A stretch of DNA of 64,000 bases from Mytilus californianus. Its lineage: Eukaryota. The stretch covers positions 47,306,001 through 47,370,000 of the forward strand of contig NW_026262745.1 of assembly GCF_021869535.1 (NCBI RefSeq), read 5' to 3'. A model generated the notes under the pieces. The model worked only from the letters and a program-made list of their open reading frames with translations. It did not search any database and had not been told where the DNA came from. Position 1 is the stretch's first letter; every line of letters starts with the position of its first letter. The translations under genes were made by a program, and so were the position numbers. Shown here in pieces: positions 1-64,000 of the stretch.

Positions 1-310
1 GTCAAGAGCCTGCGTCCAATACCAATGTCAAATAAAATGCTCATTTACAGTTACATTGTACATGTATATTTAGCCCAAAACTGATACCTGGTCATCACTT
101 CCCAAATATTATCGACAGCTTCAAGATTGAACAGAGTAACCCATGAGATATATTTCTGGAACACGTTCACAATGTGTTTGAAAACAAAAATGGAAGACAC
201 CTTTAGGGCAATTAACAACCTTAAGTCGTAAAAAGGCAGATAGCATAATGACCAAACGAACATAGACGAACGAAAATAAGTCCACAATACACAAGACACT
301 ATACATACTA

Positions 311-788
311 AAACAGGAATGTGTCCATAGTACACGGATGCCCCACTCGCACTATAAATTTCTATGTTCAGTGGACAGTGAAATTGGGGTAAAAACTCTA
401 ATTTGGCATTAAAATTAGGAAGATCATATCAAAGGGAACAGGTGTACTAAGTTTCAAGTTGATTTGACCTCAACTTCATCAAAAACTACCTTGACCAAAA
501 ACTTTAACCTGAAGCGACCAAAAACTTTCACCTGAAATTTTCTATGTTCAGTGGACCGTGAAATTGGAGTTAAAACTCTAATTTGGCATTAAAATTAGAA
601 AGATCATATCAAAGGGAACATGTGTACTAAGTTTCAAGTTGATTGGACTTCAACTTCATCAAAATCTACCTTGACCAAAAACTTTAACCTGAAGCGGGAC
701 AGTCGGACGAACGGATGGACGGAAGAACGGACGAACGGACGTACAGACCGAAAAAACATAATGCCCCTATATAGGTGGGGCATAAAAA
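311..788 (+). mobile_element. Helentron-type non-autonomous element (HINE/DINE-like architecture)
   Basis: 5' subterminal motif ATGCCCCAC (338-346); two ~160-bp internal direct repeats (356-515, 536-695); GACG-like microsatellite (~700-745); 3' hairpin ATGCCCC-tatataggt-GGGGCAT followed by an A tract. Confidence 0.65.
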
Positions 789-2473
789 TGTGCAACACGA
801 CGTCATGAGTGAATTCACGTGCTCTGAAAATGTAAGCAGTTCACGCTCCACTAGTGTCCTCCATAGGTTTGCTTATTTAACAAAAACAAAAACAAAACGT
901 GTTATCAATTCAAGCCAGTTCATTCTCTGTATACGTATTTTAGATGATTCTACCACAAACTATTCTGGTAATATGAAATTTAAAATAAAATATAAAATGA
1001 CAGTGACCAAACAAAACAAAACAAACTTTCGTACCTTGATAATGCAACATCCTTTTCTTGTTTAAGGTCTTTAATTTCGTTGTCCTTGTCTTGTAAGCTA
1101 AAACATTTTAATCGGGAAAAAATCGTTAATCTTTAAAAGCAATTGAATTTGTTTCATTTCTCTATTTTGTAGTTGTTAATATTATTAATATTATCATTTT
1201 CTTTTGACTTTTTTTTATAATTTTTCATGACCGCTGCTCCACCAGTGTCATCCGTCGTTTTGCTTAATATTTTCAATTAAACCCGTGCAATCAATATGCA
1301 AGTGCATGTTTAAGATATATCAGTTTGTTCACTACTCTCTAGTCTTTTAGTCTTGGGACAGATGACCCATGCCTTTTATATCCCATTGAAAAACGTTATA
1401 ATGATTTCTTAAAATACCATATTTCATTTGAAGTTTTGGATACATACATGTACAAGTAGAGCTAAACATTACATCTGACAAAATTACAATCTATATAAAA
1501 TGCAATAATAAAAACGAAATAAATTTAGAAGTATAACACCAACCTTTGATCAGTTCAAATGAATTGGTATCAATTAAACAACAGTCTTTGATTAGCTCTA
1601 GTGCATGACTTCTCCAAAATAATCTAGGTCGAGGATGCATGTGCTGTACCATAATTAATTCAATACTACCCTCCCCCCCGAGAAAAAAACAAACAAAACA
1701 AAAATCACCATGTATGTTATCAAGATTTACTTACCGCCACGTAAGATTTTCGACCTCTCCATTCAATTTATCAATTTCCTGTCTGCATTCTGCTTGACTG
1801 AAAAATAGAAATCACATATCTGTATCACAGCACCATTATTTTCTCAATATGTGTACATACATTTAAACCTGGTGTTAATGAATATAACATATGCATTTGA
1901 AAAGTTTACGCTTCGTAAGTTTGAAAATTTATCAAGGTTACTATCGAAATTGCAGTGTAAGGCGATGGATTTCAATATTAAGTTATTTCCCGTCGCCGCA
2001 ATGTTGAAGGACAAAACTGGTTGATTTTAGTATTTGACTAAGTAGATTACAAAATGCGAAAAGAAAGTCTGATTACAGATACTTACTACACGTAGATCGT
2101 TGTGATGAATTACAAAAAAAAAATGTATGCCAGGCTTTAACCAACGAAAACTGTTTAGAAACATTTTTTTAGTTTATAGCGAAGTCTATAGAAAGGACCA
2201 ACCAGCAAATTTAATATCACGGTACCGGATCGTATAGAATAAACGATACTGCGCAGATAAGGAAAACATTATATAAGCCTAAAGATTTGCACAACGGTAC
2301 TTGTATAAGATGGTACTATACGAAGATGATATAATAAAATCGTGTCACTCCAATGAATGTTCTGTTCAGCCACTAGGATTTTCATGCGGTTAAAGTCATC
2401 AAGTTTGTGACCCGACTGTCTGAAATGCTGAAGGAGTGGCGTCTTATAGATATCACTCCTACTAGTGTCGGTT

Positions 2474-2612
2474 CACAAACTTGATGACTTATACCGCTTG
2501 GAAATCCTAGTGATTGAACAGAATATCACTGGAGTGATGCCCAGCGACAGGTTCGGGAAAGCTTTTGGATAAAGGAACTAAATGTACATCATTTAAACGA
2601 CATCAATAAGAA
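2474..2612 (+). pseudogene. GIY-YIG endonuclease C-terminal remnant (PLE)
   Basis: Manual translation with one frameshift gives HKLDDLYRLEILVIEQN..WSDAQRQVRESFWIKEL. The inverted copy reads HKLDDFNRMKILVAEQNIHWSD in frame. This matches the R..RE.FWI..L pattern of Penelope endonucleases. Confidence 0.6.
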
Positions 2613-3663
2613 ATACCAGCAGTTTTATAGAGGGACTCTTCTTTTATTTTACACACATTCTTACATACTACTGCATTTTGACAATCTGGGATGTATATAT
2701 ACGCAGGAACGTTGACAGAGGATTGAGTTTTGTTTTATGTGATGAGGTTCAAGATTTGGGATTAAATCAATAGACAAAAACTAACCTGTATTACTGAGCT
2801 ATTTTACATAAACAATTAGTATTGTTACGAATTACTGTTTAGGAAAATTATAATATATCTACAGTTATATATTTTCCGATACCTCTATGAATTTCCCATT
2901 TGATCTTTTTATCATTGAAAACAGCATCGAAATCGTCCCTTTATCCTTGGTTGCTATAAGACGCTTTACCTATACAGGTGTTACCAGGGTGCTCTCTTCG
3001 AGGTCCGCGTTCGAAGCATTAATAGTGGGTAGCTATTCAGTTCAAGTTGTCATTTGTACCGAAGACAGCAGACAGTGAACATCGGAAAGGTTGGAAAGGA
3101 AGTAGTTTACAGCAGGGAGAATGTTTAGTTTAAGTGAAGTGAAGTGCTTGGAACCTGCGGACAGAATATAGAAAGGCTGAAACTGTTGGTTCGGTACAGA
3201 TTGTCCAAACAGGGCTGGCGCTAAGGTTTTGCGTCTCACATCTCTCACTATTGCAGTGAGTGTTTGCTGACATACCATGCCTTAGTGCTACCCTATTGTT
3301 CCGACAGTCAAAGACATATTTGTTTAATAAAGTTTCATACGAAAGTTTACACCAGTTCAAATAGTTTCCATACATTCGTTTTAATAGGTTCCATACATTT
3401 AGGTTTCAGCCTATAGTTCCAAACATTTGGTTTTAAACAAGTATTAGACTGAAAGGGTTTTAGACAGTTTAATTTACAAGGTTCGGGTTAGGTTGATAGG
3501 TGTTGAAATTCGTTTTATGAAGTATTTGTTTTATATTGAGTAGTATAGCGTAAACTGTTTGACTTTAAACATTTTGCATTTGCTCTTCAAATCCCAGGGA
3601 ACCCGAGGATAAAAATATTAAAACGCCCTCGCCCGGTTACACGTAACAGTATTGTAAACATTC

Positions 3664-3707
3664 TTAACACTGACGAAGGCTATTTGTTAAGCCGAAATAT
3701 TTGCCAA
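3664..3707 (+). ncRNA. Minimal type I hammerhead ribozyme-like motif (PLE-associated, stem I degenerate)
   Basis: CTGACGA (3670-3676), stem II GGCT/AGCC, GAAA (3694-3697), palindromic ATAT stem III; stem I pairs only 4 of 6. Confidence 0.5.
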
Positions 3708-4048
3708 CACGATTTTATCATATCATTTTCGTATATTACCATCTTATATTAGTACCGTTGTGCAAATCTGTAGACTATATAACTGACGTATTATGCAATA
3801 ATGTCTGCTAATACAGAACAAAGGTGTCTCATTTTAGTAAACATGGCGATACTAAATTAATATGTCTGCATGTAAGATGACATGAATATTATTACAAAGG
3901 CAACATTTCTTCATATTTGGATTAAAACATACCTTGCTGGATATTTGCCCTTACCGACTGTTCCTCCAAGTTGGTCATAACCACTGCATATGGAAAACAT
4001 AAACAAAAACATGAACAGTTTCCTCATTATCTAAATTAATATGTTAAT

Positions 4049-4760
4049 TATAATCTAAAGTATAATAGCTTTCTTCCAATAATTAAAATGTTCTATTCAC
4101 CATTTGATTTTAATTTCTTTTTTATTTTTTTAAAATTTTTTTGTTTATTATAATTCATATTGGATTACAAGTGGGAGGTTTAGCTAATGATAAAACCAGG
4201 GTTAACCCATAAGTTTCTTCGGAAATGCCTGTACCAAGTCAGGAATATGACGGTTGTTTCCATTGGTTGATAAAGTCTAACATTTGATTTTGTCAGGTTT
4301 TGAGGACTTCCACCTATTTTTAATTTCGCTTGGAGTTCGGTATTGTTGTTAATATTTATTCAGATGAACACAGGACTTGAGCATTTTTTTTCTTCAGTAT
4401 AATCTAAAGTATAATAGCTTTCTTCCAATAATTAAAATGTTCTTTTCACAATTGGTTTTTAATTTGTTTTTAATTTTTTTAAAGGTTTTGTTTATTATAA
4501 TTCATATTATAACTTTAAACTACTGTCATACAAGTGGGAGGTTTAGCTAACGATAAAACCAGGGTTAACCCATAAGTTTCTTCGGAAATGCCTGTACCAA
4601 GTCAGGAATATGACGGTGGTTTCCATTGGTTGATAAAGTCTAACATTTGATTTTGTCAGGTTTTGAGGACTTCCACCTATTTTTAATTTCGCTTGGAGTT
4701 CGGTATTGTTGTTAATATTTATTCAGATGAACACAGGACTTGAGTTTTTTTTTTTTTTTT
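4049..4760. repeat. Tandem duplication of a ~350-bp unit containing a dispersed repeat
   Basis: Unit starting TATAATCTAAAGTATAATAGC recurs at 4049 and 4398 with high identity. Confidence 0.85.
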
Positions 4761-6406
4761 CAATATAACACGATTATGACTAAAAATAAACATGTAAGTC
4801 ATTTTGACTAAACGCAATATTTTAATTTTCATAATATCCATATATCTGTTTTAACATGCAAGACATTAGTTAAAATTAAAATGACTGGTTGCTTATAAGG
4901 CATTTTCGATTAACGTTTAATTCAAATGTTGCTTTATTTATGTAAAATTGTAAGAATACTTAAGATATTCAACTAACAGCTTGGTACAAACAGATGACAT
5001 TTATGTTTTGTGACAACGAGCAAACAATTTTAAATGATTGATATATTGTTGTTGAATAGGAATTTATCATAAATGAAGTGTGTGTGTGTTTGTGTGCTTG
5101 TCAATAGTGAATATGTTCTAAAAAAGAATATAACACATACCTTTTAAGCCCTACCCTAAAAAGGAAAATCAATGTAAATACAAAAATCAAATACAGAATC
5201 AGTAGAAGCAATACATACAAAAATCCTTCTACCACCCTTTCTTTCAATGGTAAAATAGAGTACATTATGCATTTTATTTCTCAAGCTTTTCAATACATGC
5301 ATGCGCCTACGGCAATAAGCAGTTAACACTAATAGCAAGGTTTTGAAATTCCATTTCATTCTTATTCGGTATTGATGTCATATAACCAAACATTCTTAAA
5401 TTATGGTCATCTATTTTTAATTAGTTCTTTATTATTTTCACATCTCATTTTTTCACCGTTTTAAATGAAGCAGAAGAATTGCGGCAAAAAAAAAAAGACA
5501 TGTAGGAAAAATATGTCATATGCTGGAGAACAAATAGACAAGCAGTATTTAAATATACGCTATAGAAGCCATACTCATAACAATCTAGAAGCGATATAAA
5601 AATATATATTACGCTTTAGAAGTATATGTATTATACATAGGTTTATTTGGATATAAGTTCCACTTTTTTGGTAAGAATAAATGGTTCAAAATTTAACAAA
5701 TAACGAAACTTAAATATTAATAAAAATCTTTTTTCCTACAGGATATCGCTTGTTAACTGTCTTCAATAAAATTTATAAGTTATATACAACGTTCTGAATG
5801 TATAAAGTAACACACGTGATTTATACAGAACTAATTTATATACTGGATGCCAAGAGAAATGGACTTCATCATATCCAATATCAGAATAAGAAAATGTGGT
5901 ACGATTAACATTGAGACAACTATCCAACAGAGACCAAAGCAGTAGATGCATATATATATATAGGTTACCACACGGCCTTCAACAATAAGATAAAGCCAAA
6001 CCATATAGCACACTAGACAGTTATGAAAGATCCCGACATTACAAAGTGTTTAACAATTCAACCCAGAAACCGTACTGCTTAATTCATGTACAAAACAATA
6101 AACGAAAAACAAATATGATAACCAGCAACCAACGCCAAGGCCATTTGGTTCCTCTTTGAATAAAAAAACAAAAACGTTTATAAATAGTTTGGTCTCAAAT
6201 CGACTTGTTCAGTTCAGACACGTGCGATTAGTACTAGTCAGATAGGGGTCAAAATCAAAACGCAAATGTGATGACACTGGACCAAATAAAAAGATAAGTT
6301 GTTAACATGCATTGCATTTAACTTTCATATTCACATGACGTGGCTGCGAATTCAAAAAACCGAAAGTTCCTCTTGATTTTACTAACGAATTGGTTAAATG
6401 CTGGTG

Positions 6407-7326
6407 ACCATATTTCTCACCCAAGGACAATCCTTGGGTTTCGTAACAAAATTTTACGCGTAATTTGAGTTTCTTCAAGACAAAATGACCTTAAAATTAC
6501 AGAAAAACAGAACTCTCAGTCTGGATGACCCAAATTCAGACCCTCAGTCTGCACAAATCTCAAATAAATTGCTTCGCCGAGCGCAGCTGGATACGACCGC
6601 AGAAGTCCAACCCTGAACAGTTGGGGCAAAAATGGACACAATATTCGTGCTTGATACAGGTCTGAATTTGGATTGAAATTAAATGTTTGACACATAATAG
6701 GTTTCTGACACAGAATAACTGTAGTCAAAGAACTTAGAATTGGTTATATGATTTAAATTTATATTCAATTGTTTTCTTTTGTGCAATAAGCATAGTTGCA
6801 AATTGACCCCCCCCCCCCCCGCAAAAAAAAAAATTTCACCCCCCTTTTTTTTGGCAAAAAAATTTTACCATATTTCTCACCCAAGGACAATCCTTGGGTT
6901 TCGTAACAAAATTTTACGCGTAATTTGAGTTTCTTCAAGACAAAATGACCTTAAAATTACAGAAAAACAGAACTCTCAGTCTGGATGACCCAAATTCAGA
7001 CCCTCAGTCTGCACAAATCTCAAATAAATTGCTTCGCCGAGCGCAGCTGGATACGACCGCAGAAGTCCAACCCTGAACAGTTGGGGCAAAAATGGACACA
7101 ATATTCGTGCTTGATACAGGTCTGAATTTGGATTGAAATTAAATGTTTGACACATAATAGGTTTCTGACACAGAATAACTGTAGTCAAAGAACTTAGAAT
7201 TGGTTATATGATTTAAATTTATATTCAATTGTTTTCTTTTGTGCAATAAGCATAGTTGCAAATTGACACCCCCCCCCCCCCCCGCAAAAAAAAAAATTTC
7301 ACCCCCTTTTTTTTGGCAAAAAATTT
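6407..7326. repeat. Near-identical 460-bp tandem duplication
   Basis: ACCATATTTCTCACCC at 6407 and 6867; identical ORF-track peptides at 6516 and 6976; differences confined mostly to C/A homopolymers. Confidence 0.9.
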
Positions 7327-7991
7327 TTTTTTCACCCCAACCCTTTTCTCTTTAATTTCTGAAATCTTTAATGAGAAAAAAAAATTCTTTCCCTCAAGAT
7401 ATGGTCAAATCTCAATTCAAATTTCCAATGGAGTTTGCAACCATAATTACCAATCTAAATACATCATAAAAGTCTTAAATAGATAATTTAAAAGCAGTGT
7501 AAGGGAGGTAATCATACACTGTCCAACATTCTACAATTTTGTTTTTGGATTACCTCCCTTACACTGCTTTTAAATTGTCCATTAAACAGGAAACCCTTGT
7601 TTTTTCCCCTTTTTTGCCCCTAATTCCATAACGGTTTGAGAAATAACCTCCAAAGCCAATCATAACCATCCCTTTGTGGTATGGAAACTTGTGGTATAAT
7701 TTCAGAGAGATCCATACACTTAAACACAAGTTATTGTCTGGAAGTTACAAAAATGCTTATTTTTGGCCACTTTTTGGCCCCTAATTCCTTAACTGTTGGT
7801 ACCATAACCCCCAAAACCAATCCCAATCTTCCTTTTGTGGTATTGAACCTTATGGTAAAATAGAGATCCATTCACTTGAACTAAAGTTATTGTGCGAAAA
7901 CCAATGTGTCTTCGGACGACGACGACGACGACGACGACGCCAACGTCATACCAATATACGACCGCAAACATTTTTTGCGGTCGTATAAAAA
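6555..7991 (+). mobile_element. Helentron-type non-autonomous element (second family), 5' part duplicated
   Basis: 5' motif ATACGACCGCA; (GAC)n microsatellite 7915-7938; 3' hairpin TATACGACCGCAAA...TTTGCGGTCGTATA (7955-7987) followed by an A tract. The 5' boundary is approximate. Confidence 0.6.
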
Positions 7992-10599
7992 CGGTAAATG
8001 CTGTAACAATAGACATGTTGACGATTTAATCGGGCATGCTTGATACAAACCTTAGTCGTCAATAATATCGACTACATGTTCTCCAAACAATCCTAGAAAC
8101 ATATTAAATATTCATGTGGAAAAGCGTAAATTTGAAGATTGACAATTTCAACGACTAACATTTTCACTTTATTATGTTAGTGAAGTCATTAAATTGAAGT
8201 AGTACTTTACATTTTATATCTTGATGTGATTTCATCAGCTACATTACGCAGAAATAATGATTATTGAGTATTAATGGAAAAATAATCCATAACATTTTTT
8301 TAAAGTTTCAACACATGAAAATTAAGGTATTTACGCTTTTCTTTAAATTTTAAACATGCATATTTATGAGGCACATACCTGGATTGTCTAGAAAACCAAC
8401 AAATTGGTCTGAAAACATGAAGATTAATGAAGTTTTAGCTTTTGTACCAACTGATTAGAAATGGAAACGTATACGTCCTCTGTAACATACAATCTAACAA
8501 CTCTAGGAACATCGTAGAGGCAGACAAACATTGCAGTAAAACTGAACCCGAATAAGCTATTTGTTATATTTTAAAAAATCAATCGCTTCATTAATTCCTC
8601 GGAAAGAGTAACCCGAATAGTTATTGTTAAGATAACTACAGTATGATTATTTTGGCGTTCTGAGATTAAAAATAGCCGCTATTGATAAGCAATACTTAAA
8701 ATCAGACATTGTATTAAAAAATGTACAAAGGAAGGGCTACTAAATTATATATGTATAACAATAGATTATACGAATATTCATATTAAAACTAAAAAAGCGT
8801 TTATATATTTCGTGCCGATTTGAAATTCAAAAAACGGACTTCGGCAACGGGTTCTGATTTATTTCTTCCTAGAAGTATATTATTCTGTTAAATATATACA
8901 ATTAAAAATTACTCTAAAATATACAATTCTAATCATTTTCAGTATTTATCATTATAATGTTATAAACAATTCGTATTTAAAAAAAAACAACGCTTAACAC
9001 CCAAAAAGTCACTGAAAGATAGATTTTGTGTTAGTTTTTCAACTTAAAAATGACATAGAAATATATATATATACGAAAAGTGTAAGTGAAATACAGAACT
9101 CAAATTTTTTTTTTATAAATAGATAATATATGAATATATAGGTATTTATAACCATATCCCACTTATATAAAAGAAAGTCTTTGAAAAATGTGTTGCACAT
9201 GCACATTTGAATTTAATGCTTTTCATATTTGAAAAAAATAAATCTATTAGGTTAGATAAGCAAACGAACTTGAATATGATTCCATAATAAACCACACAAT
9301 CTTAGTCAGAACCCTTATCAGCATAAATTATGTTTACAATTTTCGCATCATAATGAATATGTAAGTAAGCTTATTTTCAACTTAATCTGACTACAACTAC
9401 ATTGTTAACAAATGGTTACCTAGTTTAAACCATTTGGAACATTTAACCTGATACGAAAGAACGGGCGCAAGGACGCACAGAATGGAAACAATATACCCCT
9501 GCTATTATCAAATTGAGAATGGAAATGGGGAATGTGTCAAAGAGACAACAACCCGACCAAAGAGCAGAAAACAGCCGAAGGCCACCAATGGGTCTTCAAC
9601 ACAGCGATTAAATCCCGCACCCAGAGGCGGGATTCAGCTGGCCCCTAAACAAAAATGTGTACTAGTTCAGTGAAAATCGACGTCATACTTAACTCCAAAA
9701 CATATAAATGCACTAAAATTAAAAATCATACAAGACTAACGAAGGTCAGAGGCTCCTGAATTGGGACAGGCGCAAACATGCGGCGGGGTTAATAGATATA
9801 AGAAGATGTGGTATGAGTGCCAATGAGACAACCCTCCATCCAAGTCAAAATTTATAAAAGTAAACCATTATAGGTCAAAGTACGGTCTTCAACATGGAGC
9901 CTTGGCTCAATCCGAACAGCAAGCTATAAAGGGCCCAAAAATTACTAGTTTAAAACCATTCAAACTGGAAAACCAATGGTCTAATCTATATAAAAAACGA
10001 GAAACACTTATGAACCACATCAACAAACGACAACTACTGAACATCAGATTCCTGACTTAGGACAGGTGCAAACAATTGCAGCGGGTTTAAACGTTTTAAT
10101 GGTACCAAAGCTTTAGCCTTATCTGAAACAATAGTGTAACATCACAACATAGAAAAACACACTATAAAATATCAATTGAAATGGCTTAACTCAATCAAAA
10201 GACATATTAACACCGGTGAACATACACTGAACAAATAAATTTTATCTATGATACAATGCAAATACAAAATAAATAAACTAAGGGAAGAATAATTAAAGTA
10301 ACATGTTATACCGCTGTGAAATGTTAAACAATTTAAGAAAAACAATATACTTGAACAAAAATATCAGCCACTTCCATTACTATAAACACAGGTTTATAAA
10401 AATAATTTTGTTGTTAGGTATACGTGTACAGTTCAGTTAGAGAAAGGAAATATTTTTACAAAATAAATAATTTTGATGTTCATTGTACGAAGAAGAGAAA
10501 ATTTATAGTAATCCCAAACACTTATCAAAGCTGGTATATAGACCAGATATAACCCTGAATAACATTAAATAACAAAAAAGCATTACAATTAGTATCAAC

Positions 10600-11095
10600 A
10601 GGTCATAAACAAGAAAGTACGATTTGAGAGTACTCGCAGTTACTGACAGCTAGTTAAAAACCAAAAACAATTAATAATAAAAAATCATGCATCAGAGACT
10701 AAAATCGACTAAAACACATCCCAGGGATTTATTATTTTAACGTCATGGACAATCAAAGAAGACATGACTTGTGCAATGCCAAAAAATAAATATGTATTGA
10801 CAGGCAGTAGGCTAGATAGGAGTTAACCTCTTTATAGATCAAAATGAACGTGGGTGTGTCTTTATACATCCCGTTTGAAAAGAATAAAAATTTAGTTATG
10901 TTTTAATTCGCTGATGACAAAATCGATACTAGTGCCAATGTAAACTATATTCAAAGATCTAATTACAACATTGGTAAGATAACCTTTACTAATAAGTTTG
11001 TTTAAAGGTTCGATTAGTTTACATGGATCACATAGTGATTTCCGCGCTATGACCGTAAAATTTAGGATGTGAAATACCATTTTTAATCAGTTTTC
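10600..11095 (-). mobile_element. Naiad-type PLE 3' fragment (RT C-terminus plus 3' UTR)
   Basis: ORF 10892-11080 (KLIEPLNKLISKGY..VIRSLNIVYIGTSIDFVISELKHN) aligns with the C-terminus of the RT ending at 23464; the downstream sequence resembles 23520-23700. Confidence 0.8.
10692..10762 (-). promoter_or_regulatory. SECIS element (type II) in PLE 3' UTR
   Basis: On the minus strand: ATGA (10746-10743), 12 nt, then AAA; helix II GTTAAAATA/TGTTTTAGT; mini-stem ATCC/GGAT; 3' CGAT quartet strand; helix I GATTG/TAGTC. Confidence 0.7.
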
Positions 11096-11706
11096 TACAG
11101 GTACAGCCAAATTTACAAATCAAATCTTTGTATCTATGAAAGAATTTAGTAAATGTTAAACATGTTTAGTGAGATCTCAACCCTCCCCCTATACCTCTAG
11201 CCAATGCAGAAAAAACCAACACACAGCAATACGCACAGTAAAACTAAGTTAAAAAGAAATCTGAGTCCGATGTCAGAATAGGTAACAAAAAGAAACTAAG
11301 CAAAATGACAATGATATACTGGTAATACATACTATGTAGATGTCCGAGAGAAATTTAGACTTCAATTTAATTCAAAATAGAACAGTCTAAGTATTTAATG
11401 CATCTTTTCTGTAATTTTAATGGGTTAAAACGGACACAAGATAGCCTGCTGAATACATTTTATCTGGATAAAGAAAAAGATGTCATTTGAATACTGACCA
11501 GCCTAGACAGAACTCCCAACATCTAACCATATAAAACATGTGCCAATTAAAGTTAGTGTAGAACAAAGTAACATAATTGGTGTTTGTTGATTTGATTTTT
11601 AAACCTTGCAATTTTATTTTATTCGTGATCTCAACTTACCGACAACATAAACAGCAAAAAAAATACTTAATCTGAAATAAATTAACAAAATAAACAATAC
11701 ATGTAT

Positions 11707-11792
11707 TTATAAGAAATGGTACATAAGCACAGACAAGTAATTATAAGAAATGGTACATACGCACAGACAAGAAATTATACGAAATGGTACAT
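11707..11792. repeat. 34-bp minisatellite, ~2.5 copies
   Basis: TTATAAGAAATGGTACATA.GCACAGACAAG.AA recurs at 11707, 11741 and 11775. Confidence 0.85.
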
Positions 11793-12153
11793 GCATGTAA
11801 CCAGAGACAAACAATATGAGGCATAATACGCTAAAGGTTTAAAATGTTGAATATTACTATACCTTTGATAAATAATTACAAGATTGAACAGTTATAGTCA
11901 TAATCATGTGGAAATGCCTTAAATCATAATTAGTTAATTTTATTATACTTCATCATTCATGTCAAAATGCCCGATTTTGATTGGTTAATACGAGGGAGAC
12001 AATTTACTCTATCCCATGGCAAATACTCTACTACCCTTCACGGAAACGCTTGCTCAAGTGTGCGCTTTAACAAATACGGATGATTGTTATGTACAATTAC
12101 TTTACATTTTGAAATTTAATAGACAGTAATAACAGAAGATTCAGAATAATAAA

Positions 12154-12296
12154 TTAAATAACACATATCTGAGAAGGTGATAGAGCAGATTGTTACCCCA
12201 AGAAAAGACATTGTCAACCTTAGCTTCGCCTCAGTTGACAATGTTTTCTCGGGGTAACAATCTGCTCTATCACCATCTCAGCTATGTGTTACTTAA
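12154..12296. mobile_element. Palindromic (foldback) MITE
   Basis: Near-perfect inverted repeat AACACATATCTGAGAAGGTGATAGAGCAGATTGTTACCCC...GGGGTAACAATCTGCTCTATCACCATCTCAGCTATGTGTT with a short central loop. Confidence 0.75.
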
Positions 12297-12426
12297 ATAG
12301 TATCATGTCTATGACTGTTAGCGTTGAATTTTGTTACATTCTTTATACCAAAATTTAGTCATTTTCCATCGGAAATGATATACATATATATATAAAGTCA
12401 TTATAGATACCAGGTTTGAATTTTGT

Positions 12427-12469
12427 ACGCCAGACGCGTGTTTCGTCTAAAAAGACTCATCAGTGACGC
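12427..12469 (-). ncRNA. Type I hammerhead ribozyme, intact core (family B)
   Basis: Minus strand GCGTCA-CTGATGA-GTC(ttttta)GAC-GAAA-CACGCG-TC/TGGCGT; stem I GCGTCA/TGGCGT; predicted cleavage after GTC, between 12433 and 12432. Confidence 0.8.
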
Positions 12470-14313
12470 TCGAATAAAAAAATATGAAAAGGCCAAACAA
12501 AGTATGAAGTTGAAGATCAGACATCGTTCAGACATAGACCACACATTTCTGCGGATAATCGTGCCATTGGGTTTATTGTCTTTGCATACTATAAGTAAGT
12601 ATTTGTGGCCTATTCGTTCAAAATTTTAGAAAAAAAATTGATAGAGCAAAGGTCAAATTTCCATTGAATTTGTTTTATTCAGTTCAAAATAGCTAAGGAA
12701 TGTTTATGAAACTTGAAAGAAAGGGTAAACATGTATAGTCAATTTCTCCTGAATGTACTTCACTCATTCGGTCAAAATCCAAAGGTTGAAATCTAAATAT
12801 CATCGAGAGACTAAACATTAAACTTAAAATATCTTATCACAACTTTGCATTATCATATTTTTGCTTTAAATATTAGTCAGCGCTCTAATGCTTTGATACA
12901 GTCCAATATTACGAAATGTATTTAATTAAGCAAACTGTGATGGGGAAAAAGTGGACATCACTTCTTATTAACTTATTCATAAAATTAACATTTAAATCTT
13001 ATGTGAAATTATTAAATTCAATTATTTAATGACAAATTGGGTAACGAAATAAATGTCTCAATTTTATTTACATGTTAATAAAAATTACCTTGACGGACAA
13101 ATATTGGAAATCAAATGATTTCGACAAAATAATAATAAGTATAACAATATAACGACATTTTATGACCGATCAGCTTGTCAGTGAAAGTCCAAAAATATCA
13201 AGTTAAAGAAAAATACTCTTTTTAAATAGTTCCAAATGAAGATGCACAATTTATACAAATTAGCGCTATCACAAAACCTTTGCAAAAATCTTTCAAAAAT
13301 GTAGATTTAAGACATTTTCAAGAATTCAAAATTACTGCACATAAAGGTCGCAAGTTAGGAGCCTGTATTTCAGTGGTTAACGTTGTCGTTGGTTCATGTC
13401 TGTCATATTTGTTTTTCGTAAATTGTTTTGTTTTAAATTAGGCCGTTAGTTTTCTGAATTGAATTGTTTCATATTTTTCATGTCGGGGCCTTCTGTAGCC
13501 GACTATACTGTATGGGTTTTTCTCATTGTTGAAGGCTATACGGTTGCCCATAATTGCTAACATTCACTTCATTTGAACTTTAATGGAAAGATGTCTCATT
13601 GGCAATCGTACCACATCTCCGTACTTTTATATTTAACGGTTTTATAATCAACTAATTTAAAATGTCAATAAAACTGAGCAATCAAATGAATCATTGTCAT
13701 TACTTAAACCAAAGGATACAAAAAAAATCACCAATAACAGAGCTTGCAATTTGTTAACAGTCTTTCTCATTTCTTCAGTTAAATGACCTTTGGTAACCTC
13801 TATAATGCATATTTTGCAATTGGTTATCATGCTATTTGGTAAATTGTTGTTGCATAATCATATTAAAATTACACCCTCGATTGCTGTTCATTACGTTAAT
13901 GATACTTTTGTTGTTTTTTTTTTTAATATTAAGACTATTTTTAACTGATAATTTTTACAGTTATGTGTTATTGTATAATTACTTGATATTTGTTCTACAT
14001 ACCCATGAACAGATCCACTCACAACATTTACATATACAACAGCTATTCTTATTATCTAAAATAAGTTAAAATATCAAATGTTAACGTATTATATCTTATA
14101 CATGTATATCATAATTTCATGATCAATTGTGCGTCGGAATGTTGTTGTGAGAGTAGCACACTTTGCATACAAGTATTGCAAATGCAAAAATAGAGACCAC
14201 AGTAAATTAACTATTTGTCTCATTCATGGTTTCTTTGGGTCCTTAAACTCTTCACGTGTGTTGGTACACATACATTCTTGGCTTTTATTTTTATTTATTT
14301 TTTTTGCTTTAAA

Positions 14314-14354
14314 GCGTTCGCATGAAGGTAAATCCAGAAAAGTGCTTCGGACGC
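14314..14354 (+). ncRNA. Degenerate hammerhead remnant (family A)
   Basis: GCGTTCGCATGAAGGTAAATCCAGAAAAGTGCTTCGGACGC: same as the 353-nt repeat HHR except that the CTGATGA core is damaged. Confidence 0.65.
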
Positions 14355-14716
14355 ATACAATTTACAAAATTCTAATATGACGTTCTTCTTTCGCTTTGGA
14401 AACACAGCCATATTCTAATTCCAATTGAACATGGGCTGCACGTTATTGACGCCACAATTGAAATAGCAACGTCAGTTGTATTTTGAAAAACGCCAGAGAT
14501 CAAACTAAACATTTTTGTTCGTTTTGCTTGCTAGATATAGGAAATTAAATAAATCATTCTTAAAGTAAGTTTATATGAATCTGTGTCATTTTTTATCGTG
14601 AAATGGTCGATTTTCTATATCGTTTTTGGCTTCATTAAATGAAAATGGCTGCCTATCGAACGTGTATTATTATAGGTCCGCTTCGAAGTACAAAAATTCT
14701 AATTTCCCTATTAGAA

Positions 14717-14865
14717 TCGAAATAATTCTATCATGCCATGCTCTATGCTCATTTTAACATGATGGCATTATATTTGTCAATATCTTTATACCAAGCGTTA
14801 ATTGACAAATGCTTACCCATGTTAAAATAAGCATAGATCATGGCATGATAGAATTATTTATCGAT
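14717..14865. mobile_element. Palindromic MITE with GAAATAATTC-type termini
   Basis: AATAATTCTATCATGCCATG...CATGGCATGATAGAATTATT inverted arms; termini resemble the element at 25903. Confidence 0.65.
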
Positions 14866-14936
14866 ATCTACATATCTGACATAAATGCATTAAAGAGATA
14901 CAAATGAAATTCAAGGTAAATTTCAGGAATTAAAGG

Positions 14937-15030
14937 AATCACATGAACACCAACAGGGTCGAGACCGGGTGCGTTGACAAGTCAATCACATGAACACCAA
15001 CAGGGTCGAGACCGGGTGCGTTGACAAATC
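14937..15030. repeat. 47-bp tandem duplication
   Basis: AATCACATGAACACCAACAGGGTCGAGACCGGGTGCGTTGACAA at 14937 and 14984. Confidence 0.9.
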
Positions 15031-17537
15031 AAGTCTTTCATGCTATGAATCGATGCATCACCTACCATGACAACATGTCGCTATAGTGAGTATAAGAATG
15101 TTTATATCTTTATTGATCCATTGCTTATAGTTTCCAGTTTGTTCATGCGCCCAAATCCATGTTCTCTTCTCAAGCTTAAAATGTTCGAGTTATTTCTTTT
15201 CATAAATATGTCCCGTTTTCCAAACAATATTTAACCTAGTACAAAGTACTGCACAGTGTAATAGTTTACTTAATGTACTTCTACTACAAGGCCATTCCAA
15301 AATAGGGCACCATTTTCTACATAAGGACATGCCTGTACCAAGTCAGGAATATGAAAGTTGTTTTCCATACGTTTGATGTGTTTGAGCTCTTGATTTTGCC
15401 ATTTGATAAGGGACTTTCCGTTTTCAATTTTCTTTGGAGTTCGGTATTTTTGTTATTTTACTTTTTACGTATGAAGTAAGAAACAAAATTATAAGATTAT
15501 GGAAAAGAAAACATAAAGTGTATTTATTCATGAGACAAAAATCCTATTAGTACTTGACGAAACGCAAAAGCAAAGAAAAATCTTTTTGACATTGTTTATC
15601 ATCACAAAGTCACCGTAAGGCGTTGCTCACACCTCAAAGTCGATGTCACATTGTGCAACAAGTTCACGATAGGACCATGTACTGGTTAGGGACATAATTT
15701 GACGTCGATACGCTTCTTGGGCATTGATAGGGGCAATAGGGGGTAGGATACCAAGGGGACACTCAAAACTCGTAGGCCGAAGACGCATGTCAGGCCTTTT
15801 ATAACTATGCGGTATGGGTATTGGTCATTGTTGAAAGCCATACGGTGACCTATTGTTACTAACTTCTACGTCATTTGATTTCAAATGGAGAGTTGTTTCA
15901 TTGGCAATATTATCATACCACATCTTATTTTTATAACGTAATGGCAACAATCCAAATTGTGCTCGATGGTAGACATGCAGATTTATATACTAGTACTGAA
16001 TTTAGATACTGTTGTATAAATCACTACACACATGGCAACATACATGTGTCCGAAACACTGAAAACTTATACAACAGAGTGATATTTTAAAATGTAATATA
16101 TATACATATATTATCTGGTTATACATTTAAACACCAATGCAATATTTATAGACATGTTTAATACATGTGATTATTTAACAACCTGTGTATGTGGCCGACT
16201 AAAAAAAATCAATTGTCAGGTGACTGGCAAGTACATGTAACACGTACTACTAATCCCTTTTTTTGCTTTTGGTGTAATTGTAAACATCCAAATATGATAA
16301 GTTTTAAACAATGCATTTTTTGTATCGTTATTCATAGTTTATCAAAAAAACGCAATATCATATGAAAATCGTCATACATATAAACATAATTATAGAATAC
16401 ATACAATGCATGATGCTTTTTCATCTACCTAACTGATATCGAATTCATGCCATTCTCATTAGCACCAGAAAAGAGTTTGGTAAATAATTACAGTGTAAAA
16501 TTCATCAAATATAAATTACCTGTCATGATGGTAAGACCTAATTCACTTCCTCATACCTTATACGTAGAAAATGGTTATTTATAGAAAATCGGGTGTACTA
16601 TTTTCGGAAGTCACAACATTTTGTATTATATTTAAAGATTCTCAAGCTATATCATGTATATACAGAAATAAAACTTGTTACATCAGTTTTTGTTTCATAT
16701 TCACCGTATGAAGAACTGCATTAGGCTGATTCAAAGCCGGCGGACAGATATTTGCCTCGAATTTTGTACCATCAAACATGTATCCATTTACAGTAAGATA
16801 CTTGTTTGATAGTAGAAAAAGTGGGACAAGTGTGTGTGGTCAACACTTCATTACAGATAACACGCATTGTAATAACACTTTAATAAAGCCCAATGAGTGG
16901 AACCTAGTCACTGTCTGTGAATGCTAGTTAGACCTTTCTTGTGCCACTGAGATCCCATCGCTTATGCGTTGGCTTACCCCGACATTGTCCGTACGATGGA
17001 CGTGAAGCATGGCTAAACACATAATCTGTCCTCGGTCATTGTTGACCTGAAACGTGTCCATGAAAAAACGGCACACGGGAAATCAAAGCTGTAATTAAGT
17101 CAGTCTACATGGTCTATGAGTTTTAAAGTAAAACATATCTATAAAGGTGAGACAATTTAACAAATTAATATGTTATATAGATATATCTCTATAGAATCTT
17201 TTAATTTCATCGGGGACGTGTATTTTTCATATTGTTTACGTAAACAATATTCAATTTTTGCGCTTAGATGAACAGCGAGACTGACCAATTATTCTATTTA
17301 TAATTTCAAATACTTTGACTAAGATGTTTCAAATATCAAGGACATCCAACAGATTCGTTGTTTTGGAAGAACTTGCACAGACCGACGGACTAAGTTAAGT
17401 TGACACTTCGGTATTCTCGCTCTTCTTTATTCTATCATGATTGAAATAGGTATCATTAATCATACCATTTAATTTACGATGGCCATTTCATCATAAGATA
17501 TAAAATGACAGTATCGTTGACATCTAATTTCGCCAGT

Positions 17538-17584
17538 GCGTCGGGTGCGCTTTTTCTGGACAAGTTAACCTTCATCAGGAACGC
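17538..17584 (-). ncRNA. Degenerate hammerhead remnant (family A variant)
   Basis: Minus strand GCGTTC-CTGATGA-AGG(ttaacttgt)CCA-GAAA-AAGCGCAC-CCGACGC: core retained, cleavage triplet and stem III damaged. Confidence 0.6.
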
Positions 17585-17869
17585 TCAAACTTAAGAATTC
17601 AAGACTTTACAATTTAAACATATCATTTATAACACTTATTCAAGAGATCTGTTACTTCTACTACCAGATTGTCCTGAATATACATGAAATATTTGCAACT
17701 TGACGTAAAGCAAACTCCAATCAATCAAATACCAGATACAATGTGTCGTGATTACTTTGTTGTCAATAAAATACATCATACTTTATTTTCCTTAGTTTGG
17801 ATTATTAAGACGAGAACATGATCATAATGTATTAGGACGAGAACATGGTGAAGAGATATGACTATGAAC

Positions 17870-18133
17870 CCTGCCTTGTACTAGACCGAAACAATGAGTC
17901 AGATTTTTTATGTGCTAGCTATAGTCCACAGGAAGACATGCAACCATACCCGGACATACAAATGTATTTTTCTGACTCCAAGCCGACCAGTCTTTGCTCT
18001 TACTCCTAAATGCCGCGTGCTTAACAGAGAAGCAGCAAATACCAATGTTCAAGTCTTTGGTTTAAACCGGCCGAGGATCGAACCCATGACCGCCTGCACT
18101 CGAAGCGAATACACTACCACTAACCCACCGAGC
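17870..18133 (-). mobile_element. tRNA-derived SINE
   Basis: Minus-strand head with an A-box-like TGGGTTAGTGG and B box GGTTCGATCC (18075-18084). Related degraded copies at ~18740-19170 and ~20320-20450. Confidence 0.7.
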
Positions 18134-20319
18134 TGATTGATTTTAGTTGATGTTGTTTTAGAATAAAGAAAATCGGTCGAAAATATCATTTTTCAGCAAC
18201 CAATTTGTTCTGTTATGTATGAACAAATTGACAAAATATTTATTTCATAGCGATACCATATATAAAAAAAAAGTAACAGATCATGTTTGAGTTTTGGTCC
18301 CGTTGATGGATTTTTGCTGAAGTTGTGCGATTTGGAAATAGAAATTGCTTAAGACATTTGTTTTCGAACTTTTTCCTGTAATGGCGGAATCGATTGATTA
18401 AATATTTGTTCACTGTTCTACATTTTTGTGTACTTGTACCATCCATTAAGTAGTTGAGTTTTATGAGTTTTGTTCCCGTGGAGCATTTTGTGGAAATTGA
18501 ATAACATAACACATAGTTTATTTTTATAAGGATAAAAACTTCGACAAATCAATCTTCTGCCTTGATTTTCCATTTTCCGTTGATATGTATTTCTTTGTTC
18601 TTGTAGCACAGATGACTGGTATTTACCCATATTTACCAGCCCGTACGAACTCGGAAATCTCGATACAAATTAAAATATAATCCGATGCACATGGCTTTCA
18701 ATCAAGTTGTTCAGTTATACATAGCTGCTAATTAGATGATAACGGATTGGTGTTTAACGTCCAGTGACAAACATTACATGAACATAAAATAGACACATGC
18801 TGATGTGAAATGAATATGAAATCTGCTCTGTACTAGACTGACACGCTGAGGCGAGCTTTTTTGATGTGCTAATTCACAGGAAAACTGGCTACAGAAAGGA
18901 ATTTAACCTTAACTAGACATATCATTCTGACTACGAACTGACCAGTCTGTGATCTTATTCCTAAATGCCCCAGCAAGTATACCTGTTTCTAATCTGATTA
19001 AAGTTTAGAGAAATCATCACTCGTTTACTCATATATGTATGTGGATAACGAAATCAGAGATCTATAAAATGTATATTTTAATTAGATTGACCAGTTTTCA
19101 TGTCTTTGGTTTGATTCCGCCGGGGTCAAACCCTCAACCGTCTGCACCCGAGGCAAACACTAAAACACCAATTGAAAGCTGTCGCAATGATATACAGTAA
19201 ATGTGTTTAATATCTTATAAATCTACCATTATCAATGCAATTGTACGTAATATTGTGCTCCTTTGATTATAGTTTGTGACGATTAATTTAATAAATGATA
19301 ATAAATACAAAAGACAGCAATTTTAAATACAATGACATTTTATAACATAAATGAATGCAAGCTGTGTTCAGTTTTGCTCTGTGCATTAAACATTCAAAGA
19401 ATCATCAGCAATGTAAATTTCTCATTCCATTGGTATATCAAGAATAATTAGCAACAACACACACACATCATCAAACTGGTTGATAGGAATTATGCCCTAT
19501 GGATACTACATCAAGTCAATATATGGGAAATACGTGTAAATACATATAAGCGTCTTCTCTTTGTTCGGAAATTAAGGTTGTTTATTTTGTTCTTCTGTGT
19601 TTGGGTATTCTCTGTAATAAATAAGAAAGAAGTGTAAAATATCTACTTACATGAATGTAACCATGGTTTATGTGAAACAAATATCACAACATTAATTGTG
19701 GTAAAAAGTGTAGATATCTCCTACATCTACCTATAGGTAATATTTACAGTAGTGAACATGTTTGCTTCCTTGAAAGAGTAGTTGGTGATTGGGTGTGGAT
19801 AACGATCAAATAATGTGTGTTTTTTTTTATTTCAATTTCCGAATTCGATTTCCTATCTCCATCCTCTTTGTACAACTAGGCTTTTTCAGATAAAAGATTT
19901 TTTTTGCTTTGAAATATCCAGATCACTTTGATATATACCCTTTTGATGTTGTTGCTTACGTTTGCAGCACGTATGTCATTTGAATTGTGATGATTAATTT
20001 TGACGCTGATCACACGTGTCTGTACGACAAACGTATAATGTATGTAACAAAACCCTTGATTTGTCTTTTCTGAATATAGAAAAAGTGATTAATATATTAA
20101 TATATTGTTATTACAGAAACGGAAACCAATTTGTGGCCGTTTAACGAAAGGGATTTTTCAGAATGTCAAATGGCAAAAAGGACGAGAATTAAGTTGTCAT
20201 ATGATATAAATATGAACTGGTCATTGCATAAGACAAACACTATAACCCGACTTTTTACCGAACTAGTTCACAATGTAAGTCAAACAACATGAACTGAAAA
20301 CATTATTCTGACAAAATGT

Positions 20320-20450
20320 ACACCGGCCAGTCTTGGGTCTTACTCATATACATACCTCGTCCATGGAGAAGTTGCGATTACTATTTTTTAAATATTTGGG
20401 TTGACTCGGTCGAGGATCGAACCCGGCGGTCAAGGCGAGCACGCTATCAA
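20320..20450 (-). mobile_element. Truncated copy of the same tRNA-derived SINE
   Basis: GAGGATCGAACCC B-box complement and CCAGTCTT..GTCTTACTC segment shared with 17870-18133. Confidence 0.55.
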
Positions 20451-21367
20451 AAGACAACGGCGGGAGGCGGTAAAGAAACAGTCGGAAAATACTCACGTGT
20501 GCGTATCATGTTGTTGTGGACAGCTGTTGTCTGGAAACGTGTCGTAGTTTCTGAAAATAAATATTTATAAGCTTAAGTAAAACCACACGCAAGAACATGA
20601 CAAATACCACTAATTAGTTAACGTATAATATCATGTACATAAGAAGTATTTTTTTTTTCATTTTAATTAAAAACAAAATGTTTATTTACACCGTTCATCT
20701 ATTAATGCTTGTTTTTGTCATGATGTTTTTTTTTTCTATTAATTAACAACCTTTCACTGACTCTGAATGTTGTGTACAATATAAAAAGCTTTAATGTTGT
20801 ATAATTTACATTGGACTTTATGTAAAATCGAATGGTAGATTGCATGATTGATAACAATTTTATGGAATGGAACATAATCAACAATGGAAGCTGTTGTTTA
20901 GAAGACACCGATCGCATGTTTATTTTTCGATGAGCATTACTTGAAATCCTTATCATTTTTACTTAAAAAATACCCCGATTTTTTTCCAGAATTTTATAGT
21001 TCATTGATATTGTTTTAAAATCTTTGAGAAAAGGCACCTTGAAACCCTTGTCAGAACAGTCTTAGACCTTTTGTATATTTAAAGACTTACTTGTACCCAG
21101 AATTATACCAAACATCTTTGTATATATATACATTGATATTTATGCGTTGTTATCATTTCATATTTGTTTATTTATTTGAAGGAGTAGCAAATCCCTTTGA
21201 CTCCAAATGTTCATTCAAGAGCCTATGATTCAGTGGTTATCTTTGGTGCATGACTGTCTACCTTATATGTGTTTCGTGTGCTGTTTCTTTTTAAATAAAT
21301 CAGGCTGTTGGTTTTCTCGTTTGAATCATTTTACATTTTGCATTTTGTAATGCCAGGAATTTTATTT

Positions 21368-21573
21368 ATAAATAAGAAGATGTGGTATGATTGCCAACGA
21401 GACAACTCTCCACAAGAGACCAAATGACGTAGAAGTAGTCAACTATAGGTCACCGTATGACCTTTAACAATGAGCAAAATTCGTACGGCATAGTAGGCTA
21501 CAAAAGGCTCCGAAATGCAAAATGTAAAACAATTCAAACGAGAAACACAACGGTCTGATTCATGTACAGAAAT
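21368..21573 (+). repeat. Highly abundant dispersed ~200-bp repeat (AAGAAGATGTGGTATGATTGCC family)
   Basis: Related copies seen at ~5886, ~9793, ~13436 (-), ~15789 (-), ~23893 (-), ~32019 (-), ~48917 (-), ~53935 and ~57937. Confidence 0.85.
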
Positions 21574-22419
21574 AATCAGATCGATACAAAGCACAAACAC
21601 AACTAACAAAAAAACACATCAGACACAAAGTATACAAATCTGAGTGTACGCGCAATTACTGATAGCAACTTATAAATTCATACATCTAAGACTAAAATTA
21701 TATCAACCAGTACACTTCCAATTTGAAAACTGGAAAGTGGCGTATCATTTGACACTAGAATCGAAGTCTACTCTTTAACAAATGATCTTGAAAGGGTCCC
21801 TACATTTCGAAGAGCATACTACTCCTTTAACACGAGACAATCAATAACTGACGGGTTGTGTATATGTATTTGATAAATCCCACACAATCGCAAAGGCTTC
21901 ATGTGTGAATTTTGGGATTATAGTTCATACCCTTTTGGTCTAATTTCTATACTCCGGGTAACAATCGCGGAAAATCTTGATTAAATACAATAACTTACGA
22001 CTTCACTGTTTCTTCTTCTTTGAGTTTTTGATATTTACTGAAATCACATAGAAAAGAAAAAATAAGATCCAAATACGTTATTCGATGCCATTTGACCACG
22101 GGAGATTTGATTACATATTTGGAATACCTGCCTTCACATTCAGACTAATGCTTGTACTTAATCTGACTTACACGCTGCCTATAAATACAGTGTTGTTTTG
22201 TTGTTTTTATTTTATTTCTAACAGCTATAACGAAACTGGTAGATACAATTGATAACCTTATGCATTCAATTCCATCAGTTCTGGCAATGTATATATCCAG
22301 TACAATGTATATGAAACGAAAGGAAAAAATTGAAACTGTGCACAACATATGCAAAACGTGTACAGATTGGAAAGGAAACAAATCTTTTACGGAGATTTGT
22401 ATTGATACATGTGTAGTGG

Positions 22420-23464
22420 TTACATTTAATGTGTTGTCATATTTGCAACCATACTTCCACACAATCTTATCAAACAAAAGTTTTTCTATTTAATTAAATT
22501 GTCGTTTGGTAAATCTCCATGCAAATATATTTGCTGCAACGCATTTAAGGCCTTCTCTAATGAAAAAGGTAAATATGCTAGATATACTAACTGGAGGTGT
22601 GCCGAGATGATTGAAGCTGTTAATTTTCTCCTTGATAATATTTGTGATCGTTTCGGCAATAAAGTTTATCGACAGGTTGTATGCATTCCTATGGGCACCA
22701 ATTGCGCCCCTTTAATAGCAGACTTGTTCTTGTACTGTTATGAATCACAGTTTATGACCAAACTTAGCAAAGAAAAATTGCATTTAATTGATAAATTCGA
22801 CAACACTTACCGTTATCTTGATGATATTTTTTCGTTAAATAATCAAGAATTTTCTAAATATACTGCCGAAATTTACCCAAAGGAACTGACTTTGAATAAA
22901 TCAAACATAAACGGTAATAACTGAGCTTTCCTAGATTTAGATATTTCTGTTGTACACGGGAAACTCTACACTAACATTTACGACAAAAGGAACGATTTTT
23001 CGTTCCCTATTGTTAATTTTCCATTTTTGGACGGTGATGTTCCTTTGGCACCATCTTACGGTGTTTATATATCACAACTCGTTCGCTTTGCCCGTGTCTG
23101 CTGTGACGTTTTGGATTTCAATGAACGCAATCTACGTACTACTGGTAAATTATTAAGTCAGGGATTTTGTAAACACAAATTATTTAAACCCTTTACTAAA
23201 TTCTTCTATAGATATAAAGATTTGGTTTAAAAGTTTGGTTGTACCTGTAGAAAACTTATTTAAAACGGGATAGCACATCCAAATTTTTACGGAGATGTTA
23301 TTTACCGAGCCCGGCCATTTAGATACGATACGGGTAAACTTATCGATCCTTTAAATAAACTTATTCTAAAAGGTTACCAATTCAACTCTATAATTAGATC
23401 TTTGAATATTGTCTTTATTGGTATTAATATTGATTTTGTTGTCAGTAAATTAAAATCAAACTAA
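22420..23464 (+). pseudogene. Naiad-type Penelope-like reverse transcriptase, 5'-truncated, with in-frame TGA (candidate Sec) at 22922-22924
   Basis: TILPHNLIKQK; insertion-in-fingers-like ICCNAFKAFSNEK; IPMGTNCAPLIADLFLY; RYLDD; FLDL; YDKRNDF; PSYGVYISQLVRFAR. The ORF ends KLKSN* with no C-terminal GIY-YIG, and two TAA stops show decay. Confidence 0.85.
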
Positions 23465-23548
23465 ACATTATATTTATATACATATGCACATCCATTGCTC
23501 TACAAACTGTCGTTACCTTTATCTTGGCATTGCACACGGTCATGTTTT

Positions 23549-23625
23549 TCTGTGACTGTTAATGACATCTTTACACTAAATCCATTGGATGTTGGATGTG
23601 TACTGATTGAAAATTTAGTCTTAGA
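23549..23625 (+). promoter_or_regulatory. SECIS element (type II) in PLE 3' UTR
   Basis: Helix I TCTGTGACTG/TAGTCTTAGA; ATGA 23562-23565; helix II ATCTTTACAC/GTGTACTGAT; unpaired AA 23578-23579; mini-stem ATCCA/TGGAT; 3' TGAA 23608-23611. Confidence 0.75.
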
Positions 23626-25902
23626 TGCATGATTTGTTTATTAGTTATTATTGGCTTTGAACTAGCTTTCAGTAACTGCGAGTACCCTCAGATCTGTAAT
23701 TAGTGTCTTTTTGTTGTGGGGATGTATAAGTACCCTGCCACGTCCACTCTGTGTTTTTGTTAAATGTATTTCTGCTTTGTATCATTCTGATGAGTTAAGC
23801 TAGTTTCAACTAATTCTTATAGTTTGTTCTTATGTTGTACTGTTACACCACTGTCCCAGGTTAAGGAGAGGGTTGGCGCCTTCAAACTAGTTTAATCAGG
23901 CCGTTGGTTTTTTCGTTTGAATTGTTTTACATTTGTCATTTCAGGGCATTTTATAGCTGATTATGCGGTATGGGTTTACTCATTGATGAAGGCCGTACGG
24001 TGACCTATAGTTGTTAATTTCTGTATCATTTGGTCTCTTGTGGAGAGGTGTCTCATTGACAATCATACCACATCTTCTTATTTTTATATAGCAATCTAAA
24101 CCACAATTAAGTCAAAGAATTGCATTATTGAGTGCAAGCAAGAAAGTCCCCTAGATACAACACATATAATAACACTTTTGAAAACCTTTACATATGCATT
24201 GCTGTTATGTACAATTAACCTTTTTCTTGCCCTGAAAGAAACAACAAACTAGTATTAATACCGCACTATATACATTGGAATAACTTTTGAATACATGTCG
24301 TTTGTAAGGGCTATTTACATTTTCGTATTTTTCCTCTGAAAAATCTCAGAAAACCCAATCTGCAACAGTCAAATAAACAATTGACGTCTTGAAGTATAAA
24401 CTAGATACAATACTATTATAATTTCTGAAGTGTAATTATGTGTACAATTTATATTTATCAGAACTTCTTCTTCTTAACTGTACTATAAAGTGCCAACATT
24501 GTGCTTAAATTTTATTTCTTTTTTAATCGATACAAGAATATTCATGTTTTATTGCAGATATCAAATGTTAAATATTCTGGTTTGTGTTTTGATATTATTA
24601 AAAAATTATTAAGTGCAATCGATAGAAGAATATTCATGTTTAAAATAACCTGATTCAGATATAAATGCTTTTGATTTTTGAGAACCCATTAACATGTCTA
24701 GCAAGATTTGAATGAATGAACTAATTCTTTATTTGCAAACCAGTAGTTACATGCTATAGCAACACAAACATAATTATTTACGCAAGATTTACGATCCTTA
24801 GAAAAAAGAACTCAATGCATGCATTAATATAAACTGTTTTCGCCTTTGTATAGGTTCTAAGTTTCAAGTTTGATTTAACTTCAAGATCCCGTCCACAAAG
24901 GCCCCTGGAGTATGTGAACAGTCAATATTCGCTTTTTTTCAATTATTTTTACTTCAGAATACTTTTGTTTACTTTGCTCATGTTAGATATGCACAAATTT
25001 ACAACTTTAGTGTGATTATAAGTTAGTTTAATTTACAAACAAGCAAGGAGTGAAAACACCATAATGTTTACATACCTCCATTTCGCTTTAATTTTCTCTA
25101 TTAGTGGTCTAAAAATAGAATGATAAAATAATTATAGAATAGATCTTAACACTTCTATGAACAAAAAGAGAAGAAATAACTAAATCTGAAAAATTTATTG
25201 AAAATAAAATTTTATAATCAACAAGACTAATAGTATCCGCTGGATATGTTTATTACTGTAGAATAATACTATTATTGTTAATGATTATGTACAAACATGC
25301 GATTGGTTTACGTATAAGATAACGTCAGATTTATTCAATAATTCTAATATGACGACCTATTATCGACAACCAGTATAATCACAATATATCTACCTTTAGC
25401 GCAAACGCAGTAATACACATAAACGGCTGTTCCGCGTTACGACCAACTTATTTATACTGCCAGATATTCTCAATTTTCGACATCAAAATCCCCAGTTTAC
25501 GAAGGCCAAGCTTCAGATACAATATATTTATCTCTATTCTACAGCAAAATAAACAAATCAGTCCATTTCAATTTATTTTTCATGGTAAAATTTCGCGAAA
25601 TGATGTTATTGTCTTGACATGGCAACAAAACAAGGTGACGTCACAAATATGTTTCCGTAAACAAAAAATCAAATGTAAATACCGGGCATTTTAAAGCTTC
25701 TTGTACGCCTCAGAAAGAATAAAATTACATTGGAAGAAAATTTATAAGTGAAAAATGCGATTAAAAAAAAATAATCATTGAATTATATAATATTACTAAT
25801 ATTATCAAAATTGGGCAAAACGGAACAGCCAAAACAGTATCGTACATGTATGTATAGGGCTTTCACGGTTAACAAAATTACCGAATTTATCCTATTAGAT
25901 TC

Positions 25903-26063
25903 GAAATAATTCATGGCAGCCGTAGATTTGATTTCTTTAACCATGGGTTGGGCATTTATATTCGTATTTTACCCCTCGCTAACGCTCAGGGTAAAATAAT
26001 CGAATATAAATGCCCAACCCATGGTTAAATGAAAACAAATCTACGGCTGCCATGAATTATTTC
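25903..26063. mobile_element. Palindromic MITE
   Basis: ~72-bp arms GAAATAATTCATGGCAGCCGTAGATTTG...CAAATCTACGGCTGCCATGAATTATTTC. Confidence 0.75.
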
Positions 26064-28483
26064 TTAATTATATGTTATACAAAATCTTGTAGGTCTCATG
26101 TATCTTTGTAGGTAATTTTTTTTTTTTTAGCTTTTGATTAATGATGTTTTCAAACATACAGATACGAACTATCCGTGTTTTTAAAACTCTTTGAACGATG
26201 ACTTAAGCCATAAAAACGTAAAAAAAAAGTATGCTTGAACAGAAAATGACGTTGCTACCGTAAAATGTTATTTTTCACGACGTCAAACTGTGACATGTCG
26301 GGAAAAGATGCATTTTAGACAGATTTTTTTCATTCAAACTTATTTAACTTAAAAACGATATCATGAACCCCACTTTTTGAAAATGACATTTGGCTTGATT
26401 ATGCATGAAGATTATTTGTGCTAATATATTTGAAAAATTACCGATGATATGTTTTTTAAATTAGATAAATATACAGCAAAAAATACGGTTATTTGACTAA
26501 AATCATGACAATGTGACAAAAATGAATAATTTCCAAGGAACTGTTACATAAAATCAAAGCACACGTATGTAGAGAAGATACTCCAGATGCTTTTACAAAA
26601 TTCCGCTTGCAGTTATCTTTTGAAACGAAAAAGTTAAGTATGTCTTTTCAAAGGGTAGAAATGTCCAAGAAACCGAAATTTCCAGTAAATGTCTGAAATT
26701 TCTACCCCGTTTATTTCTAAAAGTAGCACATGAAGGTAAATTTTTTTATTACATATTTGAATCGACTAGGTGCAAAATAGCTTGCATGCAAACTTTCGTC
26801 AAAAATTCACCCTGGGATCAAAACTGTATCGTATAATCGATTCCTCTTGACTCTCTCTCCGACTGTTAGGCTCGTGCTTTTGGCTGTTCCGGATGAATAT
26901 GTTAACACGTCTTATCGGAATGAATAATTCAATATGCTTTGCAAATTTTAGGGGCGGAAAGGGGGGGGGGGGGGGGGCACGCCCGTTACGCCCCCGCCTG
27001 AATCCGCCCCTGGCGGCATATAGTCATTGATAGTAGTTATGCAGTAGTAGTAGTATCAGATACATGTATACCATGACATATTTTCTACGAGATGTTAAGT
27101 AAACAATAACTACTTTGTTCAATTTGAAACTTTTGAGAAAAATAATTTCAACCAATTTCATAACGCTAGACATAATAGAAGTTAAATAATTTTATGTAGA
27201 TCGTTTTTATTATTTGTTTAAAGCTTTAAGCCTTGCTAGGTGACGAAACCAAAAAAACTTACCTCAAACAACAACATGGAATAATGATAACTGAAAATAT
27301 CAACAAACTTTATGAAAATAAACACATACAAAACTCTGCGTGTGTGTGTTTATGTAATATCTTATGACCTTTTTTATCTATCGCTTATGAAATTAGATGT
27401 TTTAAAGAGAAAGGAGTATGTTCGATTATAAAGTGCAATGTTACAAGATAAAAAATGTTTTAAATTGACTTAAAGACATTTGAGAAAGTCAAATAGACCT
27501 ATTTGTGTCAAAGTTTTATTGCGTCGACAAACTAAATATTCAAGTTAAAACATGTGAAATGTCATTACAAACATCATTTTAAAAAATCTTTTTATTCGAC
27601 GTATGCGCTCTATGTTTCCTGACCAATAATCAATGGAAATTAACACATTTTCATTGATTTTTCCGTGAAAAATCAAAATGAGTACTAATTGTGACGTCAC
27701 GAATAAAACGCATGTACGTAAATTTTCAACAAAAAGGCTTATTTCCTATCTAGTCACTGTATTAGCTATGATTCATTGTGATATTGGTCAATAAATCCTA
27801 CTTTGAAATTTAAGCTAAAAAACGTGGCCATTTCAGGGCTTTATAGAACATACTCCTTTAATAGCATCTGTGAAATGCATTTGCAATTTTTTCTTGGCAC
27901 CGGACAGTTTAAAGCTCAATAAAACCGCACATGTATGTTACTCTTAATATGTAATTTTTTTCTGTCATTAGAATTTGTTGATAGTACATAGTCGTAAACC
28001 ACCACACATCCCATTCATACGGTAACGAAAACTGTATTTTACGTTAAACTTTCTTCATATTTTTATATATTCATTCCAACTTTTTCGCATACACAACCAA
28101 TTTTGTAACACAATATGAACAGAAACAAACATAAATTTTGAACATTATTTGAATACAAAATGAAACCAAATAGAATTAATACATACACAGAAACATCGTC
28201 TAAGGTAGTTATTACACTGTAGCATTGAATTAATTTAAAGTTAAAGGAAGTTATATATAACGTCTACTTCCTTAATTTATCACTTCCTTATTCAACAAAT
28301 CAATAGACCTTTTCAATAAGTTTAGAGGTGAAATAGATGGGTCGTATCAAAAATAAAAAAAATAATTCAAGAATGACTCCGTATTCCAAAAAAAAACTAT
28401 TAAAATGTGAATACTAAGTATTCCCTTAATCTGGATAATTTTATGATCGAACAGAAGGTTCTATGTTTTAATACGAAATAGAA

Positions 28484-28723
28484 TTGATTCATTGGTGTTT
28501 AACGTCACTTTCAGCACTACATTGTTTTATTTGGCGGTAAGTTTTTATTGGTGGAGAAAGCCGGAGTCCCCTGAGAGAACCACCGACCATCGGTAGGAAA
28601 TCCTAGTCAATTACAATTGGAGTCGGGCGCACCTGCCACGTACATGATTCGAACTTTCAACCTAGGTGTTGACAGGGTAGTGATACAGTAGTCCGACTAC
28701 TTAGACCACTCGGTTACCGAGGC
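28484..28723 (-). mobile_element. tRNA-derived SINE with a V-domain-like core
   Basis: Minus-strand head GCCTCGGTAACCGAGTGGTCTAAG (A-box-like) and AGTTCGAATC (B-box-like); core GGTTCTCTCAGGGGACTCCGGCTTTCTCCACC. Duplicate at 36527-36766, fragment at ~61234-61349. Confidence 0.6.
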
Positions 28724-29049
28724 TACGTGCCAAAAAGTAAATGGTAATTTTGATAGAGACAGCACAAGATTCCTTGCACATAATGAGTTGCCTTCCCAGT
28801 TTTTTGCTTATGAAACACTTCATTATTTTACCGTATTCGACACATATTTTGGGATCACCTCCAATGTTAAACCTTTCTAAAATTGTCCGTTTATAAATGT
28901 TGAAATTATAAAGAAACTAAGGTTTCAACTCCCTCAGGCAAAGTTGACCTTAGATGAATTTGGCTATTTGTTTTATGTATTTTTGTCATAAAGCTCTTCA
29001 ACTGTTTCGGTACTTATACATCCCTCGGATTTCAAATGATTGGCTTTGA

Positions 29050-29091
29050 GCGTTCCTGATGAAGGTAAATCCAGAAAAGCGCTTCGGACGC
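29050..29091 (+). ncRNA. Type I hammerhead ribozyme (family A), unit 1
   Basis: GCGTTC-CTGATGA-AGG(taaat)CCA-GAAA-AGCGCT-TC/GGACGC; stem I 6 bp; palindromic stem III AAGCGCTT; predicted cut after 29085. Confidence 0.8.
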
Positions 29092-29402
29092 ATGAAATTA
29101 TTTAACGTGTTGTTTTCAATTTTTTACATCACTGGGTCGATACCTCTGCTGGTGGACTATCAGTCCCCGAGGGTATCATCAGCTCAGTAGTCAGTACTTC
29201 GGTACTGACATGATTTATAACAAACCTTTCTAAAATTGTCCGTTTAAAAATTATGAAATTATAAAGAAACTGAGGTTTCAACTCCCTCAGGCAAAGTTGA
29301 CCCTAGATGAATTTGGCTATTTGTTTTATGTATTTTTGTCATATAGCTCTTCAACTGTTTCGGTACTTATACATCCCTCGGATTTCAAATGTTTGGCTTT
29401 GA

Positions 29403-29444
29403 GCGTTCCTGATGAAGGTAAATCCAGAAAAGCGCTTCGGACGC
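29403..29444 (+). ncRNA. Type I hammerhead ribozyme (family A), unit 2
   Basis: Identical motif 353 nt downstream; predicted cut after 29438. Confidence 0.8.
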
Positions 29445-29755
29445 ATGAAATTATTTAACGTGTTGTTTTCAATTTTTTACATCACTGGGTCGATACCTCT
29501 GCTGGTGGACTTTCAGTCACCGAGGGTATCATCAGCTCAGTAGTCAGTACTTCGGTACTGACATGATTTATAACAAACCTTTCTAAAATTGTCCGTTTAT
29601 GAATTTTGAAATTATAAAGAAACTAAGGTTTCAACTCCCTCAGGCAAAGTTGACCTTAGATGAATTTGGCAATTTGTTTTATGTATTTTTGTCATATAGC
29701 TCTTCAACAGTTTCGGTACTTATACATCCCTCGGATTTCAAATGATTGGCTTTGA

Positions 29756-29797
29756 GCGTTCCTGATGAAGGTAAATCCAGAAAAGCGCTTCGGACGC
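29756..29797 (+). ncRNA. Type I hammerhead ribozyme (family A), unit 3
   Basis: Identical motif a further 353 nt downstream; predicted cut after 29791. Confidence 0.8.
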
Positions 29798-30545
29798 AAT
29801 GGCATGTTATTATTTAACGTGTTGTTTTCAATTTTTAATATGAGATGAAATTAATACTATACAAATGTGGTTTCAGGAACAATCTAACAAATAAGACGAA
29901 GACATGTTTCAACTCTAATGTTTACATAAGAGATCCTAACTTTCAATGATCTTTGCATGTTGTTCTATTAAATATAAAATAACAGTTTTAAAAGAGATAA
30001 CTGAAGAATATGACAGTATTTATTTTACATAATTATTATATTAACTTACACATAAATCATATGACATATTTATTTAATAACACAATCAATAAGTGAATTA
30101 GTACCCCATACATCATACAGCAAACGTTTTCATCAGTAATAGTAAAAGAGTTTTTGATATTTACTGAAATCACATAGAAAAGAAAAAATAAGATCCAAAT
30201 ACGTTATTCGATGCCATTTGACCACGGGAGATTTGATTACATATTTGGAATACCTGCCTTCACATTCAGACTAATGCTTGTACTTAATCTGACTTACACG
30301 CTGCCTATAAATACAGTGTTGTTTTGTTGTTTTTATTTTATTTCTAACAGCTATAACGAAACTGGTAGATACAATTGATAACCTTATGCATTCAATTCCA
30401 TCAGTTTTGGCAATGTATATATCCAGTACAATGTATATGAAACGAAAGGAAAAATTTGAAACTCTGCACAACATATGCAAAACGTGTACAGATTGGAAAG
30501 GAAACTAATCTTTTACGGAGATTTGTATTGATACATGTGTAGTGG

Positions 30546-31588
30546 TTACATTTAATGTGTTGTCATATTTGCAACCATACTTCCACACAATCTTATCAAA
30601 CAAAAGTTTTTCTATTTAATTAAATTGTCGTTTGGTAAATCTCCATGCAAATATATTTGCTGCAACGCATTTAAGGCCTTCTCTAATGAAAAAGGTAAAT
30701 ATGCTAGATATACTAACTGGAGGTGTGCCGAGATGATTGAAGCTGTTAATTTTCTCCTTGATAATATTTGTGATCGTTTCGGCAATAAAGTTTATCGACA
30801 GGTTGTATGCATTCCTATGGGCACCAATTGCGCCCCTTTAATAGCAGACTTGTTCTTGTACTGTTATGAATCACAGTTTATGACCAAACTTAGCAAAGAA
30901 AAATTGCATTTAATTGATAAATTCGACAACACTTACCGTTATCTTGATGATATTTTTTCGTTAAATAATCAAGAATTTTCTAAATATACTGCCGAAATTT
31001 ACCCAAAGGAACTGACTTTGAATAAATCAAACATAAACGGTAATAACTGAGCTTTCCTAGATTTAGATATTTCTGTTGTACACGGGAAACTCTACACTAA
31101 CATTTACGACAAAAGGAACGATTTTTCGTTCCCTATTGTTAATTTTTCATTTTTGGACGGTGATGTTCCTGTGGCACCATCTTACGGTGTTTATATATCA
31201 CAACTCGTTCGCTATGCCCGTGTCTGCTGTGGTTTTGGATTTCAATGAACGCAATCTACGTACTACTGGTAAATAATTAAGTCAGGGATTTTGTTAACAC
31301 AAATTATTTAAACCCTTTACTAAATTCTTCTATAGATATAAAGATTTGGTTTGGAAGTTTGGTTGTACCTGTAGAAAACTTATTTAAAACGGGATAGCAC
31401 ATCCAAATTTTTACGGAGATGTTATTTACCGAGCCCGGCCATTCGGATACGATACGGGTAAACTTATCGATCCTTTAAATAAACTTATTCTAAAAGGTTA
31501 CCAATTCAACTCTATAATTAGATCTTTGAATATTATCTTTATTGGTATTAATATTGATTTTGTTGTCAGTAAATTGAAATCAAACTAA
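30546..31588 (+). pseudogene. Duplicate Naiad-type PLE RT with the same in-frame TGA (31048-31050)
   Basis: Same motifs as 22420-23464. Has TGG where copy 1 has TAA (DLVW), but carries its own frameshift near 31230. Confidence 0.85.
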
Positions 31589-31674
31589 ACATTATATTTA
31601 TATATATATATGCACATCTATTGCTCTACAAACTGTCGTTACCTTTATCTTGGCATTGTACACGGTCATGTTTT

Positions 31675-31751
31675 TCTGTGACTGTTAATGACATCTTTAC
31701 ACTAAATCCATTGGATGTTGGATGTGTACTGATTGAAAATTTAGTCTTAGA
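31675..31751 (+). promoter_or_regulatory. SECIS element, duplicate copy
   Basis: Sequence identical to 23549-23625; ATGA at 31688. Confidence 0.75.
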
Positions 31752-34700
31752 TGCATGATTTTTTTATTAGTTATTATTGGCTTTGAACTAGCTTTCAGTA
31801 ACTGCGAGTACTCTCAGATCTGTAATTAGTGTCTTTTTGTTGTGGGAATGTATAAGTACCCTGCCACGTCCACTCTGTGTTTTTGTTAAATGTATTTCTG
31901 CTTTGTATCATTCTGATGAGTTAAGCTAGTTTCAACTAATTCTTATAGTTTGTTCTTATGTTGTACTGTTACACCACTGTCCCAGGTTAAGGAGAGGGTT
32001 GGCGCCTTCAAACTAGTTTAATCAGGCCGTTGGTTTTTTCGTTTGAATTGTTTTACATTTTTCATTTCAGGGCATTTTATAGCTGATTATGCGGTATGGG
32101 TTTACTCATTGATGAAGGCCGAACGGTGACCTATAGTTGTTAATTTCTGTATCATTTGGTCTCTTGTGGAGAGGTGTCTCATTGACAATCATACCACATC
32201 TTCTTATTTTTATATAGCAATCTAAACCACAATTAAGTCAAAGAATTGCATTATTGAGTGCAAGCAAGAAAGTCCCCTAGATACAACACATATAATAACA
32301 CTTTTGAAAACCTTTACATATTCATTGCTGTTACGAGAGCTATGTACAATTTACCCTTTTCTTGCCCTGAAAGAAACAACAAACTAGTATTAGTACCGCA
32401 TTATATACATTGGAATAACTTTTGAATACATTTCGTTTGTAAGAGCTATTAACATTTTCGTATTTTTCCTTTTGAAAAATCCCAGAAAACCCAATCTGCA
32501 ACAGTCAAATAAACAATTGACGTCTTCAAGTATAAACTAGATACAATACTATTATAATTTCTGAAGTGTAATTATGTGTACAATTTATATTTATCAGAAT
32601 TTCTTCTCTTTAACTGTACAATAAAGTGCCAACATTGTGCTTAAATTTTATTTCTTTTTTAATCGATACAAGAATATTCATGTTTTATTGCAGATATCAA
32701 ATGTTAAATATTCTGGTTTGTGTTTTGATATTATTAAAAAATTATTAAGTGCAATCGATAGAAGAAAATTCATGTTTAAAATAACCTGATTCAGATATAA
32801 ATGCTTTTGATTTTTGAGAACCCAACATGTCTAGCAAGATTTGAATGAATGAACTAATTCTTTATTTGCAAACCAGTAGTTACATGCTATAGCAACACAA
32901 ACATAATTATTTACGCAAGATTTACGATCCTTAGAAAAAAGAACTCAATGCATGCATTAATATAAACTGTTTTCGCCTTTGTATAGGTTCTAAGTTTCAA
33001 GTTTGATTTAACTTCAAGATCCCGTCCACAAAGGCCCCTGGAGTATGTGAACAGTCAATATTCGCTTTTTTTCAATTATTTTTACTTCAGAATACTTTTG
33101 TTTACTTTGCTCATTTTAGATATGAACGAACTGTTTACAACTTTAGTGTGATTATAAGTTAGTTTAATTTACAAACAAGCAAGGAGTGAAAACACCATAA
33201 TGTTTACATACCTCCATTTCGCTTTAATTTTCTCTATTAGTGGTCTAAAAATAGAATGATAAAATAATTATAGAATAGATCTTAACACTTCTATGAACAA
33301 AAAGAGAAGAAATAACTAAATCTGAAAAATTTATTGAAAATAAAATTTTATAATCAACAAGACTAATGGTATCCGCTGGATATGTTTATTACTGTAGAAT
33401 AATACTATTATTGTTAATGATTATGTACAAACATGCGATTGGTTTACATATAAGATAACGTCAGATTTATTCAATAATTCTAATATGACGACCTATTATC
33501 GACAACCAGTATAATCACAATATATCTACCTTTAGCGCAAACGCAGTAATACACATAAACGGCTGTTCCGCGTTACGACCAACTTATTTATACTGCCAGA
33601 TATTCTCAATTTTCGACATCAAAATCCCCAGTTTACAAAGGCCAAGCTTCAGATACAATATATTTATCTCTATTCTACAGCAAAATAAACAAATCAGTCC
33701 ATTTCAATTTATTTTGCATGGTAAAATTTCATTAAACGAAAATTCCGCGAAATGATGTTATTGTCTTGACATGGCAACGAAACAAGGTGACGTCACAAAT
33801 ATGTTTCCGTAAACAAAAAATCAAATGTAAATATCGGGCGTTTTAAAGCTTCTTGTACGCCTCAGAAAGAATAAAATTACATTGGAAGAAAATTTATAAG
33901 TGAAAAATGCGATTAAAAAAAAATAATCATTGAATTATATAATATTACTAATATTATCAAAACTGGGCAAAACGGAACAGCCAAAACAGTATCGTATGTA
34001 TAGGGCTTTCACGGTTAACAAAATTACCGAATTTTTTCTATTAGCTAACGCTCAGGGTAAAATAATCGAATATAAATGCCCAACCCATGGTTAAATGAAA
34101 ACAAATCTACGGCTGCCATGAATTATTTCTTAATCATGTTAATTATACGTTATACAAAATCTTGTAGGTCTCATGTTTCTTTGTAGGTAATTTAATTTTT
34201 TTTTTCGTTTTTGATTAATGATGTTTTCAAACATACAGATACGAACTATCCGTGTTTTTAAAACTCTTTGAACGATGACTTAAGCCAGGAAAACATAAAA
34301 AAAAAGTATGCATGAACAGAAAATGACGTTGCTACCGTAAAATGTTATTTTTCACGACGTCAAACTGTGACATGTGGGGAAAAGATGCATTTTGGACAGA
34401 TTTTTTTCATTCAAACTTATTTAACTTAAAAACGATATCATGAACCCCTCTTTTTGAAAATGACATTTGGCTTGATTATGCATGAAGATTATTTGTGCCA
34501 ATTTTTTTGAAAAATTACCGATGATATGTTTTTTAAATTAAATAAATATACAGCAAAAAATACGGTTATTTGACTAAAATCATGAAAATGTGACAAAAAT
34601 GAATAATTTCCAAGGAACTGTTACATAAATTCAAAGCCCACTTATGTAGAGAAGATACTCCAGATGCTTTTACAAAATTCCGCTTGCGGTTATCTTTTGA

Positions 34701-36526
34701 AACGAAAAAGTTAAGTATGTCTTTCCAAAGGATAGAAATGTCCAAGAAACCGAAATTTCCAGTAAATGTCTGAAATTTCTACCCCGTTTATTTCTAAAAG
34801 TAGCACCTGAAGGTATATTTTTTATTACATATTTGAATCGACTAGGTGCAAAATAGCTTGCATGCAAACTTTCGTCAAAAATTCACCCTTGGATCAAAAC
34901 TGTATCGTATGCCCTTAAAATCGATTCCTCTTGACTCTCTCTCCGACTGTTAGGCTCGTGCTTTTGGCTGTTCCGGATGAATAATAACACGTCTTATCGG
35001 AATGAACAATTCAATATGATAGTATTTCGCTCTAACATGTACAAGAACACAAAAGAAACTCGAAAAAAAAAATATTTGAGGAATCTATAGTGTCTATAGC
35101 GCACGCCCGCCACGCCCCCGCCTGAATCCGCCCCTGGCAGCATATAGTCATTGATAGTAGTTATGCAGTAGTAGTAGTATCAGATACATGTATACCATGA
35201 CATATTTTCAACGAGATGTTAAGTAAACAATAACTACTTTGTTAAATTTGAAACTTTTGAGAAAAATAATTTAAACCAATTTCATAACGCTAGACATAAT
35301 AGAAGTTACATAATTTTATGTAGATCGTTTTTATTATTTGTTTAAAGCTTAAAGCCTTGCTAGGTGACGAAACCAAAAATACTTACCTCAAACAACAACA
35401 TGGAATAATGATAACTGAAAATATCAACAAACTTTATGAAAATAAACACATACAAAACTCTGCGTTTGTGTGTGTTTATGTAATATCTTATGACCTTTTT
35501 TATCTATCGCTTAGGGAATTAGATGTTTTGAAGAGAAAGGAGTATGTTCGATTATAAAGTTCAATGTTACAAGATAAAAAATGTTTTAAATTTACTTAAA
35601 GACATTTGAGAAAGTCAAATAGACCTATTTGTGTCAATGTTTTATTCTAAAGCATTGATTTTTACATACCAAATAGGTCAAGATAAGAGATTTTGGCGAC
35701 ATTTGACAAAATCAGCCGGATTTCAACCTACTATTTGTGACGTCACGAATAAAACGCAGGTACGTAAATTTTCAACAAAAAGGCTTATTTCCTATCTAGT
35801 CACTGTATTAGCTATGATTCATTGTGATATTGGTCAATAAATCCTACTTTGAAATTTAAGCTAAAAACCGTGGCCATTTCAGGGCTTTATAGAACAAACT
35901 CCTTTGATAGCTTCTGTGAAATGCATTTGCCATTTTTTCTTGGCACCGGACAGTTTAAAGCTCAATAAAACCGCACATGTATGTTACTCTTTAGATGTAA
36001 TTTTTTTCTGTCATTAGAATTTGTTGATAATACATAGTCGTAAACCACCACACATCCCATTCATACGGTAACGAAAACTGTATTTTACGTTAAACTTTCT
36101 TCTTATTTTTATATATTCATTCCAACTTTTTCGCATACACAACCAATTTTGTAACACAATATGAACAGAAACGAACATAAATTTTGAACCTTATTTGAAT
36201 ACAAAATGAAACCAAATAGAATTAATACATACACAGAAACATCGTCTAAGGAAGTTATTACACTGTAGCATTGAATTAATTTAAAGTTAAAGGAAGTTAT
36301 ATATAACGTCTACTTCCTTAATTTATCACTTCCTTTTTCAACAAATCAATAGACCTTTTCAATAAGTTTAGAGGTGAAATAGATGGGTCGTATCAAAAAT
36401 TAAAAAAAATTCAAGAATGACTCCGTATTCCAAAAAAAACTATTAAAATGTAAATACTAAGTATTCCCTTCATCTGGATAGTTTTATGATCGAACAGAAG
36501 GTTCTATGTTTTAATACGAAATAGAA

Positions 36527-36766
36527 TTGATTCATTGGTGTTTAACGCCACTTTCAGCACTACATTGTTTTATTTGGCGATAAGGTTTTATTGGTGGAGG
36601 AAGCCGGAGTGCCCTGAGAGAACCACCGACCATCGGTAGGAAATCCTAGTCAATTATAATTGGAGTCGGGCGCACCTGCCTCGTACATGATTCGAACTTT
36701 CAACCTAGGTGTTGACAGGGTAGTGATACAGTAGTCCGACTATTTAGACCACTCAGTTACCGAGGC
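36527..36766 (-). mobile_element. Duplicate tRNA-derived SINE
   Basis: Paralog of 28484-28723 within the segmental duplication. Confidence 0.6.
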
Positions 36767-36911
36767 TACGTGCCAAAAAGTAAATGGTAATTTTGATAGA
36801 GACAGCACAAGATTCCTTGCACATAATGAGTTGCCTTCCCAGTTTTTTGCTTATGAAACACTTCATTATTTTACCGTATTGGACACATATTTTGGGATCA
36901 CCTCTAATGTT

Positions 36912-37534
36912 AAACCTTTCTAAAATTGTCCGTTTATGAATTTTGAAATTATAAAGAAACTAAGGTGTCAACTCCCTCAGGCAAAGTTGACCTTAGATGA
37001 ATTTGGCTATTTGTTTTATGTAATTTTGTCATATAGCTCTTCAACTGTTTCGGTACTTATACATCCCTCGGATTTCAAATGATTGGCTTTGAGCGTTCCT
37101 GATGAAGGTAAATCCAGAAAAGCGCTTCGGACGCATGAAATTATTAAACGTGTTGTTTTCAATTTTTTACATCACTGGGTCGATACCTCTGCTGGTGGAC
37201 TATCAGTCCCCGAGGGTATCATCAGCTCAGTAGTCAGTACTTCGGTACTGACATGATTTATAACAAACCTTTCTAAAATTGTCGGTTTATAAATTATGAA
37301 ATTATTAAGAAACTAAGGTTTCAACTCCCTCAGGCAAAGTTGACCCTAGATGAATTTGGCTATTTGTTTTATGTATTTTAGTCATACAGCTCTTCAACTG
37401 TTTCGGTGTTTCGGTACTTATACATCCCTCGGATTTCAAATGTTTGGCTTTGAGCGTTCCTGATGAAGGTAAATCCAGAAAAGCGCTTCGAACGCAATGG
37501 CATGACATTATTTAACGTGTTGTTTTCAGTTTTT
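36912..37534 (+). mobile_element. Second retrozyme-like array, ~1.75 units, HHRs at 37093-37134 and 37454-37495
   Basis: Same unit as 28869-29836; HHR spacing 361 nt because of an 8-bp local duplication (TTTCGGTG). Confidence 0.85.
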
Positions 37535-40049
37535 AATATGAGATGAAATTAATACTATACAAATCTAACAAATAAGACGAAGACATGTTTCATCTCTAAT
37601 GTTTACATAAGAGATCCTAACTTTCAATGATCTTTGCATGTTGTTCTATTAAATATAAAATAACAGTTTTAAAAGAGATAACTGAAGAATATGACAGTAT
37701 TTATTTTACATAATTATTATATTAACTTACACATAAATCATATGGCATATTTATTTAATAACACAATCATCAATAAGTGAATTAGTACCCCATACATCAT
37801 ACAGCAAACGTTTTCATCAGTAATAGTAAAAGTTCATTAATTAGTTGATATTGAAATTAAAAGACCTTCAAACGAGAAGTGATGTGAAGATCCCCGAGCC
37901 CAGGTAGCCTTGCTTTTCTTCCTGTTTCTAAAACTCGTACAAATAAATTGTACTTTTTCCTAAAAAGTACATATATCGTGTATTTATATTATATTACCTT
38001 CTAGACATGACTGTCTTTGTCTAGATTAACCTTAAAAAACATGACATGATAACATGAATTATGCGTTTAGAAGCTAAAGATCTATAGACATAATCATCTT
38101 AAAATGTCTAGATATAGGACAGACATGCCATGGGAATTCATATTATGACCACAAAATATCCTTGAAGAGATTAAATAATAATCAAGATGAATGGCTGATG
38201 TATATATCTATAAAATGTGACGGAGTGTTTACAATTTTGAATGAAAACTGCGCAAAATAATATATGATACATGACTTTGGTCATACACACATATATTTAA
38301 GTGCTCTCGAACTAAACCATGTACATGTATGGGAAAAACCTTTTACATAAACACGATAAATGTATGCGATAATAAAATGTTGAGAATGATTGATATGTTA
38401 ATGATACATACAAAAAGTGGACAGCATAAAAGTACAATCCAACCATTAAAATGGAACGTACATGTACAAACAAAGGAAAACTACAACGAATAAGTCCGAC
38501 TGCGTACATGTTTCAAATTTGGTCCGGTTCATATAGTAAGTATTACTTGCGTTCACCCTTCCAAATTTGCCTATGTATACCGTATGCCGTAAAAATAAAA
38601 CATATAATATAAAAACGGCAATGTCCAGCTGCCAATTAACATGATAAAATGACCTCTAGAACAATAAAAAAAGACAGCACAGAATTTGTAAAAATGCTCA
38701 TATCGTGCTCATTACTTCAAAAATAAAGCTAAAGTGTAGCTACTGCTGATAGTTGAATACTGTCGCCCAAGAAGGGAAATCAGAAACCGCACTCCTAACA
38801 GGTTTTATACCTATGGATACCTATGGATCTTTAGAACGCTGGCACTGTTGTACCATTATATTCTGCTCTACTTCATCATCGTTGTATTCAATTGTACGTT
38901 TCTCACTTCCGGATAAAATTTCATATTCTGCTTCGAAATTATACATTAATGGTTGGTTGGCCCAACATTTATCTAATCTATTTTTCTAACTTCTTCAGGG
39001 AGGCTGTTCCATATGTCCACAACTCTATTGGCGAAAAAATACTTCCTTAGATCCAGACGACTTCGTTGTTTCATCAGTTTCATTGAGTGGCCTCTTGCAT
39101 GTCTAGTAAACCACTTGTTAATCTCTTGTCGTATAATCCTGTCAATAAATTGTAAACTTCTATCATGTCACCTCGTAAACGGCGGAAACGGAGGGTTAGA
39201 AGCTTGAGTTTTCGTCGGCGGTCTTCATATGGCAAGTCTCTCATTGTAGGCAACATTTTGGTCGCTCTCTTTTGCACATTCTCAATACTTGTAATGTCAG
39301 TCTCCTGTAAGGTGACCATATATACTGTTTGCATACTCCAAATTCGGTCTTACAAGTGTCTTTAAAAATAGTAACGTAAATGTTCGATTGTCTAGGTTGA
39401 CAAAGGAACGGCGAGTGAGGCGTACGATCTTATTTGCTTTATTAACTTGATTTTGAATATGATTTGCAAATGACAGATTCATGTCAATAGTTACTCCAAT
39501 ATCTTTTTCTGTTTCAACATTTTTAAGGATAGTGCGGCCGCCTTCATACTTTTTCATCGTGTAGTTTGGAGGTTCGTGTGTAGTATTCCTTCCGCTAATA
39601 GGTAAATTTTTACACTTTTCTGGGTGAAATTTCAAAAGCCAGGTTTTGCTCCTATCAAATAGGATATCAAGATCTTCCTGAATAAATTTCTGATCGCTCT
39701 GGTCGACTATTTCTCAAAATAATTTGGTATCGTCTGCAAAACAGAACACATCTGATATTACATTGTTTGGCAAGTCGTTGATGAATAAAACGAATAAAAT
39801 TGGTCCCAATACAGAGCCTTGTGGAATTCCACTGGTTACACTCCTCCAACTTGATCATGTTGATCGTGACCCATTGACCTGTACGCATTGTTGTCTATTA
39901 CTAAGGAAACGTCTTATCCAGTTTGTAGTTTGCTCACTGATACCACAATGCTGAATCTTGTGAATCAGTCTCATATGTGGCACCTTGTCAAAAGCTTTCA
40001 TGAAGTCCATATAAATCGAGTGTAATATACCTCCTTTATCAAGTACCTT

Positions 40050-40565
40050 TTTGGAAGTTATGGTCCTCGGTGCTCTTCGGCTTTGTACTTGTTTTGGCTT
40101 TCAAGCTTTTTTCATCTGAGCGTCACTGGATGGTCTTATGTGGACGAGACGCACGTCTGGCGTATTGAATTTTAAGCCTAGTACCTTTTGTTAGCTATTA
40201 TTCGTGTGTTTCTTTGTCCTATATGTTCTCCCATTTATTTGTATTGTGGTCCTGTCATGTGATGTTCTCGTTTTGGTGTTGTGTTTGACGTTGCCATTAA
40301 AGCGGGAGGTTTGGCATGCCACAAAACCAGGTTCAACCCACCATTTTTTTCTTAAAATGTCCTGAACCAAGTCAGGAAAATGGCCATTGTTATATTATAG
40401 TTCGTTTCTGTGTGTGTTACATTTTTAATGTTGTGTTTTTGTTGTGTCGTTGTTCTTCTCTTATATTTGATGCGTTTCCCTCAGTTTTAGCTTGTGACCA
40501 GGATTTGTTTTTATCTCTATCGATTTGTGAGTTTCGAATAGCGGTATACTACTGTTGCCTTTATT
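40050..40565 (+). mobile_element. ~516-bp composite insertion splitting the LINE RT
   Basis: The LINE reads ...LDKWT | KVLDKGG... across it; inserted in a T run; contains a degenerate family B HHR and an abundant repeat ending GGTATACTACTGTTGCCTTTATTT. Confidence 0.8.
40120..40163 (+). ncRNA. Degenerate hammerhead (family B)
   Basis: GCGTCA-CTGGATG-GTC(ttatgtg)GAC-GAGA-CGCACG-TC-TGGCGT: stems kept, both core boxes mutated. Confidence 0.6.
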
Positions 40566-42360
40566 TGTCCACTTGTCTAGGACTTTCAGCAAGTGAAGTG
40601 AAGTTGATCTACCACCCATAAAGCCAAATTGTTGGTTGCTGAACAAATTATGTCTGTCCATGTGTTCAATAATTCGATTTCGGATAAGTTTCTCCATAAT
40701 TTTACATAGGATGCTTGTGAGACTAACTGGACGGTAGTTTGAAGCTGATTACTTATCGCCCTTCTTAAATAAAGCAGTTATTATAGCAATCTTCCAATCC
40801 TCGGCTACGTCCCCCTTTTCAAATGAACTGTTGAAAATCATGCATATAGGTTAAACTTTATCTACAACAGAGGCTTATTCAAATAGTAGTTTTGGATGGA
40901 CTCTATTTGGACCTGGTGATTTGGTTATATTCAAATTTAGCAACAATTTTCGGACTTCTTCTTTAGTAAATAAATCATCACTTCACTGCTGGCTATAATC
41001 TACATGTTCCATTACTGGCATATTTTTATCATTTTTCATTAGTGAACACACTGCTAAAAAAATCAGGAAGAACTTCTGCTTTATCTGAGTCACTGCTTGC
41101 CACTTTCACTGTATTATTTTGTGTTTTATGTAGTTCTGATACACCAGATTTGGATTTTCTATAGCGTTAACTTATTTCCAAAAGTTTTTACTATTTGTTT
41201 TCGCTGTTTCTGCAACTTCTCTTTCCTTGTCTTTTCTCTCTTTTCTTGTTATTTTTTTTAACCTTGTTTCTTGCCTTGCAAAATTCCCTATAACTCTCTT
41301 CATTCTTTTTTTCCATGTATCGTTCCCAACTTCTATGCTTACGTCTAACACTGCTCAGAGTCTTTTTGCTAAGTGTTGTAGTATCTTTTGAATTTTTTGG
41401 TCGGCTCTTTGGTACATGCTTACTCACAGCCTGGTTGAACCTGTCCATAAAAGCTTTGAGCATATCATTTGTATTTTTATGTTCTAGTTCTTTTTCCCAA
41501 TCTATATTTAGTTCATGTCGCATAGCATCATAGTCTGCTTTATAGTAATTTAATCCCTCTACAGCACATTCTGTGTATTTAAAGTAACACAAATAATCAA
41601 ATTTTAAAACGCAATGAGCACTAGCTCCTAACGGGTCCAGGTGTTCAATATTTGCTACATTGTTATGATCATTTACAATGATCAAATCAGGTATGGAAGG
41701 CTCTTGGTTGATCCTAATTCTGGTTGGCTTAGCTACCATCTGCTGTTAAAAGTTCTCTCTAAGACATTCTATAAATTCTGTACTTGTTTCATTCTTAGCA
41801 GTCCAGTTCTCCCAATCTATATCTGGAAAATTGAAATCCCCATTTATCAAAATATGAGTGAAATTATGACCAAGGTTACTTGCTTTGTTCATTAAATCAT
41901 TTAAAGCCTTGTGCTTACTTTCATCTGATGAAGCTCTTTATATATACATCCATATAATAAATTGTCATGTACTAATAATGGAATCTTAATCCATACACTT
42001 TCTTCAAAATCAGAGTCAATATCCACCTCTGTTGCATTGATATAATTTTTTATATAGACTATATTCCTCTCTTTGCCTTGCTAGGAAAACTGCTTGGAAA
42101 TAAATCATATTCATTTAAATTTAATTCTGCCTTTGTTAAAATATATCTCATATTCTTTGGAACGACCTCTGTAAGAGCTATAATGTCTGGTGTCTTAGCA
42201 TCACATAAGAACCTGGTTTTAAACTCGTCAAGCTTATTCATAAAGCTATCTGCATTTGTGTATATACAACATAAACCCTGGTGATTAAAATCATTAATCA
42301 ACTTAACTGAACAAGAACTTTGAACGTGTAACGCATTTACAGGTTTATGTACATTTCTAT

Positions 42361-43335
42361 TTAAGTCATAATTCTCTGCACTTTTACAACTCGCTTTTCC
42401 CACGGTGGCCCTCTTACAATGTACTTGAATTTCCCCAAATAATTTTTGTCATTTAAATCCTTTGCTTCCTGTAGTTTCAATTTTTTACCTTCCTTCTCTG
42501 ACTTTGACATGTCCTGTGTTATACTTAATTTCTTTAGAGGGTCTGATTCCTCAAGTGATTTTAATTTTGATAGTTTTTTCAACAGTTCTTGTTTTGCTTT
42601 TGCATCTTTTAAGATGACCCTTATCGGTCTAGGTTTTAAATCGTTTTGTGTGTCAATTGAATCACTATTTGCTTCTTCTTTTCTACGGCGACCTAACCTT
42701 GTCACTTTTTTAACGCTATTATTATCAGAATCAAGAAAATCAAAAAGACTATTTACAAAGTTTGTGTCTTCAACCTGTCTATCTTTACCTTCATCTGTTT
42801 CTGATTCTGCTGCACCAAATATGATTATATTCTTTTTGCGCAGTGCACTATCTCTTAAATCTGAAACTCTCGGATTTACAGACTCAACCACTTTAGCTGC
42901 AGCCTCATTTGTGTGCGTATTACTAGCTCGTTCCTGTATCAGATCCTTGACCTTGGATTCATCAACTTTATTTTTAATTTGTTCCTCAAACTTTGACACC
43001 CTGCCCTCCATAGCCTCTAGGAATTTTGCACACCTAGCCTCAACTTCATTATCTGTCCTCAAATTTGTCATAAGTTTCGTCTCGCATGTGGCACAAAACC
43101 AATGCAGGGCTGGTGATTTAAAATGCCCATAATCATCATCTGAGAGTTTCAAATATCGATTGCAATAATAAAAAGTACAGTACTCACATTGCACAATCTT
43201 TTCATCTTCCCCTTTGAATACCTTCTGACATGACTTACAAGACCAGCCTTCCTTCATATCTTTTCCTTTATCCTTGTTATCCTTTCGAATTGATGAACTA
43301 GAAGTTATAGAGCTTCTTGTTGCCGATCCCGGCAT
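42361..43335 (-). CDS. LINE ORF1 protein (PHD-like Zn finger, coiled coil, RRM-like region), 324 aa, open
   Basis: CKSC...CEYC..YYC...WFCATC; RKKNIIIFG; RLG; PRPIRV; GPPW motifs typical of CR1/L2 ORF1p. Confidence 0.8.
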   Translation of the reverse strand: MPGSATRSSITSSSSIRKDNKDKGKDMKEGWSCKSCQKVFKGEDEKIVQCEYCTFYYCNRYLKLSDDDYGHFKSPALHWFCATCETKLMTNLRTDNEVEARCAKFLEAMEGRVSKFEEQIKNKVDESKVKDLIQERASNTHTNEAAAKVVESVNPRVSDLRDSALRKKNIIIFGAAESETDEGKDRQVEDTNFVNSLFDFLDSDNNSVKKVTRLGRRRKEEANSDSIDTQNDLKPRPIRVILKDAKAKQELLKKLSKLKSLEESDPLKKLSITQDMSKSEKEGKKLKLQEAKDLNDKNYLGKFKYIVRGPPWEKRVVKVQRIMT

Positions 43336-43807
43336 TTTTTACAAAAAACAAAATGGCGGATTTGTTTACACGCGACAAATAAAGTCAATTCCAACGTAAA
43401 TCTATTTTGTCAGCACAACGTATGCATGTAAATTGATAGTAAGTAATGTTTGACACCGTTTAACCACAGTTTTAGACTCACGGCTGATTTTAAACACTTC
43501 AAAATTTGTAAAAATTTACGCTCTGGACCAACCACACTACTTCATTAAGCGCCACCGGATGAAGTGTCAAGAAATTGAAATTTGTTACATCAGTGAGGGG
43601 TATCTAATTTTAATTTATTTTTTTTAAATTCAGTACATTGTGTGGTATTTTGTTTATTACTATTAAATAAAAGATTCACATCTTCAATTTATAACTTGTT
43701 TTCGCATTATTAGTAATCTCGATAATATACTTTTTACATATAACAAAAGCAGTATGACAATATTTGGTAAGAAAAAAAAATGATGCACATGAGATATGAT
43801 ATCCATG

Positions 43808-43912
43808 ATAGACTTTATGGGAATACAGATATTGAAAAAAAATAGACTTGATGGGAACACAGATATTGAAAAAAAAAATAGACTTTATGGGAACACAGAT
43901 ATTGAAAAAAAT
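43808..43912. repeat. ~35-bp minisatellite, 3 copies
   Basis: ATAGACTT.ATGGGAA.ACAGATATTG(A)n repeated three times. Confidence 0.85.
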
Positions 43913-43963
43913 AACTTAAAATACATCACTAACTGAAAAATATAGATGTCACCACTGCAACAA

Positions 43964-44084
43964 GTGTGTTACGATATTTCTCCACTCGAAACAGTTACAT
44001 TTTAATATTTAAAGCGCGAGGCTTGCCGAGCTTTTTAGGTACTTTAAATTTAACTGTTGAGAGTGGAGAAATATCGTAATACAC
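43964..44084. mobile_element. Hairpin of a MITE-like element
   Basis: GTGTTACGATATTTCTCCACTCGAAACAGTTA and TAACTGTTGAGAGTGGAGAAATATCGTAATACAC form inverted arms. Confidence 0.65.
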
Positions 44085-44661
44085 GAGTTATAGTCACTGT
44101 GGTAGAATCTGTTTCTCTAATGATTCTTATCCTTCCTTTTCAAAGATTTGCAGAAAGTTGTGTTCTGTATATGTGACGTCATCAGGCATTGTTGCCTTTT
44201 TCCATGACGTCACAATAGGAAAATTCAGAAGAAACCAAGAAAATTTGACGTCATAATTAAATTTCCACCAATCATTTGCCGAGAACAAATTTTTCACTAG
44301 TGAGGAGAAATATTTTTCTCACACCGGTCAAGAAATGTGAAAATATCACAAAAATTAGAGAAAGCACACTACGAACCTCTTTGACAAATGGGCGAACCAA
44401 ATTGAGGTATCATGTCAAGTTTATTCTCTACTTATAGCATTCGTCGTAATGCATATGGAGAGTACACATTCGATGTTAAATCGCATTAGTTGATGTGAAA
44501 ATTTTAAGATATTTATCCTGCAGTTGGGTGTCTTTTCATATGCATACATTAACAGACCAACATATATCGCTAGCCTTCATTTGTATACTATACAGATATC
44601 GCTTTAAACATGTTAAAGCTCTGCCCACTGCAGAACTAATTTTGTGTATTGCTGTTGACAT

Positions 44662-44893
44662 AGGGGTAGGCTAGGTTGAAAATTTGTCCTGCAATTTCTT
44701 TAGCTGTAATCTCTGTCCTACCTTTTTATTAGTTTATCCTGACTTTTTTTTACATAAATTGTCAGCCTTTTTTTTTTTTGCAAAGTTGCTCATCCCGCCT
44801 TTTTGTTTTACTAAAAACTCCTGTCCTGCCTTTTTTTCAAATTTCATTCTAGCAACCCCACCCCCTATCAAAATGAAATGGTAGCACCCTAAG
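44662..44893 (+). mobile_element. Partial copy of the PIF/Harbinger-like MITE family seen at 52630
   Basis: Ends CCCCCTATCAAAATGAAATGGTAGCACCC-TAA; internal TCCTG/A-tract pattern shared; left TIR missing. Confidence 0.6.
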
Positions 44894-46509
44894 GACTTTT
44901 CACGTGCTAAAGCTGCATCACATGGGGCCTTTCGTGGTTGCCCAATTTGTGAAAATTTAATCTCACTTCGTACCCCGAAAATTTAACTACATGTGTGAAA
45001 ATGTCTCAGTTTCGAAACGAGCAATCATACATATCCAACTTTTATGATATGGACAGAAGAATGGAAGAAAATGCTACCATTGTCGCCTATGTGAAATGAA
45101 TAACGCATCTTGACCCAAATATTTAAACAGTCAACAAGTATGACTAAATACCAGTTAGTGGGAAATAATAATGATTTGTAACCTTTTAACACATGCATTT
45201 TCGATCGCATTCCGTACAACATTAACGAGTAGTTTGATAGTACACTTTCCCGGAAATCTCTAATAGAAAACAAAACCTCTCTATGACCTAGTTATTAGCT
45301 ATATAGCTTTTTTTTATTTTGATCTTCGATGGCAGCTATTGATTTTTTTTTGTATGTAATGTTGTTTCTGATATACTACACCAGTCGGAATGCAAAATCA
45401 AATCATAATGAACATTAATTTTCTAGCTTTTACTTGCGTTAATTAAGCTCCTTGTAATTTCTAGTAAATAATTATAGGTTCCGGGCTTAAGGAATAATTA
45501 CTTAAGAAAAAATAAAGTTCAAAGGCAATTAGAGCTATACATGCGAGTACGATATTATGTTCTTTGCTTTAATTTCCCGCTATGGCCATACATGCCTTAT
45601 TTTGAAACTATTGCATTTTATGTAGTGGCAGTCAGCGAATAACAATATTTAGATTATATTTATTTTAATTTTTAGTAGTTATAAGTCTGAGGTGAAACCC
45701 CGAAAATGTAATGAATAATAAAATATACTCTCGACTTTAAACATGTTAAATGATTTTTGTAAAAACCACACAGCAGTATTATTTTAAACCTAATAATTTC
45801 GTCGTGATGCATTTCTTATTTTTCTAACTGTTGGGAAATTGAAGATGATTTAGAAGTTTGAAAACGCAATATCATAAATAATTGACGGAGACATAACAAG
45901 TTATAGGAATCGAATTTACGTACATGAAGAGTGACGCTTTGTTCAGTTGTTTTTTTTTAATAGACAATCAGCTTAGATGTATAGACAAATAAAGCATCCC
46001 CTTTTCTGGAGATAGAACATTTCACTACAAACAAAGTTGTTTTAGAATTTATACCTATATGTATCTATTGGAGATGGATTTTTTAACTGTGTTATATCTC
46101 CAATTCTGTACAGTACTGCTGGGTTTGCTAAGAATTGACCATAGATTGAGTAAAAACCATACATACAATTTAAGCATAGTACTACTAAGATAATTTAATT
46201 TTTTTGATAACAATTACTTTACAGCAAAAATACATGAAACATAGTGGAGATATAAAACTATAAAATTTTTCTCTGAGCTAACTAAATGAATAAGTTATTA
46301 TAATCCAATGGAAGGTTGGAGATAGAACAGTGTAGTTCTGACATAAACTCATAGTGAAGAAAACTCATATTATAGCGGTATAGGGAGATAACACATTGGC
46401 CTACATCCTCTTATTTTTATATAACACTGTGAGAATCATACGACGCTATGTTAGTCAACTGATTGATAATAGAAGGGTGGCCGAGATAATGAAAAAAAGA
46501 TATGATTAA

Positions 46510-46800
46510 AAAAGGCAACAGTAGTATACCGGTGTTCAAAAGTCATAAATCGATTGAGATAAAACAAATCCGGGTTACAAACCAAGACCCAGAGAAACAC
46601 ATCAACTAAAAGAGGAAAACAAATGAACAACAGGAACACTGAAGGGCAACAAAAAAAAAAACCGCCAACACACAAAGAAACGAACTATTTGATAACAACT
46701 GACTTGGTACAGGACATTTTGAGAAAAAATGGTGGGTTGAACCTGGTTTCATGGCATGCCAAACCTCCAGCTTTATGAAAATGTTAAAAAATATCGCTAA
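46510..46800. repeat. Abundant dispersed repeat (AAAGGCAACAGTAGTATACC family)
   Basis: Reverse complement of ~40290-40565; another partial copy at ~61093-61198. Confidence 0.8.
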
Positions 46801-47283
46801 AACACTACGTGACAGAAATACAGCACAAAAACACGCAAGAACATTCATAACAGAGAAACGCACAAACAAATAATATAATAGTCGACACAACATGCAAACC
46901 ACAGAACAACAACGAACATATTCCATCAAATAAATATACCATAGGATATCAAAAACAATGATGCGCTTACGTAACTAACATGCAATCTCGAACATTATAC
47001 AATTATTTTCACAATATTCGTCCAAACAATTAACATGCCAATGATGGTATGGAAAGGCAATTTTATAAATATTTGGACTACAAACGATAAGACATAACAG
47101 ATTATCCAACCGAAACCATAACAGAAACTTCAAAATAAATTCATTAATGTTGGATGTACAAAATACCGAGACACGTCGTATAGCAATGTAAATTCACTCT
47201 CGGTATAACAGTCATATTCTGGAATAGGACTAAGTTCACGTTCGGTACTTAGCAGACAGACGAAATAGATGTTAAACCACAAT

Positions 47284-47725
47284 CTAAGACGTGGTAAAAA
47301 TGTCATTAGTTAGTTTAGACACAGACACATCGTATAGATCAACCAATTCGTGATGGTGTCCATAAAATTTCCGGAGTGTCATTTTTAATCTTTCCTCCTT
47401 ATTACTCTGTTGGAGCAGTTTCTGCGTAAGGAGCACACTCCTGTATATGAAGTCAGTATAGTGTGAACATGCACGAGCATAACGTATCAATTGAAATATG
47501 TACACACCATACGGCAGAGCAGATGGTATGTTACTGCAGAAAAATGGGAAATTGATATTTGGGAAGTTGAAACCATCCCGTTTGTCATAGACTTTAGTGT
47601 GAAGTCGTCAATCTGTGTAAATATTGAGGAAAAGATCAAGGTATGAAGCAGTCCTTCTAGTATCAGTAGTATCCTTAATTTTAAGTTCACTGGGATATAT
47701 GAGATGCAAGTACTGACTGAAATAT
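47284..47725 (-). pseudogene. Second Naiad-type PLE RT C-terminal fragment (different family)
   Basis: IYPSELKIKDTTDTRRTASYLDL...KVYDKRDGFNF..INFPF..SNIP...YGVYIFQLIRYARAC...KFYGHHHEL; one internal TGA at a Gly-like position. Confidence 0.8.
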
Positions 47726-50700
47726 GGGTTTAACTCCATCATATAGTCATGTGTACCTGTGCCAAGTCAGGAACCTTGTCAGTTGTTGTCTCGTGTCACA
47801 TCAATAAAATTGAGCGGAAGATACCAAAGGAAATATCCAAACTCATGAGTCGAAGAGATACCTATAAAACAATATTGTAACCGGAAAATAAAGGCTAAAG
47901 AACGAACTTCAGTCTGTAAAACACTATTACGCTGAGCAACACGGATTCCATAAATAACCGGGGTGTTCCGGTAGAGTAAACATATCCGTTTCAAATGTAG
48001 CACCTAACTGCTTTTTTTATTTGAGAATTTTGGTGTTGATGACAGATATTTGATAGTCTCTGCTTGTTATCTTTTAAGTTACATCTTTTTCTCGACTAGA
48101 TGCGATTTAGAGCGCAGTATAGAAATATGGTCACCTGGATTTTTCCTGTACGACTGTTAAACCCATACTACATTGTAAATTGAAGCAGGGCATCCGTTTG
48201 GCTGTGTGGAATGTATAAGTACTCAGCAATGTCTACTAGGAAAGATGACTGTAAACCAGATGCCAGGTAACGGGAGCGTGCCATGCACTCTGTACGTTAA
48301 AGAACCCCCTTAACACAACTGTTTGAGGGTTTAGCAAATGGTCTGCTACAAGGCAAATTTGCTATCCCTTCTGACATATCCTCAGTTCTAGCGATAGACT
48401 AAATTTCTCGTCCACATTTTGGTTATCTAACATTCCAGAACCTGATTATTATCTTTTTTTGTAAATTTGGACGAACTTTTTGCTAGTAGACGTTAAGCAA
48501 ACAATAATCAACCATCACCTTTTTTAGTGGTACCAGTTTAACCACAGGGAACATGTAAGCTGAAAGTTCATGAATTAAATAAGTATACGTCCATTGTTCT
48601 TGTCATCCTGTCTTTGGCTGTTTGTGGTGACACAGTTGGGAGATGAAAGGAAATAAAAAGCCAGTATAACAAGCGACATAAAAGCTAATATTTCTATACA
48701 GTATGTCATGCCGACAGACAATTTCTCCAAAACCTTTCAATTATGTTCATGGTCATAGAGAGGCGGAAGATAAGGGATATTGAAACTCATAAGTCGAAAA
48801 CAAACTGACAATGCATTTTAATGCACCTGTCTTAAGCCAGGAACCTGTTGTTCCAGTGGTTATCGTTTGTTGGTGTGGTTCATAAGTGTTTCTCGTTTAT
48901 CGTTTTTATATAGATTAGACCGTTGGTTTTCCTGTTTGAATTGTTTTACACTTAGTCTAGTCTTTTTGGGGCCCTTTATAGCTTGCTGTTCGGTGTGAGC
49001 CAAGGCTCCGTGTTGAAGGCCGTACTTTGACCTATAATTGTTTACTTTTTACAAATTGTGACTTGGATGGAGAGTTATAACATTGGCACTCATACCACAT
49101 CTTCTTATTTATATTGACAATGCCATGGCAAAAAACGAAAAACGATCAAAAGACAAACATCAGTCTATAAAGTACAACATAGAACACCAAAGACTGAGCA
49201 GCATGAACTCCACTGAAACAATGGACGTCGGAAGATTAAGAACAGGATAATCATTTAGAATATTTAATAAATAAGCTAAGTCTTCGACAGTCTGAACGGT
49301 AACAGCTGCAGAATATCAAAGCTATAATTAAATCGAAAATTAATCAATTCTGATACAAATTAATTTTCTTTTCATTCGTTTTCCACAGGATGAGATGACT
49401 ATTATAACAGATTAAGAATTTATATACGAGCCGCAGATGGACATCAGTAAATTCTGATTACATCGTGTTAGATAAGATATTAAAGGGTCTGATTGGGGGT
49501 CCTTCATTTCTTCTTCTTATTTAATTTTTAAGACCATTTTTCTCCATTCTTTATATTTGAGCACTCCATTATTCTCTATTCTCTATTTTTTGCCTACTTT
49601 TCTCTATTCTCCATTTGTTTTGCCATTTATTCTGAACTTTTTGCACATTATTCTCTTTTTTGTAAACCCCATCCATAACCTCATACATGTATAAAGATTG
49701 TAATAAAAAATGTCATTTTTTTTTCGTTTTTTAAATATATAGAAACATTAATTTGAGTTTTGATATTTGGATGTTAGGTAATGTATTAACTGAGTTTTCT
49801 ACAGATATCCTGGTTTTGATTACATATTATGGTGTGAATTAATTAGCATGCATCGAAAGTGTAACAGATCGAATTGTTGTTACAGTTTTGAGTTACTCTT
49901 CGTCATATTTAATGGGCAACCTACATTTGCGCGAATTTGAATTTTGACAAGTAGAACGTATGTGCGAACAACCGCGAATTTACTTGTGTTTTTTAACCTG
50001 AACTTTACGAAAATGTTGTTAAAATTTATCATATTGATAAATACATAATTCGATGGTTTATATAAGCATGTAAAAGTAAAGTCTTGGAAAAAATAATTTT
50101 TTTTTCTAGGATATTTACACGATTGTGCTCATTTTATTTATTTAAAAAAAAAGTCTTAATCTATATTTTGTTTCCAAGAACTCATTATATCAAGGATTGT
50201 ATAGTAACTTTTTTAATCCTTGATAATATTTGTAAAAAAAATATTTTTTAATAGCCACTTTAACTAATCCGCGCAAATGTAATAGTTTATCAACAGGTAA
50301 ATTTCGCGCAAACGTAATGCGCTGTATTTAATATGACAACCATGTTGTTTATTCAGAATACATTTTACGAAGAAAAAACTTAGAAACGGAGTACTTATTC
50401 TTTTAAAAGCGATATAAGCTACGATTTGGACAGTACAAGTAGAACAAATCAAAGTTTTTTTTTTTGTTTTTTTTTTTTTTTCAAACATTTCTATTAGCTT
50501 ATAGTCAGTTTGGTTCGATTTTGAATAAAGACAAATATGATTCGACCTTACTTTGAGTTATATATTGCACATGAGCTCAGCATATTCAGTAATGGAAAAG
50601 AAGATCAGTTAAAAAGTGAAACTATGGAGGATTGCATGAAGACTTCGCTCAATCATACAGGTTAAACATGTTAAACGATGATTCACATTGGCTTTTTTTA

Positions 50701-51186
50701 TCTACGGTATCAAATAAAAAGAACTAGGAGAATCGTTATTATACTATTGCATATATGGTCCATGTCCGTCTTTTAATAGCTTAATACTCTGCAAAAAGAG
50801 AAATCAATATAGTTCCGTAACATTTTTACAATAATGTTGACAATATGTAAATGAATATCAAATACATACATAACAATTGAGTTTTTTTTGGTGTATTTAA
50901 AAATAAATGCAGATAAAATTCTTTTTCACATGAATATTATTGAAACTGTAATAAATATGTCTGCGTTATGCATTTGAGACATTAACGACAAGAAAAACAA
51001 ATGTTTTGATTATTATAAAGGTCACGTTTTATTTTATTGAATGGATGAAACCACAAAATAACTTTAATTCAAATTATATATTACTTGGGTTACAAAAATA
51101 AAAGTTGCATATGATTAAACGAGACAAATATTCAACAACGTTTTAGTTTCGGGGCTAGTATATTAACCCATCATTGTATAATACCC

Positions 51187-52551
51187 TCAAGGAGTCAAAT
51201 CTACGCAAATTCTTATTTTTGTACCATCCAAAGGGTTACGTGCATCAGACAATTCCTGATTGGTGCATTCACGGACACGGATAATCCTGGCAGATGTTGA
51301 TTCTATGCATGTATTACTTAAAGCGTTATTTGTTTCTGATAATTCCGGTGTACTGCATTCATGAACTTTGATTATCCTAGATGATATTGTCTCACCGCCT
51401 TTGTTATCATTCTTGATTGTTTCGATACGCAATGCTCCTCTTCTATTTGTGGAGGACTTTTGTGGAACAGAAAGATATAAGTCTGTCTGAGTATTTGTTG
51501 TTGATTTCCATTTTGATATTCCTGTAACCCTATGGACATTTATCTCATCATTGTCTATATTTGTAATACTGAGTTTATTATTGGGTGCTTCGCCTTCGTG
51601 TATAGTATTGAGCTTGGTCAATCGTTTAGCGTGAGCCATAGAAACAGTCTTAAACATGTTTTCTGTATCGTTCCATTTTGATCTTATCTCCGAACAATTC
51701 AAGTCAGGCTCAGCTCTTATCATTGAACGAAACCATTTTGATAGCAATCGTTTCAATGCAAATCGAAATCTCTTGCTCATAATTGCATACAAAAATGGAT
51801 TAAATGCAGAATGAAAAAATAATAACCAGATGGATAGTCCTAAAAACCATTCAGGTATAGATTTTTTCGGATAACCATATCCTAAGGCACAGTTTATAGC
51901 CAAATATGGTGTCCAGCAACATAAAAAAGAAATAACAAGACCTACTAAACGTACTGCTGCACGAGCCTCTCTTTCAAATCGTGACAAACTTCTCTCGCTC
52001 ACTCTGTGAGATATTTGAAGAAAGCCATTATTCATTGGTCTGACGCTTTTGCCTAATGGAAAACTAATCATCGAAATTTTGTGAACCGATCCTATCATTT
52101 CTGTTCCGAATACTCCCGAGCTGTTTTGGCCTCTATCGCATACATTTTTGTTAATTTGTCTGCTCATGTCGCTAATTTTTCTTGCATGATCTCTTGCAAC
52201 TCCTATGATTTTTATATAACAAAATGCCATAATAAAAATGGGTACTATATACAAACAAAGCACATTAATTAATATTATGTGTCCTTTCCTTTCCCAGTTT
52301 GGTACGCACACATATCGTTCTGAATCATAAGTTATGTGTCCATAATCTTTGTATAATGTCGGAAATGTAACTGATAACGAGGCTGTCCAAACAAAAATGA
52401 GAAGTACCAAAATGTATTTATACTGTGACCAAGACGAATGTTTCAAACAATGAATGATTGTAACGTAACGGTCCACTGATATAACTGTTACTGTATAGAT
52501 TGAAGCAGATTGTAGCAAATGGTTCAAAATCCCAAATCCGTAACAAGCATC
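51187..52551 (-). CDS. Class A (rhodopsin-like) orphan GPCR, coding exon 2 (TM3-TM7 and C-tail)
   Basis: Acceptor TTTTTTTTCATTTTCAG, phase 0; C3.25, DRY, W4.50, ECL2 Cys, CWTP, NPFLY, helix 8 KRFR; open to the stop at 51187. Confidence 0.93.
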   Translation of the reverse strand, partial: DACYGFGILNHLLQSASIYTVTVISVDRYVTIIHCLKHSSWSQYKYILVLLIFVWTASLSVTFPTLYKDYGHITYDSERYVCVPNWERKGHIILINVLCLYIVPIFIMAFCYIKIIGVARDHARKISDMSRQINKNVCDRGQNSSGVFGTEMIGSVHKISMISFPLGKSVRPMNNGFLQISHRVSERSLSRFEREARAAVRLVGLVISFLCCWTPYLAINCALGYGYPKKSIPEWFLGLSIWLLFFHSAFNPFLYAIMSKRFRFALKRLLSKWFRSMIRAEPDLNCSEIRSKWNDTENMFKTVSMAHAKRLTKLNTIHEGEAPNNKLSITNIDNDEINVHRVTGISKWKSTTNTQTDLYLSVPQKSSTNRRGALRIETIKNDNKGGETISSRIIKVHECSTPELSETNNALSNTCIESTSARIIRVRECTNQELSDARNPLDGTKIRICVDLTP

Positions 52552-52629
52552 CTGAAAATGAAAAAAAACGGAAAACATTATTGACATCTAAACTTTTAGA
52601 CTACATTTTGATTCTGTAGGCCATCGTAA

Positions 52630-52937
52630 GGGAGCTACCATTTGATTTTTATGGGGGGGGGGGGATTGAAATTTGAAATAAAAAGGCAGGACAGAAGTTT
52701 GAGTAAAAAAAAGGCAGGATGAGCAACTTGGCAAAAAAAAAAAAAAAAGGCAGGATGACAATTTATGTAAAAAAAAGTCAGGATAAACCAATAAAAAAAA
52801 AAACAGGATCGAATAGAGCGAAAAAAAAGGCAGTCCAGAGATAACAACTAAAAAAAAATGCAGGACAAAATTTTTCATCCTAGCCCCCCTCCCCCCCCCT
52901 CCCCCCTCCCCCCCATAAAAATCAAATGGTAGCTCCC
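52630..52937. mobile_element. PIF/Harbinger (Tourist-like) MITE in the GPCR intron
   Basis: TIRs GGGAGCTACCATTTGATTTTTATGGGGGG / CCCCCCATAAAAATCAAATGGTAGCTCCC; TAA on both sides (52627-52629, 52938-52940). Confidence 0.8.
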
Positions 52938-55900
52938 TAAGTCATTGTCAGTTCTTTGCGTTCATCGAATCTATCGTGGCGCTTGTATTGTCATCTGATA
53001 CATGTACGTACTCATACATACATTCCATTTTACACAGAAACAAAAAATCTAAATGAAGCCACACGCGGGAAGATGATTTTTTTTGGGGGAGCTATGAATT
53101 TTCAATGAATGTTCAGTTTAACAGTAATTTTGAAACAAATTCCGGTACAGTAAATGTAGACCTGTTTATATCATTCGTTTAATTAATGAATAATGAATTA
53201 CCCTTTAGTATATTTTCTTACTTGTACCAAACATCAGGTTGCAACTAATCCTGATGAATTAAACTATCTTATACGAGCATCAATAGGATTTAAATCTTGT
53301 CATGCCAAGCGTTTGATTTCAAATTAGTGACGTATCTGATGACGGATATGTCAGCTGCATGTGTCGTGCGAAATGAAATCGATATGAGACATTTGCATCA
53401 TGTTCTCATGATTAAAGTTTTAAACCGTTACTGATATAAACTTTATTGACGGTAATATGTTAATGCTATTAGCTTAAAATTCACACGAATTACATTGTTG
53501 TTGGATTCTGTAAATAAATTGTGCACGTTTTACTTGCAAGCATGATCTAAGTAACGAGACAGTGACGGAATCAAGGGAGAGGGGCGTAGAGGGCGTATGT
53601 CCCCATTTGGTTGAAAAATATCTCACATTTAAGTATAAAAACGTCTTAAAATTTTTCGTCTCGCTCCGCTATATTTAGTTTTATCGAAATACGCCACTTT
53701 CAAAAGTAATGAATCCCCCTCCCCCATTTAATGTACACTGCACATTTTTAACATGTAAACATTTTTACGTATCTCTATTGCATTTATTGTTTATTTTCTC
53801 AACATAATTATGTACCTTTTATTATTGTATAATGTCTATGTTCATGATGTTCTTCTGTTCACCATTGTATCTACAGCGGTTTATCAGAATAAAGTATATA
53901 TAAAAAAAAACATGTAGACAGAATTACCAGTAAATAAAAAATAAGGAGATGAGGTATGATTGCCAATGAGACAACTATCCACCAAAGTTAAAATAAAGTG
54001 GATGTAAGCAATTATAGGCAACCGTATGGCCTTCAACAATGAGAAAACCCCATACCGTATAATCGGCTAATTTATAACAAAACAATTAACGAAAAAACAA
54101 ATATGACAGACATGAACAAACGACAAGCACTGAACTACAGGCTCCTGACTTGGGACAGGCACATAAAGAATGTGGCGGGGTTAAACAAGTTTGTGAGCGC
54201 TGAACCCTCCCCTAACCTGGGACAGTGGTTAACAGCACAACATAAGAACAAACTATTTAAAGTTGTATTCTTACCGTTTGTAAAACGTGTATAAAGCGTT
54301 AAAAATATATCTATTACAGAATGAAGATATAAGACATGTTAAAATTAAAAGAAATAAATAATAGATAAAAAGGGAAAAATTACAGAAAAGAAAATTGTTC
54401 GTAATCTAACATAAAAAAATTAATCCTGACGCTTAAAAAAACCTTATTATTTTGTATTTAATCCGATTCTTGGTAAACACCTATGTTGTACGTGATACAG
54501 ATGTTAGTGCTCTGACTTGCTATATTCACATTTATACGTATATGTACATGTACATTGTACACATGTGGGCGATCGCAGCCATCCGATTATAATGTGTATA
54601 TTTTCAGTAAAACATAACTTTCTATAAATAGTTAATATGATAAGATAAGATAAGATAAGATAAATTTTAATATGTATAAAATCATCAATTTGACACGGAA
54701 CATTATTGAAATTCCATTTAGTGAATTTTGATAATAATAAGAGAGATTTTTATGGAACATCCCCTCTAAAAATAACCAGCTATCATTAAATTTCAGACAT
54801 TGAACCTAAGAGATTTTACAAACAAATGAAGGATGGTATGAGTTTTGTTTTTAGAAACAATTTATAGTAAAAAATGATCTTTTTACGATGGAATTATATT
54901 TAACAGTAGCTAATTTTACATTTAGTCTCTGATACTAAATATGGACACACACATTTGCAACAGCTGTTTGTTGTCTTTGTGAAAGTTAGTTTATATAAGA
55001 ATCAGATATAGCGGCATCCTTTACAAATGTCCGAAATGTTTATGTTTCTACATTCAGCCTGGTTTATTGGTAAGGGAAATTTTAATTGAATTGAGTTATT
55101 AAGTTATAGTTTTGTTTCTCTTGTAGAGATAAATGTTTCCTACCCCCATCTAATAACGAAAAACCCCTTTCACAGAAACTATAGTAAAACTTATAATTGA
55201 AAAAAAAGATGAATTTTAAAGAAGAGACACCACTTTTGAAAATTTTACTGACTTCAGAATGGCACATAAACAAATGATACAGGCAAGATGGTACAGTAAC
55301 AATAAAACCAGAGAGAGGGCCCACAATCCAATTAGTTTGCTATTACAGAATACACAATTCTGAAAGCAGATGAATGAAATAACTTGTCGCAGTGCTAATA
55401 AAACATGTGCAAAAATGGTCCAGCAAAATGAAAATTATTATTTTGTAGTAAAAATTTTTTTTAAAAAGATTGAAGCTCTAACTACGCATGCTCATGTACT
55501 TTGATAATTTAAGGTTGACGTGATCTAGTTTGTATTGTCCATCATGCTTAAATGGCGTCTTACACTGCTTTCACAAGTTAATGTTTAATTCTATCCGGAG
55601 GAAGCAGCATTATGGTAGTTTTTTGAGAGAAAATAGAAACAATCTGAACAGCGACATACACATTATGCAAAAACATTGAATCGCTTTCATCCAGAAAACC
55701 TTTAATGACTTAATGAATGTGATTTGGTAATTTAAGTACTTCATAATCAATTTATAGAAAACGGAGTAATTACTACATTGTTCGCTTGATCTTGTTTCCG
55801 TATTTCAGGAGTAATAAATCAGTCTATAAATTAGAAATGCTAACATAATTATGGACCAATCACCGTTGTTTGAGATAACAAACGCCGTAGCTTCATCTTC

Positions 55901-57262
55901 CAAACCAGTTAAGCAAAAAGATATATACACAAGTTTAAACAAAACCATACTGCACCTCAACGATGGTCTTGATGGGGTTTACAGAATAGACAATGATAGC
56001 CAAATAGAATAAATAACAATGGAGTGCATACATTTAAAGAATAACTATGTTAAATACTTATTACAGAAATGAAGGATGCACAGAATAAAGAAATAACAGA
56101 AAATTTCAATTGTAGAATCATTTTCTTGAGTATTCCACAGAATAACCGTTATTTATAAAGATAAAGAAAAAAACCCTTAAAATTAAAAAAAATACAGAAA
56201 TTAAGAACCCCCATCGATACCCTCATCAACAGATCACATCAGAGTTTGGGTGAACGGGTATAGTCCTTTATTGTCTGAAAATTTGTCGGAATTTTCTTTT
56301 TTCTTTATAACTAAATCACGTAATTGTCTGCAAAGATTAGTACCACATCACGTTTTGAAGTTTTGATATACTTATAGCCTATGTATGGATGTCGAAGTGA
56401 CAACGACTTCTGTAACGAAATAACAGGAAAATATTGTATCGTGTTTTTTTTTATCCAAAAATCAGATGCACAGCAGAGAAATGACAAAAGTTGCTACCTC
56501 TCAGACAACCCCTGACATTTAAAATGTAGTATCTCACCTTCAAAAGAGCCGTGAAAGTTTAAAAGTATTGGATTGTGAATAAAAAGATACGTGGTGTATA
56601 CAATTATAAGACAGCAACCTAATAACACAACAAAACCAAAGGAAATGATTAAGAGATCTACGTACAGATAAAACAATAGACAGGTGTCTACACATAGAAC
56701 TGTAGCATGATGATGACGATGATACATGATTGTTTAATGTAAACTTGCAAATTAAATGTATATTCAGGACGATCGAGAACATACTAATGTGATATGCATA
56801 GTATAGATTGATACGTCAAGCCTAACGTTTAACGTGCTAGTTCACAAGATGACATAAAATATTATTAATTCGTATATTTTAACTAATTTGATTCGTTCAG
56901 GGATAGTCACATGTTAAACTATATTTTCGAAGGTAGAGAGAAAACGGCGGATAGCAAAAAGCATATTGCACGGCAAAAAGCATATTGCACGGTTATTTTT
57001 AGAATATCTAAAAACCGATATACTTTGTGACGTCATGTTATGAATTTCATGATATTGTTAAAAGTTTTATAAAAAAATATCTATGATCGATTATTTGAAG
57101 AAAAAAAATCTTCAAATACATAACATGTAAAAAAAAAACATCAAAAAAGTAAATGAAATAACAACTAATCTGTTGTTATTGTCTAGAAGACAATATGATA
57201 TCTATAGAATTACAACAAAATCAAATGACGATTTTGATACAAATATGGTCGGAAATTAATAA

Positions 57263-57410
57263 TATAACAATTATAGCCTATTTATGAGGTCAATACAGGA
57301 TATATCGACCCAAAGAAGTATATCGACCTCGGACTTCGTCCTCAGTCAATATACTTCTTTCAGGTCAATATATCCTTGTATCGACCTCCTACAAAGGCTA
57401 TAATTGTATA
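57263..57410. mobile_element. Palindromic MITE
   Basis: ACAATTATAGCC...GAGGTCAATACAGGATATATCGACC and GGTCAATATATCCTTGTATCGACCTC...GGCTATAATTGT form inverted arms. Confidence 0.7.
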
Positions 57411-57688
57411 ATAGCACCTTACTCGGACAAATTATTCCGACTTCGAGCCTGCTAGTTCACAAGATAACATAAAATAGCATCTTACTCGGACAAATTATTC
57501 TGACTCCGAGCCTGCTAGTTCACAAGATAACATAAAATAGCACCTTACTCGTACAAACTATTCCGACTGCGAGCCTGCTAGTTCACAAGATAACATAAAA
57601 TAGCACCTTACTCGGACAAACTATTCCGACTTCGAGCCTGCTAGTTCACAAGATCACATAAAATTGAACCTTACTCTGACAAATTATT
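57411..57688. repeat. 63-bp tandem repeat, ~4.4 copies
   Basis: Unit starts at 57411, 57474, 57537, 57600 and 57663. Confidence 0.9.
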
Positions 57689-59124
57689 TGTCTAGAAGGT
57701 TTGCAATTTGTCCGTTAATTTTCTTTCTTATGATTTGTTTGACTTGAAATATATATAGTATCTATGCCAATATGTACATGTTGTACATTTGTACACATTG
57801 GTAATTACCAGTCCCGCTAACAAGGAACTTGTGTTTCATATACTATAACACGTTCTTAGCAAATTGTAGTAGTATATTGTTATTGATGTTTTGCAATGTT
57901 TTCAATGCCTCTTTACTGTAACAATTTTAAATATAAAAATAAGAAGATGTGGTATGATTGTCAATGAGAAAAACTCTCCACCAGTGACCAATTGACATAA
58001 AAGTTAACAAACAAAGGTCACCGTACTGCCTTCAACAATGAGCTAATGATTTTTTCAGTTTACAGCTAAACTAAGCTAATCTAATTATTTTGTCCCGATT
58101 TATAGACTGAAAACTTTAAAAAGATAAATTTATTTTCTATCTAACCTTACTTAAGTAGCACAACTACTTTGTAATCGATTCATTACTTAAAATATGACAA
58201 ATTGCATAATTCAATATTTGATGTAATTTGAAATGTTGTGAAACAACTGCTTTAACTCTTTTTTCTTGAGAGGGCAGTTTTGAAAGACGAAAGCAATATC
58301 CGACAATTTTTTTTAACTGTCTCACGACAGATATAATCTTGAGCTATAATTGATCATTTTTTATGTAATAAATAACCTTCAACAGTTTCGTTTTACTACC
58401 TCAGTTTTTGCAATAAATGACAAAAACTACTTTTATCGCAATTAATTAATTTTTATCTATTTGCCAGTTAACATTTCCTCGATGTTGTTTTGTTATCCGC
58501 ACCTTTTTTAGTTTTTTAATCTTGTTATTCGTGTATTACCCTTTTCTTTTCGATTACTTAATTACTGCTTTAACATCGTTAACATTTATCCTTATACATC
58601 TTTCAATCTTAGATATAAACTGGCAACACTTTATTCACATTGAAACGAACAACAAAAACAGACAGCACAAGATATGTATAAAATGTGGTATACGCATTAA
58701 AGAGGCAGTAATTCAGGCCAACACAAAGTATGAACGTAGACGAAAAAAGTCCAACTGAATATTACGAACTACATGTAATAAGAAAAAATATATCTTCTTT
58801 GAAGTAGGGATGTAATTTATCGTTTAATATTACGAAACTATTCTGAAAAAATTGTTCATAAAGTATGGTCCTCTGTCATCAGATATATCAGACTATACCA
58901 ATAAGAATAAACAAATAGCGACTCACTTTACAAAAATTATTCGAGAAAAAAATACTCGTGTAAGTCATAAACATTACAGTATAACTTACGATAAATTTTG
59001 AAAGAGTTTTTGTGAAAAAAAGTCCCTGGATTTTACAATACTTACAACTCAATTCAGTTGAAAAAGAACAAACAAACGAATAAAAAACAAAATGTATATT
59101 TGTAAACTATATAAACATATTTAC

Positions 59125-59394
59125 CTCGTTCAGTGTCAAACGATCATGTTGTAGATTGTTCACCATTAACGGCATTATCACGAGGCCAATCGCAAAATCA
59201 CAGAAAGCCAGATTGAGGAGAAAAACAGACGATAAAGTTCGTAGTGATTTGGTTCCTAGAATGGTGGCAATAACCATAATGTTAGTAATACATGTCATCA
59301 CAGACATTAACGCCATAGTCCATATCAGGAACTGTTTAAATGTAATAACATTCTCTGTTGGAACGGTGTCATTGTGTGTGCAGTTCGTTGCCAT
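59125..59394 (-). CDS. Same GPCR, coding exon 1 (N-terminus, TM1-TM2)
   Basis: ATG; NCT and NDT sequons; TM1 with N1.50; TM2 LNLAFCD; donor GAG/GTAAAT after 90 codons, phase 0, which matches exon 2; joined product 544 aa, intron 6573 bp. Confidence 0.9.
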
Positions 59395-60498
59395 TTTCTG
59401 TTGACCAAATGACAGTTTCGTTTTTCTCGTTAAATAACCGAACAGTTGCCAACGCTCTCTTTTTTTTTACGAGTAAAATCCAGTTGGTACTACATTTCTG
59501 TGATGAAGGTTTACTTAACTGTACTCATATCATTTATTGTTCTGTAATCCATATAAGTTATCTTATGTTGACAGTTTTGAGAATATGATCTTCAATACTG
59601 GAAGGATTAGACTTTGTGTCCTTTTATATAGATATAAACTATAGAAAAAATGACACTATTCAACCTATAATGTTTCATTCATCATCAATCCTAAAAACAG
59701 TCATGTCCATACATTTTAACCCTTGATAGGAATTAAAATAGTAGCGAACGTGAAGTTTATTCCACGTGACACTATCAAATATTAAAGATATGATTTGATT
59801 GACAACGTCAGAGTCAAACTGAAAATAAGCTGAACGATGAATATTAATCAATAGTATCAATATTTCTATTATGAATTTAATTAATTAGACTTCAGATTTT
59901 GCGAAGAAGGTGTAGTCTATTATGTATTACATGATCCTCATTTGTCTGGTGAATCAATCGATTTTATTACAGTCCTGTTAGCGGATAAACGATCAGGTGT
60001 CACTTTCATTCTTCTTTATCTAGATTTTCTATTAATTAAGATGACTTAATATCAATTTTCTCGTACTTAAAGAACAAAACGTGAGCAGTAAGACTTTTCA
60101 TTGCTCGAAGAACAAACATTGATGATGTGTTTGACCAGGAAACTGTTTATCGCTAGAAATGTCAACATTATTAAGCGCGAACTTATCTGAAAACCAAGAA
60201 AAAGTAAAGGATTTTAATATGTTCTTTATAAATATTAATGGCATACATTTGTAACATGTCCATCAATATGGACGGTGAAATTATTAACATACATTCGAAT
60301 GTCGCGGAGGATTCGGGCAAGATTTTTTTGTCAGAAGGTGAAGGTGCATGTCAGATACATTGTAGTATATTTTTTAGACAAATTTTGATTGTAGAAAATT
60401 AAAATTGGAGCAACACAAACTTCATCAAAACTGGGATGAACTCAGGTGCTACTGAAGGGTATTAAAGAAGCTCCTGCTCGATTAGTGAAGCTTGAGCT

Positions 60499-60951
60499 TA
60501 TGCTACTGTATAGACGCTTGTTGTTGTATGTATGTGAACCAAACAAGATACTATTTAGGGCCTTGATGTCGTATTTATGTGTACCCAACAAGAAACTGTT
60601 TAGGCTCATGTTGTTGTATGTATGTGTACCCAACACGATATTATTTAGTCGCTTGCTGTCGTACTTATGTGTACCCAACAAGATACTGTTTAGGAGCTTG
60701 CTGTTGTACGTATATGTACCCAACAAAATACTATTTAGGCGCTTGCTGTCGTATGTATATGTACCCAACAAGATACTGTTTAGGCGCTTGCTGTTGTATG
60801 TATGTGTACCCAACAAGGTACTGTTTAGGCGCTTGCTGTCGTATTTATGTGTAACCCACAAGATACTATTTAGGCGCTTGCTGTCGTATTTATGTGTACC
60901 CAACAAGATACCGTTTAGGCGCTTGCTGTCGTATTTATGTGTATCCAACAC
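60499..60951. repeat. 45-bp minisatellite, ~10 copies
   Basis: TGTACCCAACAAGATACT.TTTAGGCGCTTGCTGTCGTAT.TATG units; these produce 15-aa repeats in the ORF track on both strands. Confidence 0.9.
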
Positions 60952-62056
60952 ATTGTTTTTTAAATGTTACTAAACAAAAGTCGATACCTAATAACGAATC
61001 GACTACCAATTATATAGTCTCGCCAAAAGAATATACTTACTATACCGTTGACAATTAGACATTACGTTGAATACTATACATCATGTATATATAAATAAAG
61101 GCAACAGTAGTATACCGCTGTTCAATAGTCATAAATCGATTAAGCGAAAACAAATCCAGGTTACAAACTAAAACCAGGAGAAACACATCAACTATAATAG
61201 TTATGCTTAAACTTCACCTGCATTCTTGGTAAATTGATTGATTGTTTGATTTTTGGTGTTTTAATGTGAATACTATTGGCTATTTCGTGGCGGTCAGTTT
61301 TTATTGGTGGAGGAAGTCAGAGTGCCCTGAGAGAACCACTGACTTTCAGGTTTTAATTTTTCTGATAATATTTTCATATTTTGATTGGCAAACTACGTTC
61401 GGAAACATTGAAATTCAATATATGTTTTCACACTACTTTTAATCCTGCGCTAAAATGGAATAACCATACTGTTCTTTTAAGATTCTGAAACGGTGAAATA
61501 ATTTGAAATTGCCCCTCATTATTTTAAATTGATTTCAAAAGTAAAAATGTTAAATACAAAAAGGTTTTTTTTTTTTTCATTTAACAACAAAATTGGCCTT
61601 ACTATTCTCGATATTGGCCACAATTTGTGTACTTAATTTATTTTGAACTTTAAGTTCCAATGTATATGTTTCATGTATTATAAACGACTTTTGAATAGAG
61701 TAGTTATGTCATAGTATATACTATACTCATGGAAGCTATTCTAACTTCTTTCAAATCAGCGTTTAAATTACAAATTGACATTAAATTAAACGTACTCGTA
61801 TAAGGTACTGTGCAACGTCCAACTATAGGCATATTTCAACAGTAATCATATTTGGAAGAAAACCAAACCGTCACAAAATATTTGCTTGGTCTCACGTTAA
61901 TTGTGGTGTTGAGTAATATTGCACATATCTGATTAATTTGTTGATTTCAGACGTCCATTTTTGACACAGTGAAACATGAAGAACCATTTTTTTCAAATTA
62001 AGGAATAGCAGTATTAGTGACCCCCATTATAATGTTATTACGGATATGAACCTAAG

Positions 62057-62328
62057 CCTTTTTCATCGGAGGGGTGGGGGGGGGGGGATTCCTTGTTCGT
62101 CCGTCCGACCGTACGTACGTACGTCCCGATACTGGTTTCCATTCTCTAACTTTAGTTTGCCTTAACCAAAATGTTATGAAACTTATACACAAATCTTATT
62201 ACCACAAAACAAAGATCAAGTTTGAATTTGGTTGGCGTCACTTTTAAACCGTTCTCGAGTTATGCCCTTTTATAACGTTATCTGCAAGCGGGGGCATCAT
62301 TTGTGTCCCATGGAAACATTCTCCATTT
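62057..62328 (-). mobile_element. Helentron-type non-autonomous element (relative of 311-788, reverse orientation)
   Basis: (CGTC/CGTA) microsatellite at ~62097-62126 and terminal GGGGGCATCATTTGTGTCCCATGGAAACATTC, complementary to the AAACAGGAATGTGTCCAT...ATGCCCC start of 311-788. Confidence 0.55.
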
Positions 62329-62369
62329 ACATTTTGTTTAAGTAGGTTCATTTATTGGAAGTAATAGAT

Positions 62370-63500
62370 TCTCATCTCATATTGGAGTTCGCAAGGGGGA
62401 TGATTGTAGACATAATATGTTTAAAATATTTGTTAATGATATGCCAGATTATTTAAAAGTAACTGCCACCTAGTTGATTTGAATAATTTCAAACTGAACT
62501 ATTTCATGTGCATGTATTAAATGATCTTATTCTGCTGTATGAAATGCCAAAATGGGCTTCAATAGTATTTACGTGAATTAGAAAAAAACGGCAAACATAA
62601 TTAAATCAGTCATATTTGATAATAATGGGGGCTTATTCAAGCTTCATTTACTATAAATTATGATATGATTAGAAATGTAAAAAAAGAATTCTTATTTTAC
62701 AGTAAATTTTACTTATTATAATAGCTTCACAGTTGACAAGCAAATATTATGTGAAAATGAGTTGAAGGCCTATTACATGTATTATAAAAATGTCTTTAAC
62801 GCCATGAACTTGATAACATGCGATTTTATATTTTGAAATGTAATTTGGGGCTCATCGTCAGTAGAAAAGATCATTAGGCAATATAACAAATATTGTAACC
62901 CAATACATAGCAAATTTGTTATTGTAATGTAATTTGGAAGACATTAAGCACTACAAATGTATATAAGCTTAGCAATTTTAGGAGAACTTGGTAGATTCGC
63001 TTTAATTTTGAAAGTGTTCGTAAAAATGATTAACAAAACCGGTGACCTAGTCACTGTACCCTGTAATACACCTTAGTTCTTACAAACTGAAAATAAGCCA
63101 AGCTGGTAAGGCAATATAATTAGCTAAATAAATTATTTTTAATTAGATAAAACTCAAATTGTTCGAAATTTCATTAAAAGAATATCATATTTAAACTTTA
63201 CGTAATTTATATGGACGATTGACCTTTTTAATGAAAACAAAATTATGTCTGAAGGTAATAAACTTAGAACACACAAAGTGTTCAAAAACAAACCTTCGTA
63301 TGCAAATGATCTCAAATGGGGTAGATCTAACCATAGAAAACTACATGTAACTACAATATAAAGTGCACATAATATAGCAATAGAAAGCGAAAAATATAAC
63401 TATATACCAGTCAATCAAAGAATATACAATGTGTGTAAATCTGCTACGAAGGATTTGAGTAACTTCCTTTTAGAATGTCCAAAAACAAATAAGATTATAT
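62370..63500 (+). pseudogene. Old, heavily degraded non-LTR RT remnant (RTEX/L2-like)
   Basis: Scattered peptides IGVRKGD, FKIFVNDMP, ILGELGR, NKLRT..VFK, AIES..Y..IP...R...VC. Confidence 0.5.
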
Positions 63501-64000
63501 GGGATCTGAACAAAACTAAAAATAAATTTCCAAATGTAAGCCTACGAGATAGCAAATTTAAAAAAAATTATTTTTCGGATGTATGTTGAGCGAAAACTCC
63601 ATACCCTTCTAAACAAGTTTATCCAATCAAAATATGTTAGTGCACTGACTTGAATCTGTATTTAATCAATCCTTATTTACTTCATATAGTTATTCATATT
63701 AGACACATGATACCCGTATATGGTTATTGTACATAATCGTTTGCCATGATCACATTGAATTCATATACAGAGCTCTGCATCAACAATGCAGTTACTGTAG
63801 TTTATATCACTAAATTCATTGAATATAAGCACTTTAGTGTTGTTTTTTTATTGTTGTTTTTTCTTTGTTTGTACTTGTTTATACTTATGTTTAATATCTT
63901 TGTACAACATTGTTTGTTTGTTTGTTATACCTGTGCTTTGCAAACAGTGTTAACATCACTAAATACTGGTCTCGTTTAACAGATTCGGATTTACAGTTAG

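What the first reader, a model, noticed from the sequence alone, without database searches (positions are those of the whole stretch)
22420..23625. Candidate selenocysteine-encoding retrotransposon: Naiad-type RT with in-frame UGA and a 3' UTR SECIS
Seen: the RT reads ...NKSNINGNN-TGA-AFLDLDIS... with the frame continuing cleanly after the TGA (22922-22924), which sits immediately before RT motif E. The equivalent residue in the second Naiad fragment at 47.6 kb is Ala (TA-SYLDL). About 85 nt after the ORF stop is a complete type II SECIS: helix I (9/10 pairs), ATGA...TGAA non-Watson-Crick core, 10-bp helix II, unpaired AA exactly 12 nt after ATGA, and a 5-bp apical mini-stem. Established: eukaryotic UGA recoding needs such a 3' UTR SECIS. 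Selenoprotein-encoding Naiad PLEs have been reported from spiders and clams (Craig et al. 2021). Inference: this mussel-like family uses Sec inside the RT palm/primer-grip region. I do not know whether it has been described in this lineage. This particular copy is dead (5'-truncated, two TAA stops).
Basis: partly seen in the sequence, partly recalled or inferred. Interest (0 to 1): 0.9.

Follow-up and report, generated by a model that had tools for sequence, protein, structure and literature searches.

The report
Dead copy of selenocysteine-coding Naiad retrotransposon

Summary
There is an in-frame TGA at 22922-22924, two TAA stops, and a SECIS-shaped hairpin 87 nt after the ORF stop.

The Sec reading of that TGA fails. 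Genome-wide, only this copy and its twin at 31048 carry TGA there, and the twin arose by an 8.1-kb tandem duplication. About 809 other copies have TGT/TGC. The column is not a conserved Cys in distant Naiads (A/C/I/I).

The family is nevertheless very probably selenoprotein-coding.
- Longer copies carry five in-frame TGAs in the N-terminal part that this copy lacks.
- All five align to invariant Cys of the endonuclease zinc fingers and the CxC motif.
- One of them toggles TGA/TGC/TGT between subfamilies.
- A sister family on metagenome contigs has an open 1001-codon frame. Its only internal stops are five TGAs at such Cys positions.
- Both families keep the hairpin (Rfam SECIS_1 27-30 bits, below the cut-off of 35). 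Helix II changed at 6 of 10 pairs with none broken.
- The host has tRNA-Sec genes.

Sec-coding Naiads were published in 2021 for clams and spiders, so this is a new member with a different Sec set. Earlier notes of this scan report Sec-type Naiads elsewhere in this genome.

The parts
22453..24089 (+). 5'-truncated dead copy of Naiad family A. It has two aligned blocks, 22453-23876 and 23894-24089, with about 130 bp deleted between them relative to longer copies.
   Evidence: blastn against the 4.3-kb copy L031 gives 89% identity. The genome search found 9081 first-look candidates, with the top 40 at 89-91% identity.
22454..23464 (+). Remnant of the C-terminal 336 codons of the RT reading frame (RT motifs B, C and E and the C-terminal tail).
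   Evidence: Translation. Weak Pfam RVT_1 match. tblastn to the L032 RT piece gives 83% identity.
22922..22924 (+). Private TGA. The family has TGT-CCT here and this copy has TGA-GCT. It is not a Sec codon.
   Evidence: 28 of 28 other copies have TGT. An exact TGA pattern matches only 2 places genome-wide, both in this window. The TGY pattern matches 809 places. Distant homologues have A/C/I/I at this column.
23228..23230 (+). Private TAA stop.
   Evidence: The longer copies L031 and L032 read a sense codon here.
23261..23263 (+). Private TAA stop.
   Evidence: The longer copies L031 and L032 read a sense codon here.
23462..23464 (+). The family's true ORF stop (TAA).
23552..23622 (+). SECIS-like hairpin, a slightly decayed copy of the family's element. 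ATGA is at 23562-23565, helix II at 23567-23576 and 23598-23607, AAA at 23578-23580, and TGAA at 23608-23611.
   Evidence: Rfam SECIS_1 scores 21.5 bits here and 27-30 bits in other copies. Fold z = -3.2. Pairing register.
30579..32215 (+). Twin of the same dead copy, carried by an 8.1-kb tandem segmental duplication (22022-30148 and 30148-37832). It has the same TGA at 31048.
   Evidence: Self-blast gives 95-97.6% identity.
10524..11157 (-). 3' fragment of a sister Naiad family (B-like) with its own SECIS-like hairpin at 10697-10754.
   Evidence: 86% identity to metagenome element L040. SECIS_1 scores 24.9 bits and is the only SECIS hit in the whole window at E<=10.
47302..47730 (-). Distant Naiad RT fragment (39% amino-acid identity) with Ala at the 22922 column.
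   Evidence: tblastn and translation.

Best explanation
The locus is a dead, 5'-truncated insertion (22453-24089) of a high-copy Naiad-type Penelope-like retrotransposon, here called family A. This type has an N-terminal GIY-YIG endonuclease, a CxC linker and a C-terminal RT in one ORF. The TGA at 22922 is a post-insertion TC>AG change of the family's TGT-CCT. It was later copied by an 8.1-kb tandem duplication and has nothing to do with selenocysteine. The hairpin at 23552-23622 is a relic of the family's real SECIS. In full-length RNA, that 3'-UTR SECIS is inferred to recruit the host Sec machinery, so that five in-frame UGA codons are read as selenocysteine. These are the 2nd and 3rd Cys of the CX4CxxC finger, the Cys before the GIY-YIG motif, the first Cys of the CCHH finger, and the first Cys of the CxC motif. 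Shown here: the codon tallies, the alignment of the TGAs to Cys, the open frame of the sister family, SECIS conservation with compensatory changes, purifying selection on the RT, and host tRNA-Sec genes. Inferred: actual Sec insertion.
For: The 22922 TGA is private: with the duplication shown.

Five family-wide in-frame TGAs:
- Both 4.3-kb copies share U1-U4.
- U1 is almost always TGA. U2 is a TGA/TGC/TGT mix that follows subfamily (152 hits).
- U3 has 104 hits, U4 120 hits and U5 171 hits. Nearly all are TGA, with only scattered TGG/TAA/CGA decay.
- U5 is TGA in 12 of the 13 distinct held copies that span it; the other, L018, lacks the codon through a 7-bp deletion.

All five align to invariant Cys in 8-9 distant full-length Cys-type Naiad proteins. 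The private stops of the same copy fall on variable non-Cys columns.

Sister family B sits on contigs from four separate ENA metagenome assemblies. On three of them it has 1001 codons from the first ATG to TAA, and the fourth contig ends inside the frame. The only internal stops are five TGAs, at U1, U3, U4, U5 and the Cys 8 residues after DKA. A third family has TGA at U3 and U4.

SECIS evidence:
- It is the only Rfam hit at E<1 in 63 kb of family loci. It always lies on the sense strand 87 nt after the stop and scores 27-30 bits.
- Family B has one 134 nt after its stop, at 28.4 bits.
- Between A and B, 6 of 10 helix II pairs differ: 4 on both sides, 2 wobble-compatible, none broken. AUGA, AAA and GA are invariant.
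- The family A fold has z = -3.4.

Substitutions in the RT frame that are shared between subfamilies are 15 synonymous to 11 non-synonymous. Private ones are 90 to 293 (Fisher p = 3e-4). Subfamily-diagnostic changes next to U2, U3, U4 and U5 are synonymous.

The host has two tRNA-Sec genes at 79.6 and 77 bits, against a cut-off of 47.

Sec-coding Naiads with UGA at these same kinds of Cys are published (PMC8557442).
Against: - No SECIS copy reaches Rfam's gathering score of 35 bits, and SECISearch3 could not be run.
- The covariation rests on two lineages only.
- The family B-like hairpin in the window folds no better than shuffled sequence (z = 0.15).
- No family A copy with an uninterrupted frame was examined. 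Only two held copies span U1-U4, and both have frameshifts or extra stops.
- RNA reads over the element are sparse at the 5' end and come from both strands, so they do not show an element-specific full-length transcript.
- There is no protein-level evidence for Sec.
Confidence: 0.82

Rival explanations
1. One reading: the TGA at 22922 is a genuine Sec codon of this family, placing Sec just before RT motif E.
For: The frame continues after the TGA and a SECIS-like hairpin follows. The family residue is Cys (TGT), one step from TGA. One published clam family has a UGA at a weakly constrained RT6(D) residue.
Against: Genome-wide, TGA occurs only in this copy and its segmental duplicate, against about 809 TGY copies. 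The neighbouring base changed as well (CCT to GCT). The copy has two further stops and no 5' half. The column is A/C/I/I in distant Naiads.
Confidence: 0.02
2. The family's TGAs are real stops and are tolerated. Either the elements were copied in trans by Cys-type Naiads, or only an RT-only protein is made from an internal start after U5. On this view the hairpin is a SECIS look-alike by chance.
For: SECIS_1 scores stay below Rfam's cut-off. Many Cys-type Naiad families share the genome and could supply proteins. All examined family A copies are defective.
Against: Five of five conserved TGAs fall on invariant Cys and nowhere else. Family B keeps a 1001-codon frame open across them. Synonymous subfamily differences flank the TGAs in the endonuclease region. 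U2 swaps between TGA and TGY. The hairpin keeps its cores and compensates helix II changes across families that are 78% identical.
Confidence: 0.08
3. The UGAs are read through, but by near-cognate tRNAs (Cys, Trp or Arg) or another SECIS-independent mechanism rather than as selenocysteine.
For: No direct Sec evidence exists. Multi-UGA processive Sec decoding is demanding.
Against: UGA at Cys positions together with a 3'-UTR AUGA/AA/GA hairpin is the specific signature of eukaryotic Sec genes. The host has tRNA-Sec. Per the paper, bivalves decode selenoprotein P with many UGAs (PMC8557442). Five successive low-efficiency read-throughs would yield almost no full-length protein.
Confidence: 0.05

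Closest known systems
Naiad_Mmer and Naiad_Scon, the selenoprotein-coding Naiads of the clams Mercenaria mercenaria and Sinonovacula constricta (Craig et al. 2021, PMC8557442)
   Same: Bivalve host and N-terminal GIY-YIG Naiad architecture. There are several in-frame UGAs at conserved Cys, including the Cys before GIY-YIG and the first Cys of CCHH (U3 and U4 here). Sister family B also has the UGA 8 residues after DKA. A SECIS lies in the 3' UTR.
   Different: Family A has five UGAs where the clam families have three or four. It adds the 2nd and 3rd Cys of CX4CxxC and the first Cys of the CxC motif, which the main text of the paper does not list. It keeps Cys (TGC) at DKA+8. The hairpin has an apical mini-stem (type II-like) and lies 87-134 nt after the stop. 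The paper reports type I elements 1-21 nt after the stop in three of the four families, overlapping the stop in Naiad_Mmer. Sequence relatedness to the clam families could not be tested because no sequences were held.
Naiad_Smim and Naiad_Sdum, the selenoprotein-coding Naiads of Stegodyphus spiders (same paper)
   Same: UGAs in the CX2-5CxxC finger and before GIY-YIG, several Sec per protein, and a 3' SECIS.
   Different: The spiders use the 1st, or the 1st and 2nd, Cys of that finger, whereas here it is the 2nd and 3rd. Spider Naiads lack the IFD. The host phylum differs.
Cys-type Naiads of bivalves (for example mussel and oyster families in the same paper, and the full-length proteins P0062, P0080, P0099 and P0146 found here)
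   Same: Same domain order and motifs: CX2-5CxxC, GIY-YIG/CCHH, a KR-rich linker, CxC, GPKY/F, DKA and RT.
   Different: They have Cys codons where family A has TGA. No SECIS was examined for them.
Selenoprotein P of bivalves (many UGAs decoded processively; cited in PMC8557442)
   Same: Multi-UGA decoding in the same kind of host shows that the machinery can handle several Sec per mRNA.
   Different: It is a host gene and not a mobile element, and its protein is unrelated.

Membership tests
Naiad clade of Penelope-like elements | An N-terminal GIY-YIG endonuclease and a C-terminal RT in one ORF | tested here: met
   The translated 5' part of L032 aligns across the GIY-YIG region of full-length homologues. 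Pfam scores three of the four homologues tested as GIY-YIG above its cut-off near their N-termini (P0080 falls just below), and P0062 also gives a weak C-terminal RVT_1 match. Family B has both domains in one 1001-codon frame.
Naiad clade of Penelope-like elements | A CxC motif between EN and RT, followed by the GxKF/Y motif | tested here: met
   U-N-C aligns to the invariant C-x-C of 8 homologues, and KKGPKYR follows.
Naiad clade of Penelope-like elements | A DKA motif in place of the DKG of other PLEs | tested here: met
   PADKAANN is present in 8 of 9 held copies that span it (L031 reads DKT), in family B and in the homologues.
Naiad clade of Penelope-like elements | The CX2-5CxxC and CCHH zinc-finger-like motifs of the endonuclease | tested here: met
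   C-x4-U-xx-U and YLVT-U-x4-C align to the Cys columns of the homologues. The downstream His residues were seen but not analysed further.
Naiad clade of Penelope-like elements | An insertion-in-fingers domain between RT3(A) and RT4(B) | not tested
   No alignment against canonical PLEs or TERT was made.
Naiad clade of Penelope-like elements | No canonical hammerhead ribozyme in the element | tested here: met
   No hammerhead hit at E<1 in 15 family A loci or in L040-L044.
Naiad clade of Penelope-like elements | High copy number, frequent 5' truncation and partial inverted or tandem insertions | tested here: met
   Pattern counts were 5189 for the SECIS half, 809 for the RT column and 104-171 for the EN columns. 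DNA depth rises towards the 3' end. An inverted 3'-end piece lies upstream of L031.
Eukaryotic selenoprotein gene (family level) | An in-frame UGA conserved among copies and aligned to Cys in homologues | tested here: met
   Five columns. There is a TGA/TGY swap at U2. Family B has five TGAs as its only internal stops.
Eukaryotic selenoprotein gene (family level) | A SECIS in the 3' UTR that passes a curated model | tested here: inconclusive
   Rfam SECIS_1 scores 27-30 bits in family A and 28.4 bits in family B, against a gathering score of 35. SECISearch3 was not available.
Eukaryotic selenoprotein gene (family level) | The SECIS anatomy: an AUGA...GA quartet, unpaired AA 11-13 nt after it, and helices I and II kept in evolution | tested here: met
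   The cores are invariant in families A, B and B'. AAA lies 12 nt after AUGA. Helix II is kept through 4 double and 2 wobble changes with none broken.
Eukaryotic selenoprotein gene (family level) | The host has the Sec decoding machinery | tested here: met
   Two tRNA-Sec genes score above the Rfam cut-off. SBP2, eEFSec and SPS2 were not searched.
Eukaryotic selenoprotein gene (family level) | Selenium is actually incorporated at the UGA positions | not testable with these tools
   This needs 75Se labelling, mass spectrometry or ribosome profiling.
   2 TGA (one event, later duplicated) against about 809 TGY.

The most novel reading that the evidence does not exclude
At least about 5,000 5'-truncated copies each leave a near-intact SECIS-like hairpin scattered through this genome. 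Some may have landed in 3' UTRs of host genes and supplied the SECIS needed to turn a Cys codon into Sec. The family would then be a generator of new selenoprotein genes in a lineage known for large selenoproteomes. The within-family TGA/TGY toggling at U2, and at DKA+8 between families A and B, would also make it a natural system for watching Sec/Cys exchange.
Probability: 0.1. Interest if true: 0.8.

Novelty: new member of a known kind. Interest (0 to 1): 0.45.

Why it matters
Selenoprotein-coding transposons were first described in 2021 from two clams and two spiders, and the authors asked whether more exist. This family extends them to a mussel-type genome at thousands of copies. It raises the count to five Sec codons per protein, or possibly six across the two sister families. 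It also adds the CxC motif to the list of Sec sites and shows Sec/Cys switching inside one family. In practical terms, gene callers split these elements at every TGA, or translate TGA as Trp, so such families are easily mis-annotated. The case also shows that a single in-frame TGA in a decayed copy is not evidence for Sec. Only a tally across the family's copies tells a Sec codon from decay.

Tried and rejected
I did not try to get round this. I used pattern searches, which print the matched letters.
- Read laying on the 4.3-kb copy showed the 3'-to-5' copy-number gradient and low two-strand RNA coverage. There was a modest sense-strand bias over the RT. It listed nothing at the TGA columns, so it neither supports nor refutes expression of a TGA-bearing full-length RNA.
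- Pfam on the stop-free pieces gave only weak RVT_1 and no GIY-YIG. The domain was established through homologues instead.
- No supplementary files of Craig et al. are held, so I made no direct comparison with the published clam or spider sequences.
- MAFFT put the 3' strand of helix II of family B out of register. I set the register by maximum pairing in a script instead.
- The L031 TGAs at GRHQL* and KKTS* were considered as further Sec sites and rejected. L032 has sense codons there.
- Literature searches for later reports of Sec-coding PLEs or mussel Naiads found nothing beyond the 2021 paper in the held library.
- The host species was not established. Runs holding the element are labelled only as coded organisms or 'mollusc metagenome'.

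Full report
**What is in the window.**
Translation from 22454 gives 336 codons of a reverse-transcriptase C-terminal half. It includes GIPMGTNCAPL, YRYLDD and FLDLDI-type motifs. The frame holds TGA at 22922 and TAA at 23228 and 23261, and it ends at TAA 23462. Pfam sees only a weak RVT_1 match.

Rfam's SECIS_1 model aligns to 23552-23622 at 21.5 bits. The cut-off is 35, and E is 0.19 in an 801-nt search. The minimum-energy fold has the SECIS shape: helix I, an AUGA/UGAA internal loop, helix II, unpaired AA and a 5-bp apical stem. Its z-score is -3.2.

**The TGA at 22922 is private.**
- The stretch belongs to a repeat with 9081 first-look candidates in this 1.65-Gb genome. The 40 scored copies are 89-91% identical, and nearly all start at query base 34, which shows that the window copy is 5'-truncated at 22453.
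- In an alignment of 30 copies, 28 have TGT-CCT at the column. Only the window copy and a 98% identical copy at window 30579-32215 have TGA-GCT.
- Genome-wide, the exact TGA form occurs twice, and both places are in this window. The TGY form with at most one mismatch occurs 809 times.
- The two TGA copies are one event, because they lie in an 8.1-kb tandem segmental duplication (22022-30148 and 30148-37832, 95-97.6% identical).
- In four distant full-length Naiad proteins the column reads A, C, I and I, so it is not a conserved Cys.

**The family does carry conserved in-frame TGAs, but upstream.**
The longest held copies, L031 and L032, share 4.37 kb. In both, the 5' third reads C-NARK-U-QT-U, then SC-DIT-U-KTQS-LIYLVT-U-TKPK-C-GIQYVGQT, where U marks a TGA. 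A fifth TGA sits in PLT-U-N-C. Of the 13 distinct held copies that span it, 12 carry it; in L018 the codon is lost to a 7-bp deletion. I number these U1 to U5.

Pattern searches that print the matched letters gave these tallies:

| Column | Hits | What the listed matches show |
|---|---|---|
| U1 and U2 | 152 | U1 almost always TGA. U2 is a mix of TGA, TGC and TGT that follows subfamily markers. |
| U3 | 104 | Almost all TGA |
| U4 | 120 | Almost all TGA |
| U5 | 171 | Almost all TGA |

At U3-U5 the exceptions are scattered TGG, TAA or CGA, as neutral decay would give. Subfamily-diagnostic changes next to these codons are synonymous: TCT/TCC, ACC/ACT, ACA/ACT and TTA/CTA. The Cys 8 residues after the DKA motif is TGC in all nine held copies. 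Other TGAs in L031 are absent from L032 and are private.

**The TGAs sit on invariant cysteines.**
A profile-free HMMER search with the 204-residue piece between GIY-YIG and CxC found 662 relatives. These include full-length proteins of 915-996 residues. Pfam scores three of those four proteins as GIY-YIG above its cut-off near the N-terminus (P0080 falls just below), and one of them gives a weak RVT_1 match near the C-terminus.

I aligned the L032 translation to them with X at each stop.
- U1-U4 fall on columns that are Cys in 8 of 8 or 8 of 9 homologues.
- U5 falls on the first Cys of the CxC motif in 8 of 8.
- The three private stops of L032 fall on variable non-Cys columns.
- The one homologue with W at U3 and U4 turns out to have TGA there in its DNA. 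It is therefore a third TGA-bearing family.

The CxC, GPKY and DKA motifs, together with the domain order, place the family in the Naiad clade as defined in PMC8557442.

**A sister family has an open frame.**
The best hit, P0001, lies on 3-4.3-kb contigs from four different ENA metagenome assemblies (L040-L043). On three of them one frame runs 1001 codons from the first ATG to TAA; the fourth contig (L043) ends inside the frame. On all four the only internal stops are the same five, all TGA. They lie at U1, U3, U4, U5 and the Cys 8 residues after DKA, while U2 is Cys. I describe this frame only.

This family B is 78% identical to family A at the DNA level. The 3' fragment at window 10524-11157 on the minus strand is 86% identical to it.

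**The hairpin behaves like a SECIS.**
- In 63 kb of family A loci, the only Rfam hits at E<1 are SECIS_1. Each is on the sense strand at the homologous place 87 nt after the stop, at 27-30 bits. This is better than the window copy but still under the cut-off of 35.
- Family B has one 134 nt after its stop, at 28.4 bits.
- The B-like fragment in the window scores 24.9 bits. It is the only SECIS hit in the whole window at E<=10.
- With helix II put in register, family A pairs 9 of 10 positions, family B 10 of 10 and the window copy 8 of 10.
- Between A and B, six of the ten pairs differ: four on both sides, two by wobble-compatible single changes, and none broken.
- AUGA, the following C, UAAA, the 3' GA and helix I are unchanged (partly seen by RNAalifold).

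Two caveats apply. Only two lineages are compared, and the A/U-rich B-like hairpin in the window folds no better than shuffles.

**The ORF was under selection, and the host can decode Sec.**
In the RT frame, substitutions shared by five or more of 28 copies are 15 synonymous to 11 non-synonymous. These shared changes reflect the history of the master lineage. Single-copy changes are 90 to 293 (odds ratio 4.4, p = 3e-4). A protein made from this ORF therefore mattered while the subfamilies diverged, and in a single-ORF element the RT lies downstream of all five TGAs. The genome has two tRNA-Sec genes at 79.6 and 77 bits, against a cut-off of 47.

**Mechanism.**
Shown: the codon tallies, the Cys alignment, the open sister frame, SECIS conservation, selection on the RT and host tRNA-Sec.

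Inferred: on a full-length transcript, the 3'-UTR SECIS recruits SBP2 and eEFSec with Sec-tRNA. UGA at U1-U5 is then decoded as Sec in the zinc-finger-like and CxC motifs of the endonuclease and linker. The window copy lacks that part and is inert.

**Comparison with what is known.**
Craig et al. 2021 (PMC8557442) described four Sec-coding Naiads, two in clams and two in spiders.
- They have three or four UGAs at the pre-GIY-YIG Cys, at DKA+8, and at the CCHH first Cys (clams) or the CX2-5CxxC first or second Cys (spiders).
- They have type I SECIS elements, which lie 1-21 nt after the stop in three of the four families and overlap the stop in Naiad_Mmer.
- Mussel Naiads are mentioned in that paper but are not flagged as Sec-coding.

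Here, U3 and U4 match the clam positions, and family B also matches at DKA+8. U1, U2 and U5 are additional. Family A has Cys at DKA+8, and the hairpin is type II-like and lies further from the stop.

No later paper on this was found in the held library. Earlier notes of this scan report Sec-type Naiads elsewhere in this genome, and one follow-up reached a similar verdict for another family. I treated these as leads only.

**Limits.**
The wider tallies come from 33-35-nt pattern matches.
- RNA reads are sparse at the 5' end and come from both strands.
I did not verify this.

**Verdict.**
The locus is an ordinary dead copy, and its TGA is decay. The family behind it is a credible new member of the published class of selenoprotein-coding Naiads.

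Noticed in passing
window 22022-30148 and 30148-37832: An 8.1-kb tandem segmental duplication at 94-97.6% identity. It carries the dead Naiad copy twice.
   Followed up: partly
window 12427-12469 (-): An Rfam Hammerhead_1 match at 28.9 bits (cut-off 34, E 0.005 for the whole window). It may belong to a canonical Penelope-type element or a retrozyme.
   Followed up: no
window 28869-29836: An internal repeat with a 353-nt offset (self-blast, 96% identity).
   Followed up: no
window 5885-6138, 9792-10193, 13351-13632, 15793-15932, 21215-21572, 48826-49114, 53934-54256, 57931-58046: Many short fragments 72-84% identical to the last 270 nt or so of the element. Either the 3' tail is shared by several Naiad families or it circulates as a SINE-like derivative.
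   Followed up: no
G000:C154:27755505-27807263: About 50 tandem copies, mostly at a 728-bp period, of a tRNA-like sequence. It scores 42.8 bits on the tRNA-Sec model, below the cut-off of 47.
   Followed up: no
L044 (Logan SRR29999175 contig), gene 254-1168: A third Naiad family has TGA at the pre-GIY-YIG Cys and at the CCHH first Cys, with Cys in the CX4CxxC finger. The database protein P0049 shows W at both places, so the gene caller read TGA as Trp.
   Followed up: partly
L031 (reverse complement) 3061-3464: An inverted copy of the element's 3' end lies directly upstream of the 4.3-kb copy. This is the inverted or tandem arrangement typical of Penelope-like elements.
   Followed up: no
window 7463-7597, both strands: A long palindromic hairpin that weakly matches a plant miRNA model (MIR408, 29.8 bits against a cut-off of 64). 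It is probably an inverted-repeat element and not a miRNA.
   Followed up: no
whole genome, pattern: The 5' half of the family A SECIS (35 nt, at most 2 mismatches) occurs 5189 times. SECIS-like hairpins are therefore strewn across the genome by 5'-truncated copies.
   Followed up: partly
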